A DNA stretch of 64,000 nucleotides from an uncultured archaeon (GTDB lineage Archaea; Altiarchaeota; Altiarchaeia; IMC4; SCGC-AAA252-I15). The DNA lies in NCBI GenBank assembly GCA_902384455.1, contig CABMCB010000059.1, positions 1 through 64,000 on the forward strand. Reading direction: 5' to 3'. Shown piece after piece: positions 1-64,000 of this stretch. The number at the start of each line of letters is the position of its first letter. The stretch's first letter is position 1. A program made the position numbers and the translations under genes. The notes beneath the pieces are model-generated. The model had not been told where the DNA came from, did not search any database, and saw only the letters and a list, made by a program, of their open reading frames with translations.

Positions 1-8
1 CCGTCGAT

Positions 9-728
9 TTGAGCGACGTCACAATCGGCGTCACAGCATTCCTGCGGTATCCGAGACTCGTGCAAGCGCTGAAAGGCATCGCACACTTCTTTCCGGAGTG
101 CCAATCCATCGTTGCCTCAGACGGCAATGAAAACATTCCGTCACACAAGGGCACGTCGATTCACATGGTGTTTGATTCCGGACTGTGCGCAAAGCGGAAC
201 GCGATAGTGGGATGCACCAAGACAAAATATCTTCTGATGTGCTCTGACGACTACGAGTTCGCCAGCGCACGGTCAGGCGTTGAGAAGATGAAAGCGGTTC
301 TCGACCGGCACGCTGCGCTCGACGTGGCAGGCGGACGCGTGAACGGACGGCTCTACGAAGGCTTCCTGGACTATCATCCCGGGAGTCACATCCGCGAGAT
401 TCGGCTACGGGAGAACTACAACTACAACGTGGAGTTCTACCGGTGCGACATCACCGCGAACTACTTCCTGGCGCGGACCAACAGGCTGCTGCCCTGGCCG
501 GAAGAACTAAAGATTGGCGGGGAGCACGCGTACTGGTTTCTGAAAATGAAGCAGGCGGGGGCCTTGACATGCTACGTGCCGGATGCTAATATAGACACTC
601 AGCAGCATGCCGAGACGCCTGACCCTGCGTACGTGGCTTACCGCCGACGTGCGTACGAGGGGCATCGTCGCATGAAGGAAATGCTGGACATCAAAACATA
701 CGTGGACTTTGACGGCAGGGAATCATGA
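9..728 (+). CDS. Glycosyltransferase family 2 (GT-A fold)
   Basis: VTIGVTAFLR start, SDG, GLCAKRN and SDD (DxD-like) motifs. Confidence 0.75.
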   Translation: MSDVTIGVTAFLRYPRLVQALKGIAHFFPECQSIVASDGNENIPSHKGTSIHMVFDSGLCAKRNAIVGCTKTKYLLMCSDDYEFASARSGVEKMKAVLDRHAALDVAGGRVNGRLYEGFLDYHPGSHIREIRLRENYNYNVEFYRCDITANYFLARTNRLLPWPEELKIGGEHAYWFLKMKQAGALTCYVPDANIDTQQHAETPDPAYVAYRRRAYEGHRRMKEMLDIKTYVDFDGRES

Positions 729-1195
729 GAAAAAAGTATAGCGAGATGACCGAGCGACAGAAAAGGTTACAAATAATCGCTTCTCAAAAATACCAAGCCT
801 CTCCGAAAGGTAGAAGGCGTAAGCAGAGCGCCCGTGTCAGAGAATTGAATAGGATATCAGTTCGCAAATATCAAGCTTCTCCAAAAGGTCGTGCAACAAG
901 ATTGGCGTACAGTAGAACAGAAAAGCACAGGTTCTATCAGAGGTTGTGGAATAAGAATTTCACGACGGTGGAAAAAGATAGAGCTATTCTAGCATGGAAA
1001 AATTTTGATGGGAAATGCTACTGTTGCGGGAGCACAAGTCCCGGGCACAAAAACGGTTGGGTTATTGACCACAAAGGAAGAAAATTTCGCGGCATCTTGT
1101 GCGCTGGTTGCAATCTCGCTTTAGGATTTATTAAAGACAGTGTTGAAAGATGCCAAAACTTGATTTCTTATTTGAAGGAAACAACATGTCGATAA
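725..1195 (+). CDS. Endonuclease VII-like homing endonuclease
   Basis: CYCCG...IDH...RGILCAGCNLALG motif; basic N-terminus with duplicated KYQASPKGR; AT-rich. Confidence 0.8.
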   Translation: MRKKYSEMTERQKRLQIIASQKYQASPKGRRRKQSARVRELNRISVRKYQASPKGRATRLAYSRTEKHRFYQRLWNKNFTTVEKDRAILAWKNFDGKCYCCGSTSPGHKNGWVIDHKGRKFRGILCAGCNLALGFIKDSVERCQNLISYLKETTCR

Positions 1196-1842
1196 TTATC
1201 TTTGGAGACGTGCATGGCTACACGAAGCAGTACCAAAAGTATCTACGCCAGAATCTTGACCCGTCCCAACGGACAATCCAAATCGGAGACATGGGTCTCG
1301 GATTCGCAGGTGTCGGACTACATCCGATGGCTGAGAACCACAAGTTCTTCCGGGGTAATCATGACAGTCCCGCGAAATGCCGAGCGCACAAGAATTATCT
1401 CGGAGATTATGGCTATCTTGAACTCGACGGAATATTCTATCTTGCTGGTGCCCGGTCTATTGACCGAGCGTACCGCACCGAAGGCGTCTCGTGGTGGGCC
1501 GACGAAGAACTCAGCTACGAAGAACTCGGCAAAGCGATTGACCTCTACAAGCAGGTCAAGCCGCGCTTCGTCCTGAGCCACGAGGCTCCGGCAATCGCGG
1601 GAAAGGTTTTGCTGCACAGTCAGCTAGGACCGTACTTCACCGCGAAGCTGGCGTGCTCGATGAGCCGCACGGCTGAAGCGATGCAGCAGATGCTGGACAT
1701 TCACCAGCCTGAGAAGTGGATATTCGGGCACTACCACCTGCACGAAGAGTTCTTCGCGCCGGGATACACAACAAGGTTCATCGTCGTAGGCGGACAGATG
1801 GACGGAATGGACGTACCTAAGACGTACGAACTGAAGACATGA
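1186..1842 (+). CDS. Calcineurin-like metallophosphoesterase
   Basis: GDVHG, GDMG, GNHD, SH, FGHYH motifs. Confidence 0.9.
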   Translation: MSIIIFGDVHGYTKQYQKYLRQNLDPSQRTIQIGDMGLGFAGVGLHPMAENHKFFRGNHDSPAKCRAHKNYLGDYGYLELDGIFYLAGARSIDRAYRTEGVSWWADEELSYEELGKAIDLYKQVKPRFVLSHEAPAIAGKVLLHSQLGPYFTAKLACSMSRTAEAMQQMLDIHQPEKWIFGHYHLHEEFFAPGYTTRFIVVGGQMDGMDVPKTYELKT

Positions 1843-2519
1843 GAAAAGTCTACCTGATAACCGACACGCATCTGAAGCACACAAAGGTCGCGACGTACTG
1901 CCAGCGGCCTGAAAACTTCACGGACATGACGCACAAGAACATCATGGACACCGTGAAGCCGGAGGACATCCTTCTCCACCTCGGAGACATCGGCATCGAC
2001 AAAGCCGAAGGTCCTGAAGGCTTCATGAAGTATGTTCGCATCTGGCCCGGAACGAAGTGGCTCGTTCTCGGCAACCATGACCACAAGTCTGCACTCTGGT
2101 ACACCGAGCACGGATTTCACTTCGCTGCGGACGGCATACTGTTCCGTGGCGTATGGTTCACGCACAAGCCTGCCAACGCGTTGCCGGAAGGCGCGAACAT
2201 AAACATCCACGGTCACCTGCACAACGTGTGGGACGGCTTTGGCAAGGACGACCCGGAAGCCGGGAACTCTGAATTTCACGATGCGTTCCGCCTGCAGCGG
2301 CTGAAGTATCCCTGGCAGCGGCTGCTGTCTCTTGAGTACACGAACTACATGCCCGTCGAGATGGACAAGTTCGTGGCGAAGGGACACCGGCTGTATCAGT
2401 CAACCGGACCGAATCAAGAAACCAAGGACAAGAACGAAGCACGCGGCTGGCTGCGTCAGGCAGTCGAAAGCTGCTTCGACGTTGACCCTGATGTGAAAGG
2501 ACTGATAGATGGCATTTGA
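1839..2519 (+). CDS. Calcineurin-like metallophosphoesterase
   Basis: TDTH, HLGD, GNHD, THKP, HGHLH motifs. Confidence 0.9.
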   Translation: MRKVYLITDTHLKHTKVATYCQRPENFTDMTHKNIMDTVKPEDILLHLGDIGIDKAEGPEGFMKYVRIWPGTKWLVLGNHDHKSALWYTEHGFHFAADGILFRGVWFTHKPANALPEGANINIHGHLHNVWDGFGKDDPEAGNSEFHDAFRLQRLKYPWQRLLSLEYTNYMPVEMDKFVAKGHRLYQSTGPNQETKDKNEARGWLRQAVESCFDVDPDVKGLIDGI

Positions 2520-2793
2520 ACGCAACTACTACAAGCCGCACGCGACCTGTCCGAAGTGCGGAAGCCTGGACCCGAAGCCGAAGTACGTGCCGCAGGACGC
2601 CAAACGGTATTATGATGCCATGACGAACTGGCACCACTTGAAGCACGACATAGCTCGAATAGAAGCAACGATGGGGCCGGTAGACTGGGTTGGTGAACTG
2701 CCGCCGGAGCCTAGCACGGATTTAATCAAGCCTGACCGCGTTGACTGCTTGTGCATCTGCGGCTGGCAATGGAGCGAAAATGGCACTGTTTGA
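2509..2793 (+). CDS. Hypothetical protein, Cys pairs
   Basis: CPKCG and CICG motifs; overlaps both neighbours in an operon-like arrangement. Confidence 0.6.
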   Translation: MAFERNYYKPHATCPKCGSLDPKPKYVPQDAKRYYDAMTNWHHLKHDIARIEATMGPVDWVGELPPEPSTDLIKPDRVDCLCICGWQWSENGTV

Positions 2794-3331
2794 ACCGGTA
2801 GTACAGTGGGTGCTGTACCAGGAAGACGACCATCGGCAACCTGGCAAGATTGTGAACCTGGGAGACGGCGCGGGAATGACGCGTCTCGGCATCACGTCGA
2901 ACAACTTCGGTGCTTACGTCGCTCCGAACTTTTTCACGGACATGTCTTTCACAGCCGCAGTCGTTCAGGCCAAGAAGGTCTACCGCGAACACTTCTGGAA
3001 TCTGTTCCACGGAGACAACATCGTGGCGAACGACTGCGCTGCGGTACTGCTGAGCAGTTCGGTCAACATCCGTGGTGGAGTTTCACATTCTGTGAAGATG
3101 CTCCAGCAGGTTCTCGGCGTGGAACAAGACGGCATTCTCGGACCAAAGACCGTGGACGAACTGAACTCCAAGGACAATCGCATCGTCGCGAACATGTTCA
3201 GAGGCGCGTGGGAGAACTTCTATCACGAACTGGTAGCGATGAACCCCGCGAAGGCTCAGTTCATGGACGGCTGGAAGGCTCGTGTTTGGTTTCCTTTCCC
3301 ATCGGATAAGGTACCGGACATTTATGAGTAG
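2780..3331 (+). CDS. GH108-like lysozyme/endolysin with peptidoglycan-binding domain
   Basis: E...DGAGMTRLGIT, YREHFW, LQQVLGVEQDGILGPKT, FMDGWKAR; GGAG RBS. Confidence 0.8.
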   Translation: MALFEPVVQWVLYQEDDHRQPGKIVNLGDGAGMTRLGITSNNFGAYVAPNFFTDMSFTAAVVQAKKVYREHFWNLFHGDNIVANDCAAVLLSSSVNIRGGVSHSVKMLQQVLGVEQDGILGPKTVDELNSKDNRIVANMFRGAWENFYHELVAMNPAKAQFMDGWKARVWFPFPSDKVPDIYE

Positions 3332-3680
3332 CCGCTATCTCGGCGAACCCGCGAACTTCAAGCCGACGCACGTCTACCGCTGCCCCAGGCTCGGCTGCAC
3401 GTACGAAGTGGCGGCGTACACCACGACCGGCATGATGCGGCTCGCGGACGAACACCGCTTGCAGCATCAGCGCACCGACCGCGAGAGACAGTTCAGAATC
3501 ACGACGATGCCGCCGAAGTCACCGGCTGAATACGAGATTTTGAAACTGACCTACGTGGACATGTGCTTTCTTGTGACGCGAGGCATTAAGGTTCCAGAGG
3601 ACACCGTGCTGGACACTTCGAAGCCGAAACCAGTTTGGGCAGAAGACTACAAGTGGATGAGATATAAACCGGAGGACTAA
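3324..3680 (+). CDS. Hypothetical protein, C2H2-like motif
   Basis: CPRLGC...HRLQH; coupled to neighbours. Confidence 0.55.
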   Translation: MSSRYLGEPANFKPTHVYRCPRLGCTYEVAAYTTTGMMRLADEHRLQHQRTDRERQFRITTMPPKSPAEYEILKLTYVDMCFLVTRGIKVPEDTVLDTSKPKPVWAEDYKWMRYKPED

Positions 3681-3970
3681 TGGACGTTAAGGAACAGGAT
3701 TACGCATACAGCCGAGGATTTTTAGAAGAGTGGTTGAAGAGTTCACCGACACAGGTGACGGAGAACTTGAACATTCTTTTTGAAGGACTCGAACTGTACC
3801 GCGACGGATACAACGACCTGCTGAAGAAGTACAACGAACTGACGGCTCTATCGGCCACGTATCTGTCGCTGATTCAGCAGCAGAAGGCAATCATCGACCA
3901 ACAGTTGATTGAAAGCCAGAGAGAGTTCCACCAAAGAGAAGATGAGACTAACGTGGGACGAACAGAATAG
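3680..3970 (+). CDS. Hypothetical coiled-coil protein
   Basis: GGAGG RBS; TAATG stop/start overlap. Confidence 0.65.
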   Translation: MDVKEQDYAYSRGFLEEWLKSSPTQVTENLNILFEGLELYRDGYNDLLKKYNELTALSATYLSLIQQQKAIIDQQLIESQREFHQREDETNVGRTE

Positions 3971-4472
3971 CTACTTCCTCGCCGAGCTAACGCCCGGTGA
4001 TAAGTGGCGCGAAGACATGGAAACTGTCAAGGCGGCGGGGTTCAAGACTACCGGTCCGCCGTCTTGGCAGTGGTACGCGCAGAAGGCAGCACCCCTCAAC
4101 AAGCTACGTGAGAACCGGCCATCGAGCGGACTCACGCTCACCGAGCTAGCACTCCAGAAGTATCAAGACATCAATTCGAAAGAGGAAGCCAAGGCTGCGC
4201 TCAAGGCTCAGCTTGTCCTGGCGCGGAAGGAAGCGGAGAAGCAGGTCAAGAAAGAACTCAAGTGCAAGGACGACAACGAGTACTACTTCGATGAAGACAT
4301 TCAGTGCCGGTGCATCGTGGTCCGGCCTGCCGAGACACCCTCCGTTTCGAAGTTCGTCCGGCCCGAACCGCCGAAGGAAACCTGCATGATTTGCGATGAC
4401 CCGCTGTATCTGTACGAGTCCAAAAATATCTGTATCTGGTGTGAGCATGAATTGGAAAAACAAAAACTATAA
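3942..4472 (+). CDS. Hypothetical protein with C-terminal Zn ribbon
   Basis: CMIC...CIWC. Confidence 0.65.
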   Translation: MRLTWDEQNSYFLAELTPGDKWREDMETVKAAGFKTTGPPSWQWYAQKAAPLNKLRENRPSSGLTLTELALQKYQDINSKEEAKAALKAQLVLARKEAEKQVKKELKCKDDNEYYFDEDIQCRCIVVRPAETPSVSKFVRPEPPKETCMICDDPLYLYESKNICIWCEHELEKQKL

Positions 4473-4806
4473 CTCGTGGTACAGTAAGAAAAATCGAAAA
4501 ACTTTTCGTGTCTATCACAAAGAGTATATTTCTAGGGTGAAGAAGGCCGTATTCGGTTTTTACTGCGGGGGAAAAATTCGATGCATGTGCGAAGGATGTC
4601 CGATTAGACACATTGATTTATTATCAATAGACCACATCGTGCCTATTCGAGGAAAACGTTACGGCGCAGGTCAAAAATACGGCTGGAACTTGTGGTTGTG
4701 GATTAAGAAAATGGGATATCCTAAAGGCTTCCAGGTTCTTTGCATGGCTTGCAACAAGGCTAAGGGCACGAATAGGTGCTGCCCGAGGTATGGCAAAAAA
4801 CATTAA
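4447..4806 (+). CDS. HNH homing endonuclease
   Basis: CMCEGC...LSIDHI...FQVLCMACNKAK; AT-rich. Confidence 0.8.
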   Translation: MNWKNKNYNSWYSKKNRKTFRVYHKEYISRVKKAVFGFYCGGKIRCMCEGCPIRHIDLLSIDHIVPIRGKRYGAGQKYGWNLWLWIKKMGYPKGFQVLCMACNKAKGTNRCCPRYGKKH

Positions 4807-4814
4807 ATAAACCC

Positions 4815-4843
4815 TTGACACAAAATCGGCAATCTAGTAGACT
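4815..4843 (+). promoter_or_regulatory. Sigma70-type promoter
   Basis: TTGACA-17 bp-TAGACT. Confidence 0.75.
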
Positions 4844-4850
4844 CTCAAAT

Positions 4851-4955
4851 GGGCGGTCCTGCTGTGAACCGTTGCATGCAGGGGAGCGGGATAAAGCGCG
4901 GCAAAGAGAAGCGCACAGGACCAAAGGTCCAAAGATGCCGACGGGTACGCCGCCC
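4851..4955 (+). ncRNA. Putative structured leader or small RNA
   Basis: Starts at the expected +1; GGGCGG/CCGCCC terminal stem, alternative GGTCCTG/CAGGACC pairing, GGACC-AAA-GGTCC hairpin. Confidence 0.4.
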
Positions 4956-4974
4956 ACGATTTTTAGGAGGAACA

Positions 4975-5124
4975 ATGAAGAAAATCTCACTGCCGTGGCT
5001 TTTGCTTTTGATTGCAACGCTGACTCTTCTCCTGGTCAACATGTACCAGAGCAAGGTCATCGAGCAGCAGCGTCAGGAAATTCGTCAGTTGTTCAAGAAG
5101 GCATTCGGAGGAAGCTTTGCTTAA
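4975..5124 (+). CDS. Small single-pass membrane protein
   Basis: AGGAGG RBS; hydrophobic N-terminal helix. Confidence 0.65.
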   Translation: MKKISLPWLLLLIATLTLLLVNMYQSKVIEQQRQEIRQLFKKAFGGSFA

Positions 5125-5530
5125 AAAGAATACCAGAGACCACTTCGCGAAGAAGTCACCCGGCTCGGCGGAAGTATTCGCCAAGCAGCGCAAAGAGCGG
5201 AACGCTGCACGACCAAAGCAGCGATGGGTCGGCGGGTCTATCAAAGAAGGCGGATATTGGACTCGTGAGCATCGCGCATAACTGCAAGCTGGAAGGCAAG
5301 CAGGGCGAGTATCTTTATCTCTGCTCGCGGTGCGGACACTGCTACGTCTGCAGGCACAAAGCGGTCTGTTTCGGCGACGGAACCTGGACCTGGAAGTGCA
5401 AAGACGGAAAGTTTAGGCCTGTCGTCAACGACGGCAAGCTAAAGGTTTCCTAGGGTACCCGCCCCGGCAGTACGGACGACGGGCAAGGAACTCCGTACGT
5501 TCTGGTGCCCTAGGATTGATTGGAGGAAAA

Positions 5531-5692
5531 ATGGCGATTACAAAAGACCTGACCTGCACCACGCATCCGAAATACCGAGCGATGCGAAAACCGACTTCTA
5601 ACTGCCGAGACTGCAAGCGGCTTTGGAAGGTAGCATCCATCACGAAGTCACTCTTTGAAATCTGGAAGAAACAGCGCCGTGGAACTGTTTGA
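5531..5692 (+). CDS. Small Cys/His protein
   Basis: GGAGG RBS; CTTHPKY...CRDC. Confidence 0.6.
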   Translation: MAITKDLTCTTHPKYRAMRKPTSNCRDCKRLWKVASITKSLFEIWKKQRRGTV

Positions 5693-5741
5693 ATTTCTCT
5701 TTTGTCCGGCCCATGGCCTCGTGTGGAAGTGTATTTTCTTC

Positions 5742-5770
5742 TTGACACAGGTAGACTTTTCTGCTACACC
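5742..5770 (+). promoter_or_regulatory. Sigma70-type promoter
   Basis: TTGACA-17 bp-TACACC preceded by TG. Confidence 0.5.
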
Positions 5771-5809
5771 CCACATGTTGCTAGCAGTGAAATCTAAATG
5801 GAGGAAATA

Positions 5810-6280
5810 ATGAAGAAGTTCTTTCTTGCACTCGCTTTACTCGCTCTGCCTCTGTCACTCAAGGCGCAGACCGACCTGAACGGCGACCAGGTTCAAAGCC
5901 AGCAGTACGAGGCTTCCATCGAAGCCAAGTAGGTTGCGGAACAGTCTGCGGAAAAGGCCAAGAACAACCTGACCCGTATCCAAGTCGAGGCCGAACAAGC
6001 GGCAGCGGCTGCTAAGGGTAAGGCGGACGCGGCAATCGCATCGGCAACCGGTGAAGCGCAGTCGGCTTTAATCGTTGCCAAGGCGAAGGCTGAAGCACAG
6101 CGCCTGCAGAAAGAAAACATCACTCCGGAACTGATTCAGATTCGGACGCTCGAACTGCTAGGGAAGAACTGGAAGGGAGACTTTCCAGAGACGTTCTTCG
6201 GCGGCGGTAGCGGTCTGAACCCGGTGAGCATCATCCTTCCTCAGCCGACGCACAAAGCGAAAGCTGAAGACAAGCAGTAA
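5810..6280 (+). pseudogene. Signal peptide plus prohibitin/SPFH C-terminal coiled coil, with in-frame TAG at codon 41 (5930-5932)
   Basis: GGAGG RBS; reads MKKFFLALALLALPLSLKA...YEASIEAK*VAEQSAEKAK...ITPELIQIRTLE...WKGDFP through to TAA at 6278-6280. Confidence 0.75.
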
Positions 6281-6331
6281 GAACTAGCGGCAGGGGCTGG
6301 CCGGGAACAGCCCCAAAAACTGGAGAGCGAA

Positions 6332-6781
6332 ATGTCAAAATGGCTAGCGGTTCTCGGTCTGCTGTTGGTCGGTGCAACATCAAGCTTGGCTCAGGGTCCG
6401 GCCACGAAGGACCAGGTCAAGGCGAGCGACTACGTCGAAGCCTGCCTGACCGGCCTGAAGGCCAACAGTGAAAGAAATCCGGACGAACTCGGCAAGGACC
6501 TAGCCGCGATGGGCATGTGCTACGGGTACACGCTCGCCAGTCTGGACACGCTGTACGAAGGCCGTGTTTCCATCACGGACAAGGGTGACAAGTATTACAT
6601 TACTCTCATCGGCGGCATGCCGAACTCGGTGGACTTCCTCGCAGGCTTTCTCTCGTTCATGATGCAAGAGAAACAGATGGACCTGACCAAGGTCTCAGCC
6701 ATCAACGCAATCTCGTTCTACCTGGTCAAGATGGACATGGCGACTGCGACACTTATCGAGCGCCACGCGGAAACCCAATAG
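6332..6781 (+). CDS. Secreted protein, Rap1a/Tai immunity-like
   Basis: Signal peptide; C...MCYGYTLASLD pattern. Confidence 0.45.
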   Translation: MSKWLAVLGLLLVGATSSLAQGPATKDQVKASDYVEACLTGLKANSERNPDELGKDLAAMGMCYGYTLASLDTLYEGRVSITDKGDKYYITLIGGMPNSVDFLAGFLSFMMQEKQMDLTKVSAINAISFYLVKMDMATATLIERHAETQ

Positions 6782-6957
6782 GAGAAAAAAGTGAAAAATA
6801 TAGCTAGACACGTGTTCGAAATGATGCTGGCGGAGGGCAGTCTGCGCGTGTCTCACAGCGGTAAGGTGATGGTAAAGGCGGCTGTCGCGTACCATCAGCA
6901 AGAACCGACCGAGTTCGAAATGCTCGACCGGTCGTTCGTCGTGGAGCGCAGCCTCTA

Positions 6958-7458
6958 ATGCTACTCGTTAACCTATCAGGCGGACTGCACACCGGCAAGA
7001 GCACCGTCGCGGCTGCGGTCTATGCCTATTTGAAGACTCGCGGTGTCAGCGCCGTGCTAATCGGCGAGGACCGCAAGAACCTGGCACCGTTTCAGTCTCC
7101 GCTACTCATGAACCACGTTCACGAAGTGGGCAGGATGTATGACCTGATGCAACAGGCTCAAAACCTGGACTACGACGTGGCAATCGCGGAAGCGCCTCTG
7201 TCTCTGATGGCGGCTTACTCCTACGGTCAGCCGTATCACGCACAGCTTCGAGGCCTGGTCGAGGTCATCGACAGCCAGTTCCCGAACTCGTTCAACGTGT
7301 TCATCCGTCGAGAGCAGGACAATAAGCAGGCCGACACCTGGGACAGCAGAGCGCTGGACTTCATGCCATCGGTGCAGTACGCCACGTACGGACCGAAGGC
7401 GGAAGAAATCTCCGAAGTGGTGTTTCACAGATTTCAAATGCAGAAAGAAAGTGCTTGA
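6958..7458 (+). CDS. P-loop NTPase (NMP kinase/NadR-like)
   Basis: VNLSGGLHTGKST Walker A. Confidence 0.7.
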   Translation: MLLVNLSGGLHTGKSTVAAAVYAYLKTRGVSAVLIGEDRKNLAPFQSPLLMNHVHEVGRMYDLMQQAQNLDYDVAIAEAPLSLMAAYSYGQPYHAQLRGLVEVIDSQFPNSFNVFIRREQDNKQADTWDSRALDFMPSVQYATYGPKAEEISEVVFHRFQMQKESA

Positions 7459-7483
7459 CAGGGAAAGTGAAAAATCGTAGAAT
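7455..7483 (+). promoter_or_regulatory. Sigma70-type promoter
   Basis: TTGACA-17 bp-TAGAAT. Confidence 0.8.
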
Positions 7484-7634
7484 GTACTTCCTCAGTTATT
7501 CCGGGACAGCGGATATAACCTGGCCCTGTCCCGGCTAAACTTGGAGGGCATGTGAAAGACCGAATCAAGGTGGGCATCATTCTTTTCGACTTTGCGATGT
7601 TCTGCATCGTCGTGTATCTATTGCAAGGGGCAAA

Positions 7635-8039
7635 ATGAAACTACGCTGGAAGATTCTACTCGTGATTGCTGCGGCGGCTCTCTGCGTTTACGCGTTCGGT
7701 GCGACACCTCGCGCCAACATGAAAAAGTTCTACGACGGGTACAACGAAGAGTACTTCGCTAACAGTCTGCCGGACGCGACGGTGTCCTGGGGCGACCTGA
7801 CATCCATCGGAGACATCGCGGTCACCTACCTTCACAAAGACGGCACGATTGACATCATCGTCGACAGGCGAAAGAATCCGAGCACGCGGCAGGCGCAAGC
7901 TTCCTTACTGCATGAAATGTGTCATGTGGCAACGTGGCCTGCGTCAGACGGACCGAAGGACGACCCGGACCACGGAGCGAAGCACGAGGCGTGCATGCTC
8001 AGACTCGCGGAACAGGGCGCGATGAAGGGAGTCTGGTAA
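7635..8039 (+). CDS. Secreted SprT-like zinc metalloprotease
   Basis: Signal peptide; YNEEYF...LP, LLHEMCH, HG motifs. Confidence 0.75.
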   Translation: MKLRWKILLVIAAAALCVYAFGATPRANMKKFYDGYNEEYFANSLPDATVSWGDLTSIGDIAVTYLHKDGTIDIIVDRRKNPSTRQAQASLLHEMCHVATWPASDGPKDDPDHGAKHEACMLRLAEQGAMKGVW

Positions 8040-8431
8040 TGCTCTACTGTGAGGCATGCCGAGTGTCAAAGAAACTGAACCGGCCTAGCACGTTTCCGTA
8101 TCACAATCACTATCTAGCGGCGTGCGAAATCTGCGGCAAGAACGGCGACTGCTATGACTTTCCCGCGCTGTGGGCACGGCAGCGCTCGACCTGGACGTCG
8201 GAAGATATTCTACTTGACAAGCGTCTGCAACAGGAGTACATGTATAAAGCGGAGAGCATGATTCTGCCGGTCGTAGGCGGTAGTCACGCCGGAGCGGAGA
8301 ACCCGACCAAGACCGCGATGCTCAGAAATGCATTCATCAAGGACCGAAACACGGGAGACGTTGACTGGTATCAGACTTACGAACTGAGAAAGAAAATTCA
8401 AGAAGGATTCGACAAACTAAACAGGAGATAA
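8039..8431 (+). CDS. Hypothetical Zn-finger protein
   Basis: CEAC...CEICG; TAATG coupling. Confidence 0.6.
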   Translation: MLYCEACRVSKKLNRPSTFPYHNHYLAACEICGKNGDCYDFPALWARQRSTWTSEDILLDKRLQQEYMYKAESMILPVVGGSHAGAENPTKTAMLRNAFIKDRNTGDVDWYQTYELRKKIQEGFDKLNRR

Positions 8432-8432
8432 C

Positions 8433-9401
8433 ATGAAAATTGGAGACAAGGTAAAGGTGGTTCGCAAGGCAACGTCGTACACTCAAGGTTGGCTGAACAC
8501 CTGGGTTCATGACATGGACCAGTACGTCGGCAGAGTGGGAACCGTTTCCCGCGTGCTGGCGGACCGCAAGGAAGTTCAAATCGACTTCGGGCACTGGCGC
8601 GTGTTCGGCTTTCCGGAGTCGGTCGTGGAATCAGCCTACCCGGCTGCAGGCACGACCGTAAAGATTGACTATCCCGATGGCCGGACCTGGCACGGCTTTC
8701 GCGGCATCGTGAAGGATGTTACTCCGGACGGATTCGTCCGCGTCATGATGTCCGAAGGTCCGCACAAGGACAATGCTGGCGGCTTCAAGCCGGAGCGTCT
8801 GACCGTGGTTCCCGCGATTGACAAGATTGTCGCGGACTCCGCAACGACCGCGACCATCAAGCCTACCAACCTGATTCCGGTCATCGGCTCCCGCGTCGAG
8901 ATTCCGCGCCGCGCCGTATGGGCCGGTGAAGGAACCGTCGAGAGCGTCAAGAATAACGTGTACAACATCCGCATGACGACCGGTCAATACGCCGGTCAGC
9001 GCGGCGGGTTCTTCTCTGACGAGTTCGATGTACTGACCGTACCGGTTGAAGTCAAACAGACCATCTATGCACCGAAGTATGACAAGGTCACGATTCGTCC
9101 TTCATTCAAGCCTGCGACCGCACCCGCGTCAACGCAGGACAAGGTCACCGAATCGTACGGCGGAACGTCTGCGCTCGGCTACGCTCGCAGCGTGGCTCGT
9201 TCAATCGCGAAGGCGAATACTCTCCGCCGCGTCACGGCTGACCAGGTTCAGGAGAAGGTTCTTGAAGCCGGTTACGACCTGGGCAACTCTGCTGGCAGCA
9301 TCTTCAAGGGCGGCAACTGGAAGAACACGGGAGTCACCGTGAAAAGCACTCGGCCTGGAAACAACAGCCGCCGGGTTGTGGTTTGGGAATACGTCGGATA
9401 A
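8433..9401 (+). CDS. Tandem KOW/SH3-like barrel protein
   Basis: Three related units (IGDKVKV / AGTTVKI / IGSRVEI ... G.V), two ending in GGF. Confidence 0.65.
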   Translation: MKIGDKVKVVRKATSYTQGWLNTWVHDMDQYVGRVGTVSRVLADRKEVQIDFGHWRVFGFPESVVESAYPAAGTTVKIDYPDGRTWHGFRGIVKDVTPDGFVRVMMSEGPHKDNAGGFKPERLTVVPAIDKIVADSATTATIKPTNLIPVIGSRVEIPRRAVWAGEGTVESVKNNVYNIRMTTGQYAGQRGGFFSDEFDVLTVPVEVKQTIYAPKYDKVTIRPSFKPATAPASTQDKVTESYGGTSALGYARSVARSIAKANTLRRVTADQVQEKVLEAGYDLGNSAGSIFKGGNWKNTGVTVKSTRPGNNSRRVVVWEYVG

Positions 9402-9760
9402 TGGAAAAGCGAATCTACGTGGCTGTGGCGGCGACCGTTCAAACTCCCGCCACGGTTCTCCAACCGTACGGACGGCAGATTGCGCAAGCCTGCCACGTCG
9501 TGAGTAAGCTGCGATACCGCGAGGGACACAACACGCAGTATCCGTTTCAGCCGGTGACGACAATCATCCTGCAGGCTCGCGACACGAAGGAACTGCTGCA
9601 CATTTTTAAGATGGCGGCGAACGCCAGACTCAAGCCGGTCTCTTTCTTGGACCACAACCCCGGAGCCTACGGCAACATCGGGTTCCACGTCACAGCGGTC
9701 GCGTTTTACGCAACGAAGGAAAAGAACGTAGCAGACTACTTACCTCTTTGGGGGTCTTGA
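9401..9760 (+). CDS. Peptidyl-tRNA hydrolase 2 (Pth2)-like protein
   Basis: GRQIAQACH, TIILQA...EL, FLD, VTAVAF, LPLW match the Pth2 layout. Confidence 0.7.
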   Translation: MEKRIYVAVAATVQTPATVLQPYGRQIAQACHVVSKLRYREGHNTQYPFQPVTTIILQARDTKELLHIFKMAANARLKPVSFLDHNPGAYGNIGFHVTAVAFYATKEKNVADYLPLWGS

Positions 9761-10794
9761 TGCGAGACGTGTATTTCTATAAGGGTCGAGCGCTTTTCAG
9801 TCACGACGGAGAAGACATCCCGGAAGCACACAAGCGGGAGTTCCGTCACGCGGTGGATGCAAAAGAAGAGAAAAATAAATCCAAGGTGAAAACGATGGAC
9901 ATGCAGACGGCGGTGTGGCAGACAGCGAATAACGGCACGAAGTTTGCGAGCGTCGGAAAGACGACGCGTGAACTTCCAGCCGGTGAATATATTTTCGAGG
10001 AAGATTCAAACGGTCGCACCTGGGCATCGAAGCAGAAGTCAATCACGGACAACCTGATTGACCTGCCCGGACTGCCGACGCAGTTCATCCTGGACCAAAT
10101 CAATATGTTCTGGTCCAAGGGTGAAGAGTATGCGAAGTACGGCTGGCTGCAGAAGCGCGGCATTCTTTTGTACGGAGACCCGGGCTGCGGCAAGACGAGC
10201 ATCATCGCGCTGCTGAAGCGTCAGCTTATCGGCCTGAACGGATTAATCTTCGGCATGGGCGAAGGCGGCTACTCACAACTGACCGGCGGACTGAAGGAAG
10301 TTCGCGACACCGAACCCGAGCGACCGGTGATGACCGTCGTGGAAGACATCGAGACGTATCTCGAAGGCTCGAACGGCAGCAACGTGGCGCGGCAGGAGAA
10401 GGATGCGCTGGCGCTGTACGATGGAGAGAACCAGATTAACAACGTGGTGCACATCGCCACGACGAACAAGCCGGACGTTGTCGCGGACCGCTTCATGAAG
10501 CGTCCGGGCCGGTTCGATTTGGTCATCGGGCTGCACTCGCCGACCGAGGCCGCACGACGCGTGTACCTGGAATCCATCTGCAAGGGCAACATCAGCGAGG
10601 CGCAGATTGATGAAATCGTCACCGCGTCAAAGGGATTGTCTCTCGCGTACATGCGCGAAATCGCCAGCACGTATCTCGTGCTCGGCATTCCGCTGCAGGA
10701 AACTATCGCTCGCCTGCGGAAGAACTCCAAGCAGAACTTCACCAAAACCAACAAGGAAGGATTTGAAGTCGGCTTCGGCCTCAACAAAGAATAA
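9760..10794 (+). CDS. AAA+ ATPase
   Basis: KRGILLYGDPGCGKTS, VVEDIE, ATTN, KRPGRFD. Confidence 0.9.
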   Translation: MRDVYFYKGRALFSHDGEDIPEAHKREFRHAVDAKEEKNKSKVKTMDMQTAVWQTANNGTKFASVGKTTRELPAGEYIFEEDSNGRTWASKQKSITDNLIDLPGLPTQFILDQINMFWSKGEEYAKYGWLQKRGILLYGDPGCGKTSIIALLKRQLIGLNGLIFGMGEGGYSQLTGGLKEVRDTEPERPVMTVVEDIETYLEGSNGSNVARQEKDALALYDGENQINNVVHIATTNKPDVVADRFMKRPGRFDLVIGLHSPTEAARRVYLESICKGNISEAQIDEIVTASKGLSLAYMREIASTYLVLGIPLQETIARLRKNSKQNFTKTNKEGFEVGFGLNKE

Positions 10795-10872
10795 TGGCAC
10801 CCTGGTACATCACGCAGAAACAACAGAGGTTACGCTACGGTTGGTGAGTCTAAAAATACTCGAAAAAAGTTC

Positions 10873-10901
10873 TTGACACATATCCGCATGTAATATATAC
10901 T
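10873..10901 (+). promoter_or_regulatory. Sigma70-type promoter of the HNH gene
   Basis: TTGACA-17 bp-TATACT. Confidence 0.75.
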
Positions 10902-10911
10902 TAATTACGAG

Positions 10912-11373
10912 ATGCCTAGACCTAGACCATTTGTTGACCCGAGCAATCCGATATGCCTCATTTGCGGGAAGAATCCGGTGCCGTTTTACGCTGAGAGACA
11001 AGCTTTCTCAGGCCGGTGTCTGGAATGCAGCAAGGCGCATGACAAAAAATATCGAACTGAAAACCCCTTGGGGCACGTTCTACGCCGAATTAAAATGAAC
11101 GCGAAGAAGCGAAACATCGTCTGCACACTGACTAAAAAAGACCTTCAAAAACTGACAATCCCCGAGGCCTGTCCGGTTCTAGGAATACCCATGAAGACAA
11201 CAGTCGGAGAAGGAACCAAGGACAACACACTCAGCCTCGACCGCATTGATAACACAAAGGGTTATGTTATTGGAAATGTGGCCTTTATTTCTTTCAGGGC
11301 GAACGTTCTGAAGAAAGACGCCACTCTGAAAGAATTGATAGCCTTAGGAAAATTCGCTGAAAAATACTCTTGA
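10912..11373 (+). CDS. HNH-like homing endonuclease
   Basis: CPVLG...SLDRIDNTKGYVIGNVAFISFRAN. Confidence 0.8.
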   Translation: MPRPRPFVDPSNPICLICGKNPVPFYAERQAFSGRCLECSKAHDKKYRTENPLGHVLRRIKMNAKKRNIVCTLTKKDLQKLTIPEACPVLGIPMKTTVGEGTKDNTLSLDRIDNTKGYVIGNVAFISFRANVLKKDATLKELIALGKFAEKYS

Positions 11374-11398
11374 CAAAGACTTCAAACTGCATTACATT
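11370..11398 (+). promoter_or_regulatory. Sigma70-type promoter upstream of the integrase
   Basis: TTGACA-17 bp-TACATT. Confidence 0.65.
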
Positions 11399-11499
11399 TG
11401 AATCATGCTTAGCGAACACATCGGAATCTTTCTCTACCTGGTAATCGTCGGCGCGGCCATCTGTGGTCGCATCGTGCTGGTTTACAAAGCGAGGAAGTC

Positions 11500-12459
11500 A
11501 TGACACTGTCCAAGTCAGTTTCGAAGCGCCTGAAGGCTCAGTCGTCCGCGCCAGCGTTCCGCGACGTGTACGCAGCCTGGTTCAAAGACGGCTGCGAGCG
11601 CAACCTGAACCCGTTCCGACCGGCCACCGCGAAATCCTACAAGTCTCAAATTGAGACGAACGTCCTGCCTGTCATCGGCGACCTGCCGGTGGATACCGTT
11701 GGAAACATTGTACTTAAAGACCTTGCCAGCAAAATGAAAGCGAACGGACTCGCTCCGGCCACGATTCACCGTAACCTCAACAATATCAAAGACATACGGA
11801 AGTTCCCGAACGATGGGGAGAAATCACTCTACCCGTACGACTGGAACTCGCGCATCATAGACGCGCCAGCGATTGACAAGAAGGCTCAGAAACGCCCGAT
11901 TGCCAGCGCACAGGCGGTCCAGGCCGCGCTTTCCTGCCTCTGTGGGACTCAGGGCACCAAATTGCTGTTGGCCGTCCTGGCAGGCTCCGGGATGCGAATC
12001 CAAGAGGCTTTGGCTATCGTCAAGGTTGACCCGGCCATCGGAGACGGCGTGGTTGGAAACGTCTGGCTTCCTGAGAAGTCTAAAATCCTGGTCAACGCTC
12101 AGCGGGACGGTGCCGCGTTCGGCCCCACCAAGACTCCCGCAGGCATGCGCGAGGTTGACCTACATCCTCGGCTGAACGCTCTGATGCTGTCTGAGTTTGA
12201 CGGCACCGGCTACATCTTCAACCGCCCCGAATCCACATACCGCGATGATTTGATTCGCTGCGGCATCACTGGCGGCTTTCACAGCCTGCGCCGGTTCCGC
12301 GTCACGCATCTCAGGATGCAAGGCATTCCGGATTCTTTGATTCACTTTTGGGTCGGCCACGAAGATGCCAGCGTGACCGGTCGCTACACCGAAGTCGGCA
12401 TCGAGATTGAGAAACGCAAAAAGTTGGCCGAGCAGGCCGGACTGGGGTTTGAACTATGA
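11500..12459 (+). CDS. int: Tyrosine recombinase/integrase
   Basis: GMRIQEAL (R), TKT (K), HSLRR, VGH, RY catalytic set. Confidence 0.9.
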   Translation: MTLSKSVSKRLKAQSSAPAFRDVYAAWFKDGCERNLNPFRPATAKSYKSQIETNVLPVIGDLPVDTVGNIVLKDLASKMKANGLAPATIHRNLNNIKDIRKFPNDGEKSLYPYDWNSRIIDAPAIDKKAQKRPIASAQAVQAALSCLCGTQGTKLLLAVLAGSGMRIQEALAIVKVDPAIGDGVVGNVWLPEKSKILVNAQRDGAAFGPTKTPAGMREVDLHPRLNALMLSEFDGTGYIFNRPESTYRDDLIRCGITGGFHSLRRFRVTHLRMQGIPDSLIHFWVGHEDASVTGRYTEVGIEIEKRKKLAEQAGLGFEL

Positions 12460-12720
12460 TTCCTGACATCTTTACATCGCGTGCATTCATCGTCGGTTCA
12501 GGCGTGGCCTTTGCTATCGGCGTGTTCGTCGGACTGTGCATCGCCAGCGCCATCGTGTGGGGCCTCGGATGAAAAAGAAAACTCTACCCAAGAGCTACAA
12601 ATGCGCCTGCGGGAAAGTTCACGTTCACCCGGCGTACCTGTACGCACACTGGGATGAAATCATCACGCACACCTGCGACTGCGGACGCAAGAACGATTTG
12701 CTGCGAGGGAAGAAACTGCC

Positions 12721-12906
12721 ATGAGCGAACTGGTGACAGGCCGCGTCGAAGTGCGACCGGTTGAAGTGAAGAACGAGAAAGACAAAATCAAGATTGAGTA
12801 CGAACTGGTGCTCGACGGCCATGTGCTCGGCACGTCCAAGCTACAGTGCGATGCTCTATTTCACGGCTACGCCATAGAGCGCAGCCTAGGGAGTGGAAAA
12901 CGATGA
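12721..12906 (+). CDS. Hypothetical protein
   Basis: One of a run of small overlapping ORFs at 12456-13094. Confidence 0.55.
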   Translation: MSELVTGRVEVRPVEVKNEKDKIKIEYELVLDGHVLGTSKLQCDALFHGYAIERSLGSGKR

Positions 12907-13239
12907 ACGACTATCTGGTAACATTCACGAAGGTGGACAAAAGCTTCATCATTGAGAACGTCCGGAATGAAGCGGACGCAATCAACGACGCGTTCACGAA
13001 GCTGGCGTTCAACTATCCTGAACTCTACAAAGAGCAGGAAGACTACCAAGTCATCTGCAGCAAGCTTCCGCTCGGTGGGCGGTGCTGCAAGTGAAAAAAG
13101 TCCTTGCATGGACGGCAGCAGTTGTGATATCCTTGCTGCTGACCTATGCTGTCTTCGAAATAACGAGACAGCTTGTAAATGCAATTTTCGCAGTTCGGAC
13201 ACCACGCTACAACGTGATGCCAATTCAATAGGAGGAAAG

Positions 13240-13554
13240 ATGCTTACGTTAACGGTACCAAAGTCTCAGCGGTCGTTCAGCAAGAGCAAGCTGTACTACG
13301 TCAGTTCCGAAGAGAACCCCGATGAGAAGTACATCGTGATTCGCGTCGGCGGAGCAGGCCTGTACAGCAGCAAGTACTTTTGCAACTGCAAAGACTTCTT
13401 TGTTCGTCGATTGGTGGACATGGTTGAATCCACGTACACCACCGAGCCTTGCAAGCATGGCCGGTTCGTCCGCGACATCGAACAGTCTCTGCCGTCCGGC
13501 GTCGAAGTTGTCTCTGCAGTTCGCGAGACCATCAAGACCGTCCCGGCTCGATGA
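13240..13554 (+). CDS. SWIM zinc-finger protein
   Basis: AGGAGG RBS; CNCKDF...CKH. Confidence 0.75.
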   Translation: MLTLTVPKSQRSFSKSKLYYVSSEENPDEKYIVIRVGGAGLYSSKYFCNCKDFFVRRLVDMVESTYTTEPCKHGRFVRDIEQSLPSGVEVVSAVRETIKTVPAR

Positions 13555-14061
13555 GCGCGATTTACGCAATTCAGTATTACCTGAGGTACCTGTGGAACGG
13601 ACTCCTGCACTACACCAAACGGTGTGACGCCTGGTGTCCGCTCTGCTACACCGAAGCGGAGGAATGGGATGAAAACGAAAGATAACAACCTGACGATAAC
13701 CTTGCTGTTTGCCATTTTCTCTCTGGCGTTCTTGCTTCTTATGGCAGCGCCTATCATCAGGTCATGCATCAAGCCATATCTCGACCCGGGTCCGCCACCT
13801 GCACTCAAGGTGGTGGGTTCGCCGTCGTGCTGCGGGGATTCAATCTGCCTATTGGAGCGCCATCATGAATAAACCATTTTGTGAAGCAACCATCGACGGC
13901 TTCATCTGCAACCGGCGTGCCGGTCATACGGGTGACCACATGGACATGCACGAGAGCGGCGGCAAACTAGGATGGACCAACAAGTCTGAATCAGAAAAGC
14001 TTCAAGACCAGCTTGAACCTCTGCCTGGTGTGCCGAGCTATTCTAAAATTGTGGTTGGATA

Positions 14062-14295
14062 ATGTTCTGGCTGAACACAGCGCCGACTCCGCAGCATACG
14101 TGCATGCGTTGCGCGACAGGATATGACCATCTGTTCCCAGGTCCTTACTGTCCTCTGTGTTTGAAAATCGTGAAGCGAGAAATCGCAGCAAGAAAAAAGA
14201 AGCCGGTGTACGACTACACGGTGTGGATTGAGTCCGTGGACCTGCCTGAAGAAATCAAGCAGCAGTATAGAAGGATGCTTTCGTACAAGAAATAA
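14062..14295 (+). CDS. Small Zn-ribbon protein; last gene of the + strand block
   Basis: CMRC...CPLC; converges with the - strand block. Confidence 0.55.
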   Translation: MFWLNTAPTPQHTCMRCATGYDHLFPGPYCPLCLKIVKREIAARKKKPVYDYTVWIESVDLPEEIKQQYRRMLSYKK

Positions 14296-14316
14296 AACTT
14301 GTACACTTCTGTGCAA

Positions 14317-15075
14317 CTACTCAAAATCTCTAGAGTACCGGCCACTCGGGTCGATGGTCGGTAGCATCTTCCGCAGACCCTCGATGCGTTCCTGAATGTT
14401 CCCCCGATTCTGAAAGATGTGAATGCGGTTGTAACCGGCAAAGCCAATGTGTCTGCACTTCGGTGTCTCAGGGTACTTCGCGCCGAGGCCGTGCTGGCGA
14501 GCTACGCGGCGGACCAGGCCGTCGTCCAGGTGTGAACTCTCGTCCATGGGTCCAAAGGTTCGGTCCTGATAGCCTCTCGGGTCGGCGAACAACTCGTCTT
14601 TGATGTGTTTGACAACTAAGGCAAGCTTGTCCCGGCGGAAACAGCTTCCCGGGTTCTGATACAGCCGGTAGTCCGGATACCGAGGTTGGATGCGCCCGCA
14701 GGTCGCGATGAAGTCTCCTGCGTCGGCCTGGGCCTCGTGGTGCCACTTGAAGAAATCCGGATGAACCAGGACGTCCTCTTCGACAATGTAGATGTGAAGT
14801 GCGCCGGTATCATACCCGGCTTTGAGAGCGTGAAGGATGTTCCACATTCCAGACGGAGCGTAGATGTGTTGCGCAGCGTGGAAGATTACAGCGTGGGGAT
14901 AGTAGGTGTCGCGGACGTAGTCAATCTCATCGAGGTTGGCACCATGGTCCGCGAAGATGCGAACGTCAACGTCGGCCTGAGTGCGGTCCAAGGCTTCAAG
15001 CGCAAGGGCGAGCATTTCAGGCCGAGCGTACGTCGGCATTACTACGACTTCAGAACTGCCGTTGTTCGAAATCAT
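14317..15075 (-). CDS. Glycosyltransferase family 2
   Basis: VVVMPTYARPEML, FADHG, IVEEDV, HIG. Confidence 0.8.
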   Translation of the reverse strand: MISNNGSSEVVVMPTYARPEMLALALEALDRTQADVDVRIFADHGANLDEIDYVRDTYYPHAVIFHAAQHIYAPSGMWNILHALKAGYDTGALHIYIVEEDVLVHPDFFKWHHEAQADAGDFIATCGRIQPRYPDYRLYQNPGSCFRRDKLALVVKHIKDELFADPRGYQDRTFGPMDESSHLDDGLVRRVARQHGLGAKYPETPKCRHIGFAGYNRIHIFQNRGNIQERIEGLRKMLPTIDPSGRYSRDFE

Positions 15076-15394
15076 GAGGGAGAAAATCCTCCGCCGTCTT
15101 TTCTCCGTTGACGCACATCTTGATAGCGTCCCGGACCGGCACTGCCATCAGGCCAATCGGGTCGGTAATCTTCATGTACACGAACGGAACGACAGCGGCA
15201 TACTTGAACTTAATCTTCTCTAGAATCGGATTCTGGCTCATCGGACGTCATCCTTTGAAGGTTCTCGGGTAGCGCAGCCTCTTCTTCCGCAGACAGTTTC
15301 TCCGGCGGAGTGCCGAAGTATGCGAACGCGAGATAGTTTTCCCGGGTCGGTTCGACGCCGAGTTCTTTCATCGTTTGCAGGACTATGTCTTGGC

Positions 15395-18300
15395 TCATTG
15401 CTGACTCCCTAGTGCCTTGATACCAGCTTCAGTGTACTTCTTTTTGGCTTCCTTGTCAAGCCTCTTCTGCTCTTTCTCTGCGGCCTTGCGTGCAGTCTCG
15501 GCTCGCTTGTCCGATACCTGCTGCTTGGCGTCTTCAGAGATTTGCATGACCTGCTGACGCGTGTCTTCCAATGAAGCCTTTCCGTCTGAGTACTTCTTCC
15601 ACACCTTCTTAACTTGCGCTTCTGCCTCAGGCGACTTCCATTCAGACGGGAACATTTCACGAACGTGTTCCCATACGACTGACTGAAGTTCGCGAGGTAG
15701 AATGCCTAGTTCTTTCGCGGCGATTCTGTACGCGTCCGCGTAGAGCGGATACGTGCCCATGGTGCCGGTGCCGATGTGCTTACCGGCTGCTCCGAAGTTG
15801 TGCAGCACTTCCTTGGCGCTTCCGCCTAGAGGCTGAATCAATCCCGCAGCGACCGCGTGCGTGTCAATCGTCACGTCCATGTTGTTCGTCGGGTCGATGA
15901 TGTTGTTGTAGAAGTTGCGAACCTTGTGCATGCTTCCAAGACGTTCAGAAATGTTCTCTCTAGAACCGTCCTTCAGGATGCTCAAAGCGTTGTCAATCTG
16001 AGGCAATCTGCCCCATGCAACCTTGCTCGGCGTCACACCGTCTGCGTTCATGCGGAGACCCTTGTTGTCTCCGGTGCCCGGGTCGATGTAGTGAAATTCA
16101 CGAGGGTTGTGCGCTTCGTCGTACATGCGAACCCATGCGGCCTGGGCCAACGGGTTCTCAACCTCGGAAAGCTTCTTGCCTTCGAACAGAGGAATCATCT
16201 TCTTCAATTCTTCGTTCGCGCCGGTCTTCTTGATGATGTCATGAGCCTTCGCAATCATTTCCGGAGTGGCAACGGTGTCCTGCTGCTTCTTCCAGATATC
16301 CGTGATGCGTCGGGCCAAGCTGACGTTCATGTCCCAGTCTTTTTGCGGAGACTGTGTTGCGATGACGCCTGCTGACTGCGGCTCACTGATGCCGTGTTCA
16401 GAAGACAATCCCTTCGCAAGCTTGTTCGCAGACACGTACCACTTCGCGTTGTTCACCTGCTTTTCAGGAGACGCATCGTGATACAAGAACTTCAGATTGT
16501 CCTTGACGTGGTCCGTGAACGCGTCGAACACCTTGCCGATGTCCTTGATGTTTTTCGGAATCTTGACACCAGGATATTTGCGAACGGTGTCCGCAAACTT
16601 CTGCTGTAGAGCTTCCGGAGCACGCATCAATGCTTCGCGGCCTACGACCAGCGGGTCACCTTCTAGTGCATTCTCTGTAGCATTCTTTCCTTCCGGCTGG
16701 CGCGTTGATACGCGGTCAGTCGCAAGTGCAGGCTGCGGTCCTTTCGTGGCTTTTGCCGCCGCATACTGCGCTCTGCTGTTCTCTAGAGACTGCTTCACTG
16801 CTTCAGGTGTGACGTCCGGTGCTTTCGGCGCCAGCGTCGTGCCAGAGGTTGGGTCGTGGAATAATACGGTGTCTGGATATTGTACGGTCTTGCCGGTTAC
16901 CTTGTCGGTGTATTCGAAGCCTTTCTGAACTCCGCCAGGAATTGCTCCCGCAGACTTGATTGCTTCGTCGTGCTCACCCGCAGTGCGCTCCGGCGGAATG
17001 CCTAGCGCTGGTTGTGGACCGGCTGGTGCTGGCTGAACCAGTTCGGCTCTGTTCGGTGTTGCAGAGACAGAGTACTTGCCCTGCTGGACGCCTCGTGCGC
17101 CGATGTCAGCAACGTCCGGCGTGCCTGCAGTGAACTCACTTCGCGGAACGCGGAGCACCCGCAGGTCGGAACGGTTGCCGCTGATTGGCACAGCGCCTGA
17201 GCGCATTGCTTCCTCAGGACTGTTTGCGAACCAACTTCCGGCGCGTAGCCCTTCTTCCTGAATCTTCGGAACTCTGGACTTGTCTACCGCGTGATACAGG
17301 TACTCGTCTACTGGCTGCTCTGCGGGTTTAGACCCGGAAATGGCAGGCTGGACGGATTTAGGTCCGGCTGGCCCGACGCTTTCGGTGCTAGCGTTTGGTC
17401 CTTCGGCTGCTTTGGCATTCCCGGCAGGTTTTTGCTGCTCGCCAGAAACGCCTTCTTTAGCAGTTGCTTTTGCGGCTTCGCCAGTTCCGACTCCTGGTCC
17501 TTTAGCTGGCTCGTTAGTCCGTCCAGCATTTCCTGCAAGCTTCCCACTGTTCTTCGGCTCATTCTCTCCACCTATTCCCAAATCTTCGTAGATTTGGTTC
17601 ATTCTCTTTTCACTTACGTGATGCGATGATGCTAGTCCGGGTTCGCGTACTGCTGCGTGTGATTCTATCACATCCTGCCATCCATCGGCAGTAAGAATCT
17701 TTCGAGCACGCTCGGTTGCTGCTGCGATTGTTCTGGACTGGTCGGCATCAGACAACCCAACGGTGTCCATAATTCTGCGTAGACCCTTCAAGTCCGCGCC
17801 TAGGCCCTTGTTCTCAGTGAACGGAACATCGTGCCACAAGTCGTTGGCGACTCCGCCAGCGACGAACGTGGTTGCGATGTCGTCAATCTTCGACGCAATC
17901 TTCTTCACATCGAAGTTTCCTTCTTCGTCCAGGTATTCCTTCCAGTCAATCGGCGCAAGCATGTCGGCATTGTGAGCCTTCGTGCCAGCGTGTTCGTGTG
18001 ACCATACTTCATCCATCATCGGAAGGCCTAGCTTCTTGCCTACGACGTTGTGCACAATCTCATGGGAGATGGCCGCAGGAGTTGACATGCCGTTCGCCAG
18101 AGCGCCAGCTTGTAGAACGCCTTCTGCGTTCTTCGGCAGAGACGCCTGTGGTGTAGGATTGGTGATTTCACGTTCGGCAGCTTTCTCGTTGGCGTTGCGG
18201 ATGATTTCTGCATCGGTCATGTTCTGCTCGTTCATCCGAGCCAGAATCTTCTTTTCAGAAGCGTCCAATGCCACACCGTAATCCTTCTTGTCGCCGATGT

Positions 18301-20542
18301 CTGCAAGGAATCTCTTTTCTAGGTCCTCGTAGGTAGATTCATTCATGTGCTCGCCGTAGTGCGTGGCAAGTTCTGAGTGCAGCGGAGTCTGTTCACGCAT
18401 CAAGGTACGAACGTCGTCCGGAGACAACTGAGAGCGAACCGGAGGCGGTAGGTCATTCGGCAGCGGTCGTGCCGGTGCCTCGGTGATGCTTCCTAGAATT
18501 TTAGACGGGTGAGCCGCGTCCGCCGCGTTAATGGCAATCTGGTCTCTGGTCAAGTCTCCCGGAGCAATCGCTCGGCCCAGTCTCTCCGCAGTCTTGCTAG
18601 CGAACTCTCCGTGCAGCAAGCGGCTAAGCATGCCGAAAGGTCCGGCCTTCGCCGCTGCTACAGCGCCGATAACCGGTGCGCCTCTGTGAAGAATCTTAGC
18701 CGTGGCGGCACGAGCGCCTGTCTCTGCTGCCGTTCCGCGAACCTTCTGCGTTGAGCCGGAAAGCTTTCCTTCCATGGCGTCACGGACGTTGATAACCGCA
18801 GCCTGTAGTCTGCGAGCATCTGCCGTGCCCTGAACGCCTTGTTCTTCAAGTCCGCCGGATACTCCCTGTCGCAAACTGTCCACCAACGCAGACTTCGCCG
18901 CGTATTCCGGATTGTTTGCCAAGGCCGTTCGGTGGTCCCAAAACTTTTCTTTTCTGGTACCGCGAAGCTGGTCATTGAGACGCGTAATCAAGTCCTGCGC
19001 CTCTCCGATGGTCATATCCGTCAGATTGAAGTTCTCTATAGACGCTAGGCCTTTGTTGGTCCAGCCTGCTTCCATCTGGTTTGCAGGACCTAGAGCATCA
19101 GCAACGTCCTGAGTCGGGTTTGTAGTAATCGGCTGATTTCTGTGCGGCTCAGAAACTTCTCCGACGCGTCGGTCGATTCTGTCTTCCGCGTCGTTCAAGT
19201 ACTGATGCAACTCGGAAGCCTCCGTTACCGGAACCGCGCCGTGGTCTTCGGCAATCGCGCCCATTGCCATGTTGAACTGCTGAGAATCATAAGGCGCTCT
19301 TGAAGTCGGAGGAAATGCCTTCTTGAAGTGTGCTTCGGTCTGCTGAGAGGTTTCTGCACCGGGCTTTTCGCTCACCTTCTTTGATGTGCCCTGGATTCTG
19401 CGTGCAGTCTTGCGCATCTCAAGTCCAGCCTGGTCTCTGGTTTCCTTGATGTTGGCAAGTGCCTCTTGAGCCTTGGTCGCGTTCGCACGAGCGGCTGAAG
19501 CCTTCTCTTCCATTTCGATAACAGTCTGGCGAGGTGTCTGGCCCTTGGAGTTTAGCTGTCTCGAAATTGCTGCTTCCTGTTCTGCGGCCTGCGCCTGTCT
19601 CGACGCGTTCTCGAACTCACGGAGTCTGCCCGTGTAGTTTCTCTGTGCGTCGATGTAGGTGTTGGTCTGCGTTTCGAATGCATCGAGCATGTGAGAGTGC
19701 CCGACCATCTTTCCCGCAGAAACGATTCCGGCCACATTGCCAATCAGTTCCGCAGTGTCGTTGTCAGCGCCCATCTTCGTTGCGGCGCTGTACGCGACCT
19801 TGCTGGTCATTCCGGCGATTGCCATGAACGGCAGTGCTTCCGGCTGAGTAACGGCTGCTGGACCAAGAATCGTGCCGACTCCGCCGATGATTTCATTAGC
19901 GCCCTGAACCGGGTGCTCCGGAGCAATCATCGCTCCGTGTCCAATCATGGCCGGACCATACAACGGTCCGCCAATCAAGTGACCGGTCTCCGGAGAGACG
20001 CCGTAGGTCAAGCCTTTGGCACCGGCCTTGCGCATCAGCCAACCTACCCATGTCTGGTCGGTTCCGTTGTCAAGGTCGCCCTTTAGGTCTTCGAACCAGT
20101 TCGCCGCACCCGCACGAGAAATGCCTGTCGGGTCCGAGAATGCCGTAAAGACATCTCCGAAGCTTCCCTTCTGTCGAGGACCAATCGTGCCGTGCATCGC
20201 TGCGTTTGCTGCGGCTGTTTCATCCGCTGGCTTTGAAACGACGGTTCCGCCGAACTGCTTGAAGAAATCTTCCTGCGGTTTCTGCGGTGCCTGTTGTGGT
20301 TGCTGTGATTGCTGTGAATCCGGCTTTGAAACGACCTGTCCGCCGAACTGCGCAAAGAAATCTTTCGCAGGTGCCGGGGATTTCTCCGCAGCAGCCTGCT
20401 GGTTGTCTTCGCTGAACGGACCTAGCGCCTTGCCAGTCTTATCGTAAGCAACACCGTCTTCGACTTTTGTCGTCGTCGGATACTGTGTGGTGCTTCGGTC
20501 AAACTGTGCAGGTCCACTACCTTGCTGTTGTTCGTCAGTCAT
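15395..20542 (-). CDS. Large internal virion (ejection) / polyvalent protein
   Basis: 1715 aa at the end of the structural operon; HEIVH zincin, LYH...EGL ART-like and KVRNFYNNI/VTIDTHA motifs. Confidence 0.75.
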   Translation of the reverse strand: MTDEQQQGSGPAQFDRSTTQYPTTTKVEDGVAYDKTGKALGPFSEDNQQAAAEKSPAPAKDFFAQFGGQVVSKPDSQQSQQPQQAPQKPQEDFFKQFGGTVVSKPADETAAANAAMHGTIGPRQKGSFGDVFTAFSDPTGISRAGAANWFEDLKGDLDNGTDQTWVGWLMRKAGAKGLTYGVSPETGHLIGGPLYGPAMIGHGAMIAPEHPVQGANEIIGGVGTILGPAAVTQPEALPFMAIAGMTSKVAYSAATKMGADNDTAELIGNVAGIVSAGKMVGHSHMLDAFETQTNTYIDAQRNYTGRLREFENASRQAQAAEQEAAISRQLNSKGQTPRQTVIEMEEKASAARANATKAQEALANIKETRDQAGLEMRKTARRIQGTSKKVSEKPGAETSQQTEAHFKKAFPPTSRAPYDSQQFNMAMGAIAEDHGAVPVTEASELHQYLNDAEDRIDRRVGEVSEPHRNQPITTNPTQDVADALGPANQMEAGWTNKGLASIENFNLTDMTIGEAQDLITRLNDQLRGTRKEKFWDHRTALANNPEYAAKSALVDSLRQGVSGGLEEQGVQGTADARRLQAAVINVRDAMEGKLSGSTQKVRGTAAETGARAATAKILHRGAPVIGAVAAAKAGPFGMLSRLLHGEFASKTAERLGRAIAPGDLTRDQIAINAADAAHPSKILGSITEAPARPLPNDLPPPVRSQLSPDDVRTLMREQTPLHSELATHYGEHMNESTYEDLEKRFLADIGDKKDYGVALDASEKKILARMNEQNMTDAEIIRNANEKAAEREITNPTPQASLPKNAEGVLQAGALANGMSTPAAISHEIVHNVVGKKLGLPMMDEVWSHEHAGTKAHNADMLAPIDWKEYLDEEGNFDVKKIASKIDDIATTFVAGGVANDLWHDVPFTENKGLGADLKGLRRIMDTVGLSDADQSRTIAAATERARKILTADGWQDVIESHAAVREPGLASSHHVSEKRMNQIYEDLGIGGENEPKNSGKLAGNAGRTNEPAKGPGVGTGEAAKATAKEGVSGEQQKPAGNAKAAEGPNASTESVGPAGPKSVQPAISGSKPAEQPVDEYLYHAVDKSRVPKIQEEGLRAGSWFANSPEEAMRSGAVPISGNRSDLRVLRVPRSEFTAGTPDVADIGARGVQQGKYSVSATPNRAELVQPAPAGPQPALGIPPERTAGEHDEAIKSAGAIPGGVQKGFEYTDKVTGKTVQYPDTVLFHDPTSGTTLAPKAPDVTPEAVKQSLENSRAQYAAAKATKGPQPALATDRVSTRQPEGKNATENALEGDPLVVGREALMRAPEALQQKFADTVRKYPGVKIPKNIKDIGKVFDAFTDHVKDNLKFLYHDASPEKQVNNAKWYVSANKLAKGLSSEHGISEPQSAGVIATQSPQKDWDMNVSLARRITDIWKKQQDTVATPEMIAKAHDIIKKTGANEELKKMIPLFEGKKLSEVENPLAQAAWVRMYDEAHNPREFHYIDPGTGDNKGLRMNADGVTPSKVAWGRLPQIDNALSILKDGSRENISERLGSMHKVRNFYNNIIDPTNNMDVTIDTHAVAAGLIQPLGGSAKEVLHNFGAAGKHIGTGTMGTYPLYADAYRIAAKELGILPRELQSVVWEHVREMFPSEWKSPEAEAQVKKVWKKYSDGKASLEDTRQQVMQISEDAKQQVSDKRAETARKAAEKEQKRLDKEAKKKYTEAGIKALGSQQ

Positions 20543-20550
20543 TGTCTACC

Positions 20551-22962
20551 TTACTTGGTCTGTACTGCCACTGCGCCAGCTTGTAGCGCGGCGGGAACGT
20601 TGGCTTCCGGAACTGCTGCGATGTTTCCTGTCTTCGGGTCCTTCAGGTACTGCGTACCCTTCGGTGCCGGACCTAGTTTTGCGATGCGGTCTATCTCAGC
20701 CTTTGCCTGACCTGGTGTCTGTCCCAGTTCGTTCACGCTCTGGCTGTCGGTGATGCTGTCCGGGTTGATACCGAACTGGCGAAGGATGACCTTCGTGTTC
20801 GGCTGCAGCAATCCAGGGATAGCGTCCTTCGTTCCCATGATTGTCTGATATCGACCATTTATAGCGTAACCGCGACCCGCGACGATGTGAGCCATCGAGC
20901 GCATCGTGCTCTGCATTTCTGCAGGAGTCTGGTCTCTGTTAATCAATCCGGCTAGACGTGTTTCCTCTTCTGTCGGAGGTACGTGACCGTTGTTGATGAA
21001 GTTTAGATATTCACTCTTCACGGCCTCGGCCTTAATCATGAAAGCGTTCGCTTCTTCAAAGCCGACCGCGCCCTTCTTGATTGAGTTAATGGCCTTGTTC
21101 GCTAGAGGGAATTGGCTGTTGCGCAAACCTTGGATGTCCACGTTCGCGGAAGCCAAGTGCAGACCAAATCTGTTCAGAGACTCAACCTGTCCGCCCATGC
21201 TGTTAGACTTGTCCGAAGCCAGTTCCTGCTGCATGCTGTATCGCTGCTTGTACTGTGCTTCTGACCAGTTCGGGTCACGTCGGCCTAGCTCCGCGATGAA
21301 CGCAGCCTTCTGGTTCTTGCGCATCGTGTATAGCTTGTCCGGGTCCAGCTTGTACGCAGACGCCATTGAGACTAGCTGAGGAACGTCATCCATGTCGAGA
21401 GCGTTCTGCTGAGCCAGCTTTTGCTTTTCTTTTTCAGCATCATAGTCCAAGCTTGCCTTTGCCGCAGCAGCCGCCTGGTTCTTCATGTAGCGAAGTCTCG
21501 GCAGGTTGCCCGGGTCGGTTGCCGGGTCGGCAATCATGGCGTCGATGTTCTTCTCCATCGCAGCGGCCTCTTCACCGTGCGCGGAATCAACCTTCTTCTG
21601 CATGTCGATAATCAAGTTGCCGCCTGCTTCAATCTTGTCCTGGTACTTCTGAAGCATCTTATCGTAAGAACCCTTGCCGCCTGCAGCATCGACCCATTGA
21701 CGGATGTCGTTGTCCAGGTTTGGATACTTCTGAACGATGTTCGGGTCCTTGAGCATGGCATCACGAGCCTTCATGATGTCGCCGTTCGGAGCGTGTGAAA
21801 GAGCGTTGACCATTTCAGGCGTTGCCTGAAAGTCCAACGATTCTCTCGTGCGCTTGATTTCATTTTCCTTGACGCCTGCCTCGACCAATCCTGCATCGCG
21901 TGCTAGGTTCATGGCGCGGGTGTCCGCAGCGTGCTGCATCGCTAGATTGAACTCGGTGCCGGTGAACGTTTGTGGTCCGCCGTCTCCCCACTTACCGCCG
22001 TTCTTCGGTGGATTGTAGGTGTTCAGTTCATCCAGGATAGCTTTCTGCTTCGGGTCAGTCGGGTCCAGTTTGACGTCTGGCGGCACGCCCATCAGGGTGT
22101 ACGTCATGCGTCGAATTGGGTTTCCGTTCTTATCCGTACCGATGACTTTCATTCCGTCCGGAATTGCAGTCTCTTTAGCCGGGTCCATCTTCTTGTCCTT
22201 GATGAAAGTTGTAATTTCATCAGAGGTCAAAGACTTTCCAAGAACCGGTGCAGGAGATGGCTGCGTGCGGTACATTTCAATCTGTCGCTGTCCTGATGCG
22301 ACGGATTCGTTCTGTGCATCCACGTCCATCTTGTGGATAAGACGCTGTTCATGCATCATGCGGACGTTGGCTTCCGCCATCATCGTAGCTTCCTTCTGCT
22401 CGCGAGCAAGACGCTCGTTGCGTGCGCCTAGCGTACGAAGTGCACCGGATAGAGCGCCGCCTCCCTTGGGAACTGGTGCGGTTGCAGCAGCCGCGTCACC
22501 AAGGCCTGAAGCGATACCGCGAGAGATATTCTCTCCCGGTGTCAAAGGCTTCGGTTGTGCCGGTGTGGTGTCGTCAGACGGTTGCTGTCCGCCGCCGAGC
22601 GCTTGAATGCCGCCAGCAACGATAGCTCGCAGAACTCCGCCCGGTTGCGCAGCAGCCTGCGGGTTCTCCGCGATTGTCTGCGTGACAGCGTTCGCGATAG
22701 ACGTTACGTGCGGAGACTTCATCAGTCCGGCGCGGAACGCAGCAAGCTTGTTCCCGTGCACGTCGCCTATCGTGGTGCGCGTCGGGTCCGGTCGCGGCTC
22801 GTTGACCATGTTCGGAACGTCAGACTGGTCATCGTTGGCCGGTCGCGTAGCCGAGTCCTGCGCAGTTGGTTGAGGTTGTGCCATAGGAGCGAGAATCGGG
22901 TTGTTCGGATTCTGTCCTTGCAACATCGCTAGAGTTCCTGGTAGCGCCTTCGGGTCCATCAT
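20551..22962 (-). CDS. Putative internal virion/ejection protein
   Basis: 803 aa, helical, Ala/Gln-rich; position in podovirus gene order. Confidence 0.6.
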   Translation of the reverse strand: MMDPKALPGTLAMLQGQNPNNPILAPMAQPQPTAQDSATRPANDDQSDVPNMVNEPRPDPTRTTIGDVHGNKLAAFRAGLMKSPHVTSIANAVTQTIAENPQAAAQPGGVLRAIVAGGIQALGGGQQPSDDTTPAQPKPLTPGENISRGIASGLGDAAAATAPVPKGGGALSGALRTLGARNERLAREQKEATMMAEANVRMMHEQRLIHKMDVDAQNESVASGQRQIEMYRTQPSPAPVLGKSLTSDEITTFIKDKKMDPAKETAIPDGMKVIGTDKNGNPIRRMTYTLMGVPPDVKLDPTDPKQKAILDELNTYNPPKNGGKWGDGGPQTFTGTEFNLAMQHAADTRAMNLARDAGLVEAGVKENEIKRTRESLDFQATPEMVNALSHAPNGDIMKARDAMLKDPNIVQKYPNLDNDIRQWVDAAGGKGSYDKMLQKYQDKIEAGGNLIIDMQKKVDSAHGEEAAAMEKNIDAMIADPATDPGNLPRLRYMKNQAAAAAKASLDYDAEKEKQKLAQQNALDMDDVPQLVSMASAYKLDPDKLYTMRKNQKAAFIAELGRRDPNWSEAQYKQRYSMQQELASDKSNSMGGQVESLNRFGLHLASANVDIQGLRNSQFPLANKAINSIKKGAVGFEEANAFMIKAEAVKSEYLNFINNGHVPPTEEETRLAGLINRDQTPAEMQSTMRSMAHIVAGRGYAINGRYQTIMGTKDAIPGLLQPNTKVILRQFGINPDSITDSQSVNELGQTPGQAKAEIDRIAKLGPAPKGTQYLKDPKTGNIAAVPEANVPAALQAGAVAVQTK

Positions 22963-23003
22963 ATTCTCCGTTTACTCTTATACGTTGGTTGGGGCAGGTG
23001 GCT

Positions 23004-23624
23004 TCATAAGGCCTTGAATACCTGTCCGCCCGGTAGGAAGTTCATTCCCAAACCGACGGCACCACCGACGATATCTGACATCATCTGATTCTTTTCTTGG
23101 CTGATTTCGCTCTGCATCTTGAACGATGCCTCGTTCGCTGAGGATGCTTGTGCGCCGTAAGCCGTTGGGTTGTAGTCTCGACCAAGTGCTTCAAGACCTG
23201 CAGTAGCTTGCGTCCAGTTCTGGCGACCTTGTGCGTAGTTCGCTAGAGTGATGTTCTGCTGCTGCTTTGAACTTTCTGCCGCTGCGGCTGACGCAAGAGA
23301 GCCGGTCAAGGCTGCTCGTGCTCCGGTCGGCAGCATTTCGCTACCGCCGCCGCGTGCCGCCAGCGTGTTGTTCAAGGCAAGGCTTGCCTTTGAATAATTT
23401 GCCGCAACGCCCTCGCGTGCGCCCGTGCTCAACGCCGCCAGTTCGTTCGCTCCGAAGCCCTGCTGGTCAGGGCCAGCTTGAGCAATCGGCATAAACATGC
23501 TGCGCAGGCTACTCAAGACTCCGGACTGTTCGCCAAATCTCTGTCCGTAGTTCGCCGCCATGGTGGTAGCAAGAGAAGACTGTGCTCCTGCTGCCGCTGT
23601 TTCACCGCCACTAGGTCCGCACAT
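23004..23624 (-). CDS. Putative small ejection protein
   Basis: MCGPSG start, Ala/Gly/Gln-rich, C-terminal GGAVGLG segment. Confidence 0.6.
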   Translation of the reverse strand: MCGPSGGETAAAGAQSSLATTMAANYGQRFGEQSGVLSSLRSMFMPIAQAGPDQQGFGANELAALSTGAREGVAANYSKASLALNNTLAARGGGSEMLPTGARAALTGSLASAAAAESSKQQQNITLANYAQGRQNWTQATAGLEALGRDYNPTAYGAQASSANEASFKMQSEISQEKNQMMSDIVGGAVGLGMNFLPGGQVFKAL

Positions 23625-24037
23625 TAATCTACCTCGAAGGTCTTGATGTAATCATCATTACCCGTTGGAACGAATGCAAACTGCCTCTGCATAAAACTGA
23701 TGAGAGGTTCACTGACTGATTTGTAGACCAGTCCTTTCAAGCCCTGCTCTTTCGCGTAGTGTTCCATGATTGGGACCGCCCAAATCAGAGACTTCGCTGA
23801 ACGAATCTTGCTCACTTCGGACTCCGGCGCAAACTGGCAGTGCATCCTTAGCAGTTCGCCATCCTTGTCCATTCTCGCGTACATTGTTGGGCCTTCTGAG
23901 TCCGATACGCAAAAACTCAGTAGACCGTTTCCGGTTAGCCACCAGAGCGGGTCCAGACAATCCTTGTGGTAAGGGTCGTTCTGAATCCACTCTGTTAGCT
24001 GTTCGACATCCTGTTGAATCGTTTCTGTGATGTTCAT
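23624..24037 (-). CDS. GNAT-like virion-associated protein
   Basis: Precedes the ejection proteins; ...LISFMQRQFAF... C-terminal pattern. Confidence 0.45.
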   Translation of the reverse strand: MNITETIQQDVEQLTEWIQNDPYHKDCLDPLWWLTGNGLLSFCVSDSEGPTMYARMDKDGELLRMHCQFAPESEVSKIRSAKSLIWAVPIMEHYAKEQGLKGLVYKSVSEPLISFMQRQFAFVPTGNDDYIKTFEVD

Positions 24038-24038
24038 G

Positions 24039-24350
24039 TTAGAACGGATACGTCTGTCCTGTCTGAGCGCCGCCGGTATTCGGAACCGGATACAACTGTC
24101 CCTGGTACGGCTGGCTCAAGCTGTTAATCCAAACTTCTCTTGGAAGAATCCAAACGTTCTTCATCCACGTTGGGAACGGATAGCTGCGGTGCATGCTGTT
24201 CAATATGTTGAACGCTGGCGGCGGAGTCGTCACGAACGCGAGCACCGGTTGAAAGTCACCTATGTAGGTGAAGTTCGATTCTAGCGCACCGACTGCCGTC
24301 AAGTAGCTTCCGTTTGTGTCTCCCTGCCCCTGGCCGAATGTAGCTGCCAT
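24039..24350 (-). CDS. Hypothetical virion protein
   Basis: Tightly packed in the structural operon. Confidence 0.6.
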   Translation of the reverse strand: MAATFGQGQGDTNGSYLTAVGALESNFTYIGDFQPVLAFVTTPPPAFNILNSMHRSYPFPTWMKNVWILPREVWINSLSQPYQGQLYPVPNTGGAQTGQTYPF

Positions 24351-25925
24351 TTATTCCCACCTTATACCGGCTGCTCCGGTGGTTTGCACAACCGGGTCAG
24401 TTCGTTGAAAGTTTCTAGACATCAAGAACGTGTGAATCGCTCCATACATATACGCCGATTGCAACGTGCCTTCTGCCGTGTCGTTCTGCTTCATGAAGAC
24501 GCAACCCAACAACGGGCTTGCTAGATATCCCGGGGGATTTGGAAACACCGGAAGAACCGGTGCCATTCCGTTATACGCCAGAGTGCTTCCGGTTGCCGCT
24601 ACCGTGCACCATCCTATGTTAAGCTGCTGAGCACCGGCGGGGATTACTCCACCGTTTCCCGGTTTGAACAATAATTGCTGGCCGCTCGTGTTCTGGCCGT
24701 TCGTCGCAAAGCATACAGTGGTGAACGAGTCGATGCTGGTTCCGAAGTTATCCTTGGCTCTGTCGAGTACAAGGATGCAGGCTCCGTTTCCGTTTGGTCT
24801 CCATAGCATCATGGACAAACTTCCGCCTGCAACATCCACGCAGAAATTGCTCTCATACAACGTCGGACCGCCGGGGTTGTTCGATGACGTGACGATGGTT
24901 TCTTGATATACCGCTGCCGAAGAGAATGTGTTCCCCGTCGGCCAAGCGTTACTGAATGAAGTTGAAATTATGAAGTTGATGTTCGGAATCAACAACGAGT
25001 TGGTCGCGTAAACGAATCTCATCAGTATCGGACTCGTAGCCGCCGAAGCATCAGTCATCTGCCAGACTTCGTAGTTGTATGGTGTCCAATGAACCAAGTC
25101 TAAACTTGGTATGGTGTTTTCTGTTGCAAATGCGCTCGCCTGGTTGGTCGTGACTCCGCTGGCGTTCGCCACGCCTAGCATGCCGACCGAGGTCAACGAG
25201 TTTGTGTTGTGAGAAGCTAGAACCGTGAACGTTCCGTTGTCAGCAGCGTTGCCGCCGCCGAATCCGGTCATCGTATAGCTGTGGTTGATTACGCCGTTGC
25301 TTGCCCAGGTTGCGACCGTCGCGTTAGCAAAATATCCGGTGTTGTTCGCAGAACTTGTTGCAGTTCCCGCAGCGGTGACCGCTGTTCCGAACGCGTTCGA
25401 TAGCGTCAAGACTGTCACCGTGCTGGTCAAGCAGATGAATGTTCCGTTGTTGTTGGCGTTCGCAAAGCCTGTGATTACGAACACAAACCCCGCGAACGCG
25501 TTAGCCGCTCCGCCCGTGATGGTTCCGGTGTAGCCGGTAGAGCCGCCAGACGCTGCGGCCACAGCAGACAGAGTCAATGTCTGCGCAGTGTTTTGAATGA
25601 CTGTGGTCGTTGCAGCCAATGCCTGCTGCGTTGACAAGATGCAAGCGAACGTCAGTCCGCCGTTTGTAACCGCTTGAACGTTTCCAATTGAAGCAACAGA
25701 AAGTCCGGTATACGCCGTTCCGCCGACCCACGCTCCATTGAACGTAAAGTTATTGGCTTGCGGTATGCGCTGCGGAACCGTAACAACGTTGGCCCAGGTG
25801 ACCTGGCCCGGGTCCGAAGACTTAGTCCAGCCTAGCGCAGTAAGCGCCGTGCCGATTCCCTGCGCCCACTGCTTGTAGTTGGCTACCGTGCTACAGTCGT
25901 ATGTCAGAAACGTTTGATACTTCAT
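24351..25925 (-). CDS. Tail/receptor-binding protein, paralog 3
   Basis: Shared N-terminal WAQG...DPGQVTW and C-terminal PVFP...YG...RWE; two TGF...NGTF inserts. Confidence 0.65.
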   Translation of the reverse strand: MKYQTFLTYDCSTVANYKQWAQGIGTALTALGWTKSSDPGQVTWANVVTVPQRIPQANNFTFNGAWVGGTAYTGLSVASIGNVQAVTNGGLTFACILSTQQALAATTTVIQNTAQTLTLSAVAAASGGSTGYTGTITGGAANAFAGFVFVITGFANANNNGTFICLTSTVTVLTLSNAFGTAVTAAGTATSSANNTGYFANATVATWASNGVINHSYTMTGFGGGNAADNGTFTVLASHNTNSLTSVGMLGVANASGVTTNQASAFATENTIPSLDLVHWTPYNYEVWQMTDASAATSPILMRFVYATNSLLIPNINFIISTSFSNAWPTGNTFSSAAVYQETIVTSSNNPGGPTLYESNFCVDVAGGSLSMMLWRPNGNGACILVLDRAKDNFGTSIDSFTTVCFATNGQNTSGQQLLFKPGNGGVIPAGAQQLNIGWCTVAATGSTLAYNGMAPVLPVFPNPPGYLASPLLGCVFMKQNDTAEGTLQSAYMYGAIHTFLMSRNFQRTDPVVQTTGAAGIRWE

Positions 25926-25926
25926 C

Positions 25927-26871
25927 TTACTCCCATCTCATGATTGGTCTTGATTCCGCACCAGGTATCTGCGGATTGAATCCGTGCGCCCACAATCCGC
26001 CAGTGCAAAACAAAAATGTTCTAGTCTGTCCGTAGAAACCAAACTGCATCGGAATCGACGGCATTCGGTCAACCTGAGCCGGTCCGCCATCAACACCCTG
26101 AAGGCACGCCAACAACGACAGCGGATTTCCACACCAGCCCACGAGTGGAAAAATTGGAAGAAGGAGAGCCTGTCCGGCCACAGCCAATCCCTGATAGATA
26201 GAACTCGTTCCGCCGAGCATACCGGCACTACCTAGCGTACAGATGTTCGTCATGTTCGTTCCAAGTATTTGTGCTCCGGTAAGGAACAGACTTACCTGGT
26301 TCGCAAATCCGTTGGTTCCGACACCGCTAGCCGCTCCGCCGATTACCAGCGTCACGTACTGGTTGTTGTAAACCGGCGATGCGGTCACCGTGCCTGAAAT
26401 GCTTCTCTCAACACAGGCGAGACTTGGAAAGCCAGAGCCTGACCATATCATCGCAACAAATCCGGCTCCGTTTCCGGGGCCGGAGAAGAACAGAGGATAC
26501 AGAGTGGTTCCGCCTTCTTGCGCGATAGAACCGCCACTCGTAAGGTTGAAGCTGGAAGTAGCGTTCACAAGTGTGCCGCTTCCGTCCGAACTGCGGCCAA
26601 CCTGAACGCTCAAACCGGGAGCGCCGCCTGCGACACCACCACCGGCTGAATAGCTCCACTTGACAACATAAGAAGTCAAACCGTCGTTGCTCTGCCACAA
26701 GTCGAACACGACCACGGAAGGAACTGCAACCATGGTGTTCCAGTTTACCTGACCGGTGTCTGCGGTTTGAACGTAACCGAGCGCAGCCATCGCTGTGCTG
26801 ATGCCTTGGCCCCAGGCTTTGAACTGCGCCACGGTCGTCGTGTTGTACTGAGCGTATTTGGTTATTCTCAT
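25927..26871 (-). CDS. Tail/receptor-binding protein, paralog 2
   Basis: FKAWGQG...DTGQVNW; PIFP...YGQTRTF...MRWE. Confidence 0.65.
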   Translation of the reverse strand: MRITKYAQYNTTTVAQFKAWGQGISTAMAALGYVQTADTGQVNWNTMVAVPSVVVFDLWQSNDGLTSYVVKWSYSAGGGVAGGAPGLSVQVGRSSDGSGTLVNATSSFNLTSGGSIAQEGGTTLYPLFFSGPGNGAGFVAMIWSGSGFPSLACVERSISGTVTASPVYNNQYVTLVIGGAASGVGTNGFANQVSLFLTGAQILGTNMTNICTLGSAGMLGGTSSIYQGLAVAGQALLLPIFPLVGWCGNPLSLLACLQGVDGGPAQVDRMPSIPMQFGFYGQTRTFLFCTGGLWAHGFNPQIPGAESRPIMRWE

Positions 26872-26875
26872 CTTC

Positions 26876-28090
26876 TTATTCGAATAGCATGACGGGGTAG
26901 CTAAACGGTTGGTTTAAAGAGCCGTTCTGCCACCCTTGGCACGCCGTTGACGCTTGTGTCGTCACGTATGTGTGAGTTTGCCCATACACCGTCGCCGTGG
27001 TTGTGCTGCCTTCGTTAATACCGCCGGGAACATCTCCCGATGCCATTCCGGCGAATATGGTGCACGGATTATCCAGTGGCGCGACAGTCGGAAACAAAGG
27101 AAACAATGGAGTGTTCCCAGTCGAAGGGGGGATTCTGATGGTTGCTCCGCTTGCCACGGCGGCAGTCATGACAGCGAATGCACAACCTATTCGTACGGCG
27201 TAAGGAATGCTTCCGCTTAAAAATATGCTGTGCGTCCTAGTCGCGCTGAACCCTGAGTTCGATTGCGGAGTCGTGTTGGTTCCGTGGCTTCCGCAAATCG
27301 TTGTGATGTAGCTTCCTCCATACGTCGGAGGCGCTGTCGGTGCCGTGATGTTTCTCTCGACTCCGAAGTACATCATTTCTGGTGTTCCGGAGGCAATGGC
27401 TCGAAACATCATGAATCCCCAGTTTGCAACTGTTGGGTGATTGTACAAGTTGTAAGCCGCCTGAGAGTTCACTCCTATACCGGGACCGGAACTATAGTTC
27501 AGCCACTCGATAAATCCTGAGCCTAGGGTTGAACCGGTTATGCCGAGTATGTTTCCGAATCCGTCCGAGCCTGTTCCGAACTGAAGACGCAAGCAGGGAA
27601 GGTTCTGGTCGGTGTTTCCATAGTCTATTCTGAAGTAGTACGACAACAATCCGTCATTGCTCTTGTAGACTTCGTACGCACTCGGGTTAACCGGAATCAT
27701 TACCGCGCCGTCCGCAGTGCCGCCGTCCGTATTTTGAAAGTTGGCTACCCATACTAATGATGTGGCAGTCGAACCTGCGGACACCGTGAACGGTCCACCG
27801 TTAAGCCGTCCGCCGTACACAACGCTGCTCTGAATGTTGAACGTGTTTCCGGCCACAAAAGCACTCGCGGTTGTGGTTCCCGTGACGATGTTTCCAGCCA
27901 TCGCGATAGAGCTAGAAATGCATCCGAGAGGCGGAACCGCTGCAATCGTTGACCAGTTGACCTGTCCCGCGTCCGCAGTCTGCGTCAGCGTGGGCATCGT
28001 CAAGAAGAAGTTCGATAGAACTTGTGCCCAGGCTTTGAAGTGCGCCAGGGTGTCGCCAATCATTGCAACTGTTCCGGAAACTGCCGTCAT
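26876..28090 (-). CDS. Tail/receptor-binding protein, paralog 1
   Basis: FKAWAQ...DAGQVNW; PLFP...YGQTHTY...MLFE. Confidence 0.65.
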   Translation of the reverse strand: MTAVSGTVAMIGDTLAHFKAWAQVLSNFFLTMPTLTQTADAGQVNWSTIAAVPPLGCISSSIAMAGNIVTGTTTASAFVAGNTFNIQSSVVYGGRLNGGPFTVSAGSTATSLVWVANFQNTDGGTADGAVMIPVNPSAYEVYKSNDGLLSYYFRIDYGNTDQNLPCLRLQFGTGSDGFGNILGITGSTLGSGFIEWLNYSSGPGIGVNSQAAYNLYNHPTVANWGFMMFRAIASGTPEMMYFGVERNITAPTAPPTYGGSYITTICGSHGTNTTPQSNSGFSATRTHSIFLSGSIPYAVRIGCAFAVMTAAVASGATIRIPPSTGNTPLFPLFPTVAPLDNPCTIFAGMASGDVPGGINEGSTTTATVYGQTHTYVTTQASTACQGWQNGSLNQPFSYPVMLFE

Positions 28091-28785
28091 TACGTCTGCT
28101 CCATCTCCAAGAAATTAATCGTGACCGTGATTGTATTTGTCGAACCACTAAGATTCGTAATTCTCCAGTAGACCGTGCCGGTCGGACTGGTGTCTTCGTT
28201 CGCTCCTACAATCGGAGGAGAGCACCCGAAGAGAAGGGGAATGCCCGGTTGACCGGTAAGATAGAAGTCCGCGATGACGCCGTTGTCGAGTCCCGGTGTT
28301 GGCGGAACCGATAGCGGCCTCGTCGGCTCAGGCGAGGTGTCTCTCGCTGCCGCCGTCGCGTACAACTGTATTCTGCTAATAGCTGTCGTCTGAACGAACA
28401 CCAGCGTGAATACCGGTGCCATCGTAACCGTTCCGACTTGGCTGTTGCCGTTCGCTAGGTTCGCTGAAAACACGGCGTTGCTCAGGCTGTTCGGTAGACC
28501 GTTGCCCGATGGCGTAACCGTGATAGCTTTCTGCGCGACACCAGCGCTCGCCGCGTTGATTGCGGGGAACGAGCTAGGTGACTGTGGAGAAACACGGAAC
28601 GAACTCAAGCCCGGTCGGTTGTACTGCTTCAGCGTATCCGGAGCGTACTGCAACGGGAGCGGAAGCGGAGCACGCAGATACGGCGACACCTGAGTAGTAG
28701 CGTCGGGTATCTGCGGCTTCATGCCGTCTGGTGTATCAACGGCTTTCCATCCCTTCATCTGAGGGAAGTAATCGCTCAGTGGCAT
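28090..28785 (-). CDS. Hypothetical tail protein
   Basis: Coupled to the nozzle gene; beta-rich C-terminus. Confidence 0.6.
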   Translation of the reverse strand: MPLSDYFPQMKGWKAVDTPDGMKPQIPDATTQVSPYLRAPLPLPLQYAPDTLKQYNRPGLSSFRVSPQSPSSFPAINAASAGVAQKAITVTPSGNGLPNSLSNAVFSANLANGNSQVGTVTMAPVFTLVFVQTTAISRIQLYATAAARDTSPEPTRPLSVPPTPGLDNGVIADFYLTGQPGIPLLFGCSPPIVGANEDTSPTGTVYWRITNLSGSTNTITVTINFLEMEQT

Positions 28786-31700
28786 TAAATCTCCGGCTGC
28801 TGTTCAATAACTCCGAACACGGTCATGGTCAGCGCTTCGTTGGCGATTGCTTCCGCCGGGAAACTGACCTGGACCTGCATGTGCTCCGCCAGCGCGGGAA
28901 CTCCGGCTGCACGGAAGTAATAAGCGTTGCTGTACAGAGTCGCCGGTTGTCCGGTTGCTCCATAGATTTCCCAAGGATATGCTTGTGCGCTTGGGAACGT
29001 CGTGAACGCTCCTGATGTTTCGTTCAACAAGAAGCCAACGGTCGGCGTGGTTCCGACTCTCGTGCAACGTAGGTTGACGAATGTCAGTCCAGCAATCTGA
29101 CCCGGACTTACCAGGTTGAAGCTGCCCATTGTGAATCCGCAAGTGTACGGCGTGCCCTCGTCGGCATAAACCGCACTGTCTCGGAACAGAACGTACGTCG
29201 CTCCGCCCGGGTGTCCGTATAGCAGTCTGTGGTCGCCCTTCGCGACTTCGACTGACTGCACAACACCGAGACCGCCCGTGATGGTTGCGAACGTTGACCA
29301 CACCTGTGTTCCGTTCGGGAACTGAGATGGGTTCAATCGGTACCAGCCTGTTGAGCCGTTGCCGATGTAAATTGCGTTGTCGTTTCCGCGCTCGTGAACC
29401 GTGACGTACACGAGAGTAGAATCAAAGTTCTCAAGCTTGTTCGCGATAGGTCCGCCCATGCGCTGAGCACCGCCGCTCGGGTCCAAGCTGATGAACTGTC
29501 TGTCGGCTGTGAACATGTAAATCACGCCGCCGTGAATGTCTAGCGCCTGGAAGTGAGTCAAGCCCACGCCAGGGACCATCGGTGACGGGAAGAACGTGTC
29601 GAAGATGGGTCCGCCGAGAATACCGTACACGTCTGATGTCGTGAACACCAGAATGCCGGTTGCGGTCGGGACAATCTTGACCACGGGACTCGGGAACTCG
29701 AAAAAGTCCAACGGGTCAAACGACTCGTTAGGATTGCCGGTCAGAACGTCCGGTCCGCCAGAGGCGAACACGAAGTTGCCGACCGCTCCCCAAATGCGTT
29801 CGAAGTGGAACGCCATCGGCAAGAAGCCAGCCGGTGGTGGGTCGTTCTGGTCGTTGATGGGCGCAGAAATCAGTTCGTTAATTACCGTGTCCGGAGAAAC
29901 GTCCGTAACAATCTGCGTCTGCTGGTTTCCGCCAATAGGCTGGATGTTCGGAACTTCCGTTAGGAAGAACAGAGTGCTTCCGCCGTCGAGCGTACGCCAA
30001 ATTGTAATCGTGTCAACCTGCGGGTCAGAAGAACAAGGAATGCGCAGCGTGACCGTTGCTCCCGGGTTTCCACCACGGATTGTTGCCAGCGGTGATGCCG
30101 TTGAAATGTGTCCGGTCAGAGCGCCGTACGGCGTTCCTAGAGGACCCGGCCAATCCGGAGGTGTCGTAGTGTTGTAAATGTCCGTCGCTGTACGGCTGGT
30201 GTAGCTGTACGCGTACGACATGCCCTTGGTCCAAGAAAATCCCGCAGTAGAGAACGGGCCAATCAAAGACCACGTTGCCGCGTTATCCGTTGTCTGCGTG
30301 CCTGCTGCAGAACCGAACGCAGGCCATGCCGGAGCAGAGCCGCCTGACTTACCGGATGCCACGACGCCTTCGACATCGTTGTTGCTGTCGAGAATAATCG
30401 CGCCGCCGTATGAGATAGAGCCGCCCGGTGGGAACCATCCTACTGAAGGAAGGTACCACTGCGTGTTAGCCGCCCATGTCATCTTCGGGCCGACGCATGT
30501 CCACACGACAGAGCCGTCAATCGTTGTCTGGTTGTAGCCTGTTGACCACACGATGCCTGCGGTTGCGGTAGATGAAGAAACTCCACTCTGCGTGCAGACC
30601 TGATAGTTGTTGTTCGAGTCAACGATGACAGAGAACGTTGCGCCTTGCGCGGTCCACTGTGAATAGTTGTGCGTCGTCTGTCGCGTGCCGGAGCCGAGGT
30701 TGAGCCAGATAAGCTGGTTGTCGGTCGTCTGCGTGCCGAGCGTGGTTGACCACGGGGGCGCAGTTCCGCCGGTTCCTGATGTGAAAGAAGAACCGGTGTT
30801 GTTAATCTGCCAGAAGACTGTCTGGTTCGACGGAAGACCGTTGACCAAAGAAACAGGCTCAACGATTCCGGAGAACGAGTTATCTCCGCCGCCTAGCGTC
30901 GTGTACGAGTGAGACGGTGTCCACGGCGGGGGAACCTTCAGTGCTCCAAGGTACCACCACTTAACTGCCGGGGGGCTGTCCTGGTTCGACGGGTCGTGAA
31001 TGTTTCCACCAATCGTGTTAGGAAAGTTCGGATAGCTGCTGCCGCTCGTGCCCTGGTTGTTTCCAGGCGTTGCGGTGAAGAAGCACGCCTTCGTGTTTGG
31101 GTCGTAAATGATGCACGGATTCGCAAGCGTTCCGCCGAGAGAAGCGTTGTTGTAAACCGTGTGCGGAGTCCATGCGACAATCGGACCCCAGTTAGACCAG
31201 TTGTGTCCGCCGTCGTTCGTCAATCCGCCCGGGGTTTGGTTCCATGCGGGTTGTCCGTTTCCGGTTACGCCGTACTGCGTCGTGTTCGTGCCGGTTGCGT
31301 TTACGGATAGCAACTGCTGAATGTTTCCGTTCGAGTCAACCAATAGACCCATGGTTGAGTAAACGGTGTTCGCCTGCCATGGCACGGTCGCAGAAGAACT
31401 CTGCGTGATAGAAAGAGTCGGAGCCACGGTCGGCTTTGCAATGCCCCAGTTCCATACGCCGTTCGTGCCGGTTCCTGCGATGAACTTCTGCAGGTCGATG
31501 CCGTCGCCGTAGTACAGCGTGCTTGCAACGCCCTGGTAGTAGCCCTCGCCTGCGCCTGCAGACTTCGTGAATATCCGCGTGTTCGCGCCGACGTTTGAAA
31601 CGATGTACGAACCGACGAGCGTGTCCGCGATGACGGAGATGGTCGTGTCAAGCTTGCGCCACTCGTAGAACCTGTCAATGGCGTTCGGAATCTGCGCGAA

Positions 31701-31937
31701 GGAATATCTGCTCGTTCCGTATCGACGGATAATCGTCAACTGGTTCGAGATTTCCATGTTGCTGCCGTCTAGCAGCGCGTCAGGATATCCGCCGTATTTT
31801 GAGACGTACCAGGACGCAGGGTCATGCAGCGGGTTTCTGTTTGTGAACAGACCGGTTTCCATTCTCGCGATGTGAATCGGCTTACCGCGAGACGGATTCT
31901 GGTGCTGCGCTCCTGCTGTTTCGAACTGTCCGGCCAT
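28785..31937 (-). CDS. Tail nozzle/stabilization protein with Trp-rich carbohydrate-binding-like repeats
   Basis: 1050 aa; repeated DSN.N...G.SG...P.W...T.D...W units; follows the adaptor genes. Confidence 0.6.
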   Translation of the reverse strand: MAGQFETAGAQHQNPSRGKPIHIARMETGLFTNRNPLHDPASWYVSKYGGYPDALLDGSNMEISNQLTIIRRYGTSRYSFAQIPNAIDRFYEWRKLDTTISVIADTLVGSYIVSNVGANTRIFTKSAGAGEGYYQGVASTLYYGDGIDLQKFIAGTGTNGVWNWGIAKPTVAPTLSITQSSSATVPWQANTVYSTMGLLVDSNGNIQQLLSVNATGTNTTQYGVTGNGQPAWNQTPGGLTNDGGHNWSNWGPIVAWTPHTVYNNASLGGTLANPCIIYDPNTKACFFTATPGNNQGTSGSSYPNFPNTIGGNIHDPSNQDSPPAVKWWYLGALKVPPPWTPSHSYTTLGGGDNSFSGIVEPVSLVNGLPSNQTVFWQINNTGSSFTSGTGGTAPPWSTTLGTQTTDNQLIWLNLGSGTRQTTHNYSQWTAQGATFSVIVDSNNNYQVCTQSGVSSSTATAGIVWSTGYNQTTIDGSVVWTCVGPKMTWAANTQWYLPSVGWFPPGGSISYGGAIILDSNNDVEGVVASGKSGGSAPAWPAFGSAAGTQTTDNAATWSLIGPFSTAGFSWTKGMSYAYSYTSRTATDIYNTTTPPDWPGPLGTPYGALTGHISTASPLATIRGGNPGATVTLRIPCSSDPQVDTITIWRTLDGGSTLFFLTEVPNIQPIGGNQQTQIVTDVSPDTVINELISAPINDQNDPPPAGFLPMAFHFERIWGAVGNFVFASGGPDVLTGNPNESFDPLDFFEFPSPVVKIVPTATGILVFTTSDVYGILGGPIFDTFFPSPMVPGVGLTHFQALDIHGGVIYMFTADRQFISLDPSGGAQRMGGPIANKLENFDSTLVYVTVHERGNDNAIYIGNGSTGWYRLNPSQFPNGTQVWSTFATITGGLGVVQSVEVAKGDHRLLYGHPGGATYVLFRDSAVYADEGTPYTCGFTMGSFNLVSPGQIAGLTFVNLRCTRVGTTPTVGFLLNETSGAFTTFPSAQAYPWEIYGATGQPATLYSNAYYFRAAGVPALAEHMQVQVSFPAEAIANEALTMTVFGVIEQQPEI

Positions 31938-31940
31938 TTC

Positions 31941-32651
31941 TTAGCGTCCGCCTTGTGCTTGCTTGCCCATCTGTGTGCTCATTGCTTGAGACATGAGCGC
32001 TGAGTTATAGTTCATGTAGCTCTGTGCAAAGATAGCCTTGTCCATGTCGGATAGACCACTCTGACGAGCCAACAGACCTGCGATGCCACGTAGGATGTAC
32101 TGACTTGCACGCGGGTCCTGACATGAGTCCATGTAGTAGCCTAGGACCATGTTGTTGTACACGTCTGACATCGTGTCCGGAATCGGTGCCCACGCGTCTG
32201 ACGTTGCTGCGAACTGCACCGCACTCTTCTGATAGACAACTGAGAGCGGATAGTTCTTGTCCGGCACTGCTGAGAATCTTAGCACCGGTCCGGTGCCGTT
32301 CTGTGTTGAGACAACCTGCGGACGGGTCGTTGTGGTTGACTTCGCCAGCGCAGAGTTATTTCTGATGTCCGGAATCTCGTACCAGGTTGAGTTAACCGGG
32401 TCCTGGACCGAAGCCTTCTCAAGGTATCCGAAGTCGGACAGAGTCAGAGTGTAATCCTGCTGCGTTGCTGTAAGCGTCGTCGCCGTGCTCTCCGCACGGT
32501 TGAAGTCCCACACCATCGGCGCAGCGAGAATGACGTTGCGAACGATGTTCGCGATGCCGATAATCGGCATGAGATTCGTGCCCACGCTGGCCGACTGATA
32601 GCGGCAGAATGGCAGAATGTAGTTGATTGTGTCAGACAACAAGTTTGCCAT
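31941..32651 (-). CDS. Head-tail adaptor-like protein
   Basis: Paralog of 33002-34081 (QQDY, VP, QK...PD). Confidence 0.55.
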   Translation of the reverse strand: MANLLSDTINYILPFCRYQSASVGTNLMPIIGIANIVRNVILAAPMVWDFNRAESTATTLTATQQDYTLTLSDFGYLEKASVQDPVNSTWYEIPDIRNNSALAKSTTTTRPQVVSTQNGTGPVLRFSAVPDKNYPLSVVYQKSAVQFAATSDAWAPIPDTMSDVYNNMVLGYYMDSCQDPRASQYILRGIAGLLARQSGLSDMDKAIFAQSYMNYNSALMSQAMSTQMGKQAQGGR

Positions 32652-32999
32652 CTATTTAGACCTTCTAATCCTCTTGTATTCCACAAGAGTTCCCGAAGAC
32701 AGTTCATCAATGACTTGTCTTCTAACATCAGAAGCGTGTTCTCTTTTGTGACAGTTCGCACAAAGAACATCGCACTTCTTTATTTCTTTCTCTAGAGTCT
32801 TTATGGAGTCTCCGTTGTGAAACATCGACGATACGCTTCTTTTCTTGAGTCTAGGGTTTCTGTGATGAAATTCCAAGACGAGAATATCAGGTTCGCCACA
32901 CTTTACGCACGAGTGCGTTGAAAGATATTTCACAACAAAGATAGTATTTCTACGACGCCTCTCCATCTGCGCCGCTCTATCTGTTTTTGAATGACTCAT
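32652..32999 (-). CDS. HNH homing endonuclease
   Basis: CVKCG...LEFHH...EIKKCDVLCANCH; AT-rich. Confidence 0.85.
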   Translation of the reverse strand: MSHSKTDRAAQMERRRRNTIFVVKYLSTHSCVKCGEPDILVLEFHHRNPRLKKRSVSSMFHNGDSIKTLEKEIKKCDVLCANCHKREHASDVRRQVIDELSSGTLVEYKRIRRSK

Positions 33000-33001
33000 T
33001 A

Positions 33002-34081
33002 TCAGCGCCAAGGGTAGTTAAACGGATATGCCGGTCCAACGTACGAGGTGCGTCCTGATGTTCCGCGACCGAAGATTGTCTGCTCCGGAACGAAGCGGTA
33101 CTCTTCTAGCTCGCGGTCTTCCATTGCGCGTAGGTCGTTCAGACTCTTCAGCCAAATCTGGTAGTTCTTATCGAACTTGGCCTGGACCTTGGCATCGCTC
33201 GACCAGCGGTAGCATTGCGCGATGATTCCCTGACGGAAGTACTTCAGGTACTTGTCCGGGAACGGGTCAAACGTCTGCGATAGACTCGTGAACGTGACTG
33301 GTGGTTTCTGCGCAATCAGGTTGAACTGGAACACGACGCCGGTCTGTGAAGGCACCGGGCTGATTCTAATCGCAGTTCCGTATGGGTCAACAACGGTCCA
33401 CTTCACGCTGCCGTCATTCGTCACGGTTCCCGCAGGAGAGTTCGCCATCGGCCATGCTGGCTGAGACGCGCCTGTAGTTCCGTACTGAGTGACCACCTGC
33501 AGGTTTCCGTTGGTGTCTCGAACTTGTGTGATTGGGTTCTTCTGTTGCGTGTTGTTCGCAGTCGGGTCGGTGTAGACCGATAGAGAGCCGGGGTTGTTTC
33601 CGAATGTGGCGTCGATGTCCGAGCCGCCCCAGGTTCCGTAGTACGCCATGTAGTTGTAAATCGTGTTGCAGGTGAACGTCGGCCATGACCAGTTCAGCGG
33701 CTGCAGAATGCTGCCGGTCTGCTGTCCCTGGTGACGTCCGCACTCCGCGTAGCCCCAAGGCTTCGGAAGAGTACTCACGTTCGTTTCTTCTACGACGATT
33801 CCTTCCTGTAGCCACTCGATGTTGAACACGCTGGTGCCATCAGGGTTGATAAGAGCATAGTCCTGCTGCAGACTGTTCGTGTAGAAAATTGGAAGCTTGA
33901 CTTCGTTCCACTTGTGAGGAAATGGAACGCCAACGATGTCTGCGTAAACGTCAGAGCAGATAGTGATGAAAGGTTCAAGCTGATACGCAGCGACGTCGGC
34001 GAGAACAGGCTTCACGTCACCGAGGGTCACGACCTTGTCATACATCTGCAACAGCGTTTGTGTGCTTTGGGAATTAGCCAT
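33002..34081 (-). CDS. Head-tail adaptor-like protein with one Trp-rich repeat
   Basis: Paralogous to 31941-32651; internal DTNGNLQ...PAW...TNDGSVKW. Confidence 0.55.
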   Translation of the reverse strand: MANSQSTQTLLQMYDKVVTLGDVKPVLADVAAYQLEPFITICSDVYADIVGVPFPHKWNEVKLPIFYTNSLQQDYALINPDGTSVFNIEWLQEGIVVEETNVSTLPKPWGYAECGRHQGQQTGSILQPLNWSWPTFTCNTIYNYMAYYGTWGGSDIDATFGNNPGSLSVYTDPTANNTQQKNPITQVRDTNGNLQVVTQYGTTGASQPAWPMANSPAGTVTNDGSVKWTVVDPYGTAIRISPVPSQTGVVFQFNLIAQKPPVTFTSLSQTFDPFPDKYLKYFRQGIIAQCYRWSSDAKVQAKFDKNYQIWLKSLNDLRAMEDRELEEYRFVPEQTIFGRGTSGRTSYVGPAYPFNYPWR

Positions 34082-34238
34082 AGTGGATACTCTGGCTACG
34101 GATGGCGGGACCAACAAGACCCATCATCGTAGTCTTGTGGTTAAGTTGGAAAGTTCAGAGTCAATCTCCTAAGAAAGTGTTCCGCCATTGCATCGGATGG
34201 CGGATATAATCTGCCGTGCCAGATAACCGGTTCGCCGG

Positions 34239-34793
34239 TTAGATTTCGACTGCGCTGCGGCCAACTTTTTCGAAGTCTACCTTCGGTGCCGCTTCGGGAC
34301 TAGCAACAAGTTTTACTTCGGATGATGTCGCGGTGTTGCTACTTTCCGTGACCATCCTGTAGGCGTCCTTCCAACCGATTCCGGTGTGGTTTTCAACCTT
34401 CTTACCTCGGCGCATCAAGAACTCCGGGGTGTCCGTGTTCTTCCACTTCATCTTGCAAATCAAGCAACGGATTGCTGATTCACTGTTGACGAACGTGTGG
34501 AAAGAAACAGCGTAGTCCACCTTCGGACCCTTGAGACCCTTGCCGCCCTTACGGTGAGAACAAATCTTCTGAATATTGATTGTGTCCTGCTCCGCATATT
34601 CGGCGTTCTTCTGCTGCTGCTCGTTGCGTGCCTGAGCCGCCTTTTTCTTCTCTTCTCTTTCGAGTAGAGCTTCCTGGCGTTCGGCTAGAAGCAACTGAAC
34701 TAGCATCTGCAGTGTTGCTGAATCAGACGGCGATGCTGCGTTTACTGCCGCTGAAGTTACTGCCGGGGTACCCGGCTTCTGTTGGTCGCTCAT
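34239..34793 (-). CDS. Hypothetical protein
   Basis: Coiled coil plus CSHRK...CLIC. Confidence 0.65.
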   Translation of the reverse strand: MSDQQKPGTPAVTSAAVNAASPSDSATLQMLVQLLLAERQEALLEREEKKKAAQARNEQQQKNAEYAEQDTINIQKICSHRKGGKGLKGPKVDYAVSFHTFVNSESAIRCLICKMKWKNTDTPEFLMRRGKKVENHTGIGWKDAYRMVTESSNTATSSEVKLVASPEAAPKVDFEKVGRSAVEI

Positions 34794-34867
34794 GTGAGTT
34801 TCCTTGTAAGTCGGGCACGGCCCGGACTTTTGTAGTTTCGGCTAGTTGCCGACGAGAAAAGCAGTTG

Positions 34868-35515
34868 CTATATCTCGGTTTGTTCCAGTTGATGCTGTAG
34901 GTTCCGACGATTTCGAAACCAGTGCATGTTCCGGCGGAATCTGCGGCTGACTTCTCCGTCAACCGGCCTGCCAAAGATTTCATTGGCTCTTGCCTCTGAA
35001 ATGACTCCTTTTTCGACAAGCTGAGACTCGACTGTGCGCCAACCTCGGAACGCCTCTCCAGAAGGCAATCCTCGTTTGTCTAGTCGCAAGACTGACCATT
35101 CGTACATCGCAGGCACTTGGAGGTAGCATACGGGTACGACGTGGTCCGTTCCTGGTTTGAAAGCCCACAAGGCCACTGTCGCCGGTGGGAAACCGTTGTC
35201 AATGGTATAGCACTTGACTCCGTAACGGCGTAGCTTATCGACAAAGTCACGCGTACGAATTGGATTGACCTTCCTTGCTACTTCATTGAGTAGCAGTTCC
35301 TGGTCTTCCATTTTGTACTGGCGTGCCATAATCTCCGACGTTTCACGGTCGGACAGCAACGCTTCCTGAGCCATGCTCTTATAGTCTTTCGGCCACTTGA
35401 CCCAATTGGGGGTCCCACCAGCAAGAAGTTTTTTAATTGTTTCCTGCGTGGTCTTCAAATCATGTCGCCCTTCCCAGGGATTCGACACGTTCTGCAGCGG
35501 CGGCATATTTGCCAT
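34868..35515 (-). CDS. Hypothetical protein
   Basis: AAGGA RBS; directly after the capsid gene. Confidence 0.7.
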   Translation of the reverse strand: MANMPPLQNVSNPWEGRHDLKTTQETIKKLLAGGTPNWVKWPKDYKSMAQEALLSDRETSEIMARQYKMEDQELLLNEVARKVNPIRTRDFVDKLRRYGVKCYTIDNGFPPATVALWAFKPGTDHVVPVCYLQVPAMYEWSVLRLDKRGLPSGEAFRGWRTVESQLVEKGVISEARANEIFGRPVDGEVSRRFRRNMHWFRNRRNLQHQLEQTEI

Positions 35516-35537
35516 AACAGTCCTTTAAGATTGGAAT

Positions 35538-35562
35538 GAGGGGGAGCATCGAACTCCCCCTC
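35538..35562. terminator. GC hairpin after the major capsid gene
   Basis: GAGGGGGAG-catcgaa-CTCCCCCTC; no clear U-tract on the - strand. Confidence 0.5.
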
Positions 35563-35568
35563 GGGTTT

Positions 35569-36597
35569 TTACTGAATTGCAGGAACGCTGTCGATGAAGC
35601 GCATACGCTGCGTGTTTGCGCCGCGTGCAGGCGGTAGAGATACCGTCTGGTGGAATCGGTAAGAGCACCATGAACCGATGGTTCCGACTGGGTCGTATGC
35701 GGATGCCGGAGCATTCTCAACAACCTTACAGTCAATGGTTCTCCAGTCGCCGTCACCAAGGTCGGTGTCGCCCGGAACCTGCTGCCATACGCCAATCAAG
35801 GCGTACTGACCCATCACGTACGTGCGGTAAGCAATCTTACCAGAACCGCTGTAGTTAGCAGTGGTCGTCACGAACGGGGTCTGTCGAAGCACGATGTTGG
35901 TGCCCGGTAGTTCGATGTCCATCTTCTGGTCAGCACCGGCAATCTTATCGAACTTGTCGATGTTGCCAAGCTTCCATAGGTCAACGATGCTGTTGTTCAC
36001 AGTCGTTGCGTTGAAGATGTCGCCAAGAACGTGCGGAGACACAACGCCAGCGAATCGGCCATTGCGGTTTGGCAACACGTTCTTAGAAACAAGCTGCTGC
36101 TTCAAAGAACGGATTGTTGCAAGGTCAATCGTGAACGGCGTAGATAGAAGGGCGTTCTGGTTAACCTGAGAGTCAACCGTTGCCGCGCTATCTGCAACCG
36201 CGCTGTATAGCTCAGAAATGCTCTGTCCAGCCTGGTAGCCTAGTTCGGCTGCGCTGTTTCCAACCAAGTCGTCAAGGGCGGAAGCCACAACGAACGCTGA
36301 GAAGTTCGTGTAGTTGTTCCACTCACCAAGTTGTGCCGGTGCAGAAATCTGCCCGACGAACTCAGGTGAGCCGACAACTCCGTCGCCTGCCTGAGCCGTG
36401 TCACCAGTTAGCGTTGAGTACTGGAAGAACTGACGGTTGATACCGCTGTTGTTCGGTTGTACTCGGCGCTCTGCTGCCACGATGAATGCATCAGTTTCAC
36501 CCTTCAAGTTCGGAATAAGTTCCTTATCGAATAGGATGCTCTGTGCCGTAAGAATATTTCCTACGTTTGCTACTGTTGGGTTCGGTCCACCAGCCAT
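35569..36597 (-). CDS. Major capsid protein (N4 gp56-like family)
   Basis: 342 aa after the scaffold; P.N.G...FF, G.V.PHV..D, DP.G..G.W patterns. Confidence 0.8.
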   Translation of the reverse strand: MAGGPNPTVANVGNILTAQSILFDKELIPNLKGETDAFIVAAERRVQPNNSGINRQFFQYSTLTGDTAQAGDGVVGSPEFVGQISAPAQLGEWNNYTNFSAFVVASALDDLVGNSAAELGYQAGQSISELYSAVADSAATVDSQVNQNALLSTPFTIDLATIRSLKQQLVSKNVLPNRNGRFAGVVSPHVLGDIFNATTVNNSIVDLWKLGNIDKFDKIAGADQKMDIELPGTNIVLRQTPFVTTTANYSGSGKIAYRTYVMGQYALIGVWQQVPGDTDLGDGDWRTIDCKVVENAPASAYDPVGTIGSWCSYRFHQTVSLPPARGANTQRMRFIDSVPAIQ

Positions 36598-36645
36598 GGT
36601 GTGCCTCTGTGTGCACTGAAAGTCAGCTTATAGCGCTGCTTTAGC

Positions 36646-37827
36646 TTACCGTCCGCGTCGTAGGTTGGCTTCGGTGGTTACGCGAACAATTTCATCGCGT
36701 AGCGGAGAACGCATTTTCTCTCGCATCGTTTTGCCATCCCATGACAGGATTTCTTCTATCGTCAAGCCTTTTTTCGTTGGTGCCGGACGTGAAGCAGATG
36801 ATGCTCCAGGTACGAGACCGCCGTTGACTCCCGGTCGTGGCTGCGCCGGAGCCGGATTTGCCGGTGGCGCTGCTGGTGCCGTCACAGTCGGAGCCGGTTG
36901 CACAACCGGTGCCGCTGCAATCGTTGCTACTGGTGCCGGTGCCGGAGCCGGATTAGCCGGGGGCGTCGTTACCACTGGCGCTGCAACTGGAGCCAGTTCG
37001 TGTTCCAAAGCGTGTAAAGCAATTTCCAAGTTGTCTGTCGTCCACGCCAGTTGATTGTCCTGGATGTACTGTGCCATCAAAAGCACGTTCGCTTGGCAAT
37101 TGTTAAAGTCGTGTTGGTGAGCACCAAGAAAATCTTGGCTCACCTTGTTCTGCCGGTCATACTCTTTCTGCTCGGCATTCTTCGCTTCATACTCAGCGCG
37201 GACCTTGGCTTCTTTCGCCGCGTCCATCTTCTTATATGCTGCGAGCGCTACGTTCGGGTCATCAGACTTCAGGTCCTTGACCAAAGCTAGCAGTTCGGCG
37301 TCAGAGACTTGTCCGGGGACGGGAGCGGGAGCAACGTTCACTTCTTTCACGCTCTGAACCTTCTGAGCCTTCAGACGGTGGAATGCACGAGTCGCCTGAA
37401 TGTGCGCTTCCTTCATCTTGTCAATGATTTCTTCTTGAGAATACGCCTCAAGGTGCGTCGGTCGGCCAATCGGGTTACCTTTTTCATCGGTAGCCTGATA
37501 CTCGACCACAATCTTTTTCTTGGCGCGTTCTGCTGCGGCTGCTTCTGCCGAAGCACGTAGCGTTTCCGCTGCTACAGCTTCTGCGGCCAGCCGGTCAGCC
37601 TCGGCCTTGGCAGCTAGTTCTTCCGCTGTCGGCTCGATGACTGGCTCAACCACTGGTTCTTCCGCCGTCTTTTCCTGTTCAACGGCCAACGCTTGAACTT
37701 CTGCGAACGGGCGTGACAGAATGGCCTTGCTGATAGCTTCCCGGTTTTCGGGAACTGCCATCTGGCGCTTCATTTCCGCGCCGGTCCAGGACTTGATTAC
37801 ATCCCAGGTGATTTCTGCTGCGTTCAT
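36646..37827 (-). CDS. Capsid scaffolding-like protein
   Basis: Glu/Ala- and Pro/Ala-rich; between portal and capsid; terminal repeat I.SW.G..M. Confidence 0.65.
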   Translation of the reverse strand: MNAAEITWDVIKSWTGAEMKRQMAVPENREAISKAILSRPFAEVQALAVEQEKTAEEPVVEPVIEPTAEELAAKAEADRLAAEAVAAETLRASAEAAAAERAKKKIVVEYQATDEKGNPIGRPTHLEAYSQEEIIDKMKEAHIQATRAFHRLKAQKVQSVKEVNVAPAPVPGQVSDAELLALVKDLKSDDPNVALAAYKKMDAAKEAKVRAEYEAKNAEQKEYDRQNKVSQDFLGAHQHDFNNCQANVLLMAQYIQDNQLAWTTDNLEIALHALEHELAPVAAPVVTTPPANPAPAPAPVATIAAAPVVQPAPTVTAPAAPPANPAPAQPRPGVNGGLVPGASSASRPAPTKKGLTIEEILSWDGKTMREKMRSPLRDEIVRVTTEANLRRGR

Positions 37828-38186
37828 GACTTATTCCTTTGCACCGTACTCGTGTCGTACAGCGGCTTGATAATTGGATTGACTTTCGGCTTCTCTTCTT
37901 TTGCTTCCTCTTCAACCGCTGCCAGCGCTTTCGCGTGGTAAGCGACTGACATCAGAATCAAGAGAGAAAATTCGTTACGCTCTCGCGAGCGAAGTTGCAG
38001 GGCCTTGACCTTCTGGTCGTAGCCCTGCTCTGTGGGGTCGGCTGCAAGCAGGTCCTTTGTTGCTTGGCTGCATGCTGCCATGTGAAGTTCTTCCACTACG
38101 AGCCAACCCGGCATCGCCATCATTGCTGTTAGCGCAGCCTGCTTCTGTGGAGTTAGTTCATTGTGTAGTAGTGGTTTTGCCTTCAT
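37824..38186 (-). CDS. Small protein downstream of the portal
   Basis: PGW motif; typical position. Confidence 0.6.
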   Translation of the reverse strand: MKAKPLLHNELTPQKQAALTAMMAMPGWLVVEELHMAACSQATKDLLAADPTEQGYDQKVKALQLRSRERNEFSLLILMSVAYHAKALAAVEEEAKEEKPKVNPIIKPLYDTSTVQRNKS

Positions 38187-38198
38187 ATTGTTCCTTTC

Positions 38199-40304
38199 TT
38201 ACGCGGACGTTTGCGAACCGAATCCTTGTTTGGTCGGTTCGCCCATTTCGCCTGCCAGACTGTGCTCGGTAGCCTGTCGGAGAACTTCCGCTCCGGCCTT
38301 GCCAAGCTGCTTCTGGTCTTCTAGTTCTTTGTCCTGCTGGAACTTCTGCGTCTGCGCTTGCTGCTGAGCCTGTATCTGCTGAGCCTGCAATGCCGCCGGA
38401 GAGTTCTGTTCGTAGCGCTGCGCTTCCTGGTCCGTCATAGGACGTAGGAAGTCTTGGCTGAACTTCCAGCCTGCGGCGTCCGTAAACGCCTTGAAGATTG
38501 CAACCGCGTCGAACTGATAGTGACCGTCGTTCACATTCTTGACGAAGGTCGGGTTGTTCAAAAGCTGAATGATAATCGGCAACGCTTGCGCCATTTCTTT
38601 CTTTGCGCCAAGCTTTGCGCCTGCAAGGACTTCATACTCGTATTTCGCGTTGCGAAACTCGATATGGTCGCCCATGTAGGCAGAGCCAAGTTCTTCACCA
38701 AGGATGCGGCGAAGGACTGACGTCGGCAACAGTTCGTTGTTCAACTGGTCCATCTGGTACAGCCACGGTTCGAAGACCTGTCGAACTAGTCTTCCACTCG
38801 GGCCGTCGAGTCTCGATGCGTTAGCCTGGACAACAGCCGCCGCTCCGGTACCTGAACGCATACCGGTAGTCTTAACGCCTGCTGACCCTGCGCCCATCAT
38901 GACTTGCTCGTTTGCGCCGGATGTCTGTTGTGCCGCCGCCTGAGCCTGTTGAATGAACTGCCATGCTTCACCAGGGACTGGGGGCATCGTCAAGAACTTG
39001 AATGCCTTGTCCACGTCATCATCAACGTCGATGATGCCGCCCTGCTTCCAACGCGTCATCTGCGTCGGAACGTTGAAGCCCTTCTTTCTAACGGCTGTAG
39101 GCTGTAGCCCGTATGCAAGTAGGTCAAGTGCGAGGTTCGTTACCCCTTGCTCAACGACTTGCTCTGCTCCAATAAGTTGGCCTAGGCCCTGGCCGTAAAA
39201 GCTGTCGGGGATGTTTCTCCAGTTTGCACTGAAGAACGGCAACTTACCGTACGGGTTCTCTTCGTTACGAATTAGAATGTTTCTGCCGCCGAATGACAGC
39301 ACGACAATAACCTTGTCGCGGTCCCAACGCTCAAGAAGTTCCATCGGGTTCTGCAAATGGTCTGCAGTAGAGCGATAGTTTCTCGGCAAAGCCTGTTGTA
39401 GGTAGCCGCGCATTCCTTCCGGAATGGTCATCGTCAAGTTGTCTGGTCCTGACATTTCATTTGCCAGGAAGATTCGCTTCAGTTCATCTTCGTCCGGAAT
39501 GTTGTAGCCCGGAACTTCGCGTAGCGCGTTCAAATCATCGAACGTCACGTAATCACGATAGATGACCCACTTTGCACGGCGAATATCGCCCATGCGGCAA
39601 CCTGGGTCAACTAGAACTGCGCGAACATCGCAGAACTTAATCCACGGACGTGAAATCTTGACGCTGTCCACGTATATTTCATACCCGTCAGAGTCAGGAG
39701 TGTCAATCGGGTCCGTAGGCATTACGCTGTTAAGAGCAGCTTGCGCTCGCTCTCGACGGTAACGCTTAATCTTTTCTTCGTGCTCTAGGTATCCCCACTT
39801 CCAAACGCCGGTACCCAGTAGGGCCATCTGTTCCAGGCCGTACGAGATTTCGGTTTCGAAGTGCATGTCCCAAAGCTGTGCTGAAAACAATGCCGTCTTC
39901 GCTCGGGTGACTTCTTGCTTCGTGCCCGGACGCGGACGTAGAAGGAACGGAGGGTCCTCGTAGAATAGACCCTCCAGAATCTTCGGTACGATGGAGCTAA
40001 TGTGGTTCGATACGGTGAACTTCGGCACCTGGGCCATGAACACGCCGTCGAACGCTGACGCCGACTGCGGACTCTGGTAGATAACCTGAGCCTGCGTCCA
40101 CTGCGCTGCCCACTGATTGATGTTCATGTAGTTGTCGGCCAGCGATGCGTCGTCAATTACAAGCTTCAGTGCTGCACCATCGGAATAAAGGTACGTTCCC
40201 GTCTCTTTATCCTTCTTCAAATCCGCAGAGGTAATTTCTGCGACTGGCTTTACTTCTAGTTCTGCCAGTGCGTCTGCCGCTGCCTGATTTAGTGGTTCGC
40301 TCAT
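38199..40304 (-). CDS. Portal protein
   Basis: 701 aa after the terminase; LGTGVWKWG, ENPYGKLPF, FYGQG, Gln-rich tail. Confidence 0.85.
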   Translation of the reverse strand: MSEPLNQAAADALAELEVKPVAEITSADLKKDKETGTYLYSDGAALKLVIDDASLADNYMNINQWAAQWTQAQVIYQSPQSASAFDGVFMAQVPKFTVSNHISSIVPKILEGLFYEDPPFLLRPRPGTKQEVTRAKTALFSAQLWDMHFETEISYGLEQMALLGTGVWKWGYLEHEEKIKRYRRERAQAALNSVMPTDPIDTPDSDGYEIYVDSVKISRPWIKFCDVRAVLVDPGCRMGDIRRAKWVIYRDYVTFDDLNALREVPGYNIPDEDELKRIFLANEMSGPDNLTMTIPEGMRGYLQQALPRNYRSTADHLQNPMELLERWDRDKVIVVLSFGGRNILIRNEENPYGKLPFFSANWRNIPDSFYGQGLGQLIGAEQVVEQGVTNLALDLLAYGLQPTAVRKKGFNVPTQMTRWKQGGIIDVDDDVDKAFKFLTMPPVPGEAWQFIQQAQAAAQQTSGANEQVMMGAGSAGVKTTGMRSGTGAAAVVQANASRLDGPSGRLVRQVFEPWLYQMDQLNNELLPTSVLRRILGEELGSAYMGDHIEFRNAKYEYEVLAGAKLGAKKEMAQALPIIIQLLNNPTFVKNVNDGHYQFDAVAIFKAFTDAAGWKFSQDFLRPMTDQEAQRYEQNSPAALQAQQIQAQQQAQTQKFQQDKELEDQKQLGKAGAEVLRQATEHSLAGEMGEPTKQGFGSQTSA

Positions 40305-42586
40305 GCTCTCAGTCCATTACCTCGAAAGAATTTATTTGCCACTTCACCCATCGGGCTACGCGACTCCTCTCGTGGCTCACTATACGACGGCCACTGCGAC
40401 GGTTGAGTCGAGTATCCGCCGGTATCGGCTCCGAATATGACGCGGTTCATCTCGCGACGTAGCTGTTCCCGGTACTGGGCTTCCTTCTGCGCTGTCTGCT
40501 GGTCGAGTTCCTTTTGGGATAGTCGAACCATAGACGGGATGCGCTTTGCCAGCATCGACAACACGTCCGGAACGTCGTCCTTGAAGTAACGAGTACTCTT
40601 CTGGCCCTTGTACTTCTCTAGCTCGCTGAACACTTCTTCGTTCCAGCTTGCTATCATGAAGTACAAACGTGCTGCACGAAGCAGCAGTTCGACGCCCTTG
40701 ATGCGATTTTTCTTCGCGCTCTCGGAGTTGTCAGGCGTTGACCATACAATGTACGGCCAGTGCCCGTATTTGAGTTTCGAAACGTCTATCAATCGTTCTT
40801 TGAACGTCAATAGTCCGCCAGTGTCTTCGCCGGACCAGGACTTCGGTCGCCACTTGTTGTTCATTTCTGTGATTCGGTTGATGGTCTCGTTCTGTGACCA
40901 CTTCCCGAACTGAACGTCAAGGATGACCATCACCCACTTCGCATCCGGTCGCTCCGGAAGGATGCCGTTCTCATCCGGCTGGATGAGAGTCGAACCCTCT
41001 TGATAGACCTTGCCTATCGCGAGAGCGGTGTAGTCTGAAAACTGTTTGTTTTCCTTCGCCATGTCGATAGCGCCGTATACATATCCCGGTGCTGCCAACA
41101 CTTCGGCCAAGGTCTTGTCTCGACGCTGCTCCAAGAGTAGTCGGTCAAGACTAATTGAGTTCGCATCGCCCCAAACAGGTTGGTTAAGCTGCTGACATCT
41201 GAAACTTTTTTCGTTCTTGCGCAAATCCTTTCGAAGACTCTTGAAAGGTTTGTGCTCGGGAAAGGTCAACGTGACCATTTCCTCGGTTAGGTCAAAGAGA
41301 CTTCTCTCTTCGACGTCCTTGAACTCTTCCTTGACGTACCATGCGGCACGCGTGAAGAACTTCAGGTTGTAATCTTCTTCGCTTTCCTTGTTCTGGTCGA
41401 GAGAGATTCCGTAGTAGTCGTCCGGAAAGTATCTCGTGCCAATCATGTCGTGCCAGCCCCAAGGCATCAAAAGGTTGACAGCGCCGTCAGCCTTATCCTT
41501 CAAGGCTTGGCGCGTCTCGTCAGTCAGACAGTTATCGTCTGTGACGATGTCGTCAAACTTCAACACATCGCAGTGGAAACCAGACAGTGACGAACCAATG
41601 GACATGATGCCCATCGTCGGGTCCGGTGATTCCAGCTTGCGGCCTGGGTAGATGTACGGCTCTTTGGAGTCGCCGTCCGCGCTGCGGTCAACGTACTCAG
41701 GAAAGAGCAGGTGAAACTTCGTCGGTCGCTGTCCCGGCGGCAAAAAGAACTTGCCCTTGAACAGTGACAGGAACTGAAGCGTAAGCTTGTACGTTCCTGA
41801 CATCATCAGGATGCGTACGTCGGGACATGAGATGACCCACTGCACCGTGTCAAGAATGTCCGTGAAGGTCTTGAAGAACCCGCGAGGGTCCAGAAGAATC
41901 ATCGTACGTGCTTGGTTGGTGTACTTCTCTGCTTCAATCGGGTCCTGAATCCAGGAACCCATGTCGTGAATCTCTGTAGCCGCTGTCGGCAGTGATTCGC
42001 CCGGTGTGTACTCTTCTTTCTGAACCCACACGCGGGGAACTCGGTTCTGCTTGTTGAACGCGGCCTTGACTTCCTTCGTCGTGTATCCTTCTTCGAACAC
42101 GCCGTCGAAATCTTTCTGCACGAACTGATTCGTGGTCACGCGGTGAACGTGCTCGAAGTAGTCCATGTCGAATACTTCTTTGCCGAACCAGAACAGGTCC
42201 TTACGGGCCTGGTCGCGTGCGTAAAGCCACTGGTCAAACTCAAGATACCCGTTCGCGCCTTCGTGATGCTTCGAACGGAAGTAGAATCGACCTGGTAGCT
42301 CGAACGCTCTGCACGGAATGACCGTGTAACCCTTCTTCGGGTTCTTCGCGGCTTCCTTTCTCGCGTTAATCTTGCCGGTGGAGATTTCAACCTCGGTGGA
42401 CGTCTCGCGGACGTAGCCTAGGTAGAGATTCCACAATTCGGTCAGCGACATAGACTCGCCACGGAATCTCTTGCCGTTGGCGTTTTCATCCCAGGCTTCT
42501 ACGAAGTCAGGCCAGAACTCAATCTGAGTCTTAATCCTGTCCGCTAGAAAATTGAGAATGTCTTTGTCTCTTCCGATTGCTGGCAT
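40301..42586 (-). CDS. terL: Terminase large subunit
   Basis: PRGFFKT Walker A variant, LKFDD Walker B, IGTRY, QQLNQP, IDMA...DYT, KDDVPD. Confidence 0.9.
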   Translation of the reverse strand: MPAIGRDKDILNFLADRIKTQIEFWPDFVEAWDENANGKRFRGESMSLTELWNLYLGYVRETSTEVEISTGKINARKEAAKNPKKGYTVIPCRAFELPGRFYFRSKHHEGANGYLEFDQWLYARDQARKDLFWFGKEVFDMDYFEHVHRVTTNQFVQKDFDGVFEEGYTTKEVKAAFNKQNRVPRVWVQKEEYTPGESLPTAATEIHDMGSWIQDPIEAEKYTNQARTMILLDPRGFFKTFTDILDTVQWVISCPDVRILMMSGTYKLTLQFLSLFKGKFFLPPGQRPTKFHLLFPEYVDRSADGDSKEPYIYPGRKLESPDPTMGIMSIGSSLSGFHCDVLKFDDIVTDDNCLTDETRQALKDKADGAVNLLMPWGWHDMIGTRYFPDDYYGISLDQNKESEEDYNLKFFTRAAWYVKEEFKDVEERSLFDLTEEMVTLTFPEHKPFKSLRKDLRKNEKSFRCQQLNQPVWGDANSISLDRLLLEQRRDKTLAEVLAAPGYVYGAIDMAKENKQFSDYTALAIGKVYQEGSTLIQPDENGILPERPDAKWVMVILDVQFGKWSQNETINRITEMNNKWRPKSWSGEDTGGLLTFKERLIDVSKLKYGHWPYIVWSTPDNSESAKKNRIKGVELLLRAARLYFMIASWNEEVFSELEKYKGQKSTRYFKDDVPDVLSMLAKRIPSMVRLSQKELDQQTAQKEAQYREQLRREMNRVIFGADTGGYSTQPSQWPSYSEPREESRSPMGEVANKFFRGNGLRA

Positions 42587-42595
42587 TGGGCCTCT

Positions 42596-42838
42596 TTATG
42601 GGTTCGCTTTCACGTATTCAGCGATGTTGTCGGCCTTGGCTTTCAGTCCTGCGGCTTCAGATGCGCCGCCGTCGAATGCGCTCGGCTTGCTCGGTTCTTT
42701 TCTTGCTGCTCGTGCTACCGCGTGCGATGCGTTCGAATACTCGTGATGCATCGGTCCGCCAGCACTGGCTTGAAACTTGTTCGCGTTGTCTAGAGTCTTA
42801 TGCGCCGACGCTAGAGCGTTTGAAATGAAACTTCCCAT
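42596..42838 (-). CDS. Small hypothetical protein
   Basis: GGGGAG RBS; HEYSNASH shared with the 44544-44723 ORF. Confidence 0.55.
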   Translation of the reverse strand: MGSFISNALASAHKTLDNANKFQASAGGPMHHEYSNASHAVARAARKEPSKPSAFDGGASEAAGLKAKADNIAEYVKANP

Positions 42839-43137
42839 CACTCCCCCCTAGGGACTGGACCGCTCGGGACATCCTTCGTGTCCTTTGAATCATCTTTCTT
42901 ATCGAACATCTTCGATGCCCGGTTCACCGCGTAAGGCGCTGTCGCGAATGCACCCAATCCGGCAGAGGTTCCGCCGTCCGGCCATCCGTGCGTCTTGATT
43001 GCGATGTAAACCAACACGAAGCTGGCAACGACGCTGTGAACGAGGGCGAGCAGCCGAGATGAACTCGGCTCGCCGTTGTCAGAGAACGCCTTGCGTAGAT
43101 GCTCCGCAATTTTGGCTGAGATGTTCTTTAGGTCCAT
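42838..43137 (-). CDS. Small two-TM membrane protein (holin-like)
   Basis: FSDNGEPSSSRL followed by two hydrophobic segments. Confidence 0.55.
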   Translation of the reverse strand: MDLKNISAKIAEHLRKAFSDNGEPSSSRLLALVHSVVASFVLVYIAIKTHGWPDGGTSAGLGAFATAPYAVNRASKMFDKKDDSKDTKDVPSGPVPRGE

Positions 43138-43331
43138 TACTTCTTCTTGAAGCCCTTCATCGTGTGCGCCATGTTAGCCATGTGCGCTACGTGCTCGTTG
43201 GGGCTGTTCATTGCTGACTCTAGTCTATCCTGAGGAATGTTTTCCTTCATCGGGATGTGTAGAGCTTCGTGCAGTCCGCCCTTGCGCAAATGGCGCATAG
43301 CGCGGTACATGCTGGTGTGTTGCTTTTCCAT
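43137..43331 (-). CDS. Small His/Met-rich protein
   Basis: KGGLHEALHIP...IP motif. Confidence 0.6.
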   Translation of the reverse strand: MEKQHTSMYRAMRHLRKGGLHEALHIPMKENIPQDRLESAMNSPNEHVAHMANMAHTMKGFKKK

Positions 43332-43332
43332 G

Positions 43333-43602
43333 TTAGGCTCCCGGCATTGCTGCAGGAGCAGCCGCTGCTGGCGCTGCTGCTGGTGCGGCTGCGGCCATCG
43401 GCTGGTTGTGTTCGTCCATGCCCTCGCCCGGGTTAGCTGAACCTAGGTGGTCCTGCATGCCGTCGTGAACGTGGTCGAGACTCTGCACAGCGTACTTCTT
43501 GTGGCTCTTGCCATCTTCGTGCTCGTGGTGCATGGTGTGGCTACCATCGGCGTGATGCTCGATGTGCGTGTGCTTGTAGCCGTGTCCTGCGTGCTTCTTC
43601 AT
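43333..43602 (-). CDS. His-rich small protein
   Basis: HTHIEHHADGSHTMHHEH. Confidence 0.65.
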   Translation of the reverse strand: MKKHAGHGYKHTHIEHHADGSHTMHHEHEDGKSHKKYAVQSLDHVHDGMQDHLGSANPGEGMDEHNQPMAAAAPAAAPAAAAPAAMPGA

Positions 43603-43611
43603 GATAGCCTC

Positions 43612-44220
43612 TTAACTCACAACATCCGAATCTTTCGTCTCTTCCTTGAAGAGTGGTTCAGCCGTGTATCCGGTGTTCGTTTCGTAAACGCCGACTACGC
43701 CGCCTGGTTTTACCTTGACGTGCTCATGGTCGTGATGATACAGAGCGCCCAGTTGGTGAATGATGGAACTGTGCACGAACGCGATTGCGGGAACGCCTGA
43801 TTCTTTCCCGCGCTTCACGACCGCTTCGATTTCAGGGTTCACTCGGTCCTGAAAGTCCTTGATGCGCTCGCCGCCGGGAATCTTAGCGTCCGTATTCCTC
43901 TGATAGTAACGGATGGCATCGAGATTACTTTCCGTCTTCAGTTGACCGGCATACTCACCGACGTTCAAAGCGTCCAGGTTCTTCCGCTCCGTGTGACCGA
44001 TGTCTCGGCCTCTCAGAACGATGTCCGCCATCTGCTTCGTGCGCTTCTTGCTGCTCGTGAATGCTGATGACAGGCCGCGAGTCCGAATCAAGTCTCGAAC
44101 TTCTTCGCCCTGCTTCTTTCCGTTCTCATCCAGGTCCACGTCTAGAGGACCACGGAACTTTCCGGAATCATTCAGAGTCGTTGAGCCGTGTCGAACGAAT
44201 AACGCAACCAATCGGTGCAT
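43612..44220 (-). CDS. Histidine phosphatase (phosphoglycerate mutase family)
   Basis: VRHG.T..N, D..L...G..Q, FTSS..RT.Q, PGGE, VHS. Confidence 0.9.
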   Translation of the reverse strand: MHRLVALFVRHGSTTLNDSGKFRGPLDVDLDENGKKQGEEVRDLIRTRGLSSAFTSSKKRTKQMADIVLRGRDIGHTERKNLDALNVGEYAGQLKTESNLDAIRYYQRNTDAKIPGGERIKDFQDRVNPEIEAVVKRGKESGVPAIAFVHSSIIHQLGALYHHDHEHVKVKPGGVVGVYETNTGYTAEPLFKEETKDSDVVS

Positions 44221-44221
44221 G

Positions 44222-44551
44222 TTATTCCTCTTTTTCGCCGTCCTCATGCCCCTTCTGGTCCACGAACTCACAACATCCTTTCTCGATGTTGATAATGGGC
44301 AGAAGGCTTTTGTCCTTCTTCACTTCCTTGTCCGCGATTACGACTGGGTGATTACATCGCCCCATGCCGCTTTCGTCCGCGACCGGCTTGCCTTCTTTGT
44401 CGCGCTTCAAGAATGTGCAATCTTCACAGTGATACGGGCCGTCTTCAGCATAGCCGGAAAGCTTGGTGCTCGGCGCAGGCCAGATTGGACCAACATCATC
44501 GAGCAATCTGCGTAGCGCGGCAATTTTCTTCAGCCAGCTTTTCTCAGCCAT
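44222..44551 (-). CDS. HiPIP-like four-Cys protein
   Basis: GY...CEDC.FL...GRC...GCCEF. Confidence 0.5.
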   Translation of the reverse strand: MAEKSWLKKIAALRRLLDDVGPIWPAPSTKLSGYAEDGPYHCEDCTFLKRDKEGKPVADESGMGRCNHPVVIADKEVKKDKSLLPIINIEKGCCEFVDQKGHEDGEKEE

Positions 44552-44723
44552 CTTTTCTCATCTTTCGAACATGTTCGTACGAAGCATTTGAATGTTCGTG
44601 AACATGTTCCGGGAGGTGGTGCATTCCCTTCGTCGCAGCGTCAAACTCTTTCAAGTTCTCTTTTCCGAACTCTTCAGGATGGGCATGCGCCCAACCTTGT
44701 TGCGCTTGCGATACGAACGGCAT
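44544..44723 (-). CDS. Small His-rich protein (MPFxSxAQ type)
   Basis: 59-aa ORF read by hand; GGAG RBS. Confidence 0.6.
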   Translation of the reverse strand: MPFVSQAQQGWAHAHPEEFGKENLKEFDAATKGMHHLPEHVHEHSNASYEHVRKMRKDG

Positions 44724-44734
44724 GACTGCTCCGC

Positions 44735-44995
44735 TTACAACTCTATCTTTGTCTCCGGTTCGTCATTCTTCAAGTGACTCAAGTGGTTGTTCAGAAGTGC
44801 GTCCATGCTTGTCTCCATGACAATCATGTGCTTACGCGCTTCCGGAAAGAAATCTTTCGCTTCAGAAAATACGTCAATAATTGGTTGGACCCAAGAGCGT
44901 CCCTTCCAACCCAATATCACGAGTCCCGTGAAGATACTCAAATCCCTGATGAACGAACCGAGTTCTCCCAACGTCACAGCACTCGGATTGAACAT
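44735..44995 (-). CDS. Small membrane protein
   Basis: One TM helix; NNHLSH. Confidence 0.55.
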   Translation of the reverse strand: MFNPSAVTLGELGSFIRDLSIFTGLVILGWKGRSWVQPIIDVFSEAKDFFPEARKHMIVMETSMDALLNNHLSHLKNDEPETKIEL

Positions 44996-45119
44996 AGGTT
45001 CCCTTTAGAATATGTGTCGCGGCTATAACGCGGCGTGCCCTGGTTTTCACAGATGTCGAGAGGAGGGCTGGAATCTTTTTCTCCAGCCCTATCACATCTC
45101 GGAGGTTAATCCAGCCAGC

Positions 45120-45773
45120 TTACTCCGCTGAAATCTGGAACTGGAACAAGCTAGCAGTGTTCGTTGCATCGCTTGTGCCGAACGTTGCGCGAACTAGCAA
45201 CCCAAACGGGTAGCTGTTCACTGCGGTCGGTGCGAAGTTGATACCTGCAATCGTGTTCTGTAGGATGACAGATGCTGCGGTGCCAGCCTGGTTCAAGAAC
45301 GCGCCACCGACCATGCCGGTGTAGTATCCGCTCACAAGACCGGATGCTGAATCGCCGAATAGAACGGCGTCAAGCAACCAACCTTCTGCGTTCGCGAACT
45401 TCGGTGCTGCTGCGCCCAACGAAGCGATGACCACGTAGGTCGGTGCTGCTTCGGTGTTCGTGTTAGCCACGAGTTCGATGTTCACGGTACCTGACGGGTC
45501 TCCCGAGTCAGAACCGTATGTTCCTGCTGCAGTCACGTAAAACTTCTGTGCGTTCAAGCGGTTTGCGCCTGGAACACGAAGCTGACCAACTGCGCTTGTT
45601 GCTGACGGAACCGCGCCCTGTTGTAGGGAATCTGCTGCCGCGTTCACGCCTGAGTTCGACGATGCCCAACCCGGACGGCCAGGAAGGTCGGAGAAGTACT
45701 TCGCTCCGGTTCCGGTTCCGCCGACGGTTGATGGTGCCGCGCCGTTTACTAGATATTCTGCAATTACACCCAT
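45120..45773 (-). CDS. Virion structural protein
   Basis: AAGGAG RBS; Gly/Ala/Thr-rich. Confidence 0.65.
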   Translation of the reverse strand: MGVIAEYLVNGAAPSTVGGTGTGAKYFSDLPGRPGWASSNSGVNAAADSLQQGAVPSATSAVGQLRVPGANRLNAQKFYVTAAGTYGSDSGDPSGTVNIELVANTNTEAAPTYVVIASLGAAAPKFANAEGWLLDAVLFGDSASGLVSGYYTGMVGGAFLNQAGTAASVILQNTIAGINFAPTAVNSYPFGLLVRATFGTSDATNTASLFQFQISAE

Positions 45774-46010
45774 TTTGTTTCTCCTTTATGTACGAGATAC
45801 ATACGCTGCCGGTTCAAGCCCGGTATACGTGCCTGCTCCCGCTTTAATAGATTACGTTTGAGCGCAATCTAAACTTGTTAGGTCCTGCTGTTCTGCGGAG
45901 CCTGACCTGTGTCTGTGCCATCTTGAATCACCTTATCCTAATGGAATCTCAGTCCACAGTAGTGGCGGGGTTTCTGCCTTACGTTTATTAAGAAGTTCTA
46001 TTGTCATCTT

Positions 46011-47612
46011 TTATCCCAGACAAATCCAAGTGATAATTACGGTGTCCGCCACAATGGGCGTTCCTACAAATGTGATAACTAAAGTAGTGGTAGTCGTTGA
46101 TTCTTCGATTGTTGTCAGGGGTTGTGTTCCACCCTGCTGTTTAGCAATAGCAAATGGGGCGACAGCGAATGCGCCATTTTTGAAAGTCAACGTAGTCGTT
46201 GGATTGGGCGCTGGTGCAGTACCTACGGTAACAGTAATCTGCCCACGAGTATCTGTGCTCCCCGAAGTAACTGCAACAGACGCCCCGGTACCCCATCCAG
46301 AAAGAACAAAATCACCAGCAACAAGAGACGTACCCTTTGTCGCCAATATCCGACGAAGCGTACCGTCGTTCAAACTTACATTGAAATTATAAGAAGTCGC
46401 ATTATTGACATAACGAGCAAAAGAAGCATCGGTGACAATTTGTCCTGTACTTGTCGTATCGTTAACAGAATTTACAAAGGTGCCGTTACGGACAGACTCA
46501 AGAACAATATTTTTTGAAATACCTGACGCAGTTTCAGAAATTTTAATAGCGTCCCCGCCGCTTATATTACCACCAAAAGTGACACCTACAATATAAGCAC
46601 TATTAACATTTATGATATCAATTCCGTCTGTTGTCCCTGTTTCTGTCCCTACCTTCTGGCCTTCAAAATAAGTATTCAAAATACTGATATTATTCACAGA
46701 ACCGGGGCCAGACCCGAATCCGGTAGTAGAATCTATGGAAAGTAATGGTTTTCCACCAGCGGAGTGTTCAATAGCTCCACCAAGAAGAGTTATCTGGCCG
46801 CTCGTGCCGTTAATAAGCATTCCGATTGTAGTAAATCCAGAAACACCTTGTGAGCCAATAATCCAATTATTATCCCACATAAACACACTGCAACCTTCAA
46901 TATGAACATTAGAAGGCGTGGTCATCGCCGATGAAAAAACACAATTCCTCACACCACTATTAACAAATACGCGCTTAAAGTGCCCGATAGAATCGGAGCA
47001 AACGGCTGTTTGGTTTCCTTGAAAATAACAGTTTTCAAGAAACATAAATTCTTGTGTACCGTCTTGAGTACCGTTTGCTACAAGGGAACTAACGTTAGCG
47101 GAAGGACCAAGATAAAAACCACCAGAAGAAGGTAGTCCTCCCAAAGACCCGCCCACGCCGCCAACTCCTATAATTGAGCAGGCGTTGAAAACTTGAATAG
47201 CATCAACTCCACCAACTACATTCACATTAAAGCGCGTTCCTCTATCTATTAACAAAGAAACTGCTTTTGTGTTTGTAGTATCTCCGACCCTCAACTGAGA
47301 TGAGATTGTATGAACATTTGCTCCCAAGCCGCGAGCGTCAACTATTCCGCCCCCAGATGGTAAGTCAGCTATAGCGGAAGCAATCCACGCACCAGCATCC
47401 GCTCCCGACCAGCCAGCGGAATTAAGATTATCTACAAATCGAATATTAGAAATGTTTTTTGGAGCAAGCGACGTCCCAAAAGCTAAATTCCCTTGTGGAT
47501 TTCCGACTGAGTCAATCCACGCAATAGGACCGCCACCGCGAACCCGGAGTTGAAGAAAATCTTCTCCCGACGATGTTTCCCAATTATTTTGTGTGGTAGC
47601 CGCCGAATTCAC
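46011..47612 (-). CDS. Beta-helix tailspike/depolymerase-like protein
   Basis: AIADLPSGGGIVDAR followed by periodic N/I/G beta-helix rungs; low GC. Confidence 0.7.
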   Translation of the reverse strand: MNSAATTQNNWETSSGEDFLQLRVRGGGPIAWIDSVGNPQGNLAFGTSLAPKNISNIRFVDNLNSAGWSGADAGAWIASAIADLPSGGGIVDARGLGANVHTISSQLRVGDTTNTKAVSLLIDRGTRFNVNVVGGVDAIQVFNACSIIGVGGVGGSLGGLPSSGGFYLGPSANVSSLVANGTQDGTQEFMFLENCYFQGNQTAVCSDSIGHFKRVFVNSGVRNCVFSSAMTTPSNVHIEGCSVFMWDNNWIIGSQGVSGFTTIGMLINGTSGQITLLGGAIEHSAGGKPLLSIDSTTGFGSGPGSVNNISILNTYFEGQKVGTETGTTDGIDIINVNSAYIVGVTFGGNISGGDAIKISETASGISKNIVLESVRNGTFVNSVNDTTSTGQIVTDASFARYVNNATSYNFNVSLNDGTLRRILATKGTSLVAGDFVLSGWGTGASVAVTSGSTDTRGQITVTVGTAPAPNPTTTLTFKNGAFAVAPFAIAKQQGGTQPLTTIEESTTTTTLVITFVGTPIVADTVIITWICLG

Positions 47613-47692
47613 CGCAATCTCCCTTTATAAAGACAACCACAGTCACAATGTCGTTTTTAATAGCATCACATATTATTAGCTTATGCAAACTC

Positions 47693-48406
47693 TTAATACT
47701 TTACAAATAATCGCGCCACGACAGTTCCAACAGTAGGTGTTGTGTTTGTCCAACCAAATGCTAGTGCTCTGAGAGGGAAGAAAAGATTATTTATAAGTGT
47801 CCCTGATCCTTGTCCACTCAAAGGGCTAGACTCTGAACCGAAACGCCAAGACCCCCAAACATTAGCAGGCATACCAGTAGCAAAATTCAACCCGTTTAAT
47901 AGAGGCGTCGTTCCGTCCTCCGCATATACATATTGAAGGATATTTGCAGCTTGAGTAGGGTTAGCATAAATTACTGCTTCTTTTGCCCCGCGCATATCTA
48001 TCGTGTTTGTATTTACAGTGGTACCACTTGCTGGCAGCGTGATGGCGTTCGCTCCTAATTCAACAGGAGAGTATATTGCCGCAGCGCCAAAAACAGGGGC
48101 GTCATAACCAATGACATTAACAGACACAATGCCCGTGCCGACAAAATTAGTTATATTTACTCTTACCGCAGTTATTGATGAAGATGGGCGAAATACGTAA
48201 TCAGAAAGCTGAGTGCGTGGCCCAAAAAGACCAGCGGAAGTCCACGTAGTGCCATCGGTAGAGGTATCCGCTTGAATAGACAATCCTGTCACAGTGGCGG
48301 GAGAAATCCATTGAATCTTATAAAACGATACCGCAGCGGGAACCGGAATTGAGGGATTCGCGCCAACACCAGAAAGACTAACCTGTGAACTAAAAATTTG
48401 AGCCAT
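47693..48406 (-). CDS. Beta-rich virion protein (low-GC island)
   Basis: STDGTTW motif; AT-rich codons. Confidence 0.6.
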   Translation of the reverse strand: MAQIFSSQVSLSGVGANPSIPVPAAVSFYKIQWISPATVTGLSIQADTSTDGTTWTSAGLFGPRTQLSDYVFRPSSSITAVRVNITNFVGTGIVSVNVIGYDAPVFGAAAIYSPVELGANAITLPASGTTVNTNTIDMRGAKEAVIYANPTQAANILQYVYAEDGTTPLLNGLNFATGMPANVWGSWRFGSESSPLSGQGSGTLINNLFFPLRALAFGWTNTTPTVGTVVARLFVKY

Positions 48407-48407
48407 C

Positions 48408-48623
48408 TTATCTCCAAACCCATCCGCATCGCGGGCACACTACTTCTGTTCCTGTTTTCTTTCTTAAACCAAAACTGTTCTGATTCTTCACGAAGCTGCT
48501 GTTGAAATACAGGTTCGCGTCTTTCACTTTCGGCACGTCATAGATGTTCGTGCCCTGCACCGCTCTCGACGTGTTCGGAGTCGTAGCGGTTATCGTTCTG
48601 CTATCAATTACTGACGATGCCAT
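48408..48623 (-). CDS. Small hypothetical protein
   Basis: GGAGG RBS; composition shifts to AT-rich within the gene. Confidence 0.5.
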   Translation of the reverse strand: MASSVIDSRTITATTPNTSRAVQGTNIYDVPKVKDANLYFNSSFVKNQNSFGLRKKTGTEVVCPRCGWVWR

Positions 48624-48761
48624 GCTACCTCCAAATCCAGCCGCAGGCCGGACACTTTACTTCGGCCATCGGGTCGCGCTTTTCGAGCGGACGACGACAG
48701 CGACCACACAAACGTGTTGCCACAAAACGAAAAAGGCTCATAGAGCCTCCGCAGTTTCGGT

Positions 48762-49133
48762 TTAGCTACCTACTGCGACACCTTGGTAGGTCAAGTTGTA
48801 GTGGATGTTTCCGCCAGCGTTGCGCACTTGAAGAATGTCAAACTGTGACGGATTTGAGAACGCGTCTGCGAAGATTGCAGCGGTCGATGAGGCAGAGGTA
48901 AGGCGAGATAGAAATACACCAACGCGGGTTCCGTTTGTTGCGGACACGGCTGGCTTGTGCACAGCACCGGCGGAGTCAACGTTCACGAGAACGGAACCGC
49001 TCTGGCTGATGATTTGTAGAAGGTCGAGGTTCTGAGCACCGACTCCCTGCGTAGGAAGCTGCGGCCATGCGGTCGCGACGGTCGAACCGCCCTGTGAACT
49101 ATTCTGTTCATACAACGCTTGTGATGTAGCCAT
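48762..49133 (-). CDS. Virion protein
   Basis: AGGAG RBS; internal repeat DLLQI/DILQV similar to the tailspike N-terminus. Confidence 0.65.
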   Translation of the reverse strand: MATSQALYEQNSSQGGSTVATAWPQLPTQGVGAQNLDLLQIISQSGSVLVNVDSAGAVHKPAVSATNGTRVGVFLSRLTSASSTAAIFADAFSNPSQFDILQVRNAGGNIHYNLTYQGVAVGS

Positions 49134-49148
49134 GTTGCTCCTGAAATG

Positions 49149-49176
49149 AAAAAGCCCCACTCGTCTGAGTGAGGCT
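49149..49176 (-). terminator. Rho-independent terminator ending the tRNA/ncRNA operon
   Basis: AGCCTCACTC-agac-GAGTGGGGCT then T-run on the - strand. Confidence 0.8.
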
Positions 49177-49181
49177 GAAAT

Positions 49182-49302
49182 TGGTACGAACTAGTTGCGA
49201 TGAGAACGCCGTGTATGCTCGGTAGCTCAACGTACGTGGGCCGCTCCTAGGGTTCGCTCCCGGGTCTCTCCGCGAGACGTGGCGGCACAACTATTCCTTC
49301 AT
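49182..49302 (-). ncRNA. CCA-ended structured RNA of unknown type
   Basis: AGTTGTG/CGCAACT outer stem, GCCGC/GCGGC multibranch, ends GTACCA then ATTTC like the neighbouring tRNAs. Confidence 0.45.
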
Positions 49303-49309
49303 GAAATTT

Positions 49310-49387
49310 TGGTCGGAGAAGAAAGATTTGAACTTTCGTTCTCTGCTTTCCGAAAGCAGCGGGAACTCCAGGCTTCCCCATTCCCCG
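49310..49387 (-). tRNA. tRNA-Pro(CGG)
   Basis: Cloverleaf; loop TT-CGG-AA; CCA encoded. Confidence 0.9.
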
Positions 49388-49394
49388 ACTGGTG

Positions 49395-49694
49395 TTACGA
49401 CAAATTTTTTGTAATCTTCGGCATCAGCGCGGACTGCTTGAATCTCTGTCCGCCAAAAGAAACGATGTTCATGTCCGGGGTCGGGTCGCTTGCGCCCCAG
49501 TTGAAGATGACCACTTCGTGCTGCTTGGCCTTGTCCAAGAGTTCCGCGAAATCCGCCGGATGAATGTATGTCACTTCACCAGGTAGACCATAGCCTCGGT
49601 GAAGCTGAGCAATCACTGCTCTTGCTTCATCGAGTTCTTTTTTGTACCAGGTCAGTTCTGCTTCTGCTGCCTGGGCCATGCGGACAAGACTCAT
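49395..49694 (-). CDS. Hypothetical protein
   Basis: AAGGA RBS; between tRNAs. Confidence 0.55.
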   Translation of the reverse strand: MSLVRMAQAAEAELTWYKKELDEARAVIAQLHRGYGLPGEVTYIHPADFAELLDKAKQHEVVIFNWGASDPTPDMNIVSFGGQRFKQSALMPKITKNLS

Positions 49695-49711
49695 ATTGGT
49701 CCTTTTGAAAA

Positions 49712-49785
49712 TGGTCGAGAATGCTGGAATCGAACCAACCCCACATGCTCCCAAAGCACGCGTGCGGCCACAACACTTATTCTCG
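49712..49785 (-). tRNA. tRNA-Pro(UGG)
   Basis: Loop TT-TGG-GA; CCA. Confidence 0.9.
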
Positions 49786-49792
49786 ACTAAAC

Positions 49793-50209
49793 TTACGGCA
49801 AAATCTTTTTCTCAATCGCTGCAACCGTGATTGCGCGATAGTGGTCACCGGATGCGGCCTTCGCACCGTGGTCCGGCTGAATCCATTCCAACCAGCGGTT
49901 CATCGCTCTGCCCCACAGATGACCCTTCAGCTTTGCGCGATACGCGTGTGCTGAAATTGTTTCACCGGGCATGCCGTTGAACGCGAGCACGTTGATGAAC
50001 TGGTCAAACGCCACTAGCACTCTGTGCAAGTATGACTCACGCGATGCACGCTGCTCGGCGTGTGCTTCGTCTTCTGCTGTGAATGGCTTCTCAATGTCGA
50101 AGTGTCCTTCGACGGCGGCGCGGATAGATGTCATCACCAAACCCATTGCAACTAAACCAGCAATAGAACCTGCGATTATCTTTCCTGCTAGAAGCAATCC
50201 GTGTAGCAT
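49793..50209 (-). CDS. Membrane protein
   Basis: TM helix; DQFIN...G.P.ETISA motif. Confidence 0.65.
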   Translation of the reverse strand: MLHGLLLAGKIIAGSIAGLVAMGLVMTSIRAAVEGHFDIEKPFTAEDEAHAEQRASRESYLHRVLVAFDQFINVLAFNGMPGETISAHAYRAKLKGHLWGRAMNRWLEWIQPDHGAKAASGDHYRAITVAAIEKKILP

Positions 50210-50223
50210 TGTTCTCCAAAATT

Positions 50224-50298
50224 TGGTTCGGGCGGCACGACTCGAACGTGCATTAACTGGGTCAGAGCCAGTGTTCCTGCCAATTGAAAGACATCCGA
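50224..50298 (-). tRNA. tRNA-Gln(CUG)
   Basis: Loop CT-CTG-AC; CCA. Confidence 0.9.
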
Positions 50299-50368
50299 AC
50301 AGGGCCTACAATTCCGGGCCTTACATCAGGTTCTGAGGCCTAATGCCTGGAAATCTAGGCTTAAAGCT

Positions 50369-50443
50369 TGGTTGGGGCGAGTGGACTCGAACCACTATTA
50401 GAAGTTTCAAAGACTTCCTTCCTGCCAATTGAAAGACATCCCA
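50369..50443 (-). tRNA. tRNA-Gln(UUG)
   Basis: Loop CT-TTG-AA; same D arm as Gln(CUG). Confidence 0.9.
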
Positions 50444-50451
50444 ACGGAAAT

Positions 50452-50667
50452 TTACGGGAGCGGCGACTTCTGTAGATACATCGCCAAACCCAGTATAGCC
50501 GACGCGGCGGAGCCGATTGCGGCCATGATGAGAACATTATGAATGCCAACACCGGGTCGTAGGTTAAAACTCTGTGGCGCGATTCCTATCGCGGAGAAAG
50601 CGTTAATGACACCGCCTGCTGCTCCGCTAATCATCGCTGCCAACAGTCCCTTGGACCAGGGCTTCAT
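50452..50667 (-). CDS. Small two-TM protein (holin-like)
   Basis: AGGAG RBS; ends YLQKSPLP. Confidence 0.6.
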   Translation of the reverse strand: MKPWSKGLLAAMISGAAGGVINAFSAIGIAPQSFNLRPGVGIHNVLIMAAIGSAASAILGLAMYLQKSPLP

Positions 50668-50681
50668 AGTGCTCCTAAAAT

Positions 50682-50755
50682 TGGACCGCCCGAGTGGAGT
50701 CGAACCACTGGTGCCTCTTTTGCAGAGAGGTAGCTTGCCGTTTGCCGACGAGCGG
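50682..50755 (-). tRNA. tRNA-Cys(GCA)
   Basis: Loop CT-GCA-AA; U73. Confidence 0.9.
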
Positions 50756-50756
50756 T

Positions 50757-50843
50757 TGGCGGATGATGAAGGAATCGAACCCTCTCTACCTTTCAGTAGG
50801 CACAGTTTTCAAGACTGCTAGCCCCCATGGACTGCAATCATCC
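50757..50843 (-). tRNA. tRNA-Ser(UGA)
   Basis: Loop CT-TGA-AA; long variable arm; G73. Confidence 0.85.
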
Positions 50844-50852
50844 GTAAAATTT

Positions 50853-50940
50853 TGGCGGAAGGTAAGTGAATCGAACACTTACAACCTTTCGGTTGACTTA
50901 GGTTTAGCAAACCTATACGTTGCCTTTCCGTCAACCTTCC
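50853..50940 (-). tRNA. tRNA-Ser(GCU)
   Basis: Loop TT-GCT-AA; long variable arm; G73. Confidence 0.9.
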
Positions 50941-50943
50941 GCG

Positions 50944-51261
50944 TTACTTCTTGTCTGCGCCGCACTCACCCATCATCACCGTCTTGATTACGTGGTGATT
51001 GGCGCAACGAACTACACATTTAGCAATTTCAGCAAGAACCGTTTCCCACTTCCGACTTGAACCTGCCGCAATCTTGAACGACTTCGTGCTCGGGTCTACG
51101 TGGTCAAACTCCAAGGCAGCTGGATGCCAAACTGTTCCGGGTGCGCAATCCACGCAACCGCTGGATAGTTTGATGGCATCGACCTTGGCGCGAAACTCAA
51201 CATACTTCCTGGCCTGATATGACCGTTGTTGTTTCCGCGATTCTTCTGTTCTGATTCTCAT
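50944..51261 (-). CDS. HNH homing endonuclease
   Basis: CVDC...LEFDHV...EIAKCVVRCANHH. Confidence 0.85.
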   Translation of the reverse strand: MRIRTEESRKQQRSYQARKYVEFRAKVDAIKLSSGCVDCAPGTVWHPAALEFDHVDPSTKSFKIAAGSSRKWETVLAEIAKCVVRCANHHVIKTVMMGECGADKK

Positions 51262-51268
51262 AAATATA

Positions 51269-51552
51269 TTAGTGAGCGTTAGCCTGGATTCTGTATTCCG
51301 GAATACGGAATGACTATCATCCATCTTCGCCTGCTACCCGACCTTCATCACGCTCAACCAGCGCTCCGGTCCTATTTGCAGTTGCACCGATGTGGAGTGC
51401 CCAGTCTTGAATTAACTACGCTGGCCTTACCCGTACTCTCGCGAGTCCCGCAACTTCCACGGCATCGAGTTGAGATGTGTCCAGAACTTCCTCGGTCGCG
51501 TCGGCAAAGGCCGAAACTTTATAGCGCGGACCGCGATAGTCTAGCTCACTAA
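51269..51552 (-). ncRNA. rnpB: RNase P RNA (compact, type-A-like catalytic domain)
   Basis: P1 AGTGAGC/GCTCACT; P2 GACTATC/GATAGTC; CR-I GAGGAAGTTCTGGA; CR-V ACAGAATCCAGGCTAA; P6 CTCAAC/GTTGAG; P7 CGATG/CATCG; GCAA-CTGC-AAATAG...GGGTA-GCAG (P15/L15). Confidence 0.9.
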
Positions 51553-51872
51553 TCTAGTTTAACGTAACCGATGATACACAAAACCGCGACGAATGTCAAC
51601 ATAGAAATTGCGCCTGCGACAATCATCACATCGCCCGGGCTGTAAAGCCATCCCCGGAAACTGATGTAGTCCGCCAGGTATTTCAGGCTGGCGTCTGATG
51701 ACATCGTGCAATGGGTCATGTTCGTGACCTGAAACGGCCAGTCCCATCTGCCGTGATATGCGACCGGCATGAACCCGCCGTTGGCCCACATCACTAGTTT
51801 GTTCATCAAGCCGCCGCCGATATAAGAGCCGAGGCCTGCGAGCGCCCACTTCAAAAAACTTTTGCGCTTCAT
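51549..51872 (-). CDS. Membrane protein (DUF5317-like)
   Basis: N.LVMWANGGFMPV...LAD...SPGD. Confidence 0.65.
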   Translation of the reverse strand: MKRKSFLKWALAGLGSYIGGGLMNKLVMWANGGFMPVAYHGRWDWPFQVTNMTHCTMSSDASLKYLADYISFRGWLYSPGDVMIVAGAISMLTFVAVLCIIGYVKLD

Positions 51873-52636
51873 GACGCCGCTTCGGCCTTCGACACATCCG
51901 CTCGGATGTGACTGATAGGCACCGCGATTGTCGGTGTGGTCGTTCCATCGTAACCGCCGATGACCAACCCGATAATTCTGTGCGTCTTTTCGCTTACGAT
52001 TGCGCTGCCGGATGCGCCGTGCGAATCAAACTGCTGCACGAGCATCATGCCGTGAACCGCTGAGCCAGCCGGAGCGATAACGCTCGCGACACTGCCTCTC
52101 GTCATCTGCTTCGTCATCTTCTCACCGAGTGAGAAATTGACATCCACAGTTGCGTCACCAACGGCGACATCTGATTCGTCGCCCAGTTCGATGACTGGAA
52201 TCTTCGCGTCGGTCTTCATGTAGTAGACCGCGTAGTCTTGGTACTCGACGCCGTCTTCATTCGGCTCAATCACTTCGGCCTTCAGAAGCTTCACGGGCGT
52301 CTTCTCCGTGCCGACGTTGTCGGACACCGAGTAAACCAAACCCTTCGGCAAATCTTCCGGATTGCCCTCGGCGGTGCAGTGCCCTGCACCAATCAATTCG
52401 TAACCGCCAGCGACCTTCTTGAACGCGGTGACCGTGCACAAGAAGTGCGTCACGTCGTGGTCGTTCTTGATTACGCCGTCGTCCGTCTCTATTTCCGCGC
52501 CAGCAGGCAGCGTACCATAGAGCGCCATGCTCGCTTGGTAAACTTTACCGTCGAAGCCGCGAGGTGTCTTCACATCCGCGAACGCCGACGAACAAACCAA
52601 AATCAAAGCCGCTACGAGAGAGAAAATCTTTCTCAT
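51869..52636 (-). CDS. Secreted trypsin-like serine protease
   Basis: Signal peptide; AGHC, QDYA, HGASGS catalytic triad. Confidence 0.85.
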   Translation of the reverse strand: MRKIFSLVAALILVCSSAFADVKTPRGFDGKVYQASMALYGTLPAGAEIETDDGVIKNDHDVTHFLCTVTAFKKVAGGYELIGAGHCTAEGNPEDLPKGLVYSVSDNVGTEKTPVKLLKAEVIEPNEDGVEYQDYAVYYMKTDAKIPVIELGDESDVAVGDATVDVNFSLGEKMTKQMTRGSVASVIAPAGSAVHGMMLVQQFDSHGASGSAIVSEKTHRIIGLVIGGYDGTTTPTIAVPISHIRADVSKAEAAS

Positions 52637-52743
52637 CTACATTTGCCCGTCAGACACGCCTTGGCAGAGCACCGGTGTCAGACATGCGCCGTTCCAATTG
52701 GACCCTCTGCTCGGCGAACATCAGCAAATCAGCTATTAAGTTT

Positions 52744-52818
52744 TGGACGACCCGTCGGGACTTGAACCCGAATCCTCGGTTTAGGAAACCGTAACTCTTT
52801 CCATTGAGCTACAGGTCG
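52744..52818 (-). tRNA. tRNA-Arg(CCU)
   Basis: Loop TT-CCT-AA. Confidence 0.9.
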
Positions 52819-52819
52819 T

Positions 52820-52894
52820 TGGTAGGCCGTGGAGGAATCGAACCTCCATTCAGCGCTTAGAAGGCGCTAGTCCTGTCCGTTGAACGAACAGCCC
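52820..52894 (-). tRNA. tRNA-Arg(UCU)
   Basis: Loop CT-TCT-AA. Confidence 0.9.
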
Positions 52895-52900
52895 ACAGAA

Positions 52901-52981
52901 AAGTTGCCGACCGCCTTGTCCGTCTGGCTCCACAGGTTTTCAAGACCCGTGCCGGGAGTCGAACCCGGTTTTGTCGGACTT
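52901..52981 (-). ncRNA. Circularly permuted tRNA-like RNA (YrlA/Y-RNA-like) no. 1
   Basis: GTCCGAC-aaaa-CCGGG-TTCGACT-CCCGG-CACGGGT-cttgaaa-ACCTGTG-GA-GCC-agacggacaa-GGC-G-GTCGG. Confidence 0.75.
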
Positions 52982-53039
52982 GTCGGGCGCGTGGCTGGCC
53001 GTGTCACAGCCCTTTGGACTCGCGTTATCCGACTGAAAT

Positions 53040-53113
53040 TGGCAGGACGCGTAGGAATTGAACCCACTCCGTTCGGGTTGGAGCCGAACATGCTACCGTA
53101 ACACTTGCGACCT
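53040..53113 (-). tRNA. tRNA-Trp(CCA)
   Basis: Loop CT-CCA-AC. Confidence 0.9.
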
Positions 53114-53163
53114 GTAGTGCTCAAGAGCACACTGGGTGAGTTAGTGTGCCCTTGAGGTAAGAC

Positions 53164-53239
53164 TGGAGCGTGATACCAGATTCGAACTGGTGCGTACTGG
53201 GTGGAAGCCAGTCATGCTAGCCGCTAACATCAATCGCGC
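53164..53239 (-). tRNA. tRNA-Gly(UCC)
   Basis: Loop CT-TCC-AC; U73. Confidence 0.9.
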
Positions 53240-53248
53240 TCGAAACTA

Positions 53249-53518
53249 TTAAACTGTTGGTGCCGGAGCAAGTGCTGCTACGACGGTTGCATCTACCGCG
53301 TCAACTGCTGCTGCGTCTGCCGCGTCCTTCGCTGCTACTGCTGCTGCTACAGCGGTCGGGCCATTTTCAGCAATCAACTTAGCGATGTCTGCTTGCAACT
53401 TTGCCATGCTGTCTGCGAATGCCATCATTTCTCTCCGTAGTGCGTGAAGTAACAACCTGTCTTGATGCGATAGTTCGACTACTAACTTCGGGTTAGGTGA
53501 TTGGGCTTTTCCAAACAT
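53249..53518 (-). CDS. Small Ala-rich protein
   Basis: GAGG RBS; start uncertain. Confidence 0.5.
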   Translation of the reverse strand: MFGKAQSPNPKLVVELSHQDRLLLHALRREMMAFADSMAKLQADIAKLIAENGPTAVAAAVAAKDAADAAAVDAVDATVVAALAPAPTV

Positions 53519-53540
53519 TCGAACCTCGCTTTCAATTTTT

Positions 53541-53614
53541 TGGAGCGACGTACCAGAATCGAACTGGTGCCCGAACCTTGGCAAGGTTCTGTTCTACCAC
53601 TATACCAACATCGC
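53541..53614 (-). tRNA. tRNA-Gly(GCC)
   Basis: Loop TT-GCC-AA. Confidence 0.9.
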
Positions 53615-53617
53615 TCG

Positions 53618-53953
53618 TTACAAACCTCTGAACATCACCATGGCCTTTTCGTGGAGCACCAACTGCTCTGGTGTCATCTGGCCCACAACCTTGCGGAAGC
53701 GGCCCATCTTTCTGTTCACGTTCGGCCTGGTCGGGATGGTCGTCCTTACTGCTAGAGGACCGTCACCGTTCTGTTGCTCAACGAACTGTCTCGCCTGTGC
53801 TTCAGAACTAAATCTCTTCTCAACAATTTCTCCGGTGTTGTTGTCCAACTTCGTCGCGGAGTGTCCGAGCCAGTTCCACTTGTCTCCGTGGTTGCGCTCG
53901 TGCGGCAATCTTTTGCGGTCTTCATTTTCATGCTTCGGACGTTCGATTCGCAT
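53618..53953 (-). CDS. Hypothetical basic protein
   Basis: AAGGTG RBS; fills the gap between tRNAs. Confidence 0.55.
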   Translation of the reverse strand: MRIERPKHENEDRKRLPHERNHGDKWNWLGHSATKLDNNTGEIVEKRFSSEAQARQFVEQQNGDGPLAVRTTIPTRPNVNRKMGRFRKVVGQMTPEQLVLHEKAMVMFRGL

Positions 53954-53966
53954 AGTCACCTTAAAA

Positions 53967-54040
53967 TGGTACCCGTGGTCGGAATCGAACCGACGCTACG
54001 TCCGTGAGAGGGACGCGTTCTACCACTAGACTACATGGGC
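53967..54040 (-). tRNA. tRNA-Glu(CUC)
   Basis: Loop CT-CTC-AC. Confidence 0.9.
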
Positions 54041-54048
54041 ACAGAAAA

Positions 54049-54123
54049 TGGCGGAGATAGCGGGAATCGAACCCGCACTTTGCCCGTGACAGGGGCATGT
54101 CGTTACCAACTGACCCTATCTCC
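54049..54123 (-). tRNA. tRNA-Asp(GUC)
   Basis: Loop CT-GTC-AC; G73. Confidence 0.9.
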
Positions 54124-54130
54124 GCGAAAC

Positions 54131-54204
54131 TGGAGCTTCGTAAAGGAATTGAACCTTTACCTCATCCTTACCAAGGATGCGTTCTGCCGTTGAACTAACA
54201 AAGC
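54131..54204 (-). tRNA. tRNA-Thr(GGU)
   Basis: Loop TT-GGT-AA. Confidence 0.9.
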
Positions 54205-54214
54205 GTAAAACTTA

Positions 54215-54293
54215 TCCGGTGTGCTACCGTTACACTATAGCAACGAGCGGCTTTACCCGTTCCCGCCTGTGGGATTCGAACCCCTCTACCGGA
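54215..54293 (-). ncRNA. Circularly permuted tRNA-like RNA no. 2
   Basis: TCCGGT-ag..GGG-TTCGAAT-CCC-[hairpin]-TAGTGTAACGGTAGCAC-ACCGGA. Confidence 0.6.
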
Positions 54294-54297
54294 AGAT

Positions 54298-54371
54298 TGG
54301 AGCACCGTCGTGGAATCGAACCACGGCTTCTGCGCTACGAGGGCAGCTTCATGCCACTAGAACAACAGTGC
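54298..54371 (-). tRNA. tRNA-Thr(CGU)
   Basis: Loop CT-CGT-AG; C31:C39 mismatch. Confidence 0.85.
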
Positions 54372-54379
54372 AAAACTTT

Positions 54380-54488
54380 TGGAGGAAGTCCCTCTCACTT
54401 GGCCCATCCGGCGCAGGGCACCCCGAAGGGCTGGAGGTCCGCTTTCGACTGTGAAGAAGAAGCGTACTTACCGTTGAAGACTTCCTTC
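54380..54488 (-). ncRNA. CCA-ended structured RNA of unknown type
   Basis: AGGAAGTC/GACTTCCT then CCA; CGCTT/AAGCG arm; CCC-TTCG-GGG tetraloop hairpin. Confidence 0.5.
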
Positions 54489-54507
54489 GCCTTGCGGCGA
54501 GTAATCA

Positions 54508-54583
54508 TGGAGCACATCGCTGGATTCGAACCAACGTGTCGAAGGTACAAGCTTCGCATACTAGACCGCTGTATGAGACGTGC
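54508..54583 (-). tRNA. tRNA-Thr(UGU)
   Basis: Loop CT-TGT-AC. Confidence 0.9.
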
Positions 54584-54589
54584 TCGATA

Positions 54590-54665
54590 TGGCGTATCCC
54601 CTAGGATTTGAACCTAGGACCCTTCGGTTAACAGCCGAATGCTCTGGCCGCTGAGCTAGGGATAC
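54590..54665 (-). tRNA. tRNA-Asn(GUU)
   Basis: Loop CT-GTT-AA; G73. Confidence 0.9.
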
Positions 54666-54670
54666 AAAGA

Positions 54671-54758
54671 TGGCTGGAGCAGCAGGACTCGAACCTGCAA
54701 TGTGCTTTCGCACTGCCTGGGTAACAGCCAGGTGCTGTACCAATTGAGCCACACTCCA
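54671..54758 (-). tRNA. tRNA(GUU), Asn anticodon with long variable arm
   Basis: Loop CT-GTT-AC; variable arm GTGC-GAAA-GCAC; G73; 88 nt. Confidence 0.85.
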
Positions 54759-54768
54759 GTAGAAATTT

Positions 54769-54843
54769 TGGAGCACCCACTCGGAATCGAACCGAGATAG
54801 TCAGTTTCGAAGACTGATGCCCTATCCGTTGGACGACAGGTGC
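54769..54843 (-). tRNA. tRNA-Arg(UCG)
   Basis: Loop CT-TCG-AA. Confidence 0.9.
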
Positions 54844-55160
54844 TCGTGTGTTCTGATGCGATGACAATTTGCACAAACGACATCGCATTTCGAAATTTCT
54901 TCCAGTAACTTCTCCATTGAGGAGTTGTGATAGCCGCTGGAAATGTTGAACTTCTTTACTCCGCGAACATGGTCAAAATCCATGCACACAGATGGGAACT
55001 TGTTCCCGCAATCAGCACACGCGACGTTCTTAGCTGGCTCGATTATCTCCGCGTACAGTCTTTCTTTCCGTTTCGCGGATTTGTCGATGTAATACTGCTT
55101 GTGGTTTTTGTAATGCCTTCGGCCACAAGCTTTAGCCAGTTCTGAATTAGCGTACGCCAT
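54822..55160 (-). CDS. HNH homing endonuclease; stop codon inside tRNA-Arg(UCG)
   Basis: CADCG...MDFDHV...EISKCDVVCANCH. Confidence 0.85.
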   Translation of the reverse strand: MAYANSELAKACGRRHYKNHKQYYIDKSAKRKERLYAEIIEPAKNVACADCGNKFPSVCMDFDHVRGVKKFNISSGYHNSSMEKLLEEISKCDVVCANCHRIRTHEHLSSNG

Positions 55161-55164
55161 AAAT

Positions 55165-55241
55165 TGGTAGACCGTGGTGGATTTGAACCAACCATTATAG
55201 CCTTCGCAGGGCTATGTCCTATCCAGTTGAACGAACAGTCC
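55165..55241 (-). tRNA. tRNA-Arg(GCG)
   Basis: TAGCC-CT-GCG-AA-GGCTA. Confidence 0.9.
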
Positions 55242-55279
55242 ACATTAAATCGTACTTTCGAAAATTTGTCAAGAACTAT

Positions 55280-55954
55280 TTAGTTCAGTACTTCAACAAC
55301 TGCGGTTCTCATCTGGATAGATGAAAGCGCTGAGCCGGTCACAGCCTGCAACAGCAGGTTGTTCGTGCTCGCTGCGGTCAAGTTAACCGCTATGCCAGCC
55401 GCTACGTTGGTGTCCTGATACTCTGACATCGGAGCGGTTGCTGAAGCACCAATCAAGATTGCCAAAGCGCCGTGTCCTTCAAGCGTACCGGATGCACCGG
55501 TTGAAACTGTGTAAATGTGGCCTTCGAAGTTCCATGGGAAGTTCGTTTGTGAGGCCGTTGTCGCTTGGCTCGTCGCGGTCAAAACCGTCTGAGTGAAAGC
55601 GCCAGAGAAACCTAGCTGAATACCAATCGTCGGCGTCTGTGCGCCAGCCGTGGTGTAAATGCCCCACATGCGTACGCGAAGAACCTTTCCGGCGACGTTC
55701 ATGAACGCGGTCGGTAGCGCCAATGTGGCGAACGTTCCCGTGCCGTTCAATGCCGTCAGTGCAGCCGGAGCCGCGTTGTAAACAATCGCTGCGCCGCCTA
55801 GAGCGTAGTTCAAACCGTTCCAGAAGTACTTGCCCGACTTCTGCGTCGTATCGTACCAGTAATCTCCGTCAATCGGAGAAGCCGGTGCAACACCGGACGG
55901 AATGTTCAAGGGCGCTGCTGCCGCTGTTGAGTTCGGCAATGTGAGAAATGACAT
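55280..55954 (-). CDS. Tail-fibre-like Ala/Thr/Gly-rich protein
   Basis: APLNIPSGVAPASPIDGDYWYD head motif; GAGGAG RBS. Confidence 0.6.
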   Translation of the reverse strand: MSFLTLPNSTAAAAPLNIPSGVAPASPIDGDYWYDTTQKSGKYFWNGLNYALGGAAIVYNAAPAALTALNGTGTFATLALPTAFMNVAGKVLRVRMWGIYTTAGAQTPTIGIQLGFSGAFTQTVLTATSQATTASQTNFPWNFEGHIYTVSTGASGTLEGHGALAILIGASATAPMSEYQDTNVAAGIAVNLTAASTNNLLLQAVTGSALSSIQMRTAVVEVLN

Positions 55955-56037
55955 TTCTCCTCTCTTCGGCTACGCGCCGATATCACTGATGATGCAACTT
56001 GTACAAGATGAAAAGACTGATTGCTACACCAAGGACG

Positions 56038-56283
56038 TTACACACTGTTCGGGTCACTGCCAGCGCTAGGTCCAGTCTTTGGTGGTTCATTCTTCTCTTC
56101 TTTGCGCTTGGTCCGTTGCTCGTACCATTTGCGCCGTAAATCCAGATATTCCTTCTGCGCCGCGAGACTTTCCTGACTAACTTTCAGGCTCTCTTCAGCC
56201 ATGCGCTTCATTGCGTGGTCGTCGATGTAGATTGCGACCAGGATGAATATTTCTAAGACAAGAAGTGCATCCTGCCAAGTCAT
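56038..56283 (-). CDS. Small membrane protein
   Basis: TM helix plus coiled coil. Confidence 0.55.
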   Translation of the reverse strand: MTWQDALLVLEIFILVAIYIDDHAMKRMAEESLKVSQESLAAQKEYLDLRRKWYEQRTKRKEEKNEPPKTGPSAGSDPNSV

Positions 56284-56298
56284 AGTCACCTTCAAAAT

Positions 56299-56374
56299 TG
56301 GTACCCAGTGAGTGAATCGAACACTCCCCACCTCTTTGTAGGAGAGGCGCATACGACCAGTTTGCTAACCGGGT
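56299..56374 (-). tRNA. tRNA-Val(UAC), C33
   Basis: Loop CC-TAC-AA. Confidence 0.85.
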
Positions 56375-56682
56375 AATGCCTTAGCGATTTGTTGTTTCTT
56401 GATTCTCGCGTAAGGACGAATCTTTTTCAAAAACTCTCTTGCATTTCTGTTTGACACTATCCATCGCCAAACCTTTTTGTTGGTTCGTTTATCAGATGTG
56501 TGAATAGTGCCGAACTTAAAAAGGCGTTGAACGAACTTCAAAACTTTCACGTCTGTGTTCGTTATCGTTGCAATCGTTCGAAAATAATACTTGCCGTTCT
56601 TCGTTGCCTGATATTTCGCGAAACGGCAATGGCCTTCACCATCGAACAACCCACTCACATAAGCTAAGTCGATTTTTCTCAC
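56365..56682 (-). CDS. Single-motif LAGLIDADG homing endonuclease; stop codon inside tRNA-Val
   Basis: LAYVSGLFDGEG, ITNTD..VL, FL..IRPY..IKKQQ. Confidence 0.85.
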   Translation of the reverse strand: MRKIDLAYVSGLFDGEGHCRFAKYQATKNGKYYFRTIATITNTDVKVLKFVQRLFKFGTIHTSDKRTNKKVWRWIVSNRNAREFLKKIRPYARIKKQQIAKALPG

Positions 56683-56701
56683 TTAGTGCCTTTCGTAAAC
56701 T

Positions 56702-56775
56702 TGGTGGACCGCCGGAGAGTCGAACTCCGTCTTGATGCGTGCAAGGCAACCGTATTCCCGTCCTACTCGCAGCCC
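56702..56775 (-). tRNA. tRNA-Ala(UGC)
   Basis: Loop CT-TGC-AC; G3:U70. Confidence 0.9.
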
Positions 56776-56783
56776 ACATAAAT

Positions 56784-56857
56784 TGGTTGCGGATGTCGGA
56801 GTCGAGCCGACCAGCAGTGCTTATGAGACACCGTACCTCACCCGAGGTGTACCCGCA
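56784..56857 (-). tRNA. tRNA(CAU), Met/fMet-like, atypical
   Basis: Loop CT-CAT-AA; T loop CTCGACT; irregular D arm. Confidence 0.75.
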
Positions 56858-56866
56858 AAAGAAAAT

Positions 56867-56942
56867 TGGTAGCGTCGGCGGGATTCGAACCCGCGTGAGG
56901 ACCTTGAAAGGGTCCCATCCTAGGCCACTAGATGACATCGCC
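56867..56942 (-). tRNA. tRNA-Glu(UUC)
   Basis: Loop CT-TTC-AA. Confidence 0.9.
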
Positions 56943-57055
56943 ACAAAAGAAGCTAGAGCATGGCTTCTTTACAACTTCAGCTTACGCAAGGCTCCCGGCT
57001 GAAGCGCCCATACAGCGGGTGTTTACCGAGTAAACAACCCACATATGGGTTAAAT

Positions 57056-57140
57056 TGGTACCCCGTGAGAGATTTGAACTCCCATGGCTGTTAACCGACG
57101 CGTTCTAAGCGCGTTGTGTCTGCCGTTCCACCAACAGGGC
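57056..57140 (-). tRNA. tRNA-Leu(UAG)
   Basis: Loop CT-TAG-AA; long variable arm. Confidence 0.9.
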
Positions 57141-57151
57141 ACTGAAACTTA

Positions 57152-57211
57152 TGGAGCGGTCACTACCTGTGTGACAGGCACCTCCCCGGGCACTGCCCGG
57201 GAGCACCGCTC
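57152..57211 (-). ncRNA. CCA-ended two-arm mini-RNA
   Basis: GAGCGGT/ACCGCTC-CA closing stem; TCCCGGGC/GCCCGGGG and TGCCTGT/ACAGGTA arms. Confidence 0.5.
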
Positions 57212-57213
57212 GC

Positions 57214-57396
57214 TTACTTACGCATGTCTCGCACATGCTGGTAATATGAAAGCTGGTCCACCGGACGGTCGTGGTCATGACGACGGTCTTCGATGTCCGC
57301 GCTCATCGGATAATCTTTCGGGACTTGAAATCCCTTTGACGTATCCTTCGCGTCTCCGACAACTTTCATGCCTAGCTTCGGCTTATCGTCGGGCAT
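57214..57396 (-). CDS. Small hypothetical protein
   Basis: GAGGT RBS. Confidence 0.55.
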   Translation of the reverse strand: MPDDKPKLGMKVVGDAKDTSKGFQVPKDYPMSADIEDRRHDHDRPVDQLSYYQHVRDMRK

Positions 57397-57408
57397 ATTA
57401 CCTCAAAC

Positions 57409-57483
57409 TGGTAGTCTCTCTGTGACTCGAACACAGGTCTCTCGCTAATCAGGCAAGCATCCTAGCCGCTGGACGAAAAGACT
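57409..57483 (-). tRNA. tRNA-Ile(GAU), U37
   Basis: Loop CT-GAT-TA. Confidence 0.85.
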
Positions 57484-57491
57484 ACTGAAAT

Positions 57492-57582
57492 TGGTGGATG
57501 CGGAATGATTCGAACATTCTATGTGCCACAAGGACATCCTGTTTTACAGACAGGTACGACCCGCCGTCTTCGCCGCACATCC
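57492..57582 (-). tRNA. tRNA-Tyr(GUA)
   Basis: Loop CT-GTA-AA; long variable arm. Confidence 0.85.
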
Positions 57583-57593
57583 ACTGAAACTAA

Positions 57594-57680
57594 GGGAACC
57601 CACGGGTCACTCACCCGCGCCAATCACGGGTCCGGTACCGGATATCCGTAATCGTTCAATCTACCTCGAACTGCGTTCCC
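57594..57680 (-). ncRNA. Four-way-junction structured RNA
   Basis: GGGAAC/GTTCCC closing stem with three internal hairpins. Confidence 0.5.
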
Positions 57681-57688
57681 ACGAAACT

Positions 57689-57764
57689 TGGTGGGTCGCC
57701 AGCGACTTGAACGCTGAACTTGCTCCTTAAAAGGGAGAAATGTTGCCGCTAACACCTGCAACCC
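57689..57764 (-). tRNA. tRNA-Lys(UUU)
   Basis: Loop CT-TTT-AA. Confidence 0.9.
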
Positions 57765-57797
57765 ACGATAATCGGTAACGTTCTACCGATTGAAACT

Positions 57798-57872
57798 TGG
57801 TGGACTACCAGGGATTCGAACCCTGACCAAACTCGTTAAGAGCGAGCTATGCAACCGTAACACCTGTGGTCC
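57798..57872 (-). tRNA. tRNA-Lys(CUU)
   Basis: Loop CT-CTT-AA. Confidence 0.9.
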
Positions 57873-58020
57873 ACTGAAAAATCTGACAGCTTGTTGTCAT
57901 GGAACGGACTTTAATCGGAGTTCTACCGATGCTGTCTACGCCGTCTCACGTTGTATCCCCGCGTGAAGACTGTGTTCACGCCTCATGTTAAGCGACGACA
58001 CTGTCTCGTCGCGGGAAGAT

Positions 58021-58109
58021 TGGTACTCGATGAAGGAATCGGACCTTCGTGCAAGCGTAATCTACGCCGACTCGTTATAAGCGAGTGCCGCAAACCATCG
58101 CAATCGAGT
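58021..58109 (-). tRNA. tRNA(UAU), Ile anticodon with long variable arm
   Basis: ACTCG-CT-TAT-AA-CGAGT; variable arm GCGTA-GAT-TACGC; T loop TCCGATT; ACTCGAT/ATCGAGT-A-CCA. Confidence 0.8.
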
Positions 58110-58115
58110 AAAAAG

Positions 58116-58224
58116 TTGTCCGGAGCGTACGCTTTCGGCGTCTCACCCGCCATCACGAATGCCGCGTCAACGGCACTGACTTCCCCTCGTTAGACTCGGT
58201 TGACGCCGGTCGCGAGTCGGACAA
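58116..58224 (-). ncRNA. Structured spacer RNA
   Basis: TTGTCCG/CGGACAA outer stem; GCGTCAAC/GTTGACGC inner stem. Confidence 0.45.
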
Positions 58225-58226
58225 AT

Positions 58227-58305
58227 TGGTGCGCCGCGTGAGATTCGAACTCACATGTGGTCACGTTTTAAGTGTGCCGCGTATGCCGCATTCCGCCAGC
58301 AGCGC
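58227..58305 (-). tRNA. tRNA-Leu(UAA) lacking the long variable arm
   Basis: Leu-type D arm; loop CT-TAA-AA; 79 nt. Confidence 0.8.
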
Positions 58306-58532
58306 TAAACTCTTGTGCTCGTCGCGGAAGCTAGCGTATCGCTGGTTCCGGGCTGATACGCAACCGTACCTGAAGCACAAACATCGCTAGGGTCAACAAC
58401 CCATTGCTTCCATGCCAGCCGGGTTGCAACCCGTAGGCACTTCAGATGTGGACTTCTACCACGCGAAAACTTATGAGACAGCCCTGGCCGAAGCCACTCC
58501 GGGTAATACCTTAGTCTTACGTCTCAAACTTT

Positions 58533-58593
58533 TTCGGTGTGCCCACTACACTACTTCTGGCTAGGCCAGCACGGAGTCGAACCGTCTACCGAA
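58533..58593 (-). ncRNA. Circularly permuted tRNA-like RNA no. 3 (minimal)
   Basis: TTCGGT-ag-ACGG-TTCGACT-CCGT-g-CTGGC-cta-GCCAG-aag-TAGTGTAGTGGGCAC-ACCGAA. Confidence 0.65.
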
Positions 58594-58596
58594 TCT

Positions 58597-58683
58597 TGGT
58601 CGCCCACACAGGACTCGAACCTGTACGCTTTTCACGGCACCGGGTTTTGAATCCGGCATGTCTGCCAGTTCCATCAGCAGGCG
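58597..58683 (-). tRNA. tRNA-Leu(CAA)
   Basis: Loop TT-CAA-AA; long variable arm. Confidence 0.9.
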
Positions 58684-58742
58684 AAATTCTCCCGGCAAAG
58701 GCCGGGAAGGGGTGGTTACCTCAGCGCTAAGCGCTCCTAAAT

Positions 58743-58816
58743 TGGTCCCTGCTGTTTGAATCGAACAAACACGACCGGCTTTTCAGACCGGGATGCGACC
58801 ACTACATCAAACAGGG
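58743..58816 (-). tRNA. tRNA-Phe(GAA)
   Basis: Loop CT-GAA-AA. Confidence 0.9.
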
Positions 58817-58817
58817 T

Positions 58818-58892
58818 TGGGGCGAACGTCGGGATTCGAACCCGAACCGGCGGATTCACAGTCCACCGTGCTGCCGTTACACTACACACGCC
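58818..58892 (-). tRNA. tRNA-His(GUG)
   Basis: Loop CT-GTG-AA; G-1:C73. Confidence 0.9.
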
Positions 58893-58978
58893 ACATAAAC
58901 TTTGGGGCCAGCACACGATTGTCTACGTGCCGCCGTCTTTACGCTCTTTCGAACGCCCCTCCGAAACTCGACTTGGTG

Positions 58979-59007
58979 ATTCTCTCACAACTTCGAAATC
59001 TTGTCAA
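58979..59007 (-). promoter_or_regulatory. Sigma70-type promoter of the tRNA operon
   Basis: TTGACA-17 bp-GAGAAT with extended TG. Confidence 0.65.
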
Positions 59008-59154
59008 GCCTTTTTTACAGCTTGCTCTCGATTTTCTTTGCGATGGCCGAACCCTCTGCCACCTTGGCTTCCTTCACGAACAAAGCCTTAATCTTGCGAC
59101 CGACCGCCGGGGTGAATGCTCCCAGGACATAGCCGACTGCCATCAACATCAAAG

Positions 59155-59183
59155 AGTGTAGCATTTTCTGTTTTTCCTGTCAA
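59155..59183 (-). promoter_or_regulatory. Sigma70-type promoter
   Basis: TTGACA-17 bp-TACACT with extended TG. Confidence 0.75.
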
Positions 59184-59190
59184 GGGTTTT

Positions 59191-59505
59191 TTACCAGAGA
59201 CCCTTGAACGCTCTCATTTTCGCTAGGCGGAGCATTCCTTTCTCGAACCGTGGACCGTGGTCAACCTTGTACGGCAGGCTGACGTGGACCATCTCGTGCA
59301 ACAGCGTCATGCGAAATCCGCCGCGCCATGTGCGCAACGTGTTTTCAATCAAAATCCGCTTCGGCACCTTGCCTTCGTACTGCGTAATGCCTATAGCGTT
59401 GTATTTCTCGACCAATCCCTTTCTGAACAGCACGGGGATATTCGGAAGCTTGCCTCGGAAGTACAGCCGGTTATACCTTCGGTACAAGCGCTGCTGCCGG
59501 GTCAT
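59191..59505 (-). CDS. SprT-like zinc metalloprotease
   Basis: YNRLYFRGKLP, TLLHEMVH, HGPRF. Confidence 0.8.
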   Translation of the reverse strand: MTRQQRLYRRYNRLYFRGKLPNIPVLFRKGLVEKYNAIGITQYEGKVPKRILIENTLRTWRGGFRMTLLHEMVHVSLPYKVDHGPRFEKGMLRLAKMRAFKGLW

Positions 59506-59702
59506 TAGACCATCTTTGCTGCTTCGTTCTTCGCTTCGGAGTCAGTCGGATAACGCTTCGGGTGCTGAACCGGGTCGGTCAACAGCGGCATGCCGTTGCG
59601 ACCGCACTGAATCTTCACGCACTCGTAAGCCGCCTTCGCTCGAACCTTGGCTTCACCCTGCTTCGACTTCGGGACTGCTGTACGCTGCGGATATCCTTCC
59701 AT
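59505..59702 (-). CDS. Small hypothetical protein
   Basis: GGAG RBS; TAATG coupling. Confidence 0.5.
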   Translation of the reverse strand: MEGYPQRTAVPKSKQGEAKVRAKAAYECVKIQCGRNGMPLLTDPVQHPKRYPTDSEAKNEAAKMV

Positions 59703-59721
59703 GTCAAACTCCGTTACTCGG

Positions 59722-59934
59722 CTATACGCCGTTGTTCAACTCAATCGCTTCGAACCGGTCGTCGTCCAAAACCATCGACTCACCCGGCTCCAAATAGTGC
59801 TGCTTGTCCTCTCGGTCGTAGACCACGACCAGTTTCTTGCCGACGTTCGCAATCCGGTACCCGTAAGACATCGGGTCCATGTAGACCGTGATTGAGCCGT
59901 TGGCCGGGGTGATGTACCTCTGACCCATTGCCAT
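59722..59934 (-). CDS. Small hypothetical protein
   Basis: Coupled to the upstream ORF. Confidence 0.55.
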   Translation of the reverse strand: MAMGQRYITPANGSITVYMDPMSYGYRIANVGKKLVVVYDREDKQHYLEPGESMVLDDDRFEAIELNNGV

Positions 59935-60422
59935 TATGAACCAAAGTGCTTTCGGGTGTCAAGACCCAAATGCTTGAACGCGGCGACGACTTTTTCGCGG
60001 AACTCGTCAAACTCTTCCCGGCGGATGCGCGGGTTGCTGATGTCGAGCGCGGCCAGGAATCCTAGTTCGCTCGCGGCCTGCTCGACCAGGGTGTCGAGAA
60101 CCTTCTGGCCCTCGGGAGTGTCAAAAATTGTCACATCGCCGGTTTGCGCTGCGCGGGATGCGCTCGCGGTCGCCGGAGTGAGAAATGGGTTGGGATTGCC
60201 CATCGTGTCGGTCTCGGACTTCATGTCGAAGCCTTCGTGCTTCTGCAGAATGGAGAGGATGGCCTCGGCGTCGGGCTTGGCCGGACTGTATCCGGGGCCT
60301 TTATCGAAATCGGTCTGAGATTCGGTCTCAGCGGCCTTAACTTCTGCGGCTTCAAGTTTTTGGCGCTCGAATGCCTGTCCCGCCGTCTCAGGGACGCGGT
60401 TGACTATCGTTTCGGTGCTCAT
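59934..60422 (-). CDS. Hypothetical acidic protein
   Basis: AAGGA RBS before MSTE. Confidence 0.6.
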   Translation of the reverse strand: MSTETIVNRVPETAGQAFERQKLEAAEVKAAETESQTDFDKGPGYSPAKPDAEAILSILQKHEGFDMKSETDTMGNPNPFLTPATASASRAAQTGDVTIFDTPEGQKVLDTLVEQAASELGFLAALDISNPRIRREEFDEFREKVVAAFKHLGLDTRKHFGS

Positions 60423-61071
60423 TGTGTCCTTCACGCTTCAGCCGAATCAATTCCAAGGCCGGAGCGATTGTGTTCATTTCTTCAAACGTAAATTCTAGCC
60501 TACCGCGTAACTCCATGCACCGGATACAAGCCGGAACTGAGTTGTATGCTGTAACTACCATCCCTTCGATAAAATCCAGGGATGTTCCTTTCTTGTCCAG
60601 GACGGAGCCGCAATAATGGCACTCGTCTTCAGATAGCAATCCTTCGTAAAAATTGATACTCCATAGGGGGTCAGTCTCCGGCACCCTATGATTTCTCATA
60701 ACGTCCCTTAGGACGGCATGCTTTGCTCCGAGGCTCCCGGTTTTCGTTCCGGATAGCTTTTCCCGGGTTCTGATTCTTTTAGCTTTGTCCCGCTCAACCT
60801 GTATCGCTTCGTTTCGACGAGTAAGGCGCTCGATGCGCTCCTCGCGCTGTCGGTCGTTGTTCTCCCTTTGAAGACACCCGCAGCTTTTCTTCCGGCCTAG
60901 GAGTAGCTTATCCTCCCGAGCCTCTGTCTCATTCCCGCAGTCACAAGATGCGACCCAGACTCTTCTTCCCTTCTCAGAATGAGAAAAGTTCTCAATAGTG
61001 AGACGTGAGAATTTCATACCCGGCTCTATGGTGAGACGGGGGGTCTGATTTGATACCCGGTTAGGTGTCAC
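60388..61071 (-). CDS. HNH-family endonuclease-like protein
   Basis: W...CDCGN...L.G.KKSCGC; CHYCG...SLD...NSVPAC..C. Confidence 0.7.
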   Translation of the reverse strand: MTPNRVSNQTPRLTIEPGMKFSRLTIENFSHSEKGRRVWVASCDCGNETEAREDKLLLGRKKSCGCLQRENNDRQREERIERLTRRNEAIQVERDKAKRIRTREKLSGTKTGSLGAKHAVLRDVMRNHRVPETDPLWSINFYEGLLSEDECHYCGSVLDKKGTSLDFIEGMVVTAYNSVPACIRCMELRGRLEFTFEEMNTIAPALELIRLKREGHNEHRNDSQPRP

Positions 61072-61301
61072 TCCGCCCTAGCCCCTTTCTTTTCTGTAAG
61101 ATAGAAACGAACGTCCACGTTGGCGGTCACGGCGACCGGCCTGGGGGCGTCCGCACTCGGCAGGCCCCGCCACCCTCCTGATTCTAAAGGAGATAGCGGA
61201 ACGGGTCCCATCTCATTCAATCTGAACGAGATAGATAAGTCCAATCAACTCAACGACATCGAGAACGCCTTGCATGTCGAGGTCCAACCAAATTTGTTGC
61301 G

Positions 61302-61346
61302 TTGCAAATCCTTGCAAGTCGTTGCAAAGCTTGCAAACCCTTGCGA
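61302..61346 (+). repeat. Five TTGCRA units at ~10-bp spacing
   Basis: TTGCAA at 61302, 61312, 61322 and 61331; TTGCGA at 61341. Confidence 0.8.
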
Positions 61347-61358
61347 ATCAACGAGTTG
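61346..61358 (+). promoter_or_regulatory. IHF consensus site
   Basis: AATCAA-CGAG-TTG matches WATCAANNNNTTR. Confidence 0.5.
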
Positions 61359-61552
61359 CGCTCGCCGTGATTAACAAAGTATTACACTCGAAACCCGGCT
61401 CGACGCGGACTGAGGCCTTTTTGGTCGAAAAATGGGCAAATATGTGCTTTGTTTTCAATTTTTTACGACAAAATCGCTCGAAATGGGTAAAAAATGACAA
61501 AAAAGTGAAATTTTCTTGCGAGTTTGGCAATGAAAATGCTGCCGAGTGTCGC

Positions 61553-61705
61553 GTCTCACGTATGTCTCAATCCCTGTAAGCGTGTAAGTCATTGATTTCG
61601 CTAGGCTTTCTCAGGTAATCTCACTGTGAAACGTGTCTCACGATGGGTGTCTCAGGCCTGCGACCGGTCTGGCGAATCGTCTCATCAATCGTCTCATGAT
61701 GAGAC
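61553..61705 (+). repeat. GTCTCA repeat cluster
   Basis: Six exact copies in three pairs plus one inverted copy (TGAGAC). Confidence 0.75.
61585..61597 (-). promoter_or_regulatory. IHF consensus site
   Basis: AATCAA-TGAC-TTA on the - strand. Confidence 0.5.
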
Positions 61706-62076
61706 AGTTGAGGATGACGTTCGCGAGTACATCTCTGGTCATAAGATGCGCCAAACATAACGCCCATTATATTGACCATTCCGTCACCAAATGCTGTCGC
61801 CAAATGGTGGCTGCAATTCTGGCAAATAGTGTCGCCAAATGGCCTGTCTAGGAAGGGAGGAAGATTGACCAAAGAGATAATCCCTCGCGTAACGAGAGGA
61901 AGGCGCTTTATATGAATAACATACAGAATGTTATCCGAAACCGTTTTAATCCTCTGAATACGCTCTCCTGCCCTTACAGAACAGCATCTGGCGACAGAAT
62001 TAGCCAGAATCCGGGCCAGAATTGTCTTGACAAGCTGGCTCGGATTGTGTCACACTCGCGAGCGGAGGCAAACGCA

Positions 62077-62337
62077 ATGGCTAAAACGACTGTAGAATTG
62101 ATTGTGGCATACCTGGCCGCGCATGGCGGACAGTGTCGAGAGCGGATGTTGGTTCGAAGACTGCAGCGCCGGAAGGATTTTCGCGAGACAATCGCTAGAC
62201 TTGGAAAGAATGACATCGTCCGGTCTAGCGGAATGGGAACTAAGACTGACCCAAAGATGCTGACCCTCGCGGCATCGCATAACAAGCTGTGCCCGAACTG
62301 CCAAGGTTTAGGATTCGTTCGCGAGGTGACGCTGTGA
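62077..62337 (+). CDS. Small putative DNA-binding protein
   Basis: GGAGG RBS; wHTH-like segment plus CPNCQGLG. Confidence 0.6.
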   Translation: MAKTTVELIVAYLAAHGGQCRERMLVRRLQRRKDFRETIARLGKNDIVRSSGMGTKTDPKMLTLAASHNKLCPNCQGLGFVREVTL

Positions 62338-62702
62338 GACATCTATGCATCACAAGAGAGCAGTTCAAATCACCGTGTGTCTATCAGTTTTTGAACGCGG
62401 AGGGAATTGTCATTTATATCGGCAGAGGAAAAGACTGGTCTCGACCGTTTAGAAAACACGCGACGAAGAACACAGAACCAACTCGTCACGATGTTGAACA
62501 TGCGTGGCGCGACCCGTACGGACGCAGATACCAGGACAAGAGGCCGCAAGCGTTCGCCGAGGCCCACGAGATTCGAATATTCCCATGCGCGACAATCGAG
62601 GATGCGACTGCACTGGAACGCCTGCAAATAGGCGAACACAAACCGAAATACAATAAGCACCATAATCCAGACCGATGTGCACATCAAGGGCCAAAGATTT
62701 AG
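62334..62702 (+). CDS. GIY-YIG nuclease
   Basis: CVYQF...IYIGRG...R..KH...LE...I...PKYN. Confidence 0.8.
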   Translation: MRHLCITREQFKSPCVYQFLNAEGIVIYIGRGKDWSRPFRKHATKNTEPTRHDVEHAWRDPYGRRYQDKRPQAFAEAHEIRIFPCATIEDATALERLQIGEHKPKYNKHHNPDRCAHQGPKI

Positions 62703-62749
62703 CCAGTAGTACTATTGCGCTCTGACCCGGCGCACCGTATCATTGGCTC

Positions 62750-63052
62750 ATGTCAACCAAAACCATCTTCGAAACCGAAACCTGCGGACGCTGCGGCGGC
62801 TCAGGACGTCATTCATACTGCCAGATGTACGGCGACACCTGCTTCGGATGCTCCGGCTCAGGCAAGCGGTACTCAAAGCGCGGTCAGGCCGCTGGCGACC
62901 GCTGGTACATCGTTCCGTTCCGGCTTTGGAAGTATTGCGACATCAACATGCGCATGCGCCGCGTTTGGGACTACGACCGCAGCCAAGCCGGTCGGCAGTT
63001 CGTCGGCAGCATGATGTTCTACGCTGGCAAGCAATCCTGGAGGACGATATGA
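62750..63052 (+). CDS. DnaJ-type Zn-finger protein
   Basis: CGRCGGSG and CFGCSGSG. Confidence 0.7.
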   Translation: MSTKTIFETETCGRCGGSGRHSYCQMYGDTCFGCSGSGKRYSKRGQAAGDRWYIVPFRLWKYCDINMRMRRVWDYDRSQAGRQFVGSMMFYAGKQSWRTI

Positions 63053-63493
63053 TGGAACTGCTGTTGTTTGACATCCGAGTGGTCAAGGTTCTCAAGGCCA
63101 CCAACGCGTGCATGCACTCAGTGATGTGTGCAGAGCGTGACCGCGATGAACGCGCCGTGCAACTACGCGGCAAGGTCTTTCGGCTCGCGTTCAAAGAACT
63201 CCATAATTGGAGCAAAAACTCTCCATTATTGGAGGCACGATGAGCAGGCTAACGGTACTCTTCGGTAACTCAATTCCGGACGCGGTAGGCTTCATCGTCG
63301 GCGACGCGTGGCTAGCAGTCAGAGGAATCTATGATACGTTTAGACAAATCAAAGGACGCACGGCGCAGGGCAAGAAAGCACGCACAAAGGATTGCTGCGT
63401 CTGGCGGTATTCAGAGCGTCACGACCCGCGTGCTTGCGGACAAGCGAACGCGTCTGCTGAACAAGGCGCAGCGCCGCGACGAAAGGATTGACA

Positions 63494-63763
63494 ATGGGTA
63501 ACCTACAGTATCAGGTATCCCGCAAGGTGTCCTGGAAGGACCAGGCGAATGCACGAGCAAGGCTCAACGCGTATCTGCGCACCGTGCACATGGACTCGCA
63601 CGCGGTCAACACGGTCGAGAACATGGAGCGATTCGCGAGAGAGATTCGAACAGCGTGCGACACCCCGGAGTGCAAAGGGCACGGCATCTACATCTGGCGC
63701 GGGAAGCACTATTGCACGAAGCATAAACCAACCATACCGTACACCACCAGATACCAGTTCTAG
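63494..63763 (+). CDS. Small Zn-finger protein
   Basis: CDTPEC...YCTKH; AAGGA RBS. Confidence 0.55.
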   Translation: MGNLQYQVSRKVSWKDQANARARLNAYLRTVHMDSHAVNTVENMERFAREIRTACDTPECKGHGIYIWRGKHYCTKHKPTIPYTTRYQF

Positions 63764-64000
63764 TACTCCGGTACCAGTTGAAAATCGGTACTAAAGTACC
63801 ATTGCGTCTTTTCAGCTTCCATGCGAGAATGTATTCACGATAGAGATGGCGAGGATAGCAGCCCCTGATGCGGCCCGGTCCTCGCCCCCTCTGGTAGAAT
63901 CTCTCAGAGCCAAGGCGTTCGAGGCAAAGCACGAAAGCCTGTCTGACCCGCGAGTAGAGATTCTTTCCGAGGGTAACACCTCTACCAGCCTGCGATAAGT

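Follow-up and report, generated by a model that had tools for sequence, protein, structure and literature searches.

A homologue of bacterial RNase P RNA encoded within the tRNA gene array of a tailed phage

The gene for RNase P RNA is considered to belong to cells and organelles. A natural form that functions after losing most of its specificity domain is the type T RNase P RNA of Thermoproteaceae. In CPR bacteria, RNase P RNAs have been described as lying below Rfam thresholds and as being found only with lowered score cut-offs; P12, P13, P14 and P18 are missing in some of these RNAs, and certain class A RNAs of cells are likewise devoid of P18 (PMC8172020, excerpt). The only earlier viral candidate is the RNase P-like RNA of camelpox virus and orthopoxviruses, which is credited in the excerpted text of PMC3001073 with 'some secondary structure similarity' and was inactive in vitro, with no cleavage of pre-tRNA. 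Theta (HDV-like) ribozymes adjoin phage tRNAs and have been proposed to lessen dependence on host RNases; the same paper, as excerpted, assigns RNase P to the host, and phage tRNA biology takes the host as its supplier (PMC10879173). No earlier report of a phage-encoded RNase P RNA was found in the full-text literature, mostly open-access, although paywalled papers or supplements may mention one. The locus described here lies in the tRNA array of a tailed phage.

Covariance-model match and architecture of the RNA

The window (the whole stretch of 64,000 nucleotides analysed here) forms part of C59, the phage contig bearing the RNA. Infernal analysis showed that 290 nt on its minus strand (51264-51553) correspond to positions 1-367 of 367 of the bacterial model RF00010, with a score of 79.8 bits and an E value of 2.3e-24 in a 901-nt search (1.4e-24 per genome). 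This significant match bears out the identification as a bacterial RNase P RNA made in the preliminary description, which had the strand and locus right; its ends (51269-51552) and length (~284 nt) are replaced by those given here. The score is below the RF00010 gathering score of 100 bits, the E value establishing homology nonetheless, and a default Rfam scan of the window consequently listed only 27 tRNAs. With the archaeal model RF00373 (gathering score 84 bits), the RNA of C59 reached 40 bits, below both that threshold and its own score with the bacterial model; the RNA of C38, a second contig from the same archaeal bin, scored 32.3 bits and the archaeon's own RNA 71.6 bits. The minimum-free-energy fold (z = -1.76; 12 of 200 shuffles equal or better) recovered P1, P2 and the hairpin between P2 and CR-V and missed the native core; fold energy alone is weak evidence for an RNase P fold.

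The elements of the RNA are listed in Table 1; the comparison with E. coli sequence in the preliminary description agrees with the Rfam RF00010 consensus. P1, P2, P7, P8/P9, P15, the L15 GGU and the hairpin previously labelled 'P19' are all present in the sequence as first proposed, and for the P6 pseudoknot, originally given as CTCAAC/GTTGAG, the CAAC/GTTG core stands, the outer two pairs being withdrawn as they overlap with P17. P4 is formed by CR-I GAGGAAGTTCTGGA with CR-V TCCAGGCT, eight pairs around a bulged U, in the variant GAGGAAGUUC. It reads AGU[U]C / G·GCU in C59, compared with AAG[U]C / G·CUU in class A, CR-I differing from the canonical form at two positions beside the metal-binding bulged U; the canonical form was found in all five cellular soil bacteria examined.

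Table 1. Positions in the window of the RNase P RNA, its structural elements and the surrounding features
Feature	Positions	Strand	Remarks
tRNA array	49310..58891	-	34 genes by ARAGORN, 27 at Rfam gathering score; same strand as the RNase P RNA
Candidate sigma-70-type promoter	51571..51599	-	TTGACA-17 nt-TATCAT; 17 nt before the RNA 5' end, inside the upstream ORF
RNase P RNA homologue	51264..51553	-	RF00010 full-model match; 56 distinct homologues with covariation
P1 5' strand	51543..51553	-	Partner 51268-51279; ATTAGTGAGCT / (A)·GCTCACTAAT
P2 5' strand GACUAUC	51535..51541	-	Partner 51312-51318; DNA GACTATC / GATAGTC
CR-I / P4 5' strand GAGGAAGUUCUGGA	51480..51493	-	Bulged U; unusual variant of canonical GAGGAAAGUCC
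P6 pseudoknot 5' strand CAAC	51469..51472	-	Partner GUUG 51355-51358, in the P17 loop
P7 5' strand, P8 hairpin, P9 hairpin (GCGA loop)	51433..51467	-	P7 CGATG / CATCG
Specificity-domain remnant: P10/P11 and short CCAG...CUGG stem-loop	51393..51432	-	Replaces CR-II, P12-P14 and CR-III
P15-P16-P17 arm with L15	51331..51381	-	CGGGU 51336-51340 holds the GGU for tRNA 3'-RCC
CR-IV / J18-2 AGAUGGAUG	51318..51326	-	AGA·G·AU invariant in 56/56; DNA AGATGGATG
Hairpin AUUCCG/CGGAAU ('P19' of the preliminary description)	51295..51311	-	6 bp, between P2 and CR-V
CR-V / P4 3' strand ACAGAAUCCAGGCUA	51280..51294	-	ACA·AA·C and G·CUA invariant in 56/56, outside the search pattern

Further class A features identified were the P15-P16-P17 arm, with its P6 pseudoknot and with P15 as CTGC / GCAG; the L15 GGU, in CGGGTA, a motif that pairs with the tRNA 3'-RCC (PMC10731613, excerpt); and the core made up of CR-IV and J5/15. 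Two others are absent, in agreement with the initial reading that P18 and P13/P14 are missing and the P12/CR-II/CR-III region is shrunken. CR-II, P12-P14 and CR-III, which take up 90 model positions, are represented by 20 nt, and the 24 model positions of P18, directly upstream of CR-IV, by 0 nt. RNase P RNAs have five conserved regions, of which CR-II and CR-III are two. The RNA is a homologue of bacterial class A origin in which the specificity domain has been cut back.

Homologues, covariation and conservation

Viral and metagenome contigs yielded a family of 56 distinct sequences, 254-384 nt long. Most were gathered with an exact CR-I plus P8 pattern; the invariance of CR-I and the near-invariance of P8 are therefore by construction. 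This signature was present on 64 metagenome contigs, and 17 of 18 further signature-bearing IMG/VR records gave a full RF00010 match (65.9-111.8 bits), four of the 18 reaching the gathering score; record G006 holds the signature pattern with no RF00010 match. Syntenic relatives bearing the RNA include C38 (95 bits) and G003 (100.2 bits), the latter a 118.8 kb record with terminal repeats. Same-strand tRNAs lie within 1 kb of 61 of the 65 family hits. A signature scan of the species-representative genome collection, the assembly of origin left out, gave 0 hits, so that no prophage or donor lineage was found there, and neither the locus nor the best-scoring family member had a blastn match among 50,697 GenBank phage records. 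By terminase, the nearest cultured relative is Tunturiibacter phage Tunturi_3 (25.5% identity), whose 97.6 kb genome gave no RF00010 match and therefore offers no cultured model system.

Across the 56 sequences, 90.7% of cells were paired, compared with 73.8 ± 0.4% in shuffled controls (0 of 500 reaching the observed value) and 31-41% with slid partners, the percentage paired being inflated because the structure tested was derived from C59. The both-side counts set against slid controls are unaffected by this: both sides change in 53 of 68 pairs, P4 and P6 pseudoknots included, and the covariation score was 0.474 as against at most 0.097 when slid. P2 was paired in 99.5% of cells with both sides changing in six of seven pairs, P4 in 99.8% with three such pairs, and P6 in 97.2% with four of four; P4 and P6 are the helices for which covariation among homologues had been named as decisive at the outset. 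For P7 (93.6%) and P9 (99.6%), both sides change in 5/5 pairs each, and P15, P16 and P17 were paired in 98.6%, 100% and 93.9% of cells. P1 is found in every family member, its column pairing of only 53.6% being due to MAFFT setting the C59 3' strand in another register. Less regular elements are the hairpin between P2 and CR-V, which occurs in part of the family only, often with GNRA-type loops (72% paired; 16 sequences), and the inner P10/P11 pairs (about 57% paired) of the specificity-domain remnant, which retains conserved GGGUAAG and A·U·C elements. The specificity-domain region ranges across the family from almost nothing to about 100 nt, and a few relatives have a hairpin where P18 would stand. 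Outside the search pattern, L15 CGGGU is invariant in all 56 sequences, as is CAA of J5/15. No reading frame is conserved among the sequences: in only 8 of the 56 does one stay open along 90% or more of the RNA, and RNA lengths are evenly spread across the three residues modulo 3.

These data bear on two alternatives to a working phage gene. The first is that the locus belongs to bacterial DNA as a normal cellular rnpB, or is a captured piece in decay, with no function for the phage. Records labelled as phage do exist that would fit such a case, since MaAM05 and an UNVERIFIED scaffold carry canonical copies of 252 and 294 bits with no tRNA nearby, and the MaAM05/PhiMa05 record is contested (PMC13623518, excerpt). 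For C59 this explanation is extremely unlikely: the RNA sits in a closed genome with virion genes, the phage family scores 66-112 bits at 254-384 nt where cellular RNAs reach 181-312 bits at 388-494 nt, and scanning of the species-representative genome collection gave no signature. Decay is excluded by the compensated divergence over 56 sequences.

The second alternative is a conserved structured phage RNA that has lost catalysis and modulates host RNase P as a decoy or regulator, soaking up RnpA or binding pre-tRNAs. The loss of CR-II/III and P18 and the alteration of CR-I beside the catalytic bulged U could be read in this way, and the camelpox RNase P-like RNA is expressed yet inactive (PMC3001073, excerpt). 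A decoy, however, needs neither the invariant or compensated L15 CGGGU, J5/15 CAA, CR-IV, CR-V and P4 bulged-U geometry seen in 56 sequences, nor a strict association with arrays of tRNA genes that all encode CCA, and a phage expressing 34 tRNAs has no obvious gain from blocking their 5' maturation. We consider a decoy unlikely.

Phage genome, host and protein partner

C59 is a complete circular tailed-phage genome of about 99.8 kb with a 127-bp terminal repeat and with terminase, portal and head/capsid genes; together with the presence of the RNA in syntenic relatives, these features uphold its original designation as phage-encoded. Most C59 ORFs are without family assignment. Small shares (0.06-0.18) were recorded in four DNA sequencing runs of one study. 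RNA sequencing runs listed for the locus numbered none, which bears nothing on expression.

The host of the phage is bacterial, as indicated by a bacterial-type tRNA-Tyr, a peptidoglycan lysozyme and the sigma-70-type promoter. A long variable arm, G1-C72 and A73 make up the bacterial tRNA-Tyr identity set, and all are found in the tRNA-Tyr of C59. The lysozyme belongs to family GH108 and possesses a peptidoglycan-binding domain; a family A DNA polymerase, a UvrD helicase and GroES are also encoded. The terminase had 64 matches in the phage collection, all of them to phages that infect bacteria or are unassigned. A GDP-mannose 4,6-dehydratase of the phage shows flat identities of 56-67% across many phyla and is uninformative on host lineage. 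Both C59 and C38 were assigned to an archaeal genome bin, and a virus infecting that archaeon, with an RNA working alongside archaeal RNase P proteins, would account for this and also for the rare CR-I form GAGGAAGUUC, which prevails in that archaeal order, at 20 of the 26 loci examined, and occurs in 0/5 of the soil bacteria examined. Such a host is nevertheless very unlikely given the tRNA-Tyr identity set, the lysozyme, the promoter, the polymerase, helicase and GroES genes and the terminase matches. Moreover, the bacterial model gives 79.8 bits against 40 for the archaeal one, and the archaeon's own RNA is without the P16/P17/P6 arm present in the phage RNA.

CCA is encoded by all 34 tRNA genes of C59, all 30 of C38 and 29 of 31 in G003. 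This, with the invariance of the L15 motif, fits the 'CCA-driven' specificity put forward in the preliminary description; the relaxed specificity put forward with it may also apply to the C59 RNA. Spacers of 10 nt or less separate the genes of the array in 11 of 33 cases, the Ser-Cys pair lying 1 nt apart, U stands at -1 in 19 of the 34 C59 tRNA genes by hand count, and the tRNA-His of C59 has G-1 and C73. The candidate promoter upstream of the RNA matches at 11 of 12 positions, the best match across the 10.6 kb array region. It is not conserved, 15 relatives scoring 6-9 of 12; as the 11/12 match is specific to C59, an own promoter was rejected as a family trait.

A gene for the protein subunit, rnpA, gave 0 matches in the whole assembly and is present in 0/5 related viral records, extending the earlier observation that none is seen in the window. 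As there is no phage rnpA, host RnpA is the presumed partner. Bacterial RNase P RNA can, however, be active in vitro without protein when ionic strength is high, and the phage RNA might be catalytic without host RnpA, either by itself or in company with a phage protein that is unrelated to RnpA and has escaped recognition. The absence of rnpA from the phage and its relatives would agree with this, as would the many phage ORFs without family assignment. Under the conditions of the cell, the RNA would not be expected to act without protein. Furthermore, no ORF consistently adjoins the RNA across C59, C38 and G003, and J18/2, J5/15 and P15, regions of contact with RnpA or the leader, are conserved (contacts from PMC10731613, excerpt). 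Independence from RnpA is accordingly judged improbable.

Proposed role and comparison with known systems

We consider it probable that the locus is a working phage gene for the RNase P RNA subunit, placed in a tRNA cluster, with host RnpA as partner and the leaders of the phage pre-tRNAs as its targets. Its ancestor would be a bacterial class A RNase P RNA, of which it has kept the whole catalytic domain (P1-P6, the P4 bulged U, J5/15, CR-IV, CR-V, the P15-P17 arm and L15 GGU), the specificity domain being reduced to a P7-P11 cruciform with a short stem-loop and P18 being lost. During infection, the RNA would be transcribed from its own sigma-70-type promoter in C59, or within the tRNA transcript in relatives, and would join host RnpA protein. 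The resulting enzyme would remove the 5' leaders of 34 phage pre-tRNAs, gripping its substrates mainly by pairing of L15 with the genome-encoded 3'-CCA, plus retained P9-P11 contacts (contacts as in PMC10731613, excerpt). Where tRNA genes lie 1-10 nt apart, one cut would also free the 3' end of the upstream tRNA. The tRNA 5'-processing capacity would in this manner be raised or secured while tRNA precursors from the phage swamp the cell.

A separate scan identified 25 more RNase P RNAs of 207-415 nt in tRNA arrays of other viral contigs of up to 463 kb. The shorter versions among them (207-235 nt) mean that the C59 RNA, at first termed 'minimal', is not the most reduced viral form. MaAM05/PhiMa05 and MT836823.1 were considered as precedents and rejected, their RNase P RNAs being canonical, with no tRNAs within 4 kb, and placed in housekeeping-type gene surroundings or on an unverified scaffold; the PhiMa05 record is also disputed (PMC13623518, excerpt). 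On balance, we lean towards the view that phages commonly encode catalytic RNase P RNAs in tRNA arrays, independently minimised from 415 to 207 nt, the C59 family being a branch with a rewired P4. If this is true, RNase P would be the first core translation-apparatus ribozyme known to be virus-borne, and the phage tRNA supply would be freed from host RNase P RNA. The viral series would include some copies without the specificity domain and others without the P15-P17 arm, revealing which parts of the ribozyme are dispensable where every substrate carries CCA.

The ribozyme would join the translation-related genes carried by viruses, and its occurrence suggests that phage tRNA expression can be limited at the 5' processing step, or that phage and host are in conflict there. 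Dozens of natural minimal variants, with CCA-encoding tRNAs as substrates, become available for module tests of recognition and catalysis. Default Rfam thresholds overlook such phage RNase P RNA genes, and a mis-binned phage can be recognised by an 'extra' RNase P RNA of bacterial type in a genome bin, as with the 99.9 kb contig C59 in its archaeal bin.

With class A RNase P RNA, the C59 RNA shares P1-P9, P15-P17, the P4/P6 pseudoknots, the bulged U, J5/15, CR-I, CR-IV, CR-V and L15 GGU. It differs in lacking CR-II, P12-P14, CR-III and P18, in its rewired P4, in its size and score (290 nt and 79.8 bits, whereas the class A RNAs of five cellular bacteria have 388-494 nt and 181-312 bits) and in being phage-encoded within a tRNA array that has no rnpA close by. 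Type T RNA is archaeal and cellular and its loss is more extreme, P7-P11 being retained in C59; its nearer viral analogues in degree of loss are RNAs of 221-227 nt on other viral contigs. CPR RNAs are the sole cellular RNase P RNA of bacteria with small genomes and some are without UGG/GGU (PMC8172020, excerpt), whereas in the C59 family the motif is invariant and the gene viral. The camelpox RNA is, like that of C59, a virus-encoded RNase P-like RNA, but it belongs to a eukaryotic virus and to no tRNA array (PMC3001073, excerpt); the C59 RNA, in contrast, matches the full covariance model, shows covariation, has its core nucleotides conserved and is linked to tRNAs. Theta ribozymes are small and cis-acting and have been proposed to act on 3' trailers (PMC10879173, excerpt), whereas the C59 RNA would be a trans-acting 5' enzyme.

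A closed phage genome in an archaeal assembly

Contig C59 (CABMCB010000059.1; 99,937 bp), whose first 64 kb form the window, belongs to an assembly of 2.41 Mb and 103 contigs. Contig C2, on which the 3' end of an archaeal 23S rRNA precedes an RNase P RNA of archaeal type (71.6 bits with the archaeal model RF00373 versus 26.3 with the bacterial model), shows the assembly to be that of an archaeon. C59 is not part of the archaeal chromosome. Direct repeats of 127 bp, identical in sequence, stand at its two ends and mark it as a closed genome of approximately 99.8 kb. Together with genes for a large terminase, an SU10-type portal and a major head protein, they bear out the view in the preliminary description that its RNase P RNA is phage-encoded. 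It also holds 34 of the 131 tRNA genes predicted in the assembly, all on one strand. Contig C38 (36.7 kb, 30 tRNAs), a fragment of a related phage, is syntenic with C59, with 22 ORFs in common, and its tRNA array likewise includes an RNase P RNA (95 bits, RF00010).

Evidence regarding the host points to a peptidoglycan-bearing bacterium. With the bacterial model, the RNase P RNAs of C59 and C38 reach 79.8 and 95 bits; the archaeal model gives them 40 and 32.3. The phage tRNA-Tyr possesses a long variable arm, G1-C72 and A73, the combination that identifies this tRNA in bacteria; in archaea, its arm is short and its first pair is C1-G72. In the phage tRNA-His, G-1 is encoded and faces C73. Also encoded are a GH108 lysozyme that includes a peptidoglycan-binding domain, a DNA polymerase of family A, a UvrD helicase and GroES, and a sigma-70-type promoter match lies upstream of the RNase P RNA. 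Among GenBank phages there are 64 terminase matches, every one of them from a phage that infects bacteria or is unassigned; an Acidobacteriota phage ranks first (25.5% identity). A sugar dehydratase that the phage derived from its host was about equally similar to homologs from many phyla, with no host lineage singled out. From this evidence for a bacterial host it follows that C59 is mis-binned.

Several further features were observed. Another tRNA-rich contig, C4 (69 kb, 25 tRNAs, CCA in 24), is unrelated to C59 and C38, and approximately ten contigs of the assembly are tetranucleotide outliers. C59 carries a sugar/polysaccharide gene cluster. Its major head protein ORF spans 342 aa; the matching ORFs of C38 and of the related phage G003 have only 183 and 211 aa, respectively (73-89% identical over the matched part), and the gene may be interrupted or split there.

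Coordinates of features (window positions unless otherwise stated)
Feature	Position	Strand	Remark
GH108 lysozyme	2741-3331
Small paralogous ORF	32652-33011	-
Major head protein ORF	35569-36597	-
tRNA array (trailer and leader motifs)	49310-58891	-
Small paralogous ORF	50944-51324	-	directly downstream of RNA; as listed, overlaps its 3' end
RNase P RNA	51264-51553	-	290 nt
CR-V	51280-51294
CR-I	51480-51493
DUF5317 membrane protein ORF	51549-51872
Second tRNA-Asn	54671-54758	-	88 nt
Small paralogous ORF	54822-55160	-
tRNA-Ile(UAU)	58021-58109	-	89 nt
tRNA-Phe(AAA)	58227-58305	-	79 nt
Sugar/polysaccharide cluster	C59:91295-99822 (L020:9295-17822)		three glycosyltransferases, RmlD-like reductase, Polysacc_synt_2 dehydratase, GDP-mannose 4,6-dehydratase
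L233 RNase P RNA	G032:C270:674-1053	-
MaAM05/PhiMa05 RNase P RNA	MW495066.1 ~115284-115683 (L234 3970-4369)

The RNase P RNA and its conserved family

Infernal aligned the C59 RNA to all 367 positions of RF00010 (E 2.3e-24), confirming the homology to bacterial RNase P RNA that had been read by eye. Its 79.8 bits lie below the Rfam gathering score of 100 bits, and for this reason a default Rfam scan of the window listed 27 tRNAs and nothing else. Alignment and inspection located every helix named in the preliminary description. The elements present are P1, P2, P3, P5, P7, P8, P9, P15-P17 and CR-IV, the pseudoknot P4, formed by CR-I and CR-V and including a bulged U, the P6 pseudoknot, an L15 of CGGGUA and a hairpin between P2 and CR-V. 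P18 and P13/P14 are indeed absent: the 24 P18 positions of the model correspond to 0 nt, and the 90 positions of CR-II, P12-P14 and CR-III to 20 nt. On its own, the thermodynamic fold is unremarkable (z = -1.76).

Relatives of C59 in IMG/VR have terminases 44-65% identical to its own. Just one of these records is complete: G003, of 118.8 kb, which has terminal repeats and 77 ORFs in common with C59. Its tRNA array, too, contains an RNase P RNA (100.2 bits). The C59, C38 and G003 RNAs show 68% column identity and provided a family signature (CR-I, 15-40 nt, then P8), which matched 19 IMG/VR contigs, 18 of them new, and 64 metagenome contigs; none was found in the scanned species-representative cellular genomes. 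Full-model RF00010 matches (65.9-111.8 bits, 260-334 nt) were obtained for 17 of the 18 new contigs, four passing the Rfam cut-off. De-duplication left 56 distinct sequences of 254-384 nt, and tRNA genes lie within 1 kb of the RNA in 61 of 65 family matches, always on the same strand.

The C59 helices, with P4 and P6 as pseudoknots, were projected onto MAFFT alignments of 16 and 56 sequences. Standard pairs filled 85.5% and 90.7% of cells, respectively, figures favoured by the tested structure being derived from C59, itself in the alignment. Shuffles gave 70.7 +/- 0.7% and 73.8 +/- 0.4%, with the observed value reached in 0 of 500 each, and sliding partners by 1-3 columns gave 32-39% and 31-41%. 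Both sides changed in 48 of 82 and 53 of 68 pairs, with covariation scores of 0.409 and 0.474; for the 56 sequences, sliding lowered these values to 20-30 pairs and a score of at most 0.097. Covariation extends to P4 and P6, in keeping with the pairings proposed from the C59 sequence.

Pairing and both-side changes by helix (56 sequences)
Helix	Cells paired	Pairs with both-side changes
P2	99.5%	6/7
P4	99.8%	3/8
P6	97.2%	4/4
P7	93.6%	5/5
P9	99.6%	5/5
P15	98.6%	3/4
P16	100%	3/4
P17	93.9%	5/5

P1 is paired in only 53.6% of cells (56 sequences) because its 3' strand in C59 is aligned in another register, and the inner P10/P11 pairs are weakly supported (~57% paired, 16 sequences). CR-I and P8 are invariant by construction, both having formed the search pattern; outside it, L15 CGGGU, J5/15 CAA, CR-IV AGA·G·AU and CR-V ACA·AA·C...G·CUA are invariant in 56 of 56. 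The region is non-coding as judged from its sequence; just 8 of 56 sequences contain a frame that stays open through 90% or more of the RNA, and lengths spread evenly over the three residues modulo 3.

Predicted tRNA substrates, probable protein partner and expression signals

CCA is encoded by all 34 tRNA genes of C59, 30 of 30 in C38 and 29 of 31 in G003; on other contigs of the assembly, C4 excluded, the figure is 12 of 42. U occupies position -1 in 19 of the 34 C59 genes (manual count). Eleven of the 33 spacers on C59 are 10 nt or shorter, four being a single nucleotide, and one RNase P cut would therefore separate neighbouring tRNAs. Six-frame searches identified no rnpA (PF00825) in the whole assembly or in five related viral records (three at least 95% complete), as had been noted for the window. 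Since none was found in the phage or its relatives, we infer as the simplest model that the host's RnpA would be the partner. A real, conserved and structurally constrained RNase P RNA homolog, phage-encoded within a tRNA array and with no phage rnpA, is established. It probably catalyses tRNA 5' maturation with host RnpA. Overall, what the preliminary description observed is confirmed, and the core of what it proposed is supported.

In C59, the stop codon of the upstream DUF5317 ORF lies inside the P1 5' strand. Within the 10.6 kb array region, the sequence closest to a sigma-70-type promoter (11 of 12 positions matched) stops 17 nt short of the RNA on its upstream side; this strong candidate sits inside the DUF5317 ORF and is absent from the relatives in which it was sought. 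Six of 15 relatives (loci L001, L044, L046, L048, L051 and L058) have a small hairpin with an AACGAAA loop that precedes the RNA by ~8-12 nt, and in L052 and L057 a tRNA 3' end is found 2-9 nt upstream instead. As the RNA directly trails a tRNA 3' end or this hairpin, its co-transcription with the tRNA array is suggested in relatives. Among sequencing runs listed as containing the C59 locus, none is of RNA.

An A/G-TTT-type trailer (ATTT, AGTTT) follows the CCA of nearly every array tRNA in C59, C38 and G003, and ...(C/T)(A/T)GT precedes many; these motifs could be 3'- and 5'-processing signals common to the three phages. Three paralogous small ORFs all match one G003 ORF. The two that were scanned (50944-51324 and 54822-55160) matched no Pfam family, and an HNH-like Cys/His pattern was seen by eye in all three, which may be homing endonucleases scattered through the array. 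ARAGORN also predicted a tRNA-Ile(UAU) and a tRNA-Phe(AAA), both absent from Rfam's 27 matches at gathering score, and a second tRNA-Asn; these may be odd tRNAs or miscalls.

Virus-borne RNase P RNAs and known systems

A full-size canonical class A RNase P RNA (L233, 260.6 bits) was found between tRNAs, with 6 nt separating it from its upstream neighbour. Its contig, 2 kb long and carrying four tRNAs, was binned with a different archaeal genome of the same family. This RNA prompted an IMG/VR scan for canonical CR-I, giving 69 matches on 68 stretches. Dense same-strand tRNA arrays (2-20 tRNAs within 1 kb) surround 25 of these (L304-L328, records G058-G082), on contigs of up to 463 kb, with viral status as assigned by IMG/VR and three classed as proviruses. 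All 25 are full-model RF00010 matches (49.7-299.5 bits, 207-415 nt; 17 pass the cut-off), and records of 463, 162 and 168.6 kb are rated 100% complete, the last with terminal repeats. The 207-nt RNA is without P12-P14 and the entire P15-P17 arm and retains P18; those of 221 and 227 nt have lost most of the specificity domain and retain P15-P17. Given these smaller RNAs, that of C59 is a mid-range member in a series of reductions.

Full-text searches of openly accessible articles, supplements not included, found no phage-encoded RNase P RNA. Related published cases are theta ribozymes, proposed for phage tRNA 3' ends in a paper in which RNase P counts as a host enzyme (PMC10879173), an RNase P-like RNA of camelpox that was inactive in vitro (PMC3001073) and the reduced RNase P RNAs of CPR bacteria (PMC8172020). 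Two GenBank 'phage' records, Microcystis phage MaAM05/PhiMa05 (251.8 bits) and the UNVERIFIED faecal scaffold MT836823.1 (294 bits), possess canonical RNase P RNAs with no tRNAs nearby. In the former, the RNA is unannotated and neighbours fabI, engB, mtgA and glyS, a setting that looks cellular and bears on the dispute over whether the record is an intact viral genome (PMC13623518); RNase P is not mentioned in the available parts of the literature on this record, PMC13623518 included. With one record disputed and the other UNVERIFIED, neither is a clean precedent. Virus-borne RNase P RNAs appear to be a sizeable class for which no earlier report was found, and to which the C59 RNA belongs.

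RNase P RNAs of five soil bacteria (Planctomycetota, a deltaproteobacterial genome bin, two Acidobacteriota and Chthoniobacterales) score 181-312 bits over 388-494 nt. They possess the canonical CR-I GAGGAAAGUCC and CR-V ...GGCUUA, whereas the phage family has GAGGAAGUUC and ...GGGCUA. Phage P4 keeps three pairs above the bulged U, with A-U, A-U, G-C changed to A-U, G-C, U-G, a variant seen in none of the five. The same CR-I form occurs in 20 of 26 loci of the bin's archaeal order (including loci from L209-L232), the bin's own RNA among them, and the presence of the P4 variant in both groups may be coincidence or convergence. The shared CR-I form is most likely convergent, as all remaining evidence is bacterial and the P16/P17/P6 arm of the phage RNA is missing from the archaeal RNAs.

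For bacterial RNase P, PMC10731613 describes pairing of L15 GGU with the tRNA 3'-RCC, a contact between A248 in J5/15 and U(-1), contacts of P9-P11 with the T-loop, and catalytic metals held by J3/4 and the bulged U of P4. All of these contact elements are retained in the C59 RNA.

Follow-up and report, generated by a model that had tools for sequence, protein, structure and literature searches.

A probable two-domain structured RNA with a circularly permuted tRNA-like half in the tRNA array of a tailed phage

Main finding

The spacer between two tRNA genes of a tailed phage very probably holds a real and conserved structured RNA with two domains, as judged by comparison with its homologues. 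The 5′ domain is an irregular hairpin capped by a near-invariant module of ~33 nt, and the second domain is a circularly permuted tRNA-like four-way junction. The module is widespread in uncultured phages, over a hundred of them besides this one, and in prophages, across many bacterial phyla. The element looks like an undescribed RNA family, in which a permuted tRNA-like theme is combined with a widespread phage module. The literature searched describes neither the module nor any permuted tRNA-like RNA within the tRNA array of a phage.

Phage contig and tRNA array

The window, which is the whole stretch of 64,000 nucleotides that was analysed, is part of a tailed-phage contig of ~100 kb (99.9 kb; C59). 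Terminase, portal, and major head protein genes are among the phage genes of the window (Table 1). The array consists of 34 tRNA genes from 49310 to 58891, all on the minus strand, with HNH endonuclease genes in between. The tRNA-Tyr of the phage has a long variable arm, G1-C72, and A73, which are marks of bacterial tRNA-Tyr, and CCA is encoded throughout the array; the phage tRNAs are thus of bacterial type. The core of the bin, in contrast, is archaeal, with a tRNA-splicing endonuclease on the largest contig (E = 2e-29) and RtcB, both on archaeal-type contigs. Because of this mismatch between the bin core and the phage tRNAs, the phage contigs were probably binned with the wrong organism.

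Table 1. Coordinates of the element, its parts, and other features of the window
Feature	Position	Strand	Remarks
Major head protein	35569-36597	minus	phage gene
Portal	38199-40304	minus	phage gene
Terminase	40301-42586	minus	phage gene
tRNA-Ser(UGA)	50757-50843		anticodon loop CUUGAAA
tRNA-Arg(UCU)	52820..52894	minus	downstream neighbour of the element (ARAGORN, Rfam)
Whole spacer between tRNA-Trp and tRNA-Arg(UCU)	52895..53039	minus	145 nt; assumed transcript slot of the ncRNA
Closing helix, 3′ strand	52901..52911	minus	GUCGG-(CA bulge)-ACUU
D arm	52913..52928	minus	GCC-AGACGGACAA-GGC, with GG in the loop
Closed acceptor-like hairpin	52931..52951	minus	CACGGGU-CUUGAAA-ACCUGUG; 7 bp, 7-nt loop at 52938-52944; double changes in 4/7 pairs
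T arm	52952..52968	minus	CCGGG-UUCGACU-CCCGG; double changes in 3/5 pairs
Closing helix, 5′ strand	52973..52981	minus	AAGU-CCGAC; anticodon-stem equivalent
5′ arm	52982..53033	minus	P0 GUCGG/CCGAC, 4-nt bulge AUAA, P1 CGCG/CGCG, module as cap
Conserved module	52991..53021	minus	G-AGUCCAAAG-GGCUG-UGACACGGC-CAGCC-A-C; ~33 nt with the flanking P1 pair
tRNA-Trp(CCA)	53040..53113	minus	upstream neighbour of the element; encoded CCA at its end (ARAGORN, Rfam)

Extent and fold of the element

An earlier reading made from the sequence only had marked 81 nt (52901..52981) as a circularly permuted tRNA mimic. These limits are sound for the tRNA-like structured half, which runs from 52981 to 52901 on the minus strand, but not for the whole element. 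The element extends 5′ to about 53033, and the part that was missed, from about 53033 to 52982, is the most conserved stretch of the spacer. The T arm, the acceptor-like stem, the D arm, and the closing stem that had been described are all present on the minus strand, in the order GUCCGAC / AAAA / CCGGG-UUCGACU-CCCGG / CACGGGU-CUUGAAA-ACCUGUG / GA / GCC-AGACGGACAA-GGC / G / GUCGG. The 81 nt have this very four-way junction as their minimum-free-energy structure (-28.4 kcal/mol), and the closing helix is prolonged by AAGU/ACUU past a 2-nt CA bulge.

The folding energy of the 81 nt is ordinary (z = -1.1), and 27 of 200 shuffles are as stable. The arrangement of the parts is rarer. A descriptor required a 5-bp T stem with a [GU]UC[AG]ANN loop, followed without a gap by a 7/7-bp hairpin and, after 2 nt, by a D arm containing GG; 1 nt further came a 5-bp closing stem, together with a variable stretch of 4-5 nt. 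It has one match on both strands of the 2.41-Mb assembly, versus none in 10 shuffled genomes. In the tRNA-like half it is topology, not energy, that exceeds chance.

The minus strand has G-U pairs in several positions and is therefore the RNA strand; the T-loop consensus is also found on this strand only. A cloverleaf on the plus strand with a UCA 'anticodon' was rejected: its T arm has linkers of the wrong length (0 nt in front and 4 nt behind), the T-loop consensus is missing, and the G-U pairs of the minus strand turn into A-C. Neither ARAGORN nor Rfam, at the gathering threshold or at E ≤ 10, makes a call on the element, and no tRNA (RF00005) is reported. Weak Rfam matches to mascRNA (14.3 bits) and, on the plus strand, to Pseudomon-groES (18.8 bits) were set aside as noise.

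Homologues and covariation

The earlier reading would have been refuted by a lack of conservation; nine homologues of the permuted form exist, seven of which were used for covariation. They are C59 itself, C38, L032 (=L056), L036, L043, L057, L063, L122, and L144. The copy at C38:22271-22409 belongs to the same bin and was found with BLAST over 21 genomes of the bin's family, with 79% identity over 138 nt. C38 is a related phage, with a portal gene 69% and a head gene 75% identical to those of C59 at the DNA level. Its copy sits between tRNA-Tyr and tRNA-Trp, whereas that of C59 sits between tRNA-Trp and tRNA-Arg. This difference in flanking tRNAs indicates that the element moves as a unit. 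When the two copies are aligned, their T, acceptor-like, and closing stems already differ by compensatory changes.

Five further homologues (L032, L036, L043, L057, and L063) come from metagenome and IMG/VR contigs by pattern search. A covariance model of the seven then gave L122 at 128 bits and L144 at 111 bits among 100 loci searched. The exact 31-mer has 0 matches in IMG/VR, and a pattern of the T arm plus CUUGAAA has 16 chance matches there and no permuted form. The neighbouring proteins 51869-52636 and 46011-47612 found no relatives when used as IMG/VR bait. A tRNA-Trp gene directly adjoins the element in six of the nine homologues.

Covariation was counted on a MAFFT alignment of the seven homologues, without L122 and L144. 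In the proposed structure 88.2% of cells are paired, a share that drops to 28-46% if the 3′ partners are shifted by 1-3 columns. Double changes occur in 15 of 38 pairs, and the covariation score is attained by 0 of 500 column shuffles. Without a structure as input, RNAalifold arrives at P0, P1, the closing stem, the T arm, and the acceptor hairpin, and 14 of its 32 pairs have compensatory changes; both P0 and P1 of the 5′ arm have double changes. The D stem is misaligned in the MAFFT columns, and by eye a D arm of its own, with GG, is seen in every homologue. Every predicted helix except the D stem is thus supported by compensatory changes.

Other features vary. The closing loop CUUGAAA was correctly said to be identical to the anticodon loop of the phage tRNA-Ser(UGA), but this identity is not conserved. 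The homologues have CUCGAAA, CUCAACA, CUCAAAA, and CUGAAAA, and the loop starts with C-U and ends with A-A in most of them. The acceptor-like stem is weak in L122 and L144, with 6 positions including mismatches, and it has mismatches or a bulge in L063 and L043. The U8-A14 pair and other tRNA tertiary pairs are not conserved.

The conserved module

The module follows the formula G-AGUCCAAAG-P2-UGACANGGC-P2′-AC, and the copy in the window agrees with it. The internal loop AGUCCAAAG faces a single A and is followed by the 5-bp P2 (GGCUG/CAGCC) and the 9-nt loop UGACACGGC. A first search with 12 nt of the module and a T loop 35-55 nt downstream gave 11 IMG/VR and 34 metagenome loci. The whole module is present in 44 of these 45 pattern matches, although 12 nt had been specified. 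A search with the module alone gave 16 genome contigs, the titles of which are all bacterial and cover many phyla, including the cultured Pandoraea iniqua. In P. iniqua LMG 31009 the copy belongs to a prophage (L076:4648-4678). The P2/L2 half alone, used as IMG/VR bait, gave 117 stretches. GAGTCCAAAG is kept in 123 of 135 unique copies, even though the bait was the P2/L2 half only, and UCCAAA is almost invariant within the module.

In 121 copies, the two P1 pairs that adjoin the core are formed at rates of 98% and 97%, compared to 84% and 45% for shuffled ones, and all six pair types occur at the second. P2 covaries as GGCUG/CAGCC, GGCUA/UAGCC, and GGUAA/UUACC. An alternative P2 pairing from RNAalifold, GGCUGU/ACGGCC, was rejected because the GGUAA/UUACC and GGCUA/UAGCC variants fit the GGCUG/CAGCC register only. 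Between J1/2 and L2, U22-A36 and C23-G35 are candidate contacts. A coding role of the module (ESKGL-stop) was also rejected; the peptide is altered by the GGUAA variant, and there are free-standing hairpins without the tRNA-like part.

Phage genes around the genome-contig copies include terminase, capsid, DnaB, and a Tad2-like protein. One stand-alone copy of the module adjoins a Tad2-like anti-defence gene. No protein family recurs beside the module beyond chance. Terminase lies at most 2.5 kb from the module in 21 of 159 loci, which is close to the value for a random place in a ~50-kb genome, and the position of the module near contig ends is not clearly above chance. Rfam 15 has no family on the module and no HDV-family match. 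A 41-nt module query found no match in INPHARED, which is weak evidence at ~1 copy per 25,000 IMG/VR contigs. The sole match of module sequence words in the literature is an unrelated chicken primer. The part of Fremin et al. 2023 (PMC10690425) that was consulted gives 8,495 candidate RNAs from IMG/VR, and the module may be among them.

Ordinary and permuted tRNA bodies

Of the 102 unique module copies obtained by searches that made no use of tRNA features, 24 are followed by a T arm no more than 110 nt away; the others cap plain long hairpins or other junctions. Two tRNA-associated forms occur. In type A, the commoner one, the arm lies inside a gene of ordinary tRNA topology. This form comprises 32 genes with 7/7-bp acceptor stems of diverse sequence, several of which are followed by an encoded CCA. 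With introns allowed, ARAGORN reports 17 of 42 as tRNAs that contain an intron, and their anticodons are inconsistent; the Rfam tRNA model spans L037 (45 bits) and L071 (41 bits) as a tRNA with a large insert. In L025, L026, and L037 the anticodon stem passes into the arm and no 7-nt anticodon loop remains. This indicates that the arm replaces the anticodon loop and does not interrupt it.

In type B, the form of the window, the arm is followed by the 3′ strand of the anticodon stem, the variable stretch, the T arm, the 3′ strand of the acceptor stem, the closing loop, the 5′ strand of the acceptor stem, the D arm, and the 5′ strand of the anticodon stem. In this order of parts, type A is circularly permuted, with the opening placed between the anticodon stem's 5′ strand and the arm.

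Relation to Y RNAs

The sequence-only reading took the element for an orphan Y-like RNA. The shape agrees: the T-AS-D order and the tRNA linker lengths equal those of the Rfam YrlA consensus and of YrlA in the consulted part of Chen et al. 2014 (PMC4201824). Both RNAs have two modules, and in both the T arm, the closed acceptor-like stem, and the D arm lie within a closing helix with linkers of 4/0/2/0-1 nt; YrlA also occurs in mycobacteriophages. If the element were a YrlA-type Y RNA, it would bind the Ro60/Rsr ring of the host through the stem or the module and recruit a second factor, e.g., PNPase, through the tRNA-like domain. In favour of this, the module sequence GUCCAAAG is one defined position off the YrlA motif GNCGAAN0-1G, and GUCC of the module is common to the vertebrate motif GGUCCGA, both motifs as given in the consulted part of Chen et al. 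2014 (PMC4201824). However, GUCCAAAG lies in the internal loop of a hairpin and not in a terminal helix. The D arm of the element lacks the near-invariant AGCUCA..GGUAGAGC of YrlA, and its other module is a 5′ hairpin with a far more conserved core, whereas YrlA has a terminal GNCGAA stem.

The assignment to the family fares worse. The YrlA model RF02553, which has a gathering score of 69 bits, does not match the element even when a 501-nt stretch is searched at E ≤ 10. Its matches in the whole assembly are tandem-tRNA junctions only, and tandem tRNAs are recognised false positives for YrlA according to the consulted part of Chen et al. 2014 (PMC4201824). The GUCCGA of the closing stem, which had been read as a Y-RNA motif, is kept in only two of the seven aligned homologues (C59 and L032), and the other five have GUCCAA, GUCCUA, GUCCGG, AUCCAA, and AUCGAC.

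The gene for the protein partner is also missing. The window contains no Ro60/Rsr gene, as had been noted, and a Pfam scan of the open reading frames finds none on the whole 99.9-kb contig either. TROVE is likewise absent from the assembly and from G021, a 98.5-kb, 97%-complete relative with a type B copy. Chen et al. 2014 (PMC4201824), in the part consulted, expect YrlA within about 4 kb of a Ro60 gene on the same strand, and in the assembly, C59, and G021 the element has no TROVE gene and no rsr near it. Genomes of the bin's phylum have no TROVE (0/61), but this says nothing on the real host, since the bin is archaeal and the phage is bacterial in type. Only ~5% of bacteria have Ro60 by the consulted part of Chen et al. 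2014 (PMC4201824), versus a module that is spread over many phyla.

TROVE occurs in 1 of 26 module-bearing viral records, and in 1 of 15 among those at least 90% complete. The complete 68-kb record G071 has a TROVE+vWA protein 4 kb downstream of the module on the same strand, which is in favour of a YrlA-type Y RNA. Directly upstream of its TROVE gene, however, are separate YrlA-like sequences (33.7 and 31.4 bits, both sub-threshold), and the module is thus not the YrlA of G071. The module hairpin of this record lies 4 kb further upstream of the YrlA-like sequences, an interesting coincidence with n = 1. A YrlA-kind Y RNA is on balance improbable. The earlier reading is partly supported, as it was right on shape and wrong, or at least unsupported, on family.

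Other explanations

Phage tRNA arrays are thought to replace tRNAs that are cut by defence systems. The location of the element in such an array is suggestive of a decoy or inhibitor of a tRNA-directed defence nuclease, either an anticodon nuclease or a PIN/VapC-type toxin, although this is an unlikely explanation. The J1/2 strand GUCCAAA might mimic an anticodon loop like that of tRNA-Trp (CUCCAAA); alternatively, the mimic of an anticodon loop might be the closed loop. This agrees with the near-invariance of UCCAAA and the frequent tRNA-Trp neighbour, with the C-U-N-N-N-A-A loops on the acceptor-like hairpin of most homologues, and with the stand-alone copy beside the Tad2-like gene. However, the closed loop has a variable 'anticodon' (UGA, CGA, CAA, and GAA), so no single tRNA is mimicked. 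Furthermore, P2 and UGACANGGC have no counterpart in an anticodon arm, and the loci examined show no connection between the module and a defence system. A true permuted and interrupted tRNA gene, the ends of which are joined and the arm of which is removed as an intron to give a decoding tRNA, perhaps tRNA-Ala, is very improbable. The element is an exact circular permutation of the tRNA-shaped form, the C59 and C38 arrays have no tRNA-Ala, and the bin has RtcB and a tRNA-splicing endonuclease. These two proteins are encoded on archaeal contigs of the bin, whereas the phage tRNAs are bacterial in type, and the host most likely has no splicing endonuclease for that reason. In the forms inspected (L025 by hand) there is neither a bulge-helix-bulge nor a recoverable 7-nt YU-NNN-R-N loop, the element has no G3:U70, and contig C59 has no RNA ligase.

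The T-acceptor-D order is also given by tandem tRNAs, and the element could thus be a decaying and functionless remnant of two tandem tRNA genes. Similarly, it could be a functionless miniature two-piece tmRNA; L052, a tRNA-shaped carrier of the module, has G3:U70 and matches the ends of a tmRNA model weakly, at 25 bits. These readings are scarcely credible. The covariation largely refutes the remnant, since the helices are kept by compensatory changes in homologues with different neighbours. The halves of the element resemble none of the tRNAs in the C59 and C38 arrays (best alignment score 10/64), which argues against a fresh tandem-tRNA remnant. Neither a tmRNA nor a permuted tmRNA is called by ARAGORN or Rfam, and the element lacks G3:U70 and room for a tag reading frame.

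Proposed function

The best explanation, with about an even chance of being right as a whole, is a phage ncRNA in a tRNA slot, in which the module is the effector and the tRNA-like body is the scaffold. The ncRNA of ~135-145 nt would be co-transcribed with the minus-strand tRNA array and fill one 'tRNA slot', as its position in the array suggests. Its leader AUUUCA and tail UUCUGU are similar to the trailers and leaders of the adjoining tRNAs and thus resemble those usual in the array, which suggests that the tRNA-processing enzymes of the flanking tRNAs cut the RNA out of the array transcript. The tRNA-like body would be a stable L-shaped handle and may bring the module to the tRNA-handling machinery. 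The module would be the working part and would bind a highly conserved partner. The two-module logic would equal that of the YrlA Y RNAs. A bare hairpin would already be released by the flanking tRNAs, so the upkeep of the permuted body is not accounted for by processing alone.

The 7-bp acceptor-like stem of Mycobacterium smegmatis YrlA is cut by RNase P and receives CCA, according to the consulted part of PMC4201824. By analogy, the 7-bp closed stem of the element might be opened in its loop by RNase P, its 3′ side trimmed, and CCA added, which would give a two-piece RNA. This is the least secure step, since four homologues have imperfect acceptor-like stems. A strict 7-bp RNase P substrate, as predicted from the sequences, is not universal among the homologues.

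A wider proposal is more doubtful. It holds that the element belongs to a new class of phage effector RNAs on tRNA scaffolds, in which the module, maybe with a compact T-loop-type fold, takes the place of the anticodon loop on ordinary and permuted tRNA bodies, with possible two-piece maturation by RNase P and CCA addition. The target would be a universally conserved part of bacterial translation or tRNA surveillance, and the RNA could, e.g., blunt a tRNA-directed defence or reprogram ribosomes.

Comparison with known systems

Permuted tRNA-like RNAs are, to our knowledge, known from few systems, namely YrlA, two-piece tmRNA, and algal and archaeal tRNA genes. To these, the element adds a permuted tRNA-like family that covaries clearly, occurs in a phage, and has no accompanying Ro60. 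Like two-piece tmRNA (RF04321), it has standard and permuted gene orders for one RNA, an acceptor stem formed across an intervening loop, and a long helix in place of the anticodon arm. In contrast, it lacks G3:U70, a tag reading frame, and pseudoknots, and is only ~140 nt long. The permuted tRNA genes of Cyanidioschyzon merolae and archaea also have the 3′ half before the 5′ half, with a short stretch joining the acceptor strands. They need a bulge-helix-bulge and a splicing endonuclease and yield decoding tRNAs, whereas the phage is bacterial in type and the element has no anticodon loop and no bulge-helix-bulge.

In the MHV68 tRNA-miRNA (TMER) genes, in mascRNA, and in the engineered 'tRNA scaffold', a hairpin is fused to or replaces the anticodon arm, and the tRNA-like body provides processing and stability. 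These systems are eukaryotic, viral-eukaryotic, or artificial, unlike the element. A natural bacteriophage case of a tRNA scaffold, including a permuted one, was not found in print. The repeated grafting of the module onto tRNA bodies suggests a natural use of the tRNA-scaffold trick of RNA engineers.

Theta ribozymes, which are minimal HDV-like ribozymes, resemble the element as small structured RNAs near the tRNA genes of uncultured phages; in the part of PMC10879173 that was consulted, they lie in the 3′ trailers next to phage tRNAs and have the HDV double-pseudoknot fold. The module, in contrast, lies inside or before a tRNA-like body and matches no HDV-family model of Rfam. Conservation this strong in a small RNA is usually the sign of a ribozyme, a ligand-binding pocket, or an interface with a universal machine. 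The module is a small, defined, and testable object, and one copy is in a cultured strain of Pandoraea iniqua.

Other carriers of the module

Phage G071: The complete 68-kb IMG/VR phage G071 encodes a divergent Ro60-like protein, which comprises a TROVE domain (45 bits) and vWA. Two YrlA-like RNAs, both sub-threshold, are located closely upstream of its gene. On that strand, a further 4 kb upstream, lies the module hairpin, followed by AAGUCGGAC.

Locus L052: The module carrier L052 (about 1227-1338, minus strand) has the G3:U70 pair and lacks the D stem, and the tmRNA model matches its ends weakly, at 25.4 bits. The carrier resembles a tmRNA-like tRNA domain in miniature in which the module replaces everything else.

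Three-way junction: In an IMG/VR subgroup consisting of L097, L099, L100, and L103, the module arm and a second small hairpin are parts of a three-way junction, closely upstream of a terminase gene. This junction is a further recurrent scaffold of the module.

Gene content of the window phage

The tRNA array contains three unusual members. tRNA-Ala is absent from the tRNA genes of both this array and that of the related phage contig C38. Four HNH endonuclease genes are found within or adjoining the array, and the contig also has an endonuclease VII-like ORF. The endonuclease VII-type family recurs at 14 of the 159 module loci, most of which belong to phages with the type B form, i.e., the module arm joined to a circularly permuted tRNA-like body. 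As a tyrosine-integrase-like ORF is also present, the phage may be temperate.

Coordinates of features in the window and in phage G071 (locus L195)
Feature	Location	Strand	Remark
tRNA-Asn(GUU), 88 nt	window 54671-54758	minus	long variable arm in ARAGORN drawing
tRNA-Ile(UAU), 89 nt	window 58021-58109	minus	long variable arm in ARAGORN drawing
tRNA-Phe, anticodon AAA	window 58227-58305	minus	unusual member of the array
Four HNH endonuclease genes	window 50944-51324, 54822-55160, 56365-56682, 60388-61071	minus	within or adjoining the array
Endonuclease VII-like ORF	window 725-1195	plus	
Tyrosine-integrase-like ORF	window 11500-12459	plus	PHROG 1, E = 5e-21
Module hairpin	L195 412-436		
Two YrlA-like RNAs	L195 4121-4237, 4307-4364		
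Ro60-like gene	L195 4472-5872		

Origin of the phage contigs

The core of the assembly is archaeal, with a tRNA-splicing endonuclease and RtcB (C71:38338-38598 and C11:46361-47647). The tRNA-rich viral contigs C59 (the window contig), C38, and C4 carry bacterial-type tRNAs, namely class II tRNA-Tyr with G1-C72, and have CCA encoded; in this bacterial versus archaeal comparison, window 57492-57582 was the site set against the C71 and C11 genes. The phage contigs are probably mis-binned in this assembly.

Some viral genomes were probably broken up by the assembler. C68:59166-59292 and C4:1-127 overlap exactly at their ends (127 nt, 100% identity), and a short tandem repeat is common to the ends of C10 (1-30) and C38 (36516-36657). 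Judging from these ends, C68 and C4 probably constitute one viral genome, and C38 and C10 another.

What the first reader, a model, noticed from the sequence alone, without database searches (positions are those of the whole stretch)
58533..58593. Minimal 61-nt permuted tRNA elbow (T arm before D arm)
Seen: a closing stem TTCGGT/ACCGAA encloses a T arm (ACGG-TTCGACT-CCGT), a short hairpin CTGGC-cta-GCCAG and a D arm (TA-GTGT-AGTGG-GCAC). It shares CGGTAG...TAGTGTA..GG..GCACACCG with the element at 54215-54293, so the two are one family. Inference: a stripped tRNA-elbow mimic with neither anticodon nor CCA, which could act as a decoy for elbow-reading proteins.
Basis: partly seen in the sequence, partly recalled or inferred. 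Interest (0 to 1): 0.72.

Follow-up and report, generated by a model that had tools for sequence, protein, structure and literature searches.

The report
Handle-less Y-RNA head in phage
A 61-base gene in a phage's row of tRNA genes encodes a tRNA-shaped RNA with a sealed acceptor end and no anticodon: it is the "head" of the known Y RNAs, here in a phage that lacks both the Y-RNA stem and the Ro60 partner protein that some of its relatives carry.

Summary
On the minus strand (the strand of all 35 tRNA genes), 58533-58593 folds as described: a 6-bp closing helix, a T arm, a 5-bp capped hairpin and a D arm.

- **Not a tRNA or a junction.** It is neither a tRNA nor a junction of two tRNAs.
- **Independent model.** A covariance model built only from 25 unrelated IMG/VR phage elements ranks it second in the 64-kb window at 44.5 bits. 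First is its paralog at 54215-54293 at 52.5 bits.
- **Closest known kind.** This is the tRNA-like head of YrlA Y RNAs (Chen 2014; Wang 2018), which has the same permuted topology.
- **Why it is not filed as YrlA.** It fails the Rfam model, has no room for a Ro-binding stem (3 nt after the CCA of tRNA-Leu), and its D/T stems differ. The circular 99.8-kb phage genome has no Ro60 gene.
- **Relatives.** Three related phages do have Ro60, with stem-bearing heads of the same sequence type. In two of them these lie directly upstream of Ro60.
- **Weaknesses.** This copy has no ortholog and no expression data, and tandem-tRNA junctions score nearly as high.

The function as a tRNA-body mimic or decoy is inferred. 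The scan has noted similar handle-less mimics in other phages. Rating: new variant of a known kind.

The parts
58533..58593 (-). The whole element e1 (61 nt): a permuted tRNA-like core
   Evidence: Minimum-energy fold equals the described structure. Scores 44.5 bits, E 5.9e-12, with model R3, which was built from unrelated phages. Scores 35.4 bits with R2, which was built without it.
58588..58593 (-). 5' strand of the closing helix (TTCGGT), the equivalent of the anticodon-stem 3' strand plus position 44
   Evidence: Pairs with 58533-58538. It starts 3 nt after the CCA of tRNA-Leu.
58571..58585 (-). T arm: ACGG / TTCGACT / CCGT
   Evidence: The T-loop letters match the tRNA and YrlA consensus shown.
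58557..58569 (-). Capped acceptor-like hairpin: CTGGC-CTA-GCCAG
   Evidence: In 23 distinct IMG/VR relatives this helix is 94% paired, and all 7 pairs show changes on both sides.
58539..58551 (-). D arm: GTGT-AGTGG-GCAC, preceded by TA at 58552-58553
   Evidence: The same D-arm sequence type occurs in e2, G009, G001, G020 and the Ro60-adjacent RNAs of G004 and G008. The loop is 2 nt shorter than in those.
58533..58538 (-). 3' strand of the closing helix (ACCGAA)
58526..58532 (-). AAAGTTT spacer after the element, the same kind of T-rich trailer that follows most tRNA genes of the array
   Evidence: list of the 8 nt after each of the 35 tRNAs
58597..58683 (-). tRNA-Leu(caa), complete with encoded CCA, directly upstream
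   Evidence: ARAGORN. Rfam tRNA 38.7 bits.
58979..59183 (-). Two sigma-70-like promoter matches (10 of 12) upstream of tRNA-His. They probably start the transcript that includes e1.
   Evidence: 3 found against 0.7 expected. Consensus match only.
54215..54293 (-). e2, a paralog of e1 (79 nt), between tRNA-Thr(cgt) and tRNA-Thr(ggt)
   Evidence: R3 52.5 bits. Its ortholog in G009 differs at 8 of 81 columns: 2 compensatory pairs and 0 disruptive changes.
52907..52977 (-). e3, a third permuted tRNA-like core with a different sequence (7-bp cap), inside a larger 145-nt gap RNA
   Evidence: Its ortholog on contig C38 shows 4 double changes and 1 single change in the stems, with 1 pair broken.

Best explanation
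e1 is a small non-coding RNA gene of the permuted tRNA-mimic kind. It is a tRNA body whose ends lie in the anticodon-stem equivalent and whose acceptor end is sealed by a loop.

It belongs to a sequence type (D arm TAGTGTA..GG..GCAC) that is widespread in phage tRNA arrays. In related phages this type forms the head of stem-bearing Y RNAs encoded next to Ro60. In this complete, Ro60-less phage only the head is left.

Inferred mechanism:
- It is transcribed with the tRNA array from the promoters upstream of tRNA-His.
- It is cut out at the same T-rich spacers that flank the tRNAs.
- It folds into an L shape through the T-loop/D-loop contact.
- It cannot be charged or decode.
- It acts through its body as a mimic that occupies a tRNA-binding or Y-RNA-head-binding factor.

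Shown here: sequence, fold, family membership, lack of a stem, and lack of Ro60. Inferred: transcription, processing, L shape, and any binding partner.
For: **Fold.** The predicted fold equals the described structure.

**It occupies its own slot.** The intact tRNA-Leu CCA lies 3 nt upstream, a T-rich trailer follows, and no tRNA halves flank it.

**Models built without it find it.**
- R3, from 25 IMG/VR elements and no window sequence, gives 44.5 bits (E 5.9e-12). That is second in the window, after e2 at 52.5 bits.
- R2, built without e1, gives 35.4 bits, the best hit outside its training set.

**Covariation in relatives chosen by a sequence pattern that did not ask for these helices**:
- T stem 99% paired.
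- Cap hairpin 94% paired, with changes on both sides at 7 of 7 pairs.
- 0 of 500 shuffles reach the observed covariation score.

**The paralog e2 is kept in G009.** There are 2 compensatory pairs and no disruptive change among 8 differences.

**Link to Y RNAs.**
- The topology is the same as the YrlA head (passages of PMC4201824 and of bioRxiv 10.1101/312249; Rfam consensus).
- The same head type lies directly upstream of the Ro60-like ORF, on the same strand, in G004 (59.1 bits) and G008 (two copies, 50.2 bits each).

**This phage lacks the partner.** The genome is circular and has no Ro60 and none of the family's stem motif pair.
Against: - No ortholog of e1 itself was found in the 19 related records searched. 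The syntenic Leu(caa)-to-Ile(tat) slot of G002 and G001 lacks it.
- e1 is the most reduced member: a 4-bp T stem with a G-G mismatch outside it, a 5-nt D loop, 2 nt in place of a variable loop, and 3 extra nt before the TA. No 15-48 pair is evident.
- Junctions of tandem tRNAs score 36.7 bits in the window and 43.4 bits in relatives with the same model. The score alone therefore does not separate e1 from such junctions.
- The closing helix is only 66% paired across the IMG/VR set.
- Folding energy is not better than shuffles.
- No data on expression or RNA ends were obtained.
Confidence: 0.62

Rival explanations
1. e1 is a decaying, functionless copy. It would be a shrunken duplicate of the e2-type element, or the leftover middle of a tandem tRNA pair, that still folds by descent.
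For: No ortholog in 19 related records. It has the most reduced features of the family. It sits in a roughly 370-nt lineage-specific insertion relative to G002 and G001. tRNA-dimer junctions give similar model scores.
Against: All four helices are intact and form the minimum-energy fold. Its borders match those of e2 and of the other flush array members, 3-4 nt after a CCA. No tRNA among 531 is a close donor of either half. The sister element e2 is maintained by compensatory change.
Confidence: 0.22
2. e1 is a cis-acting part of tRNA-Leu maturation. As a stable structure 3 nt behind the CCA, it would set or protect the 3' end of tRNA-Leu or punctuate the polycistronic transcript, with no role in trans.
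For: e1, e2, and the G014 and G009 elements all start 3-4 nt after an encoded CCA without the usual T-rich trailer in between.
Against: Elements of the same sequence type stand alone next to Ro60 in G004 and G008, with no tRNA called by ARAGORN in those loci. A simple hairpin would serve as well. The T-loop and D-loop letters needed for an elbow are kept.
Confidence: 0.08
3. e1 is a working Y RNA that uses a Ro60 protein supplied by the host.
For: The head type is Ro60-linked in relatives.
Against: There is no room for the Ro-binding stem: the 5' flank is tRNA-Leu. No stem motif pair occurs on the contig. No TROVE domain was found in the 2.4-Mb bin, which is 92% complete, though its status as host is not established.
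Confidence: 0.05
4. e1 is a true circularly permuted tRNA gene whose transcript is circularised and reopened to give a decoding tRNA.
For: The order of the halves is that of permuted tRNA genes in algae and one archaeon, as cited in the passages of bioRxiv 10.1101/312249.
Against: The closing helix encloses no anticodon-loop letters. The acceptor-like stem has 5 bp and no discriminator or CCA. No tRNA model matches it. RtcB occurs only on contig C11, and no RNA-ligase or Tpt1 family match lies on this contig.
Confidence: 0.03

Closest known systems
YrlA (Y RNA-like A; Rfam RF02553), the tRNA-like Y RNAs bound by Ro60/Rsr in bacteria and mycobacteriophages (Chen et al. 2014, PMC4201824; Wang et al. 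2018, bioRxiv 10.1101/312249)
   Same: The order is the same: T arm, closed acceptor-like stem-loop, D arm, with the RNA ends in the anticodon-stem equivalent (a 'circularly permuted tRNA with a closed acceptor stem'). The cap is of similar size: 6 bp plus about 3 nt in the Rfam consensus, against 5 bp plus 3 nt here. T-loop and D-loop GG letters are shared. Relatives of this phage have the same head type next to a Ro60-like gene.
   Different: - No Ro-binding stem, and no space for one.
- No Ro60 gene in the complete genome.
- No match to RF02553 even at E 10. The best family members reach only 17-24 bits against a gathering score of 69.
- The D and T stems read GTGT/GCAC and ACGG/CCGT, not the YrlA consensus GCUC/GAGC and GCGGG/CCCGC.
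- It lies flush inside a tRNA array.
Circularly permuted tRNA genes of red and green algae and one archaeon (Soma 2007 and others, known to me only through the passages of 10.1101/312249)
   Same: The 3' half precedes the 5' half, the acceptor stem is closed at first, and the ends pair as an anticodon stem.
   Different: Those transcripts carry the anticodon loop in their flanks and mature into decoding tRNAs through splicing endonuclease and ligase. e1 has no anticodon letters, a 5-bp cap and no CCA.
Junctions of tandem tRNA genes (the known false positive of YrlA searches, PMC4201824 methods passage)
   Same: A T arm followed by a D arm. The models built here score such junctions at 36.7-43.4 bits.
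   Different: e1 lacks the outer halves of both would-be tRNAs. ARAGORN and Rfam find no tRNA over it.

Membership tests
YrlA (RF02553) | Permuted order (T arm, closed acceptor-like stem, D arm) closed by an anticodon-stem-like helix | tested here: met
   Fold. Compare the model consensus and the passages.
YrlA (RF02553) | Score at or above the Rfam gathering score (69 bits) | tested here: not met
   No YrlA match at E up to 10, either in 126 nt around e1 or in the 10.5-kb array.
YrlA (RF02553) | Ro60-binding stem formed by the 5' and 3' ends, with the conserved 5'-strand motif (GNCGAAN0-1G, PMC4201824) | tested here: not met
   Only 3 nt separate the closing helix from the CCA of tRNA-Leu. 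The stem motif pair of this phage family's own Y RNAs is absent from the contig: 0 of 4 sites.
YrlA (RF02553) | Encoded within about 4 kb of, and on the same strand as, a Ro60 (TROVE) gene | tested here: not met
   No TROVE match in the assembly. tblastn with the Ro-like ORFs of G001, G004 and G008 finds nothing. The contig is circular, so it is complete.
YrlA (RF02553) | Nearly invariant YrlA D-stem and T-stem sequences | tested here: not met
   e1 has GTGT/GCAC and ACGG/CCGT, against GCUC/GAGC and GCGGG/CCCGC in the consensus.
YrlA (RF02553) | tRNA-like tertiary contacts (T loop with D-loop GG, U8-A14, 15-48 pair) and modification by TruB/DusA | not testable with these tools
   Letters for the T loop, GG, and T8/A14 are present. 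No standard 15-48 pair is evident. No 3D or modification data are available.
   44.5 bits, E 5.9e-12, full-length alignment. Caveat: tandem-tRNA junctions reach 36.7 and 43.4 bits.
   ARAGORN and Rfam call no tRNA over 58533-58593. tRNA-Leu ends at 58597.
tRNA (RF00005) | Cloverleaf with an anticodon arm and a free acceptor end | tested here: not met
   No ARAGORN or Rfam tRNA hit. There is no anticodon loop and the acceptor is capped.
Circularly permuted tRNA genes | Flanks that supply an anticodon loop, and a 7-bp acceptor stem that can be reopened and given CCA | tested here: not met
   The flanks are the tRNA-Leu CCA plus 3 nt on one side and a T-rich spacer on the other. The cap is 5 bp.

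The most novel reading that the evidence does not exclude
Orphan Y-RNA heads are a Ro60-independent class of phage effector RNAs. Stripped of the stem, the tRNA-shaped head is made in bulk from the tRNA operon. It would titrate either the still unknown factor that binds the head of host Y RNAs or a tRNA-targeting defence nuclease or sensor, and so protect phage translation. The loss of Ro60 and the stem in this lineage, with retention of the heads, would then mark a change of function and not decay.
Probability: 0.15. Interest if true: 0.8.

Novelty: new variant of a known kind. Interest (0 to 1): 0.5.

Why it matters
Y RNAs are understood as two-part adaptors: a stem that docks on Ro60 and a head that recruits something else. 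What the tRNA-like head of YrlA binds is still unknown (passages).

One phage family holds both forms. Some members carry the full form next to Ro60. A complete, Ro60-less genome keeps only heads, embedded in its tRNA operon. This is a natural separation of the two parts. If the heads are expressed, they can serve as bait to find the head's partner, and they may be a further use of phage tRNA arrays beside decoding.

On the practical side, tRNA and Rfam annotation miss these genes.

Tried and rejected
**Searches that found nothing or only false positives**
- Megablast of 56000-60000 against GenBank phages: no match.
- blastn of e1 against the same collection: one 35-nt tRNA-junction hit, E 0.6.
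- IUPAC scans of IMG/VR with e1/e2 end motifs: 40 and 3 loci, nearly all ordinary tRNAs.
- The search for related loci with two array-internal proteins: no relatives.

**Modelling attempts that did not work**
- MAFFT alignments of family members were mis-registered and were not used for models.
- A single-sequence model of the G010 element scored e1 at only 12.7 bits, within the noise.

**Sequencing runs**
- No RNA holder was listed.
- Two DNA runs held identical pieces, so they gave no variants, no RNA ends and no expression information.

**Other checks**
- The second half of Tunturiibacter phage Tunturi_3, the closest isolate at 36% portal identity, holds no element. Its first half was not examined.
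- RNA-repair links: RtcB lies on contig C11 only, RNA_ligase on C68 and C71, and there is no Tpt1 or CCA-adding-enzyme family match. No link to e1 followed.
- Coding was rejected: only ORFs of 63 aa or fewer overlap e1.
- L160 19292-19358 and L022 2861-2938 were dropped as doubtful before models and counts were made.

Full report
**What is there.** The window holds 34 tRNA genes by ARAGORN, all on the minus strand between 49310 and 58891. Rfam adds one more at 56705-56775. All 35 encode their CCA.

Read on that strand, 58593 to 58533 runs as follows:
- TTCGGT
- AG
- ACGG-TTCGACT-CCGT
- G
- CTGGC-CTA-GCCAG
- AAGTA
- GTGT-AGTGG-GCAC
- ACCGAA

The plus strand does not give this fold. The energy is not special (z = -0.86; 35 of 200 shuffles fold as well), but the neighbouring tRNAs range from z = +0.70 to -2.43. 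Energy therefore decides nothing.

The element starts 3 nt after the CCA of an intact tRNA-Leu(caa) at 58597-58683. It is followed by AAAGTTT, the kind of T-rich trailer that follows most tRNAs of the array. Two promoter-like sites lie upstream of tRNA-His, and no convincing terminator lies in between. Only ORFs of 63 aa or fewer overlap it.

**The genome.**
- The window is the first 64 kb of a 99,937-bp contig.
- The first 127 nt of that contig equal its last 127 nt, so it is a closed, complete phage genome.
- It encodes a terminase, an SU10-type portal and an integrase-like protein.
- The closest isolate is Tunturiibacter phage Tunturi_3, at 36% portal identity.
- The portal finds 74 IMG/VR loci at 39-81% identity.
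- 19 of the 20 records I asked for were held, and I fetched their tRNA arrays.

**Not a tRNA, a junction or a scar.**
- ARAGORN and Rfam find no tRNA over e1, even at E 10 in a 126-nt search.
- A junction of two tRNAs would need the outer halves, and they are absent.
- Against 531 tRNAs of this assembly's three array contigs and the fetched arrays, the two halves reach local scores of only 17 (32-nt half) and 15 (29-nt half). No recent donor tRNA is therefore in view.

**The family in this window and its relatives.** My descriptor scan asks for a closing stem of at least 5 bp, a T arm, a capped hairpin and a D arm with GG.
- On this contig it finds e1, e2 (54215-54293) and e3 (52907-52977). 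It also finds two hits whose T arm is in a called tRNA and one other hit.
- The other 2.31 Mb gives 16 free hits. One of them is the ortholog of e3 on contig C38.
- In the relatives' arrays it finds an e2 ortholog in G009, and further permuted cores in G014, G010 and G011.
- Models later added one core in G006/G017 and one in G001.

The two ortholog pairs are clearly alike in sequence, so they test the structure fairly:
- e2 against G009: 8 differences in 81 columns. Two are compensatory pairs, one adds a pair, three lie in loops, and none breaks a helix.
- e3 against C38: 4 double changes and 1 single change in stems, with 1 pair broken.
- With only two sequences each, the shuffle controls are weak (122 of 500 and 25 of 500 shuffles reach the observed values).

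The 10-member alignment A8 is 95.7% paired, with double changes at 18 of 22 pairs. Its members were picked by a scanner that demands these helices and were aligned to the structure, so I give it little weight.

**An independent test of e1.** A pattern scan of IMG/VR asked only for a T loop, then 14-44 nt, then the D-arm letters TAGTGTA..GG..GCAC.
- By ARAGORN, 56 were tRNA junctions, 33 touched one tRNA and 28 were free.
- I gave 26 of the 28 free loci to model R2 (two repeats of the same sequences were left out). 25 of them matched at E up to 1e-6.
- In these 25 (23 distinct), the T stem is 99% paired. The cap hairpin is 94% paired, with changes on both sides at all 7 pairs. The closing helix is only 66% paired. 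The D stem was fixed by the pattern.
- Model R3, built from these 25 alone, ranks e2 first (52.5 bits) and e1 second (44.5 bits, E 5.9e-12) in the whole window with filters off. The best tRNA junction scores 36.7 bits.
- In the relatives' arrays a tandem tRNA-Gly junction reaches 43.4 bits.

The score therefore shows membership of the architecture. Only the missing tRNA halves separate e1 from a junction.

R2, built from 10 members without e1, gave e1 35.4 bits, the best hit outside its training set. Junctions reached 33.7 bits.

**What it is like.** I read Chen et al. 2014 (PMC4201824) as abstract, searched passages and section 5. I read Wang et al. 2018 (bioRxiv 10.1101/312249) as searched passages only.
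- They describe the head of YrlA Y RNAs as a T stem-loop, then a closed acceptor-like stem-loop, then a D stem-loop. [quoted passage not shown]
- They warn that dimeric tRNAs are false positives.
- Only the M. smegmatis YrlA, with a 7-bp acceptor stem, is cut by RNase P and given CCA. e1's 5-bp cap predicts that it stays closed.

The Rfam consensus shows the same head plus two outer helices, the Ro60 handle. The G010 element matches RF02553 at 23.9 bits, against a gathering score of 69. Other members reach 15-24 bits. e1 does not match at all.

**Ro60.**
- No TROVE domain is found in this assembly.
- The Ro-like ORFs of relatives find nothing in it by tblastn.
- Of 29 records searched, 8 have a TROVE match: relatives G001, G004 and G008, and pattern-found carriers G026, G028, G030, G031 and G032.
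- Records at least 90% complete that carry an element but have no TROVE match are G014, G020, G025, G029 and G035.

R3 finds elements with the same D arm directly upstream of the Ro-like ORF and on its strand. There is one in G004 (59.1 bits) and two in G008 (50.2 bits each). In those, the head sits on a long outer stem with an extra hairpin, and Ro-linked IMG/VR members also fold with long outer stems.

A motif pair taken from those stems occurs in G001, G002, G004 and G008. It occurs nowhere on this contig: 0 of 4 sites with the 5' motif have the 3' motif.

So within one phage family, members with Ro60 have heads with stems. This complete Ro60-less genome has only flush, stem-less heads in its tRNA array.

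**How it most likely works.** This part is inferred.
- e1 is co-transcribed with the tRNAs.
- It is released at the T-rich spacers by the host's tRNA-processing nucleases.
- It folds into a small L shape.
- It is possibly a substrate of T-loop modification enzymes, as YrlA is.
- It acts as a non-decoding tRNA-body mimic.
- Its partner is unknown. The YrlA literature itself leaves the head's partner open.

I put 0.62 on 'real small RNA of this kind' and much less on any named target.

**Rivals.** The main rival is a decaying copy (0.22). e1 has no ortholog, sits in a lineage-specific insertion relative to G002 and G001, and is the most reduced member. The other rivals are a cis role at the tRNA-Leu 3' end, use of a host Ro60, and a true permuted tRNA gene. 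Each is weighed in its own section.

**Novelty.** The class is known, so this is a new variant of a known kind.
- Searches for YrlA with 'tRNA-like', YrlA with 'phage', 'permuted tRNA' with 'phage', and 'tRNA mimic'/'bacteriophage'/'tRNA array' found no description of stem-less heads in Ro60-less phage tRNA arrays (passages checked).
- That library lacks most subscription journals.
- I could not see the supplementary tables of PMC4201824, which list the phage YrlA RNAs.
- Earlier notes of this scan report similar handle-less mimics in other phages. I treat them as leads, not support.

Noticed in passing
window 51264-51553 (-): An RNase P class-A-like RNA lies inside the tRNA array: 79.8 bits, below the gathering score of 100, E 2.7e-23, full model span in only 290 nt. 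Counterparts occur in the array of contig C38 (25222-25559, 95 bits) and in relative G010 (L120 651-980, 81.2 bits). In this bin no bacterial RNase P RNA reaches the gathering score. This may be a phage-encoded reduced RNase P RNA.
   Followed up: partly
window 52895-53039 (-): The 145-nt gap RNA that contains e3 also has a roughly 60-nt 5' domain. It is 88% identical over 74 nt to C38 22326-22399. Its role is unknown. It competes with the closing helix of e3 in the predicted fold.
   Followed up: partly
window 58384-58467 (-): A structured stretch downstream of e1 is 88% identical to G002 3161-3244. There it lies between tRNA-Lys(ttt) and tRNA-Tyr, so non-tRNA modules move between slots of these arrays.
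   Followed up: no
window 56705-56775 (-) and 58227-58305 (-): ARAGORN misses a tRNA that Rfam finds at 39.6 bits (56705-56775). ARAGORN calls an odd 79-nt 'tRNA-Phe(aaa)' with its anticodon at position 37 (58227-58305; Rfam 41.9 bits).
   Followed up: no
window 49310-58891 (-): All 35 tRNAs encode CCA. In 23 of 35 the 14 nt before the next gene hold a (A/G)TTT or TTTT motif, and most CCA ends are followed directly by A/G-TTT. This is probably a processing signal.
   Followed up: partly
G000 contigs C4, C38, C59: Three phage-like contigs with 25, 30 and 34 tRNA genes sit in one 2.4-Mb bin, so most of the bin's tRNA genes are viral. The bin is not a safe guide to the host.
   Followed up: no
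L166 9135-9519 (G001), L148 4912-5121 (G002), L299 and L300: In relatives, the stem motif pair recurs two to four times in tandem at 46-190 nt spacing, some units without a tRNA-like head. These look like arrays of several Y RNAs, head-bearing and head-less, comparable to YrlA and YrlB.
   Followed up: partly
L014 2106-2184 and 2692-2765 (G020, a 182-kb complete IMG/VR phage): Two permuted tRNA-like elements lie in one tRNA array of an unrelated, Ro60-less, complete phage genome. One of them sits between two tRNA-Val genes and has the same D arm as e1 and e2.
   Followed up: partly
window 54844-55164 and 50941-51260 (-): By eye, small ORFs between tRNA genes carry Cys pairs and an H-N-H-like pattern (homing endonuclease-like). 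This was not tested with a profile.
   Followed up: no
L180 (Tunturiibacter phage Tunturi_3, 50001-97608): As deposited, the closest isolate is annotated with two RNA ligases, an RNA 2'-phosphotransferase and a phosphoesterase, which is an RNA-repair set. None of these families was found on the window's contig.
   Followed up: partly
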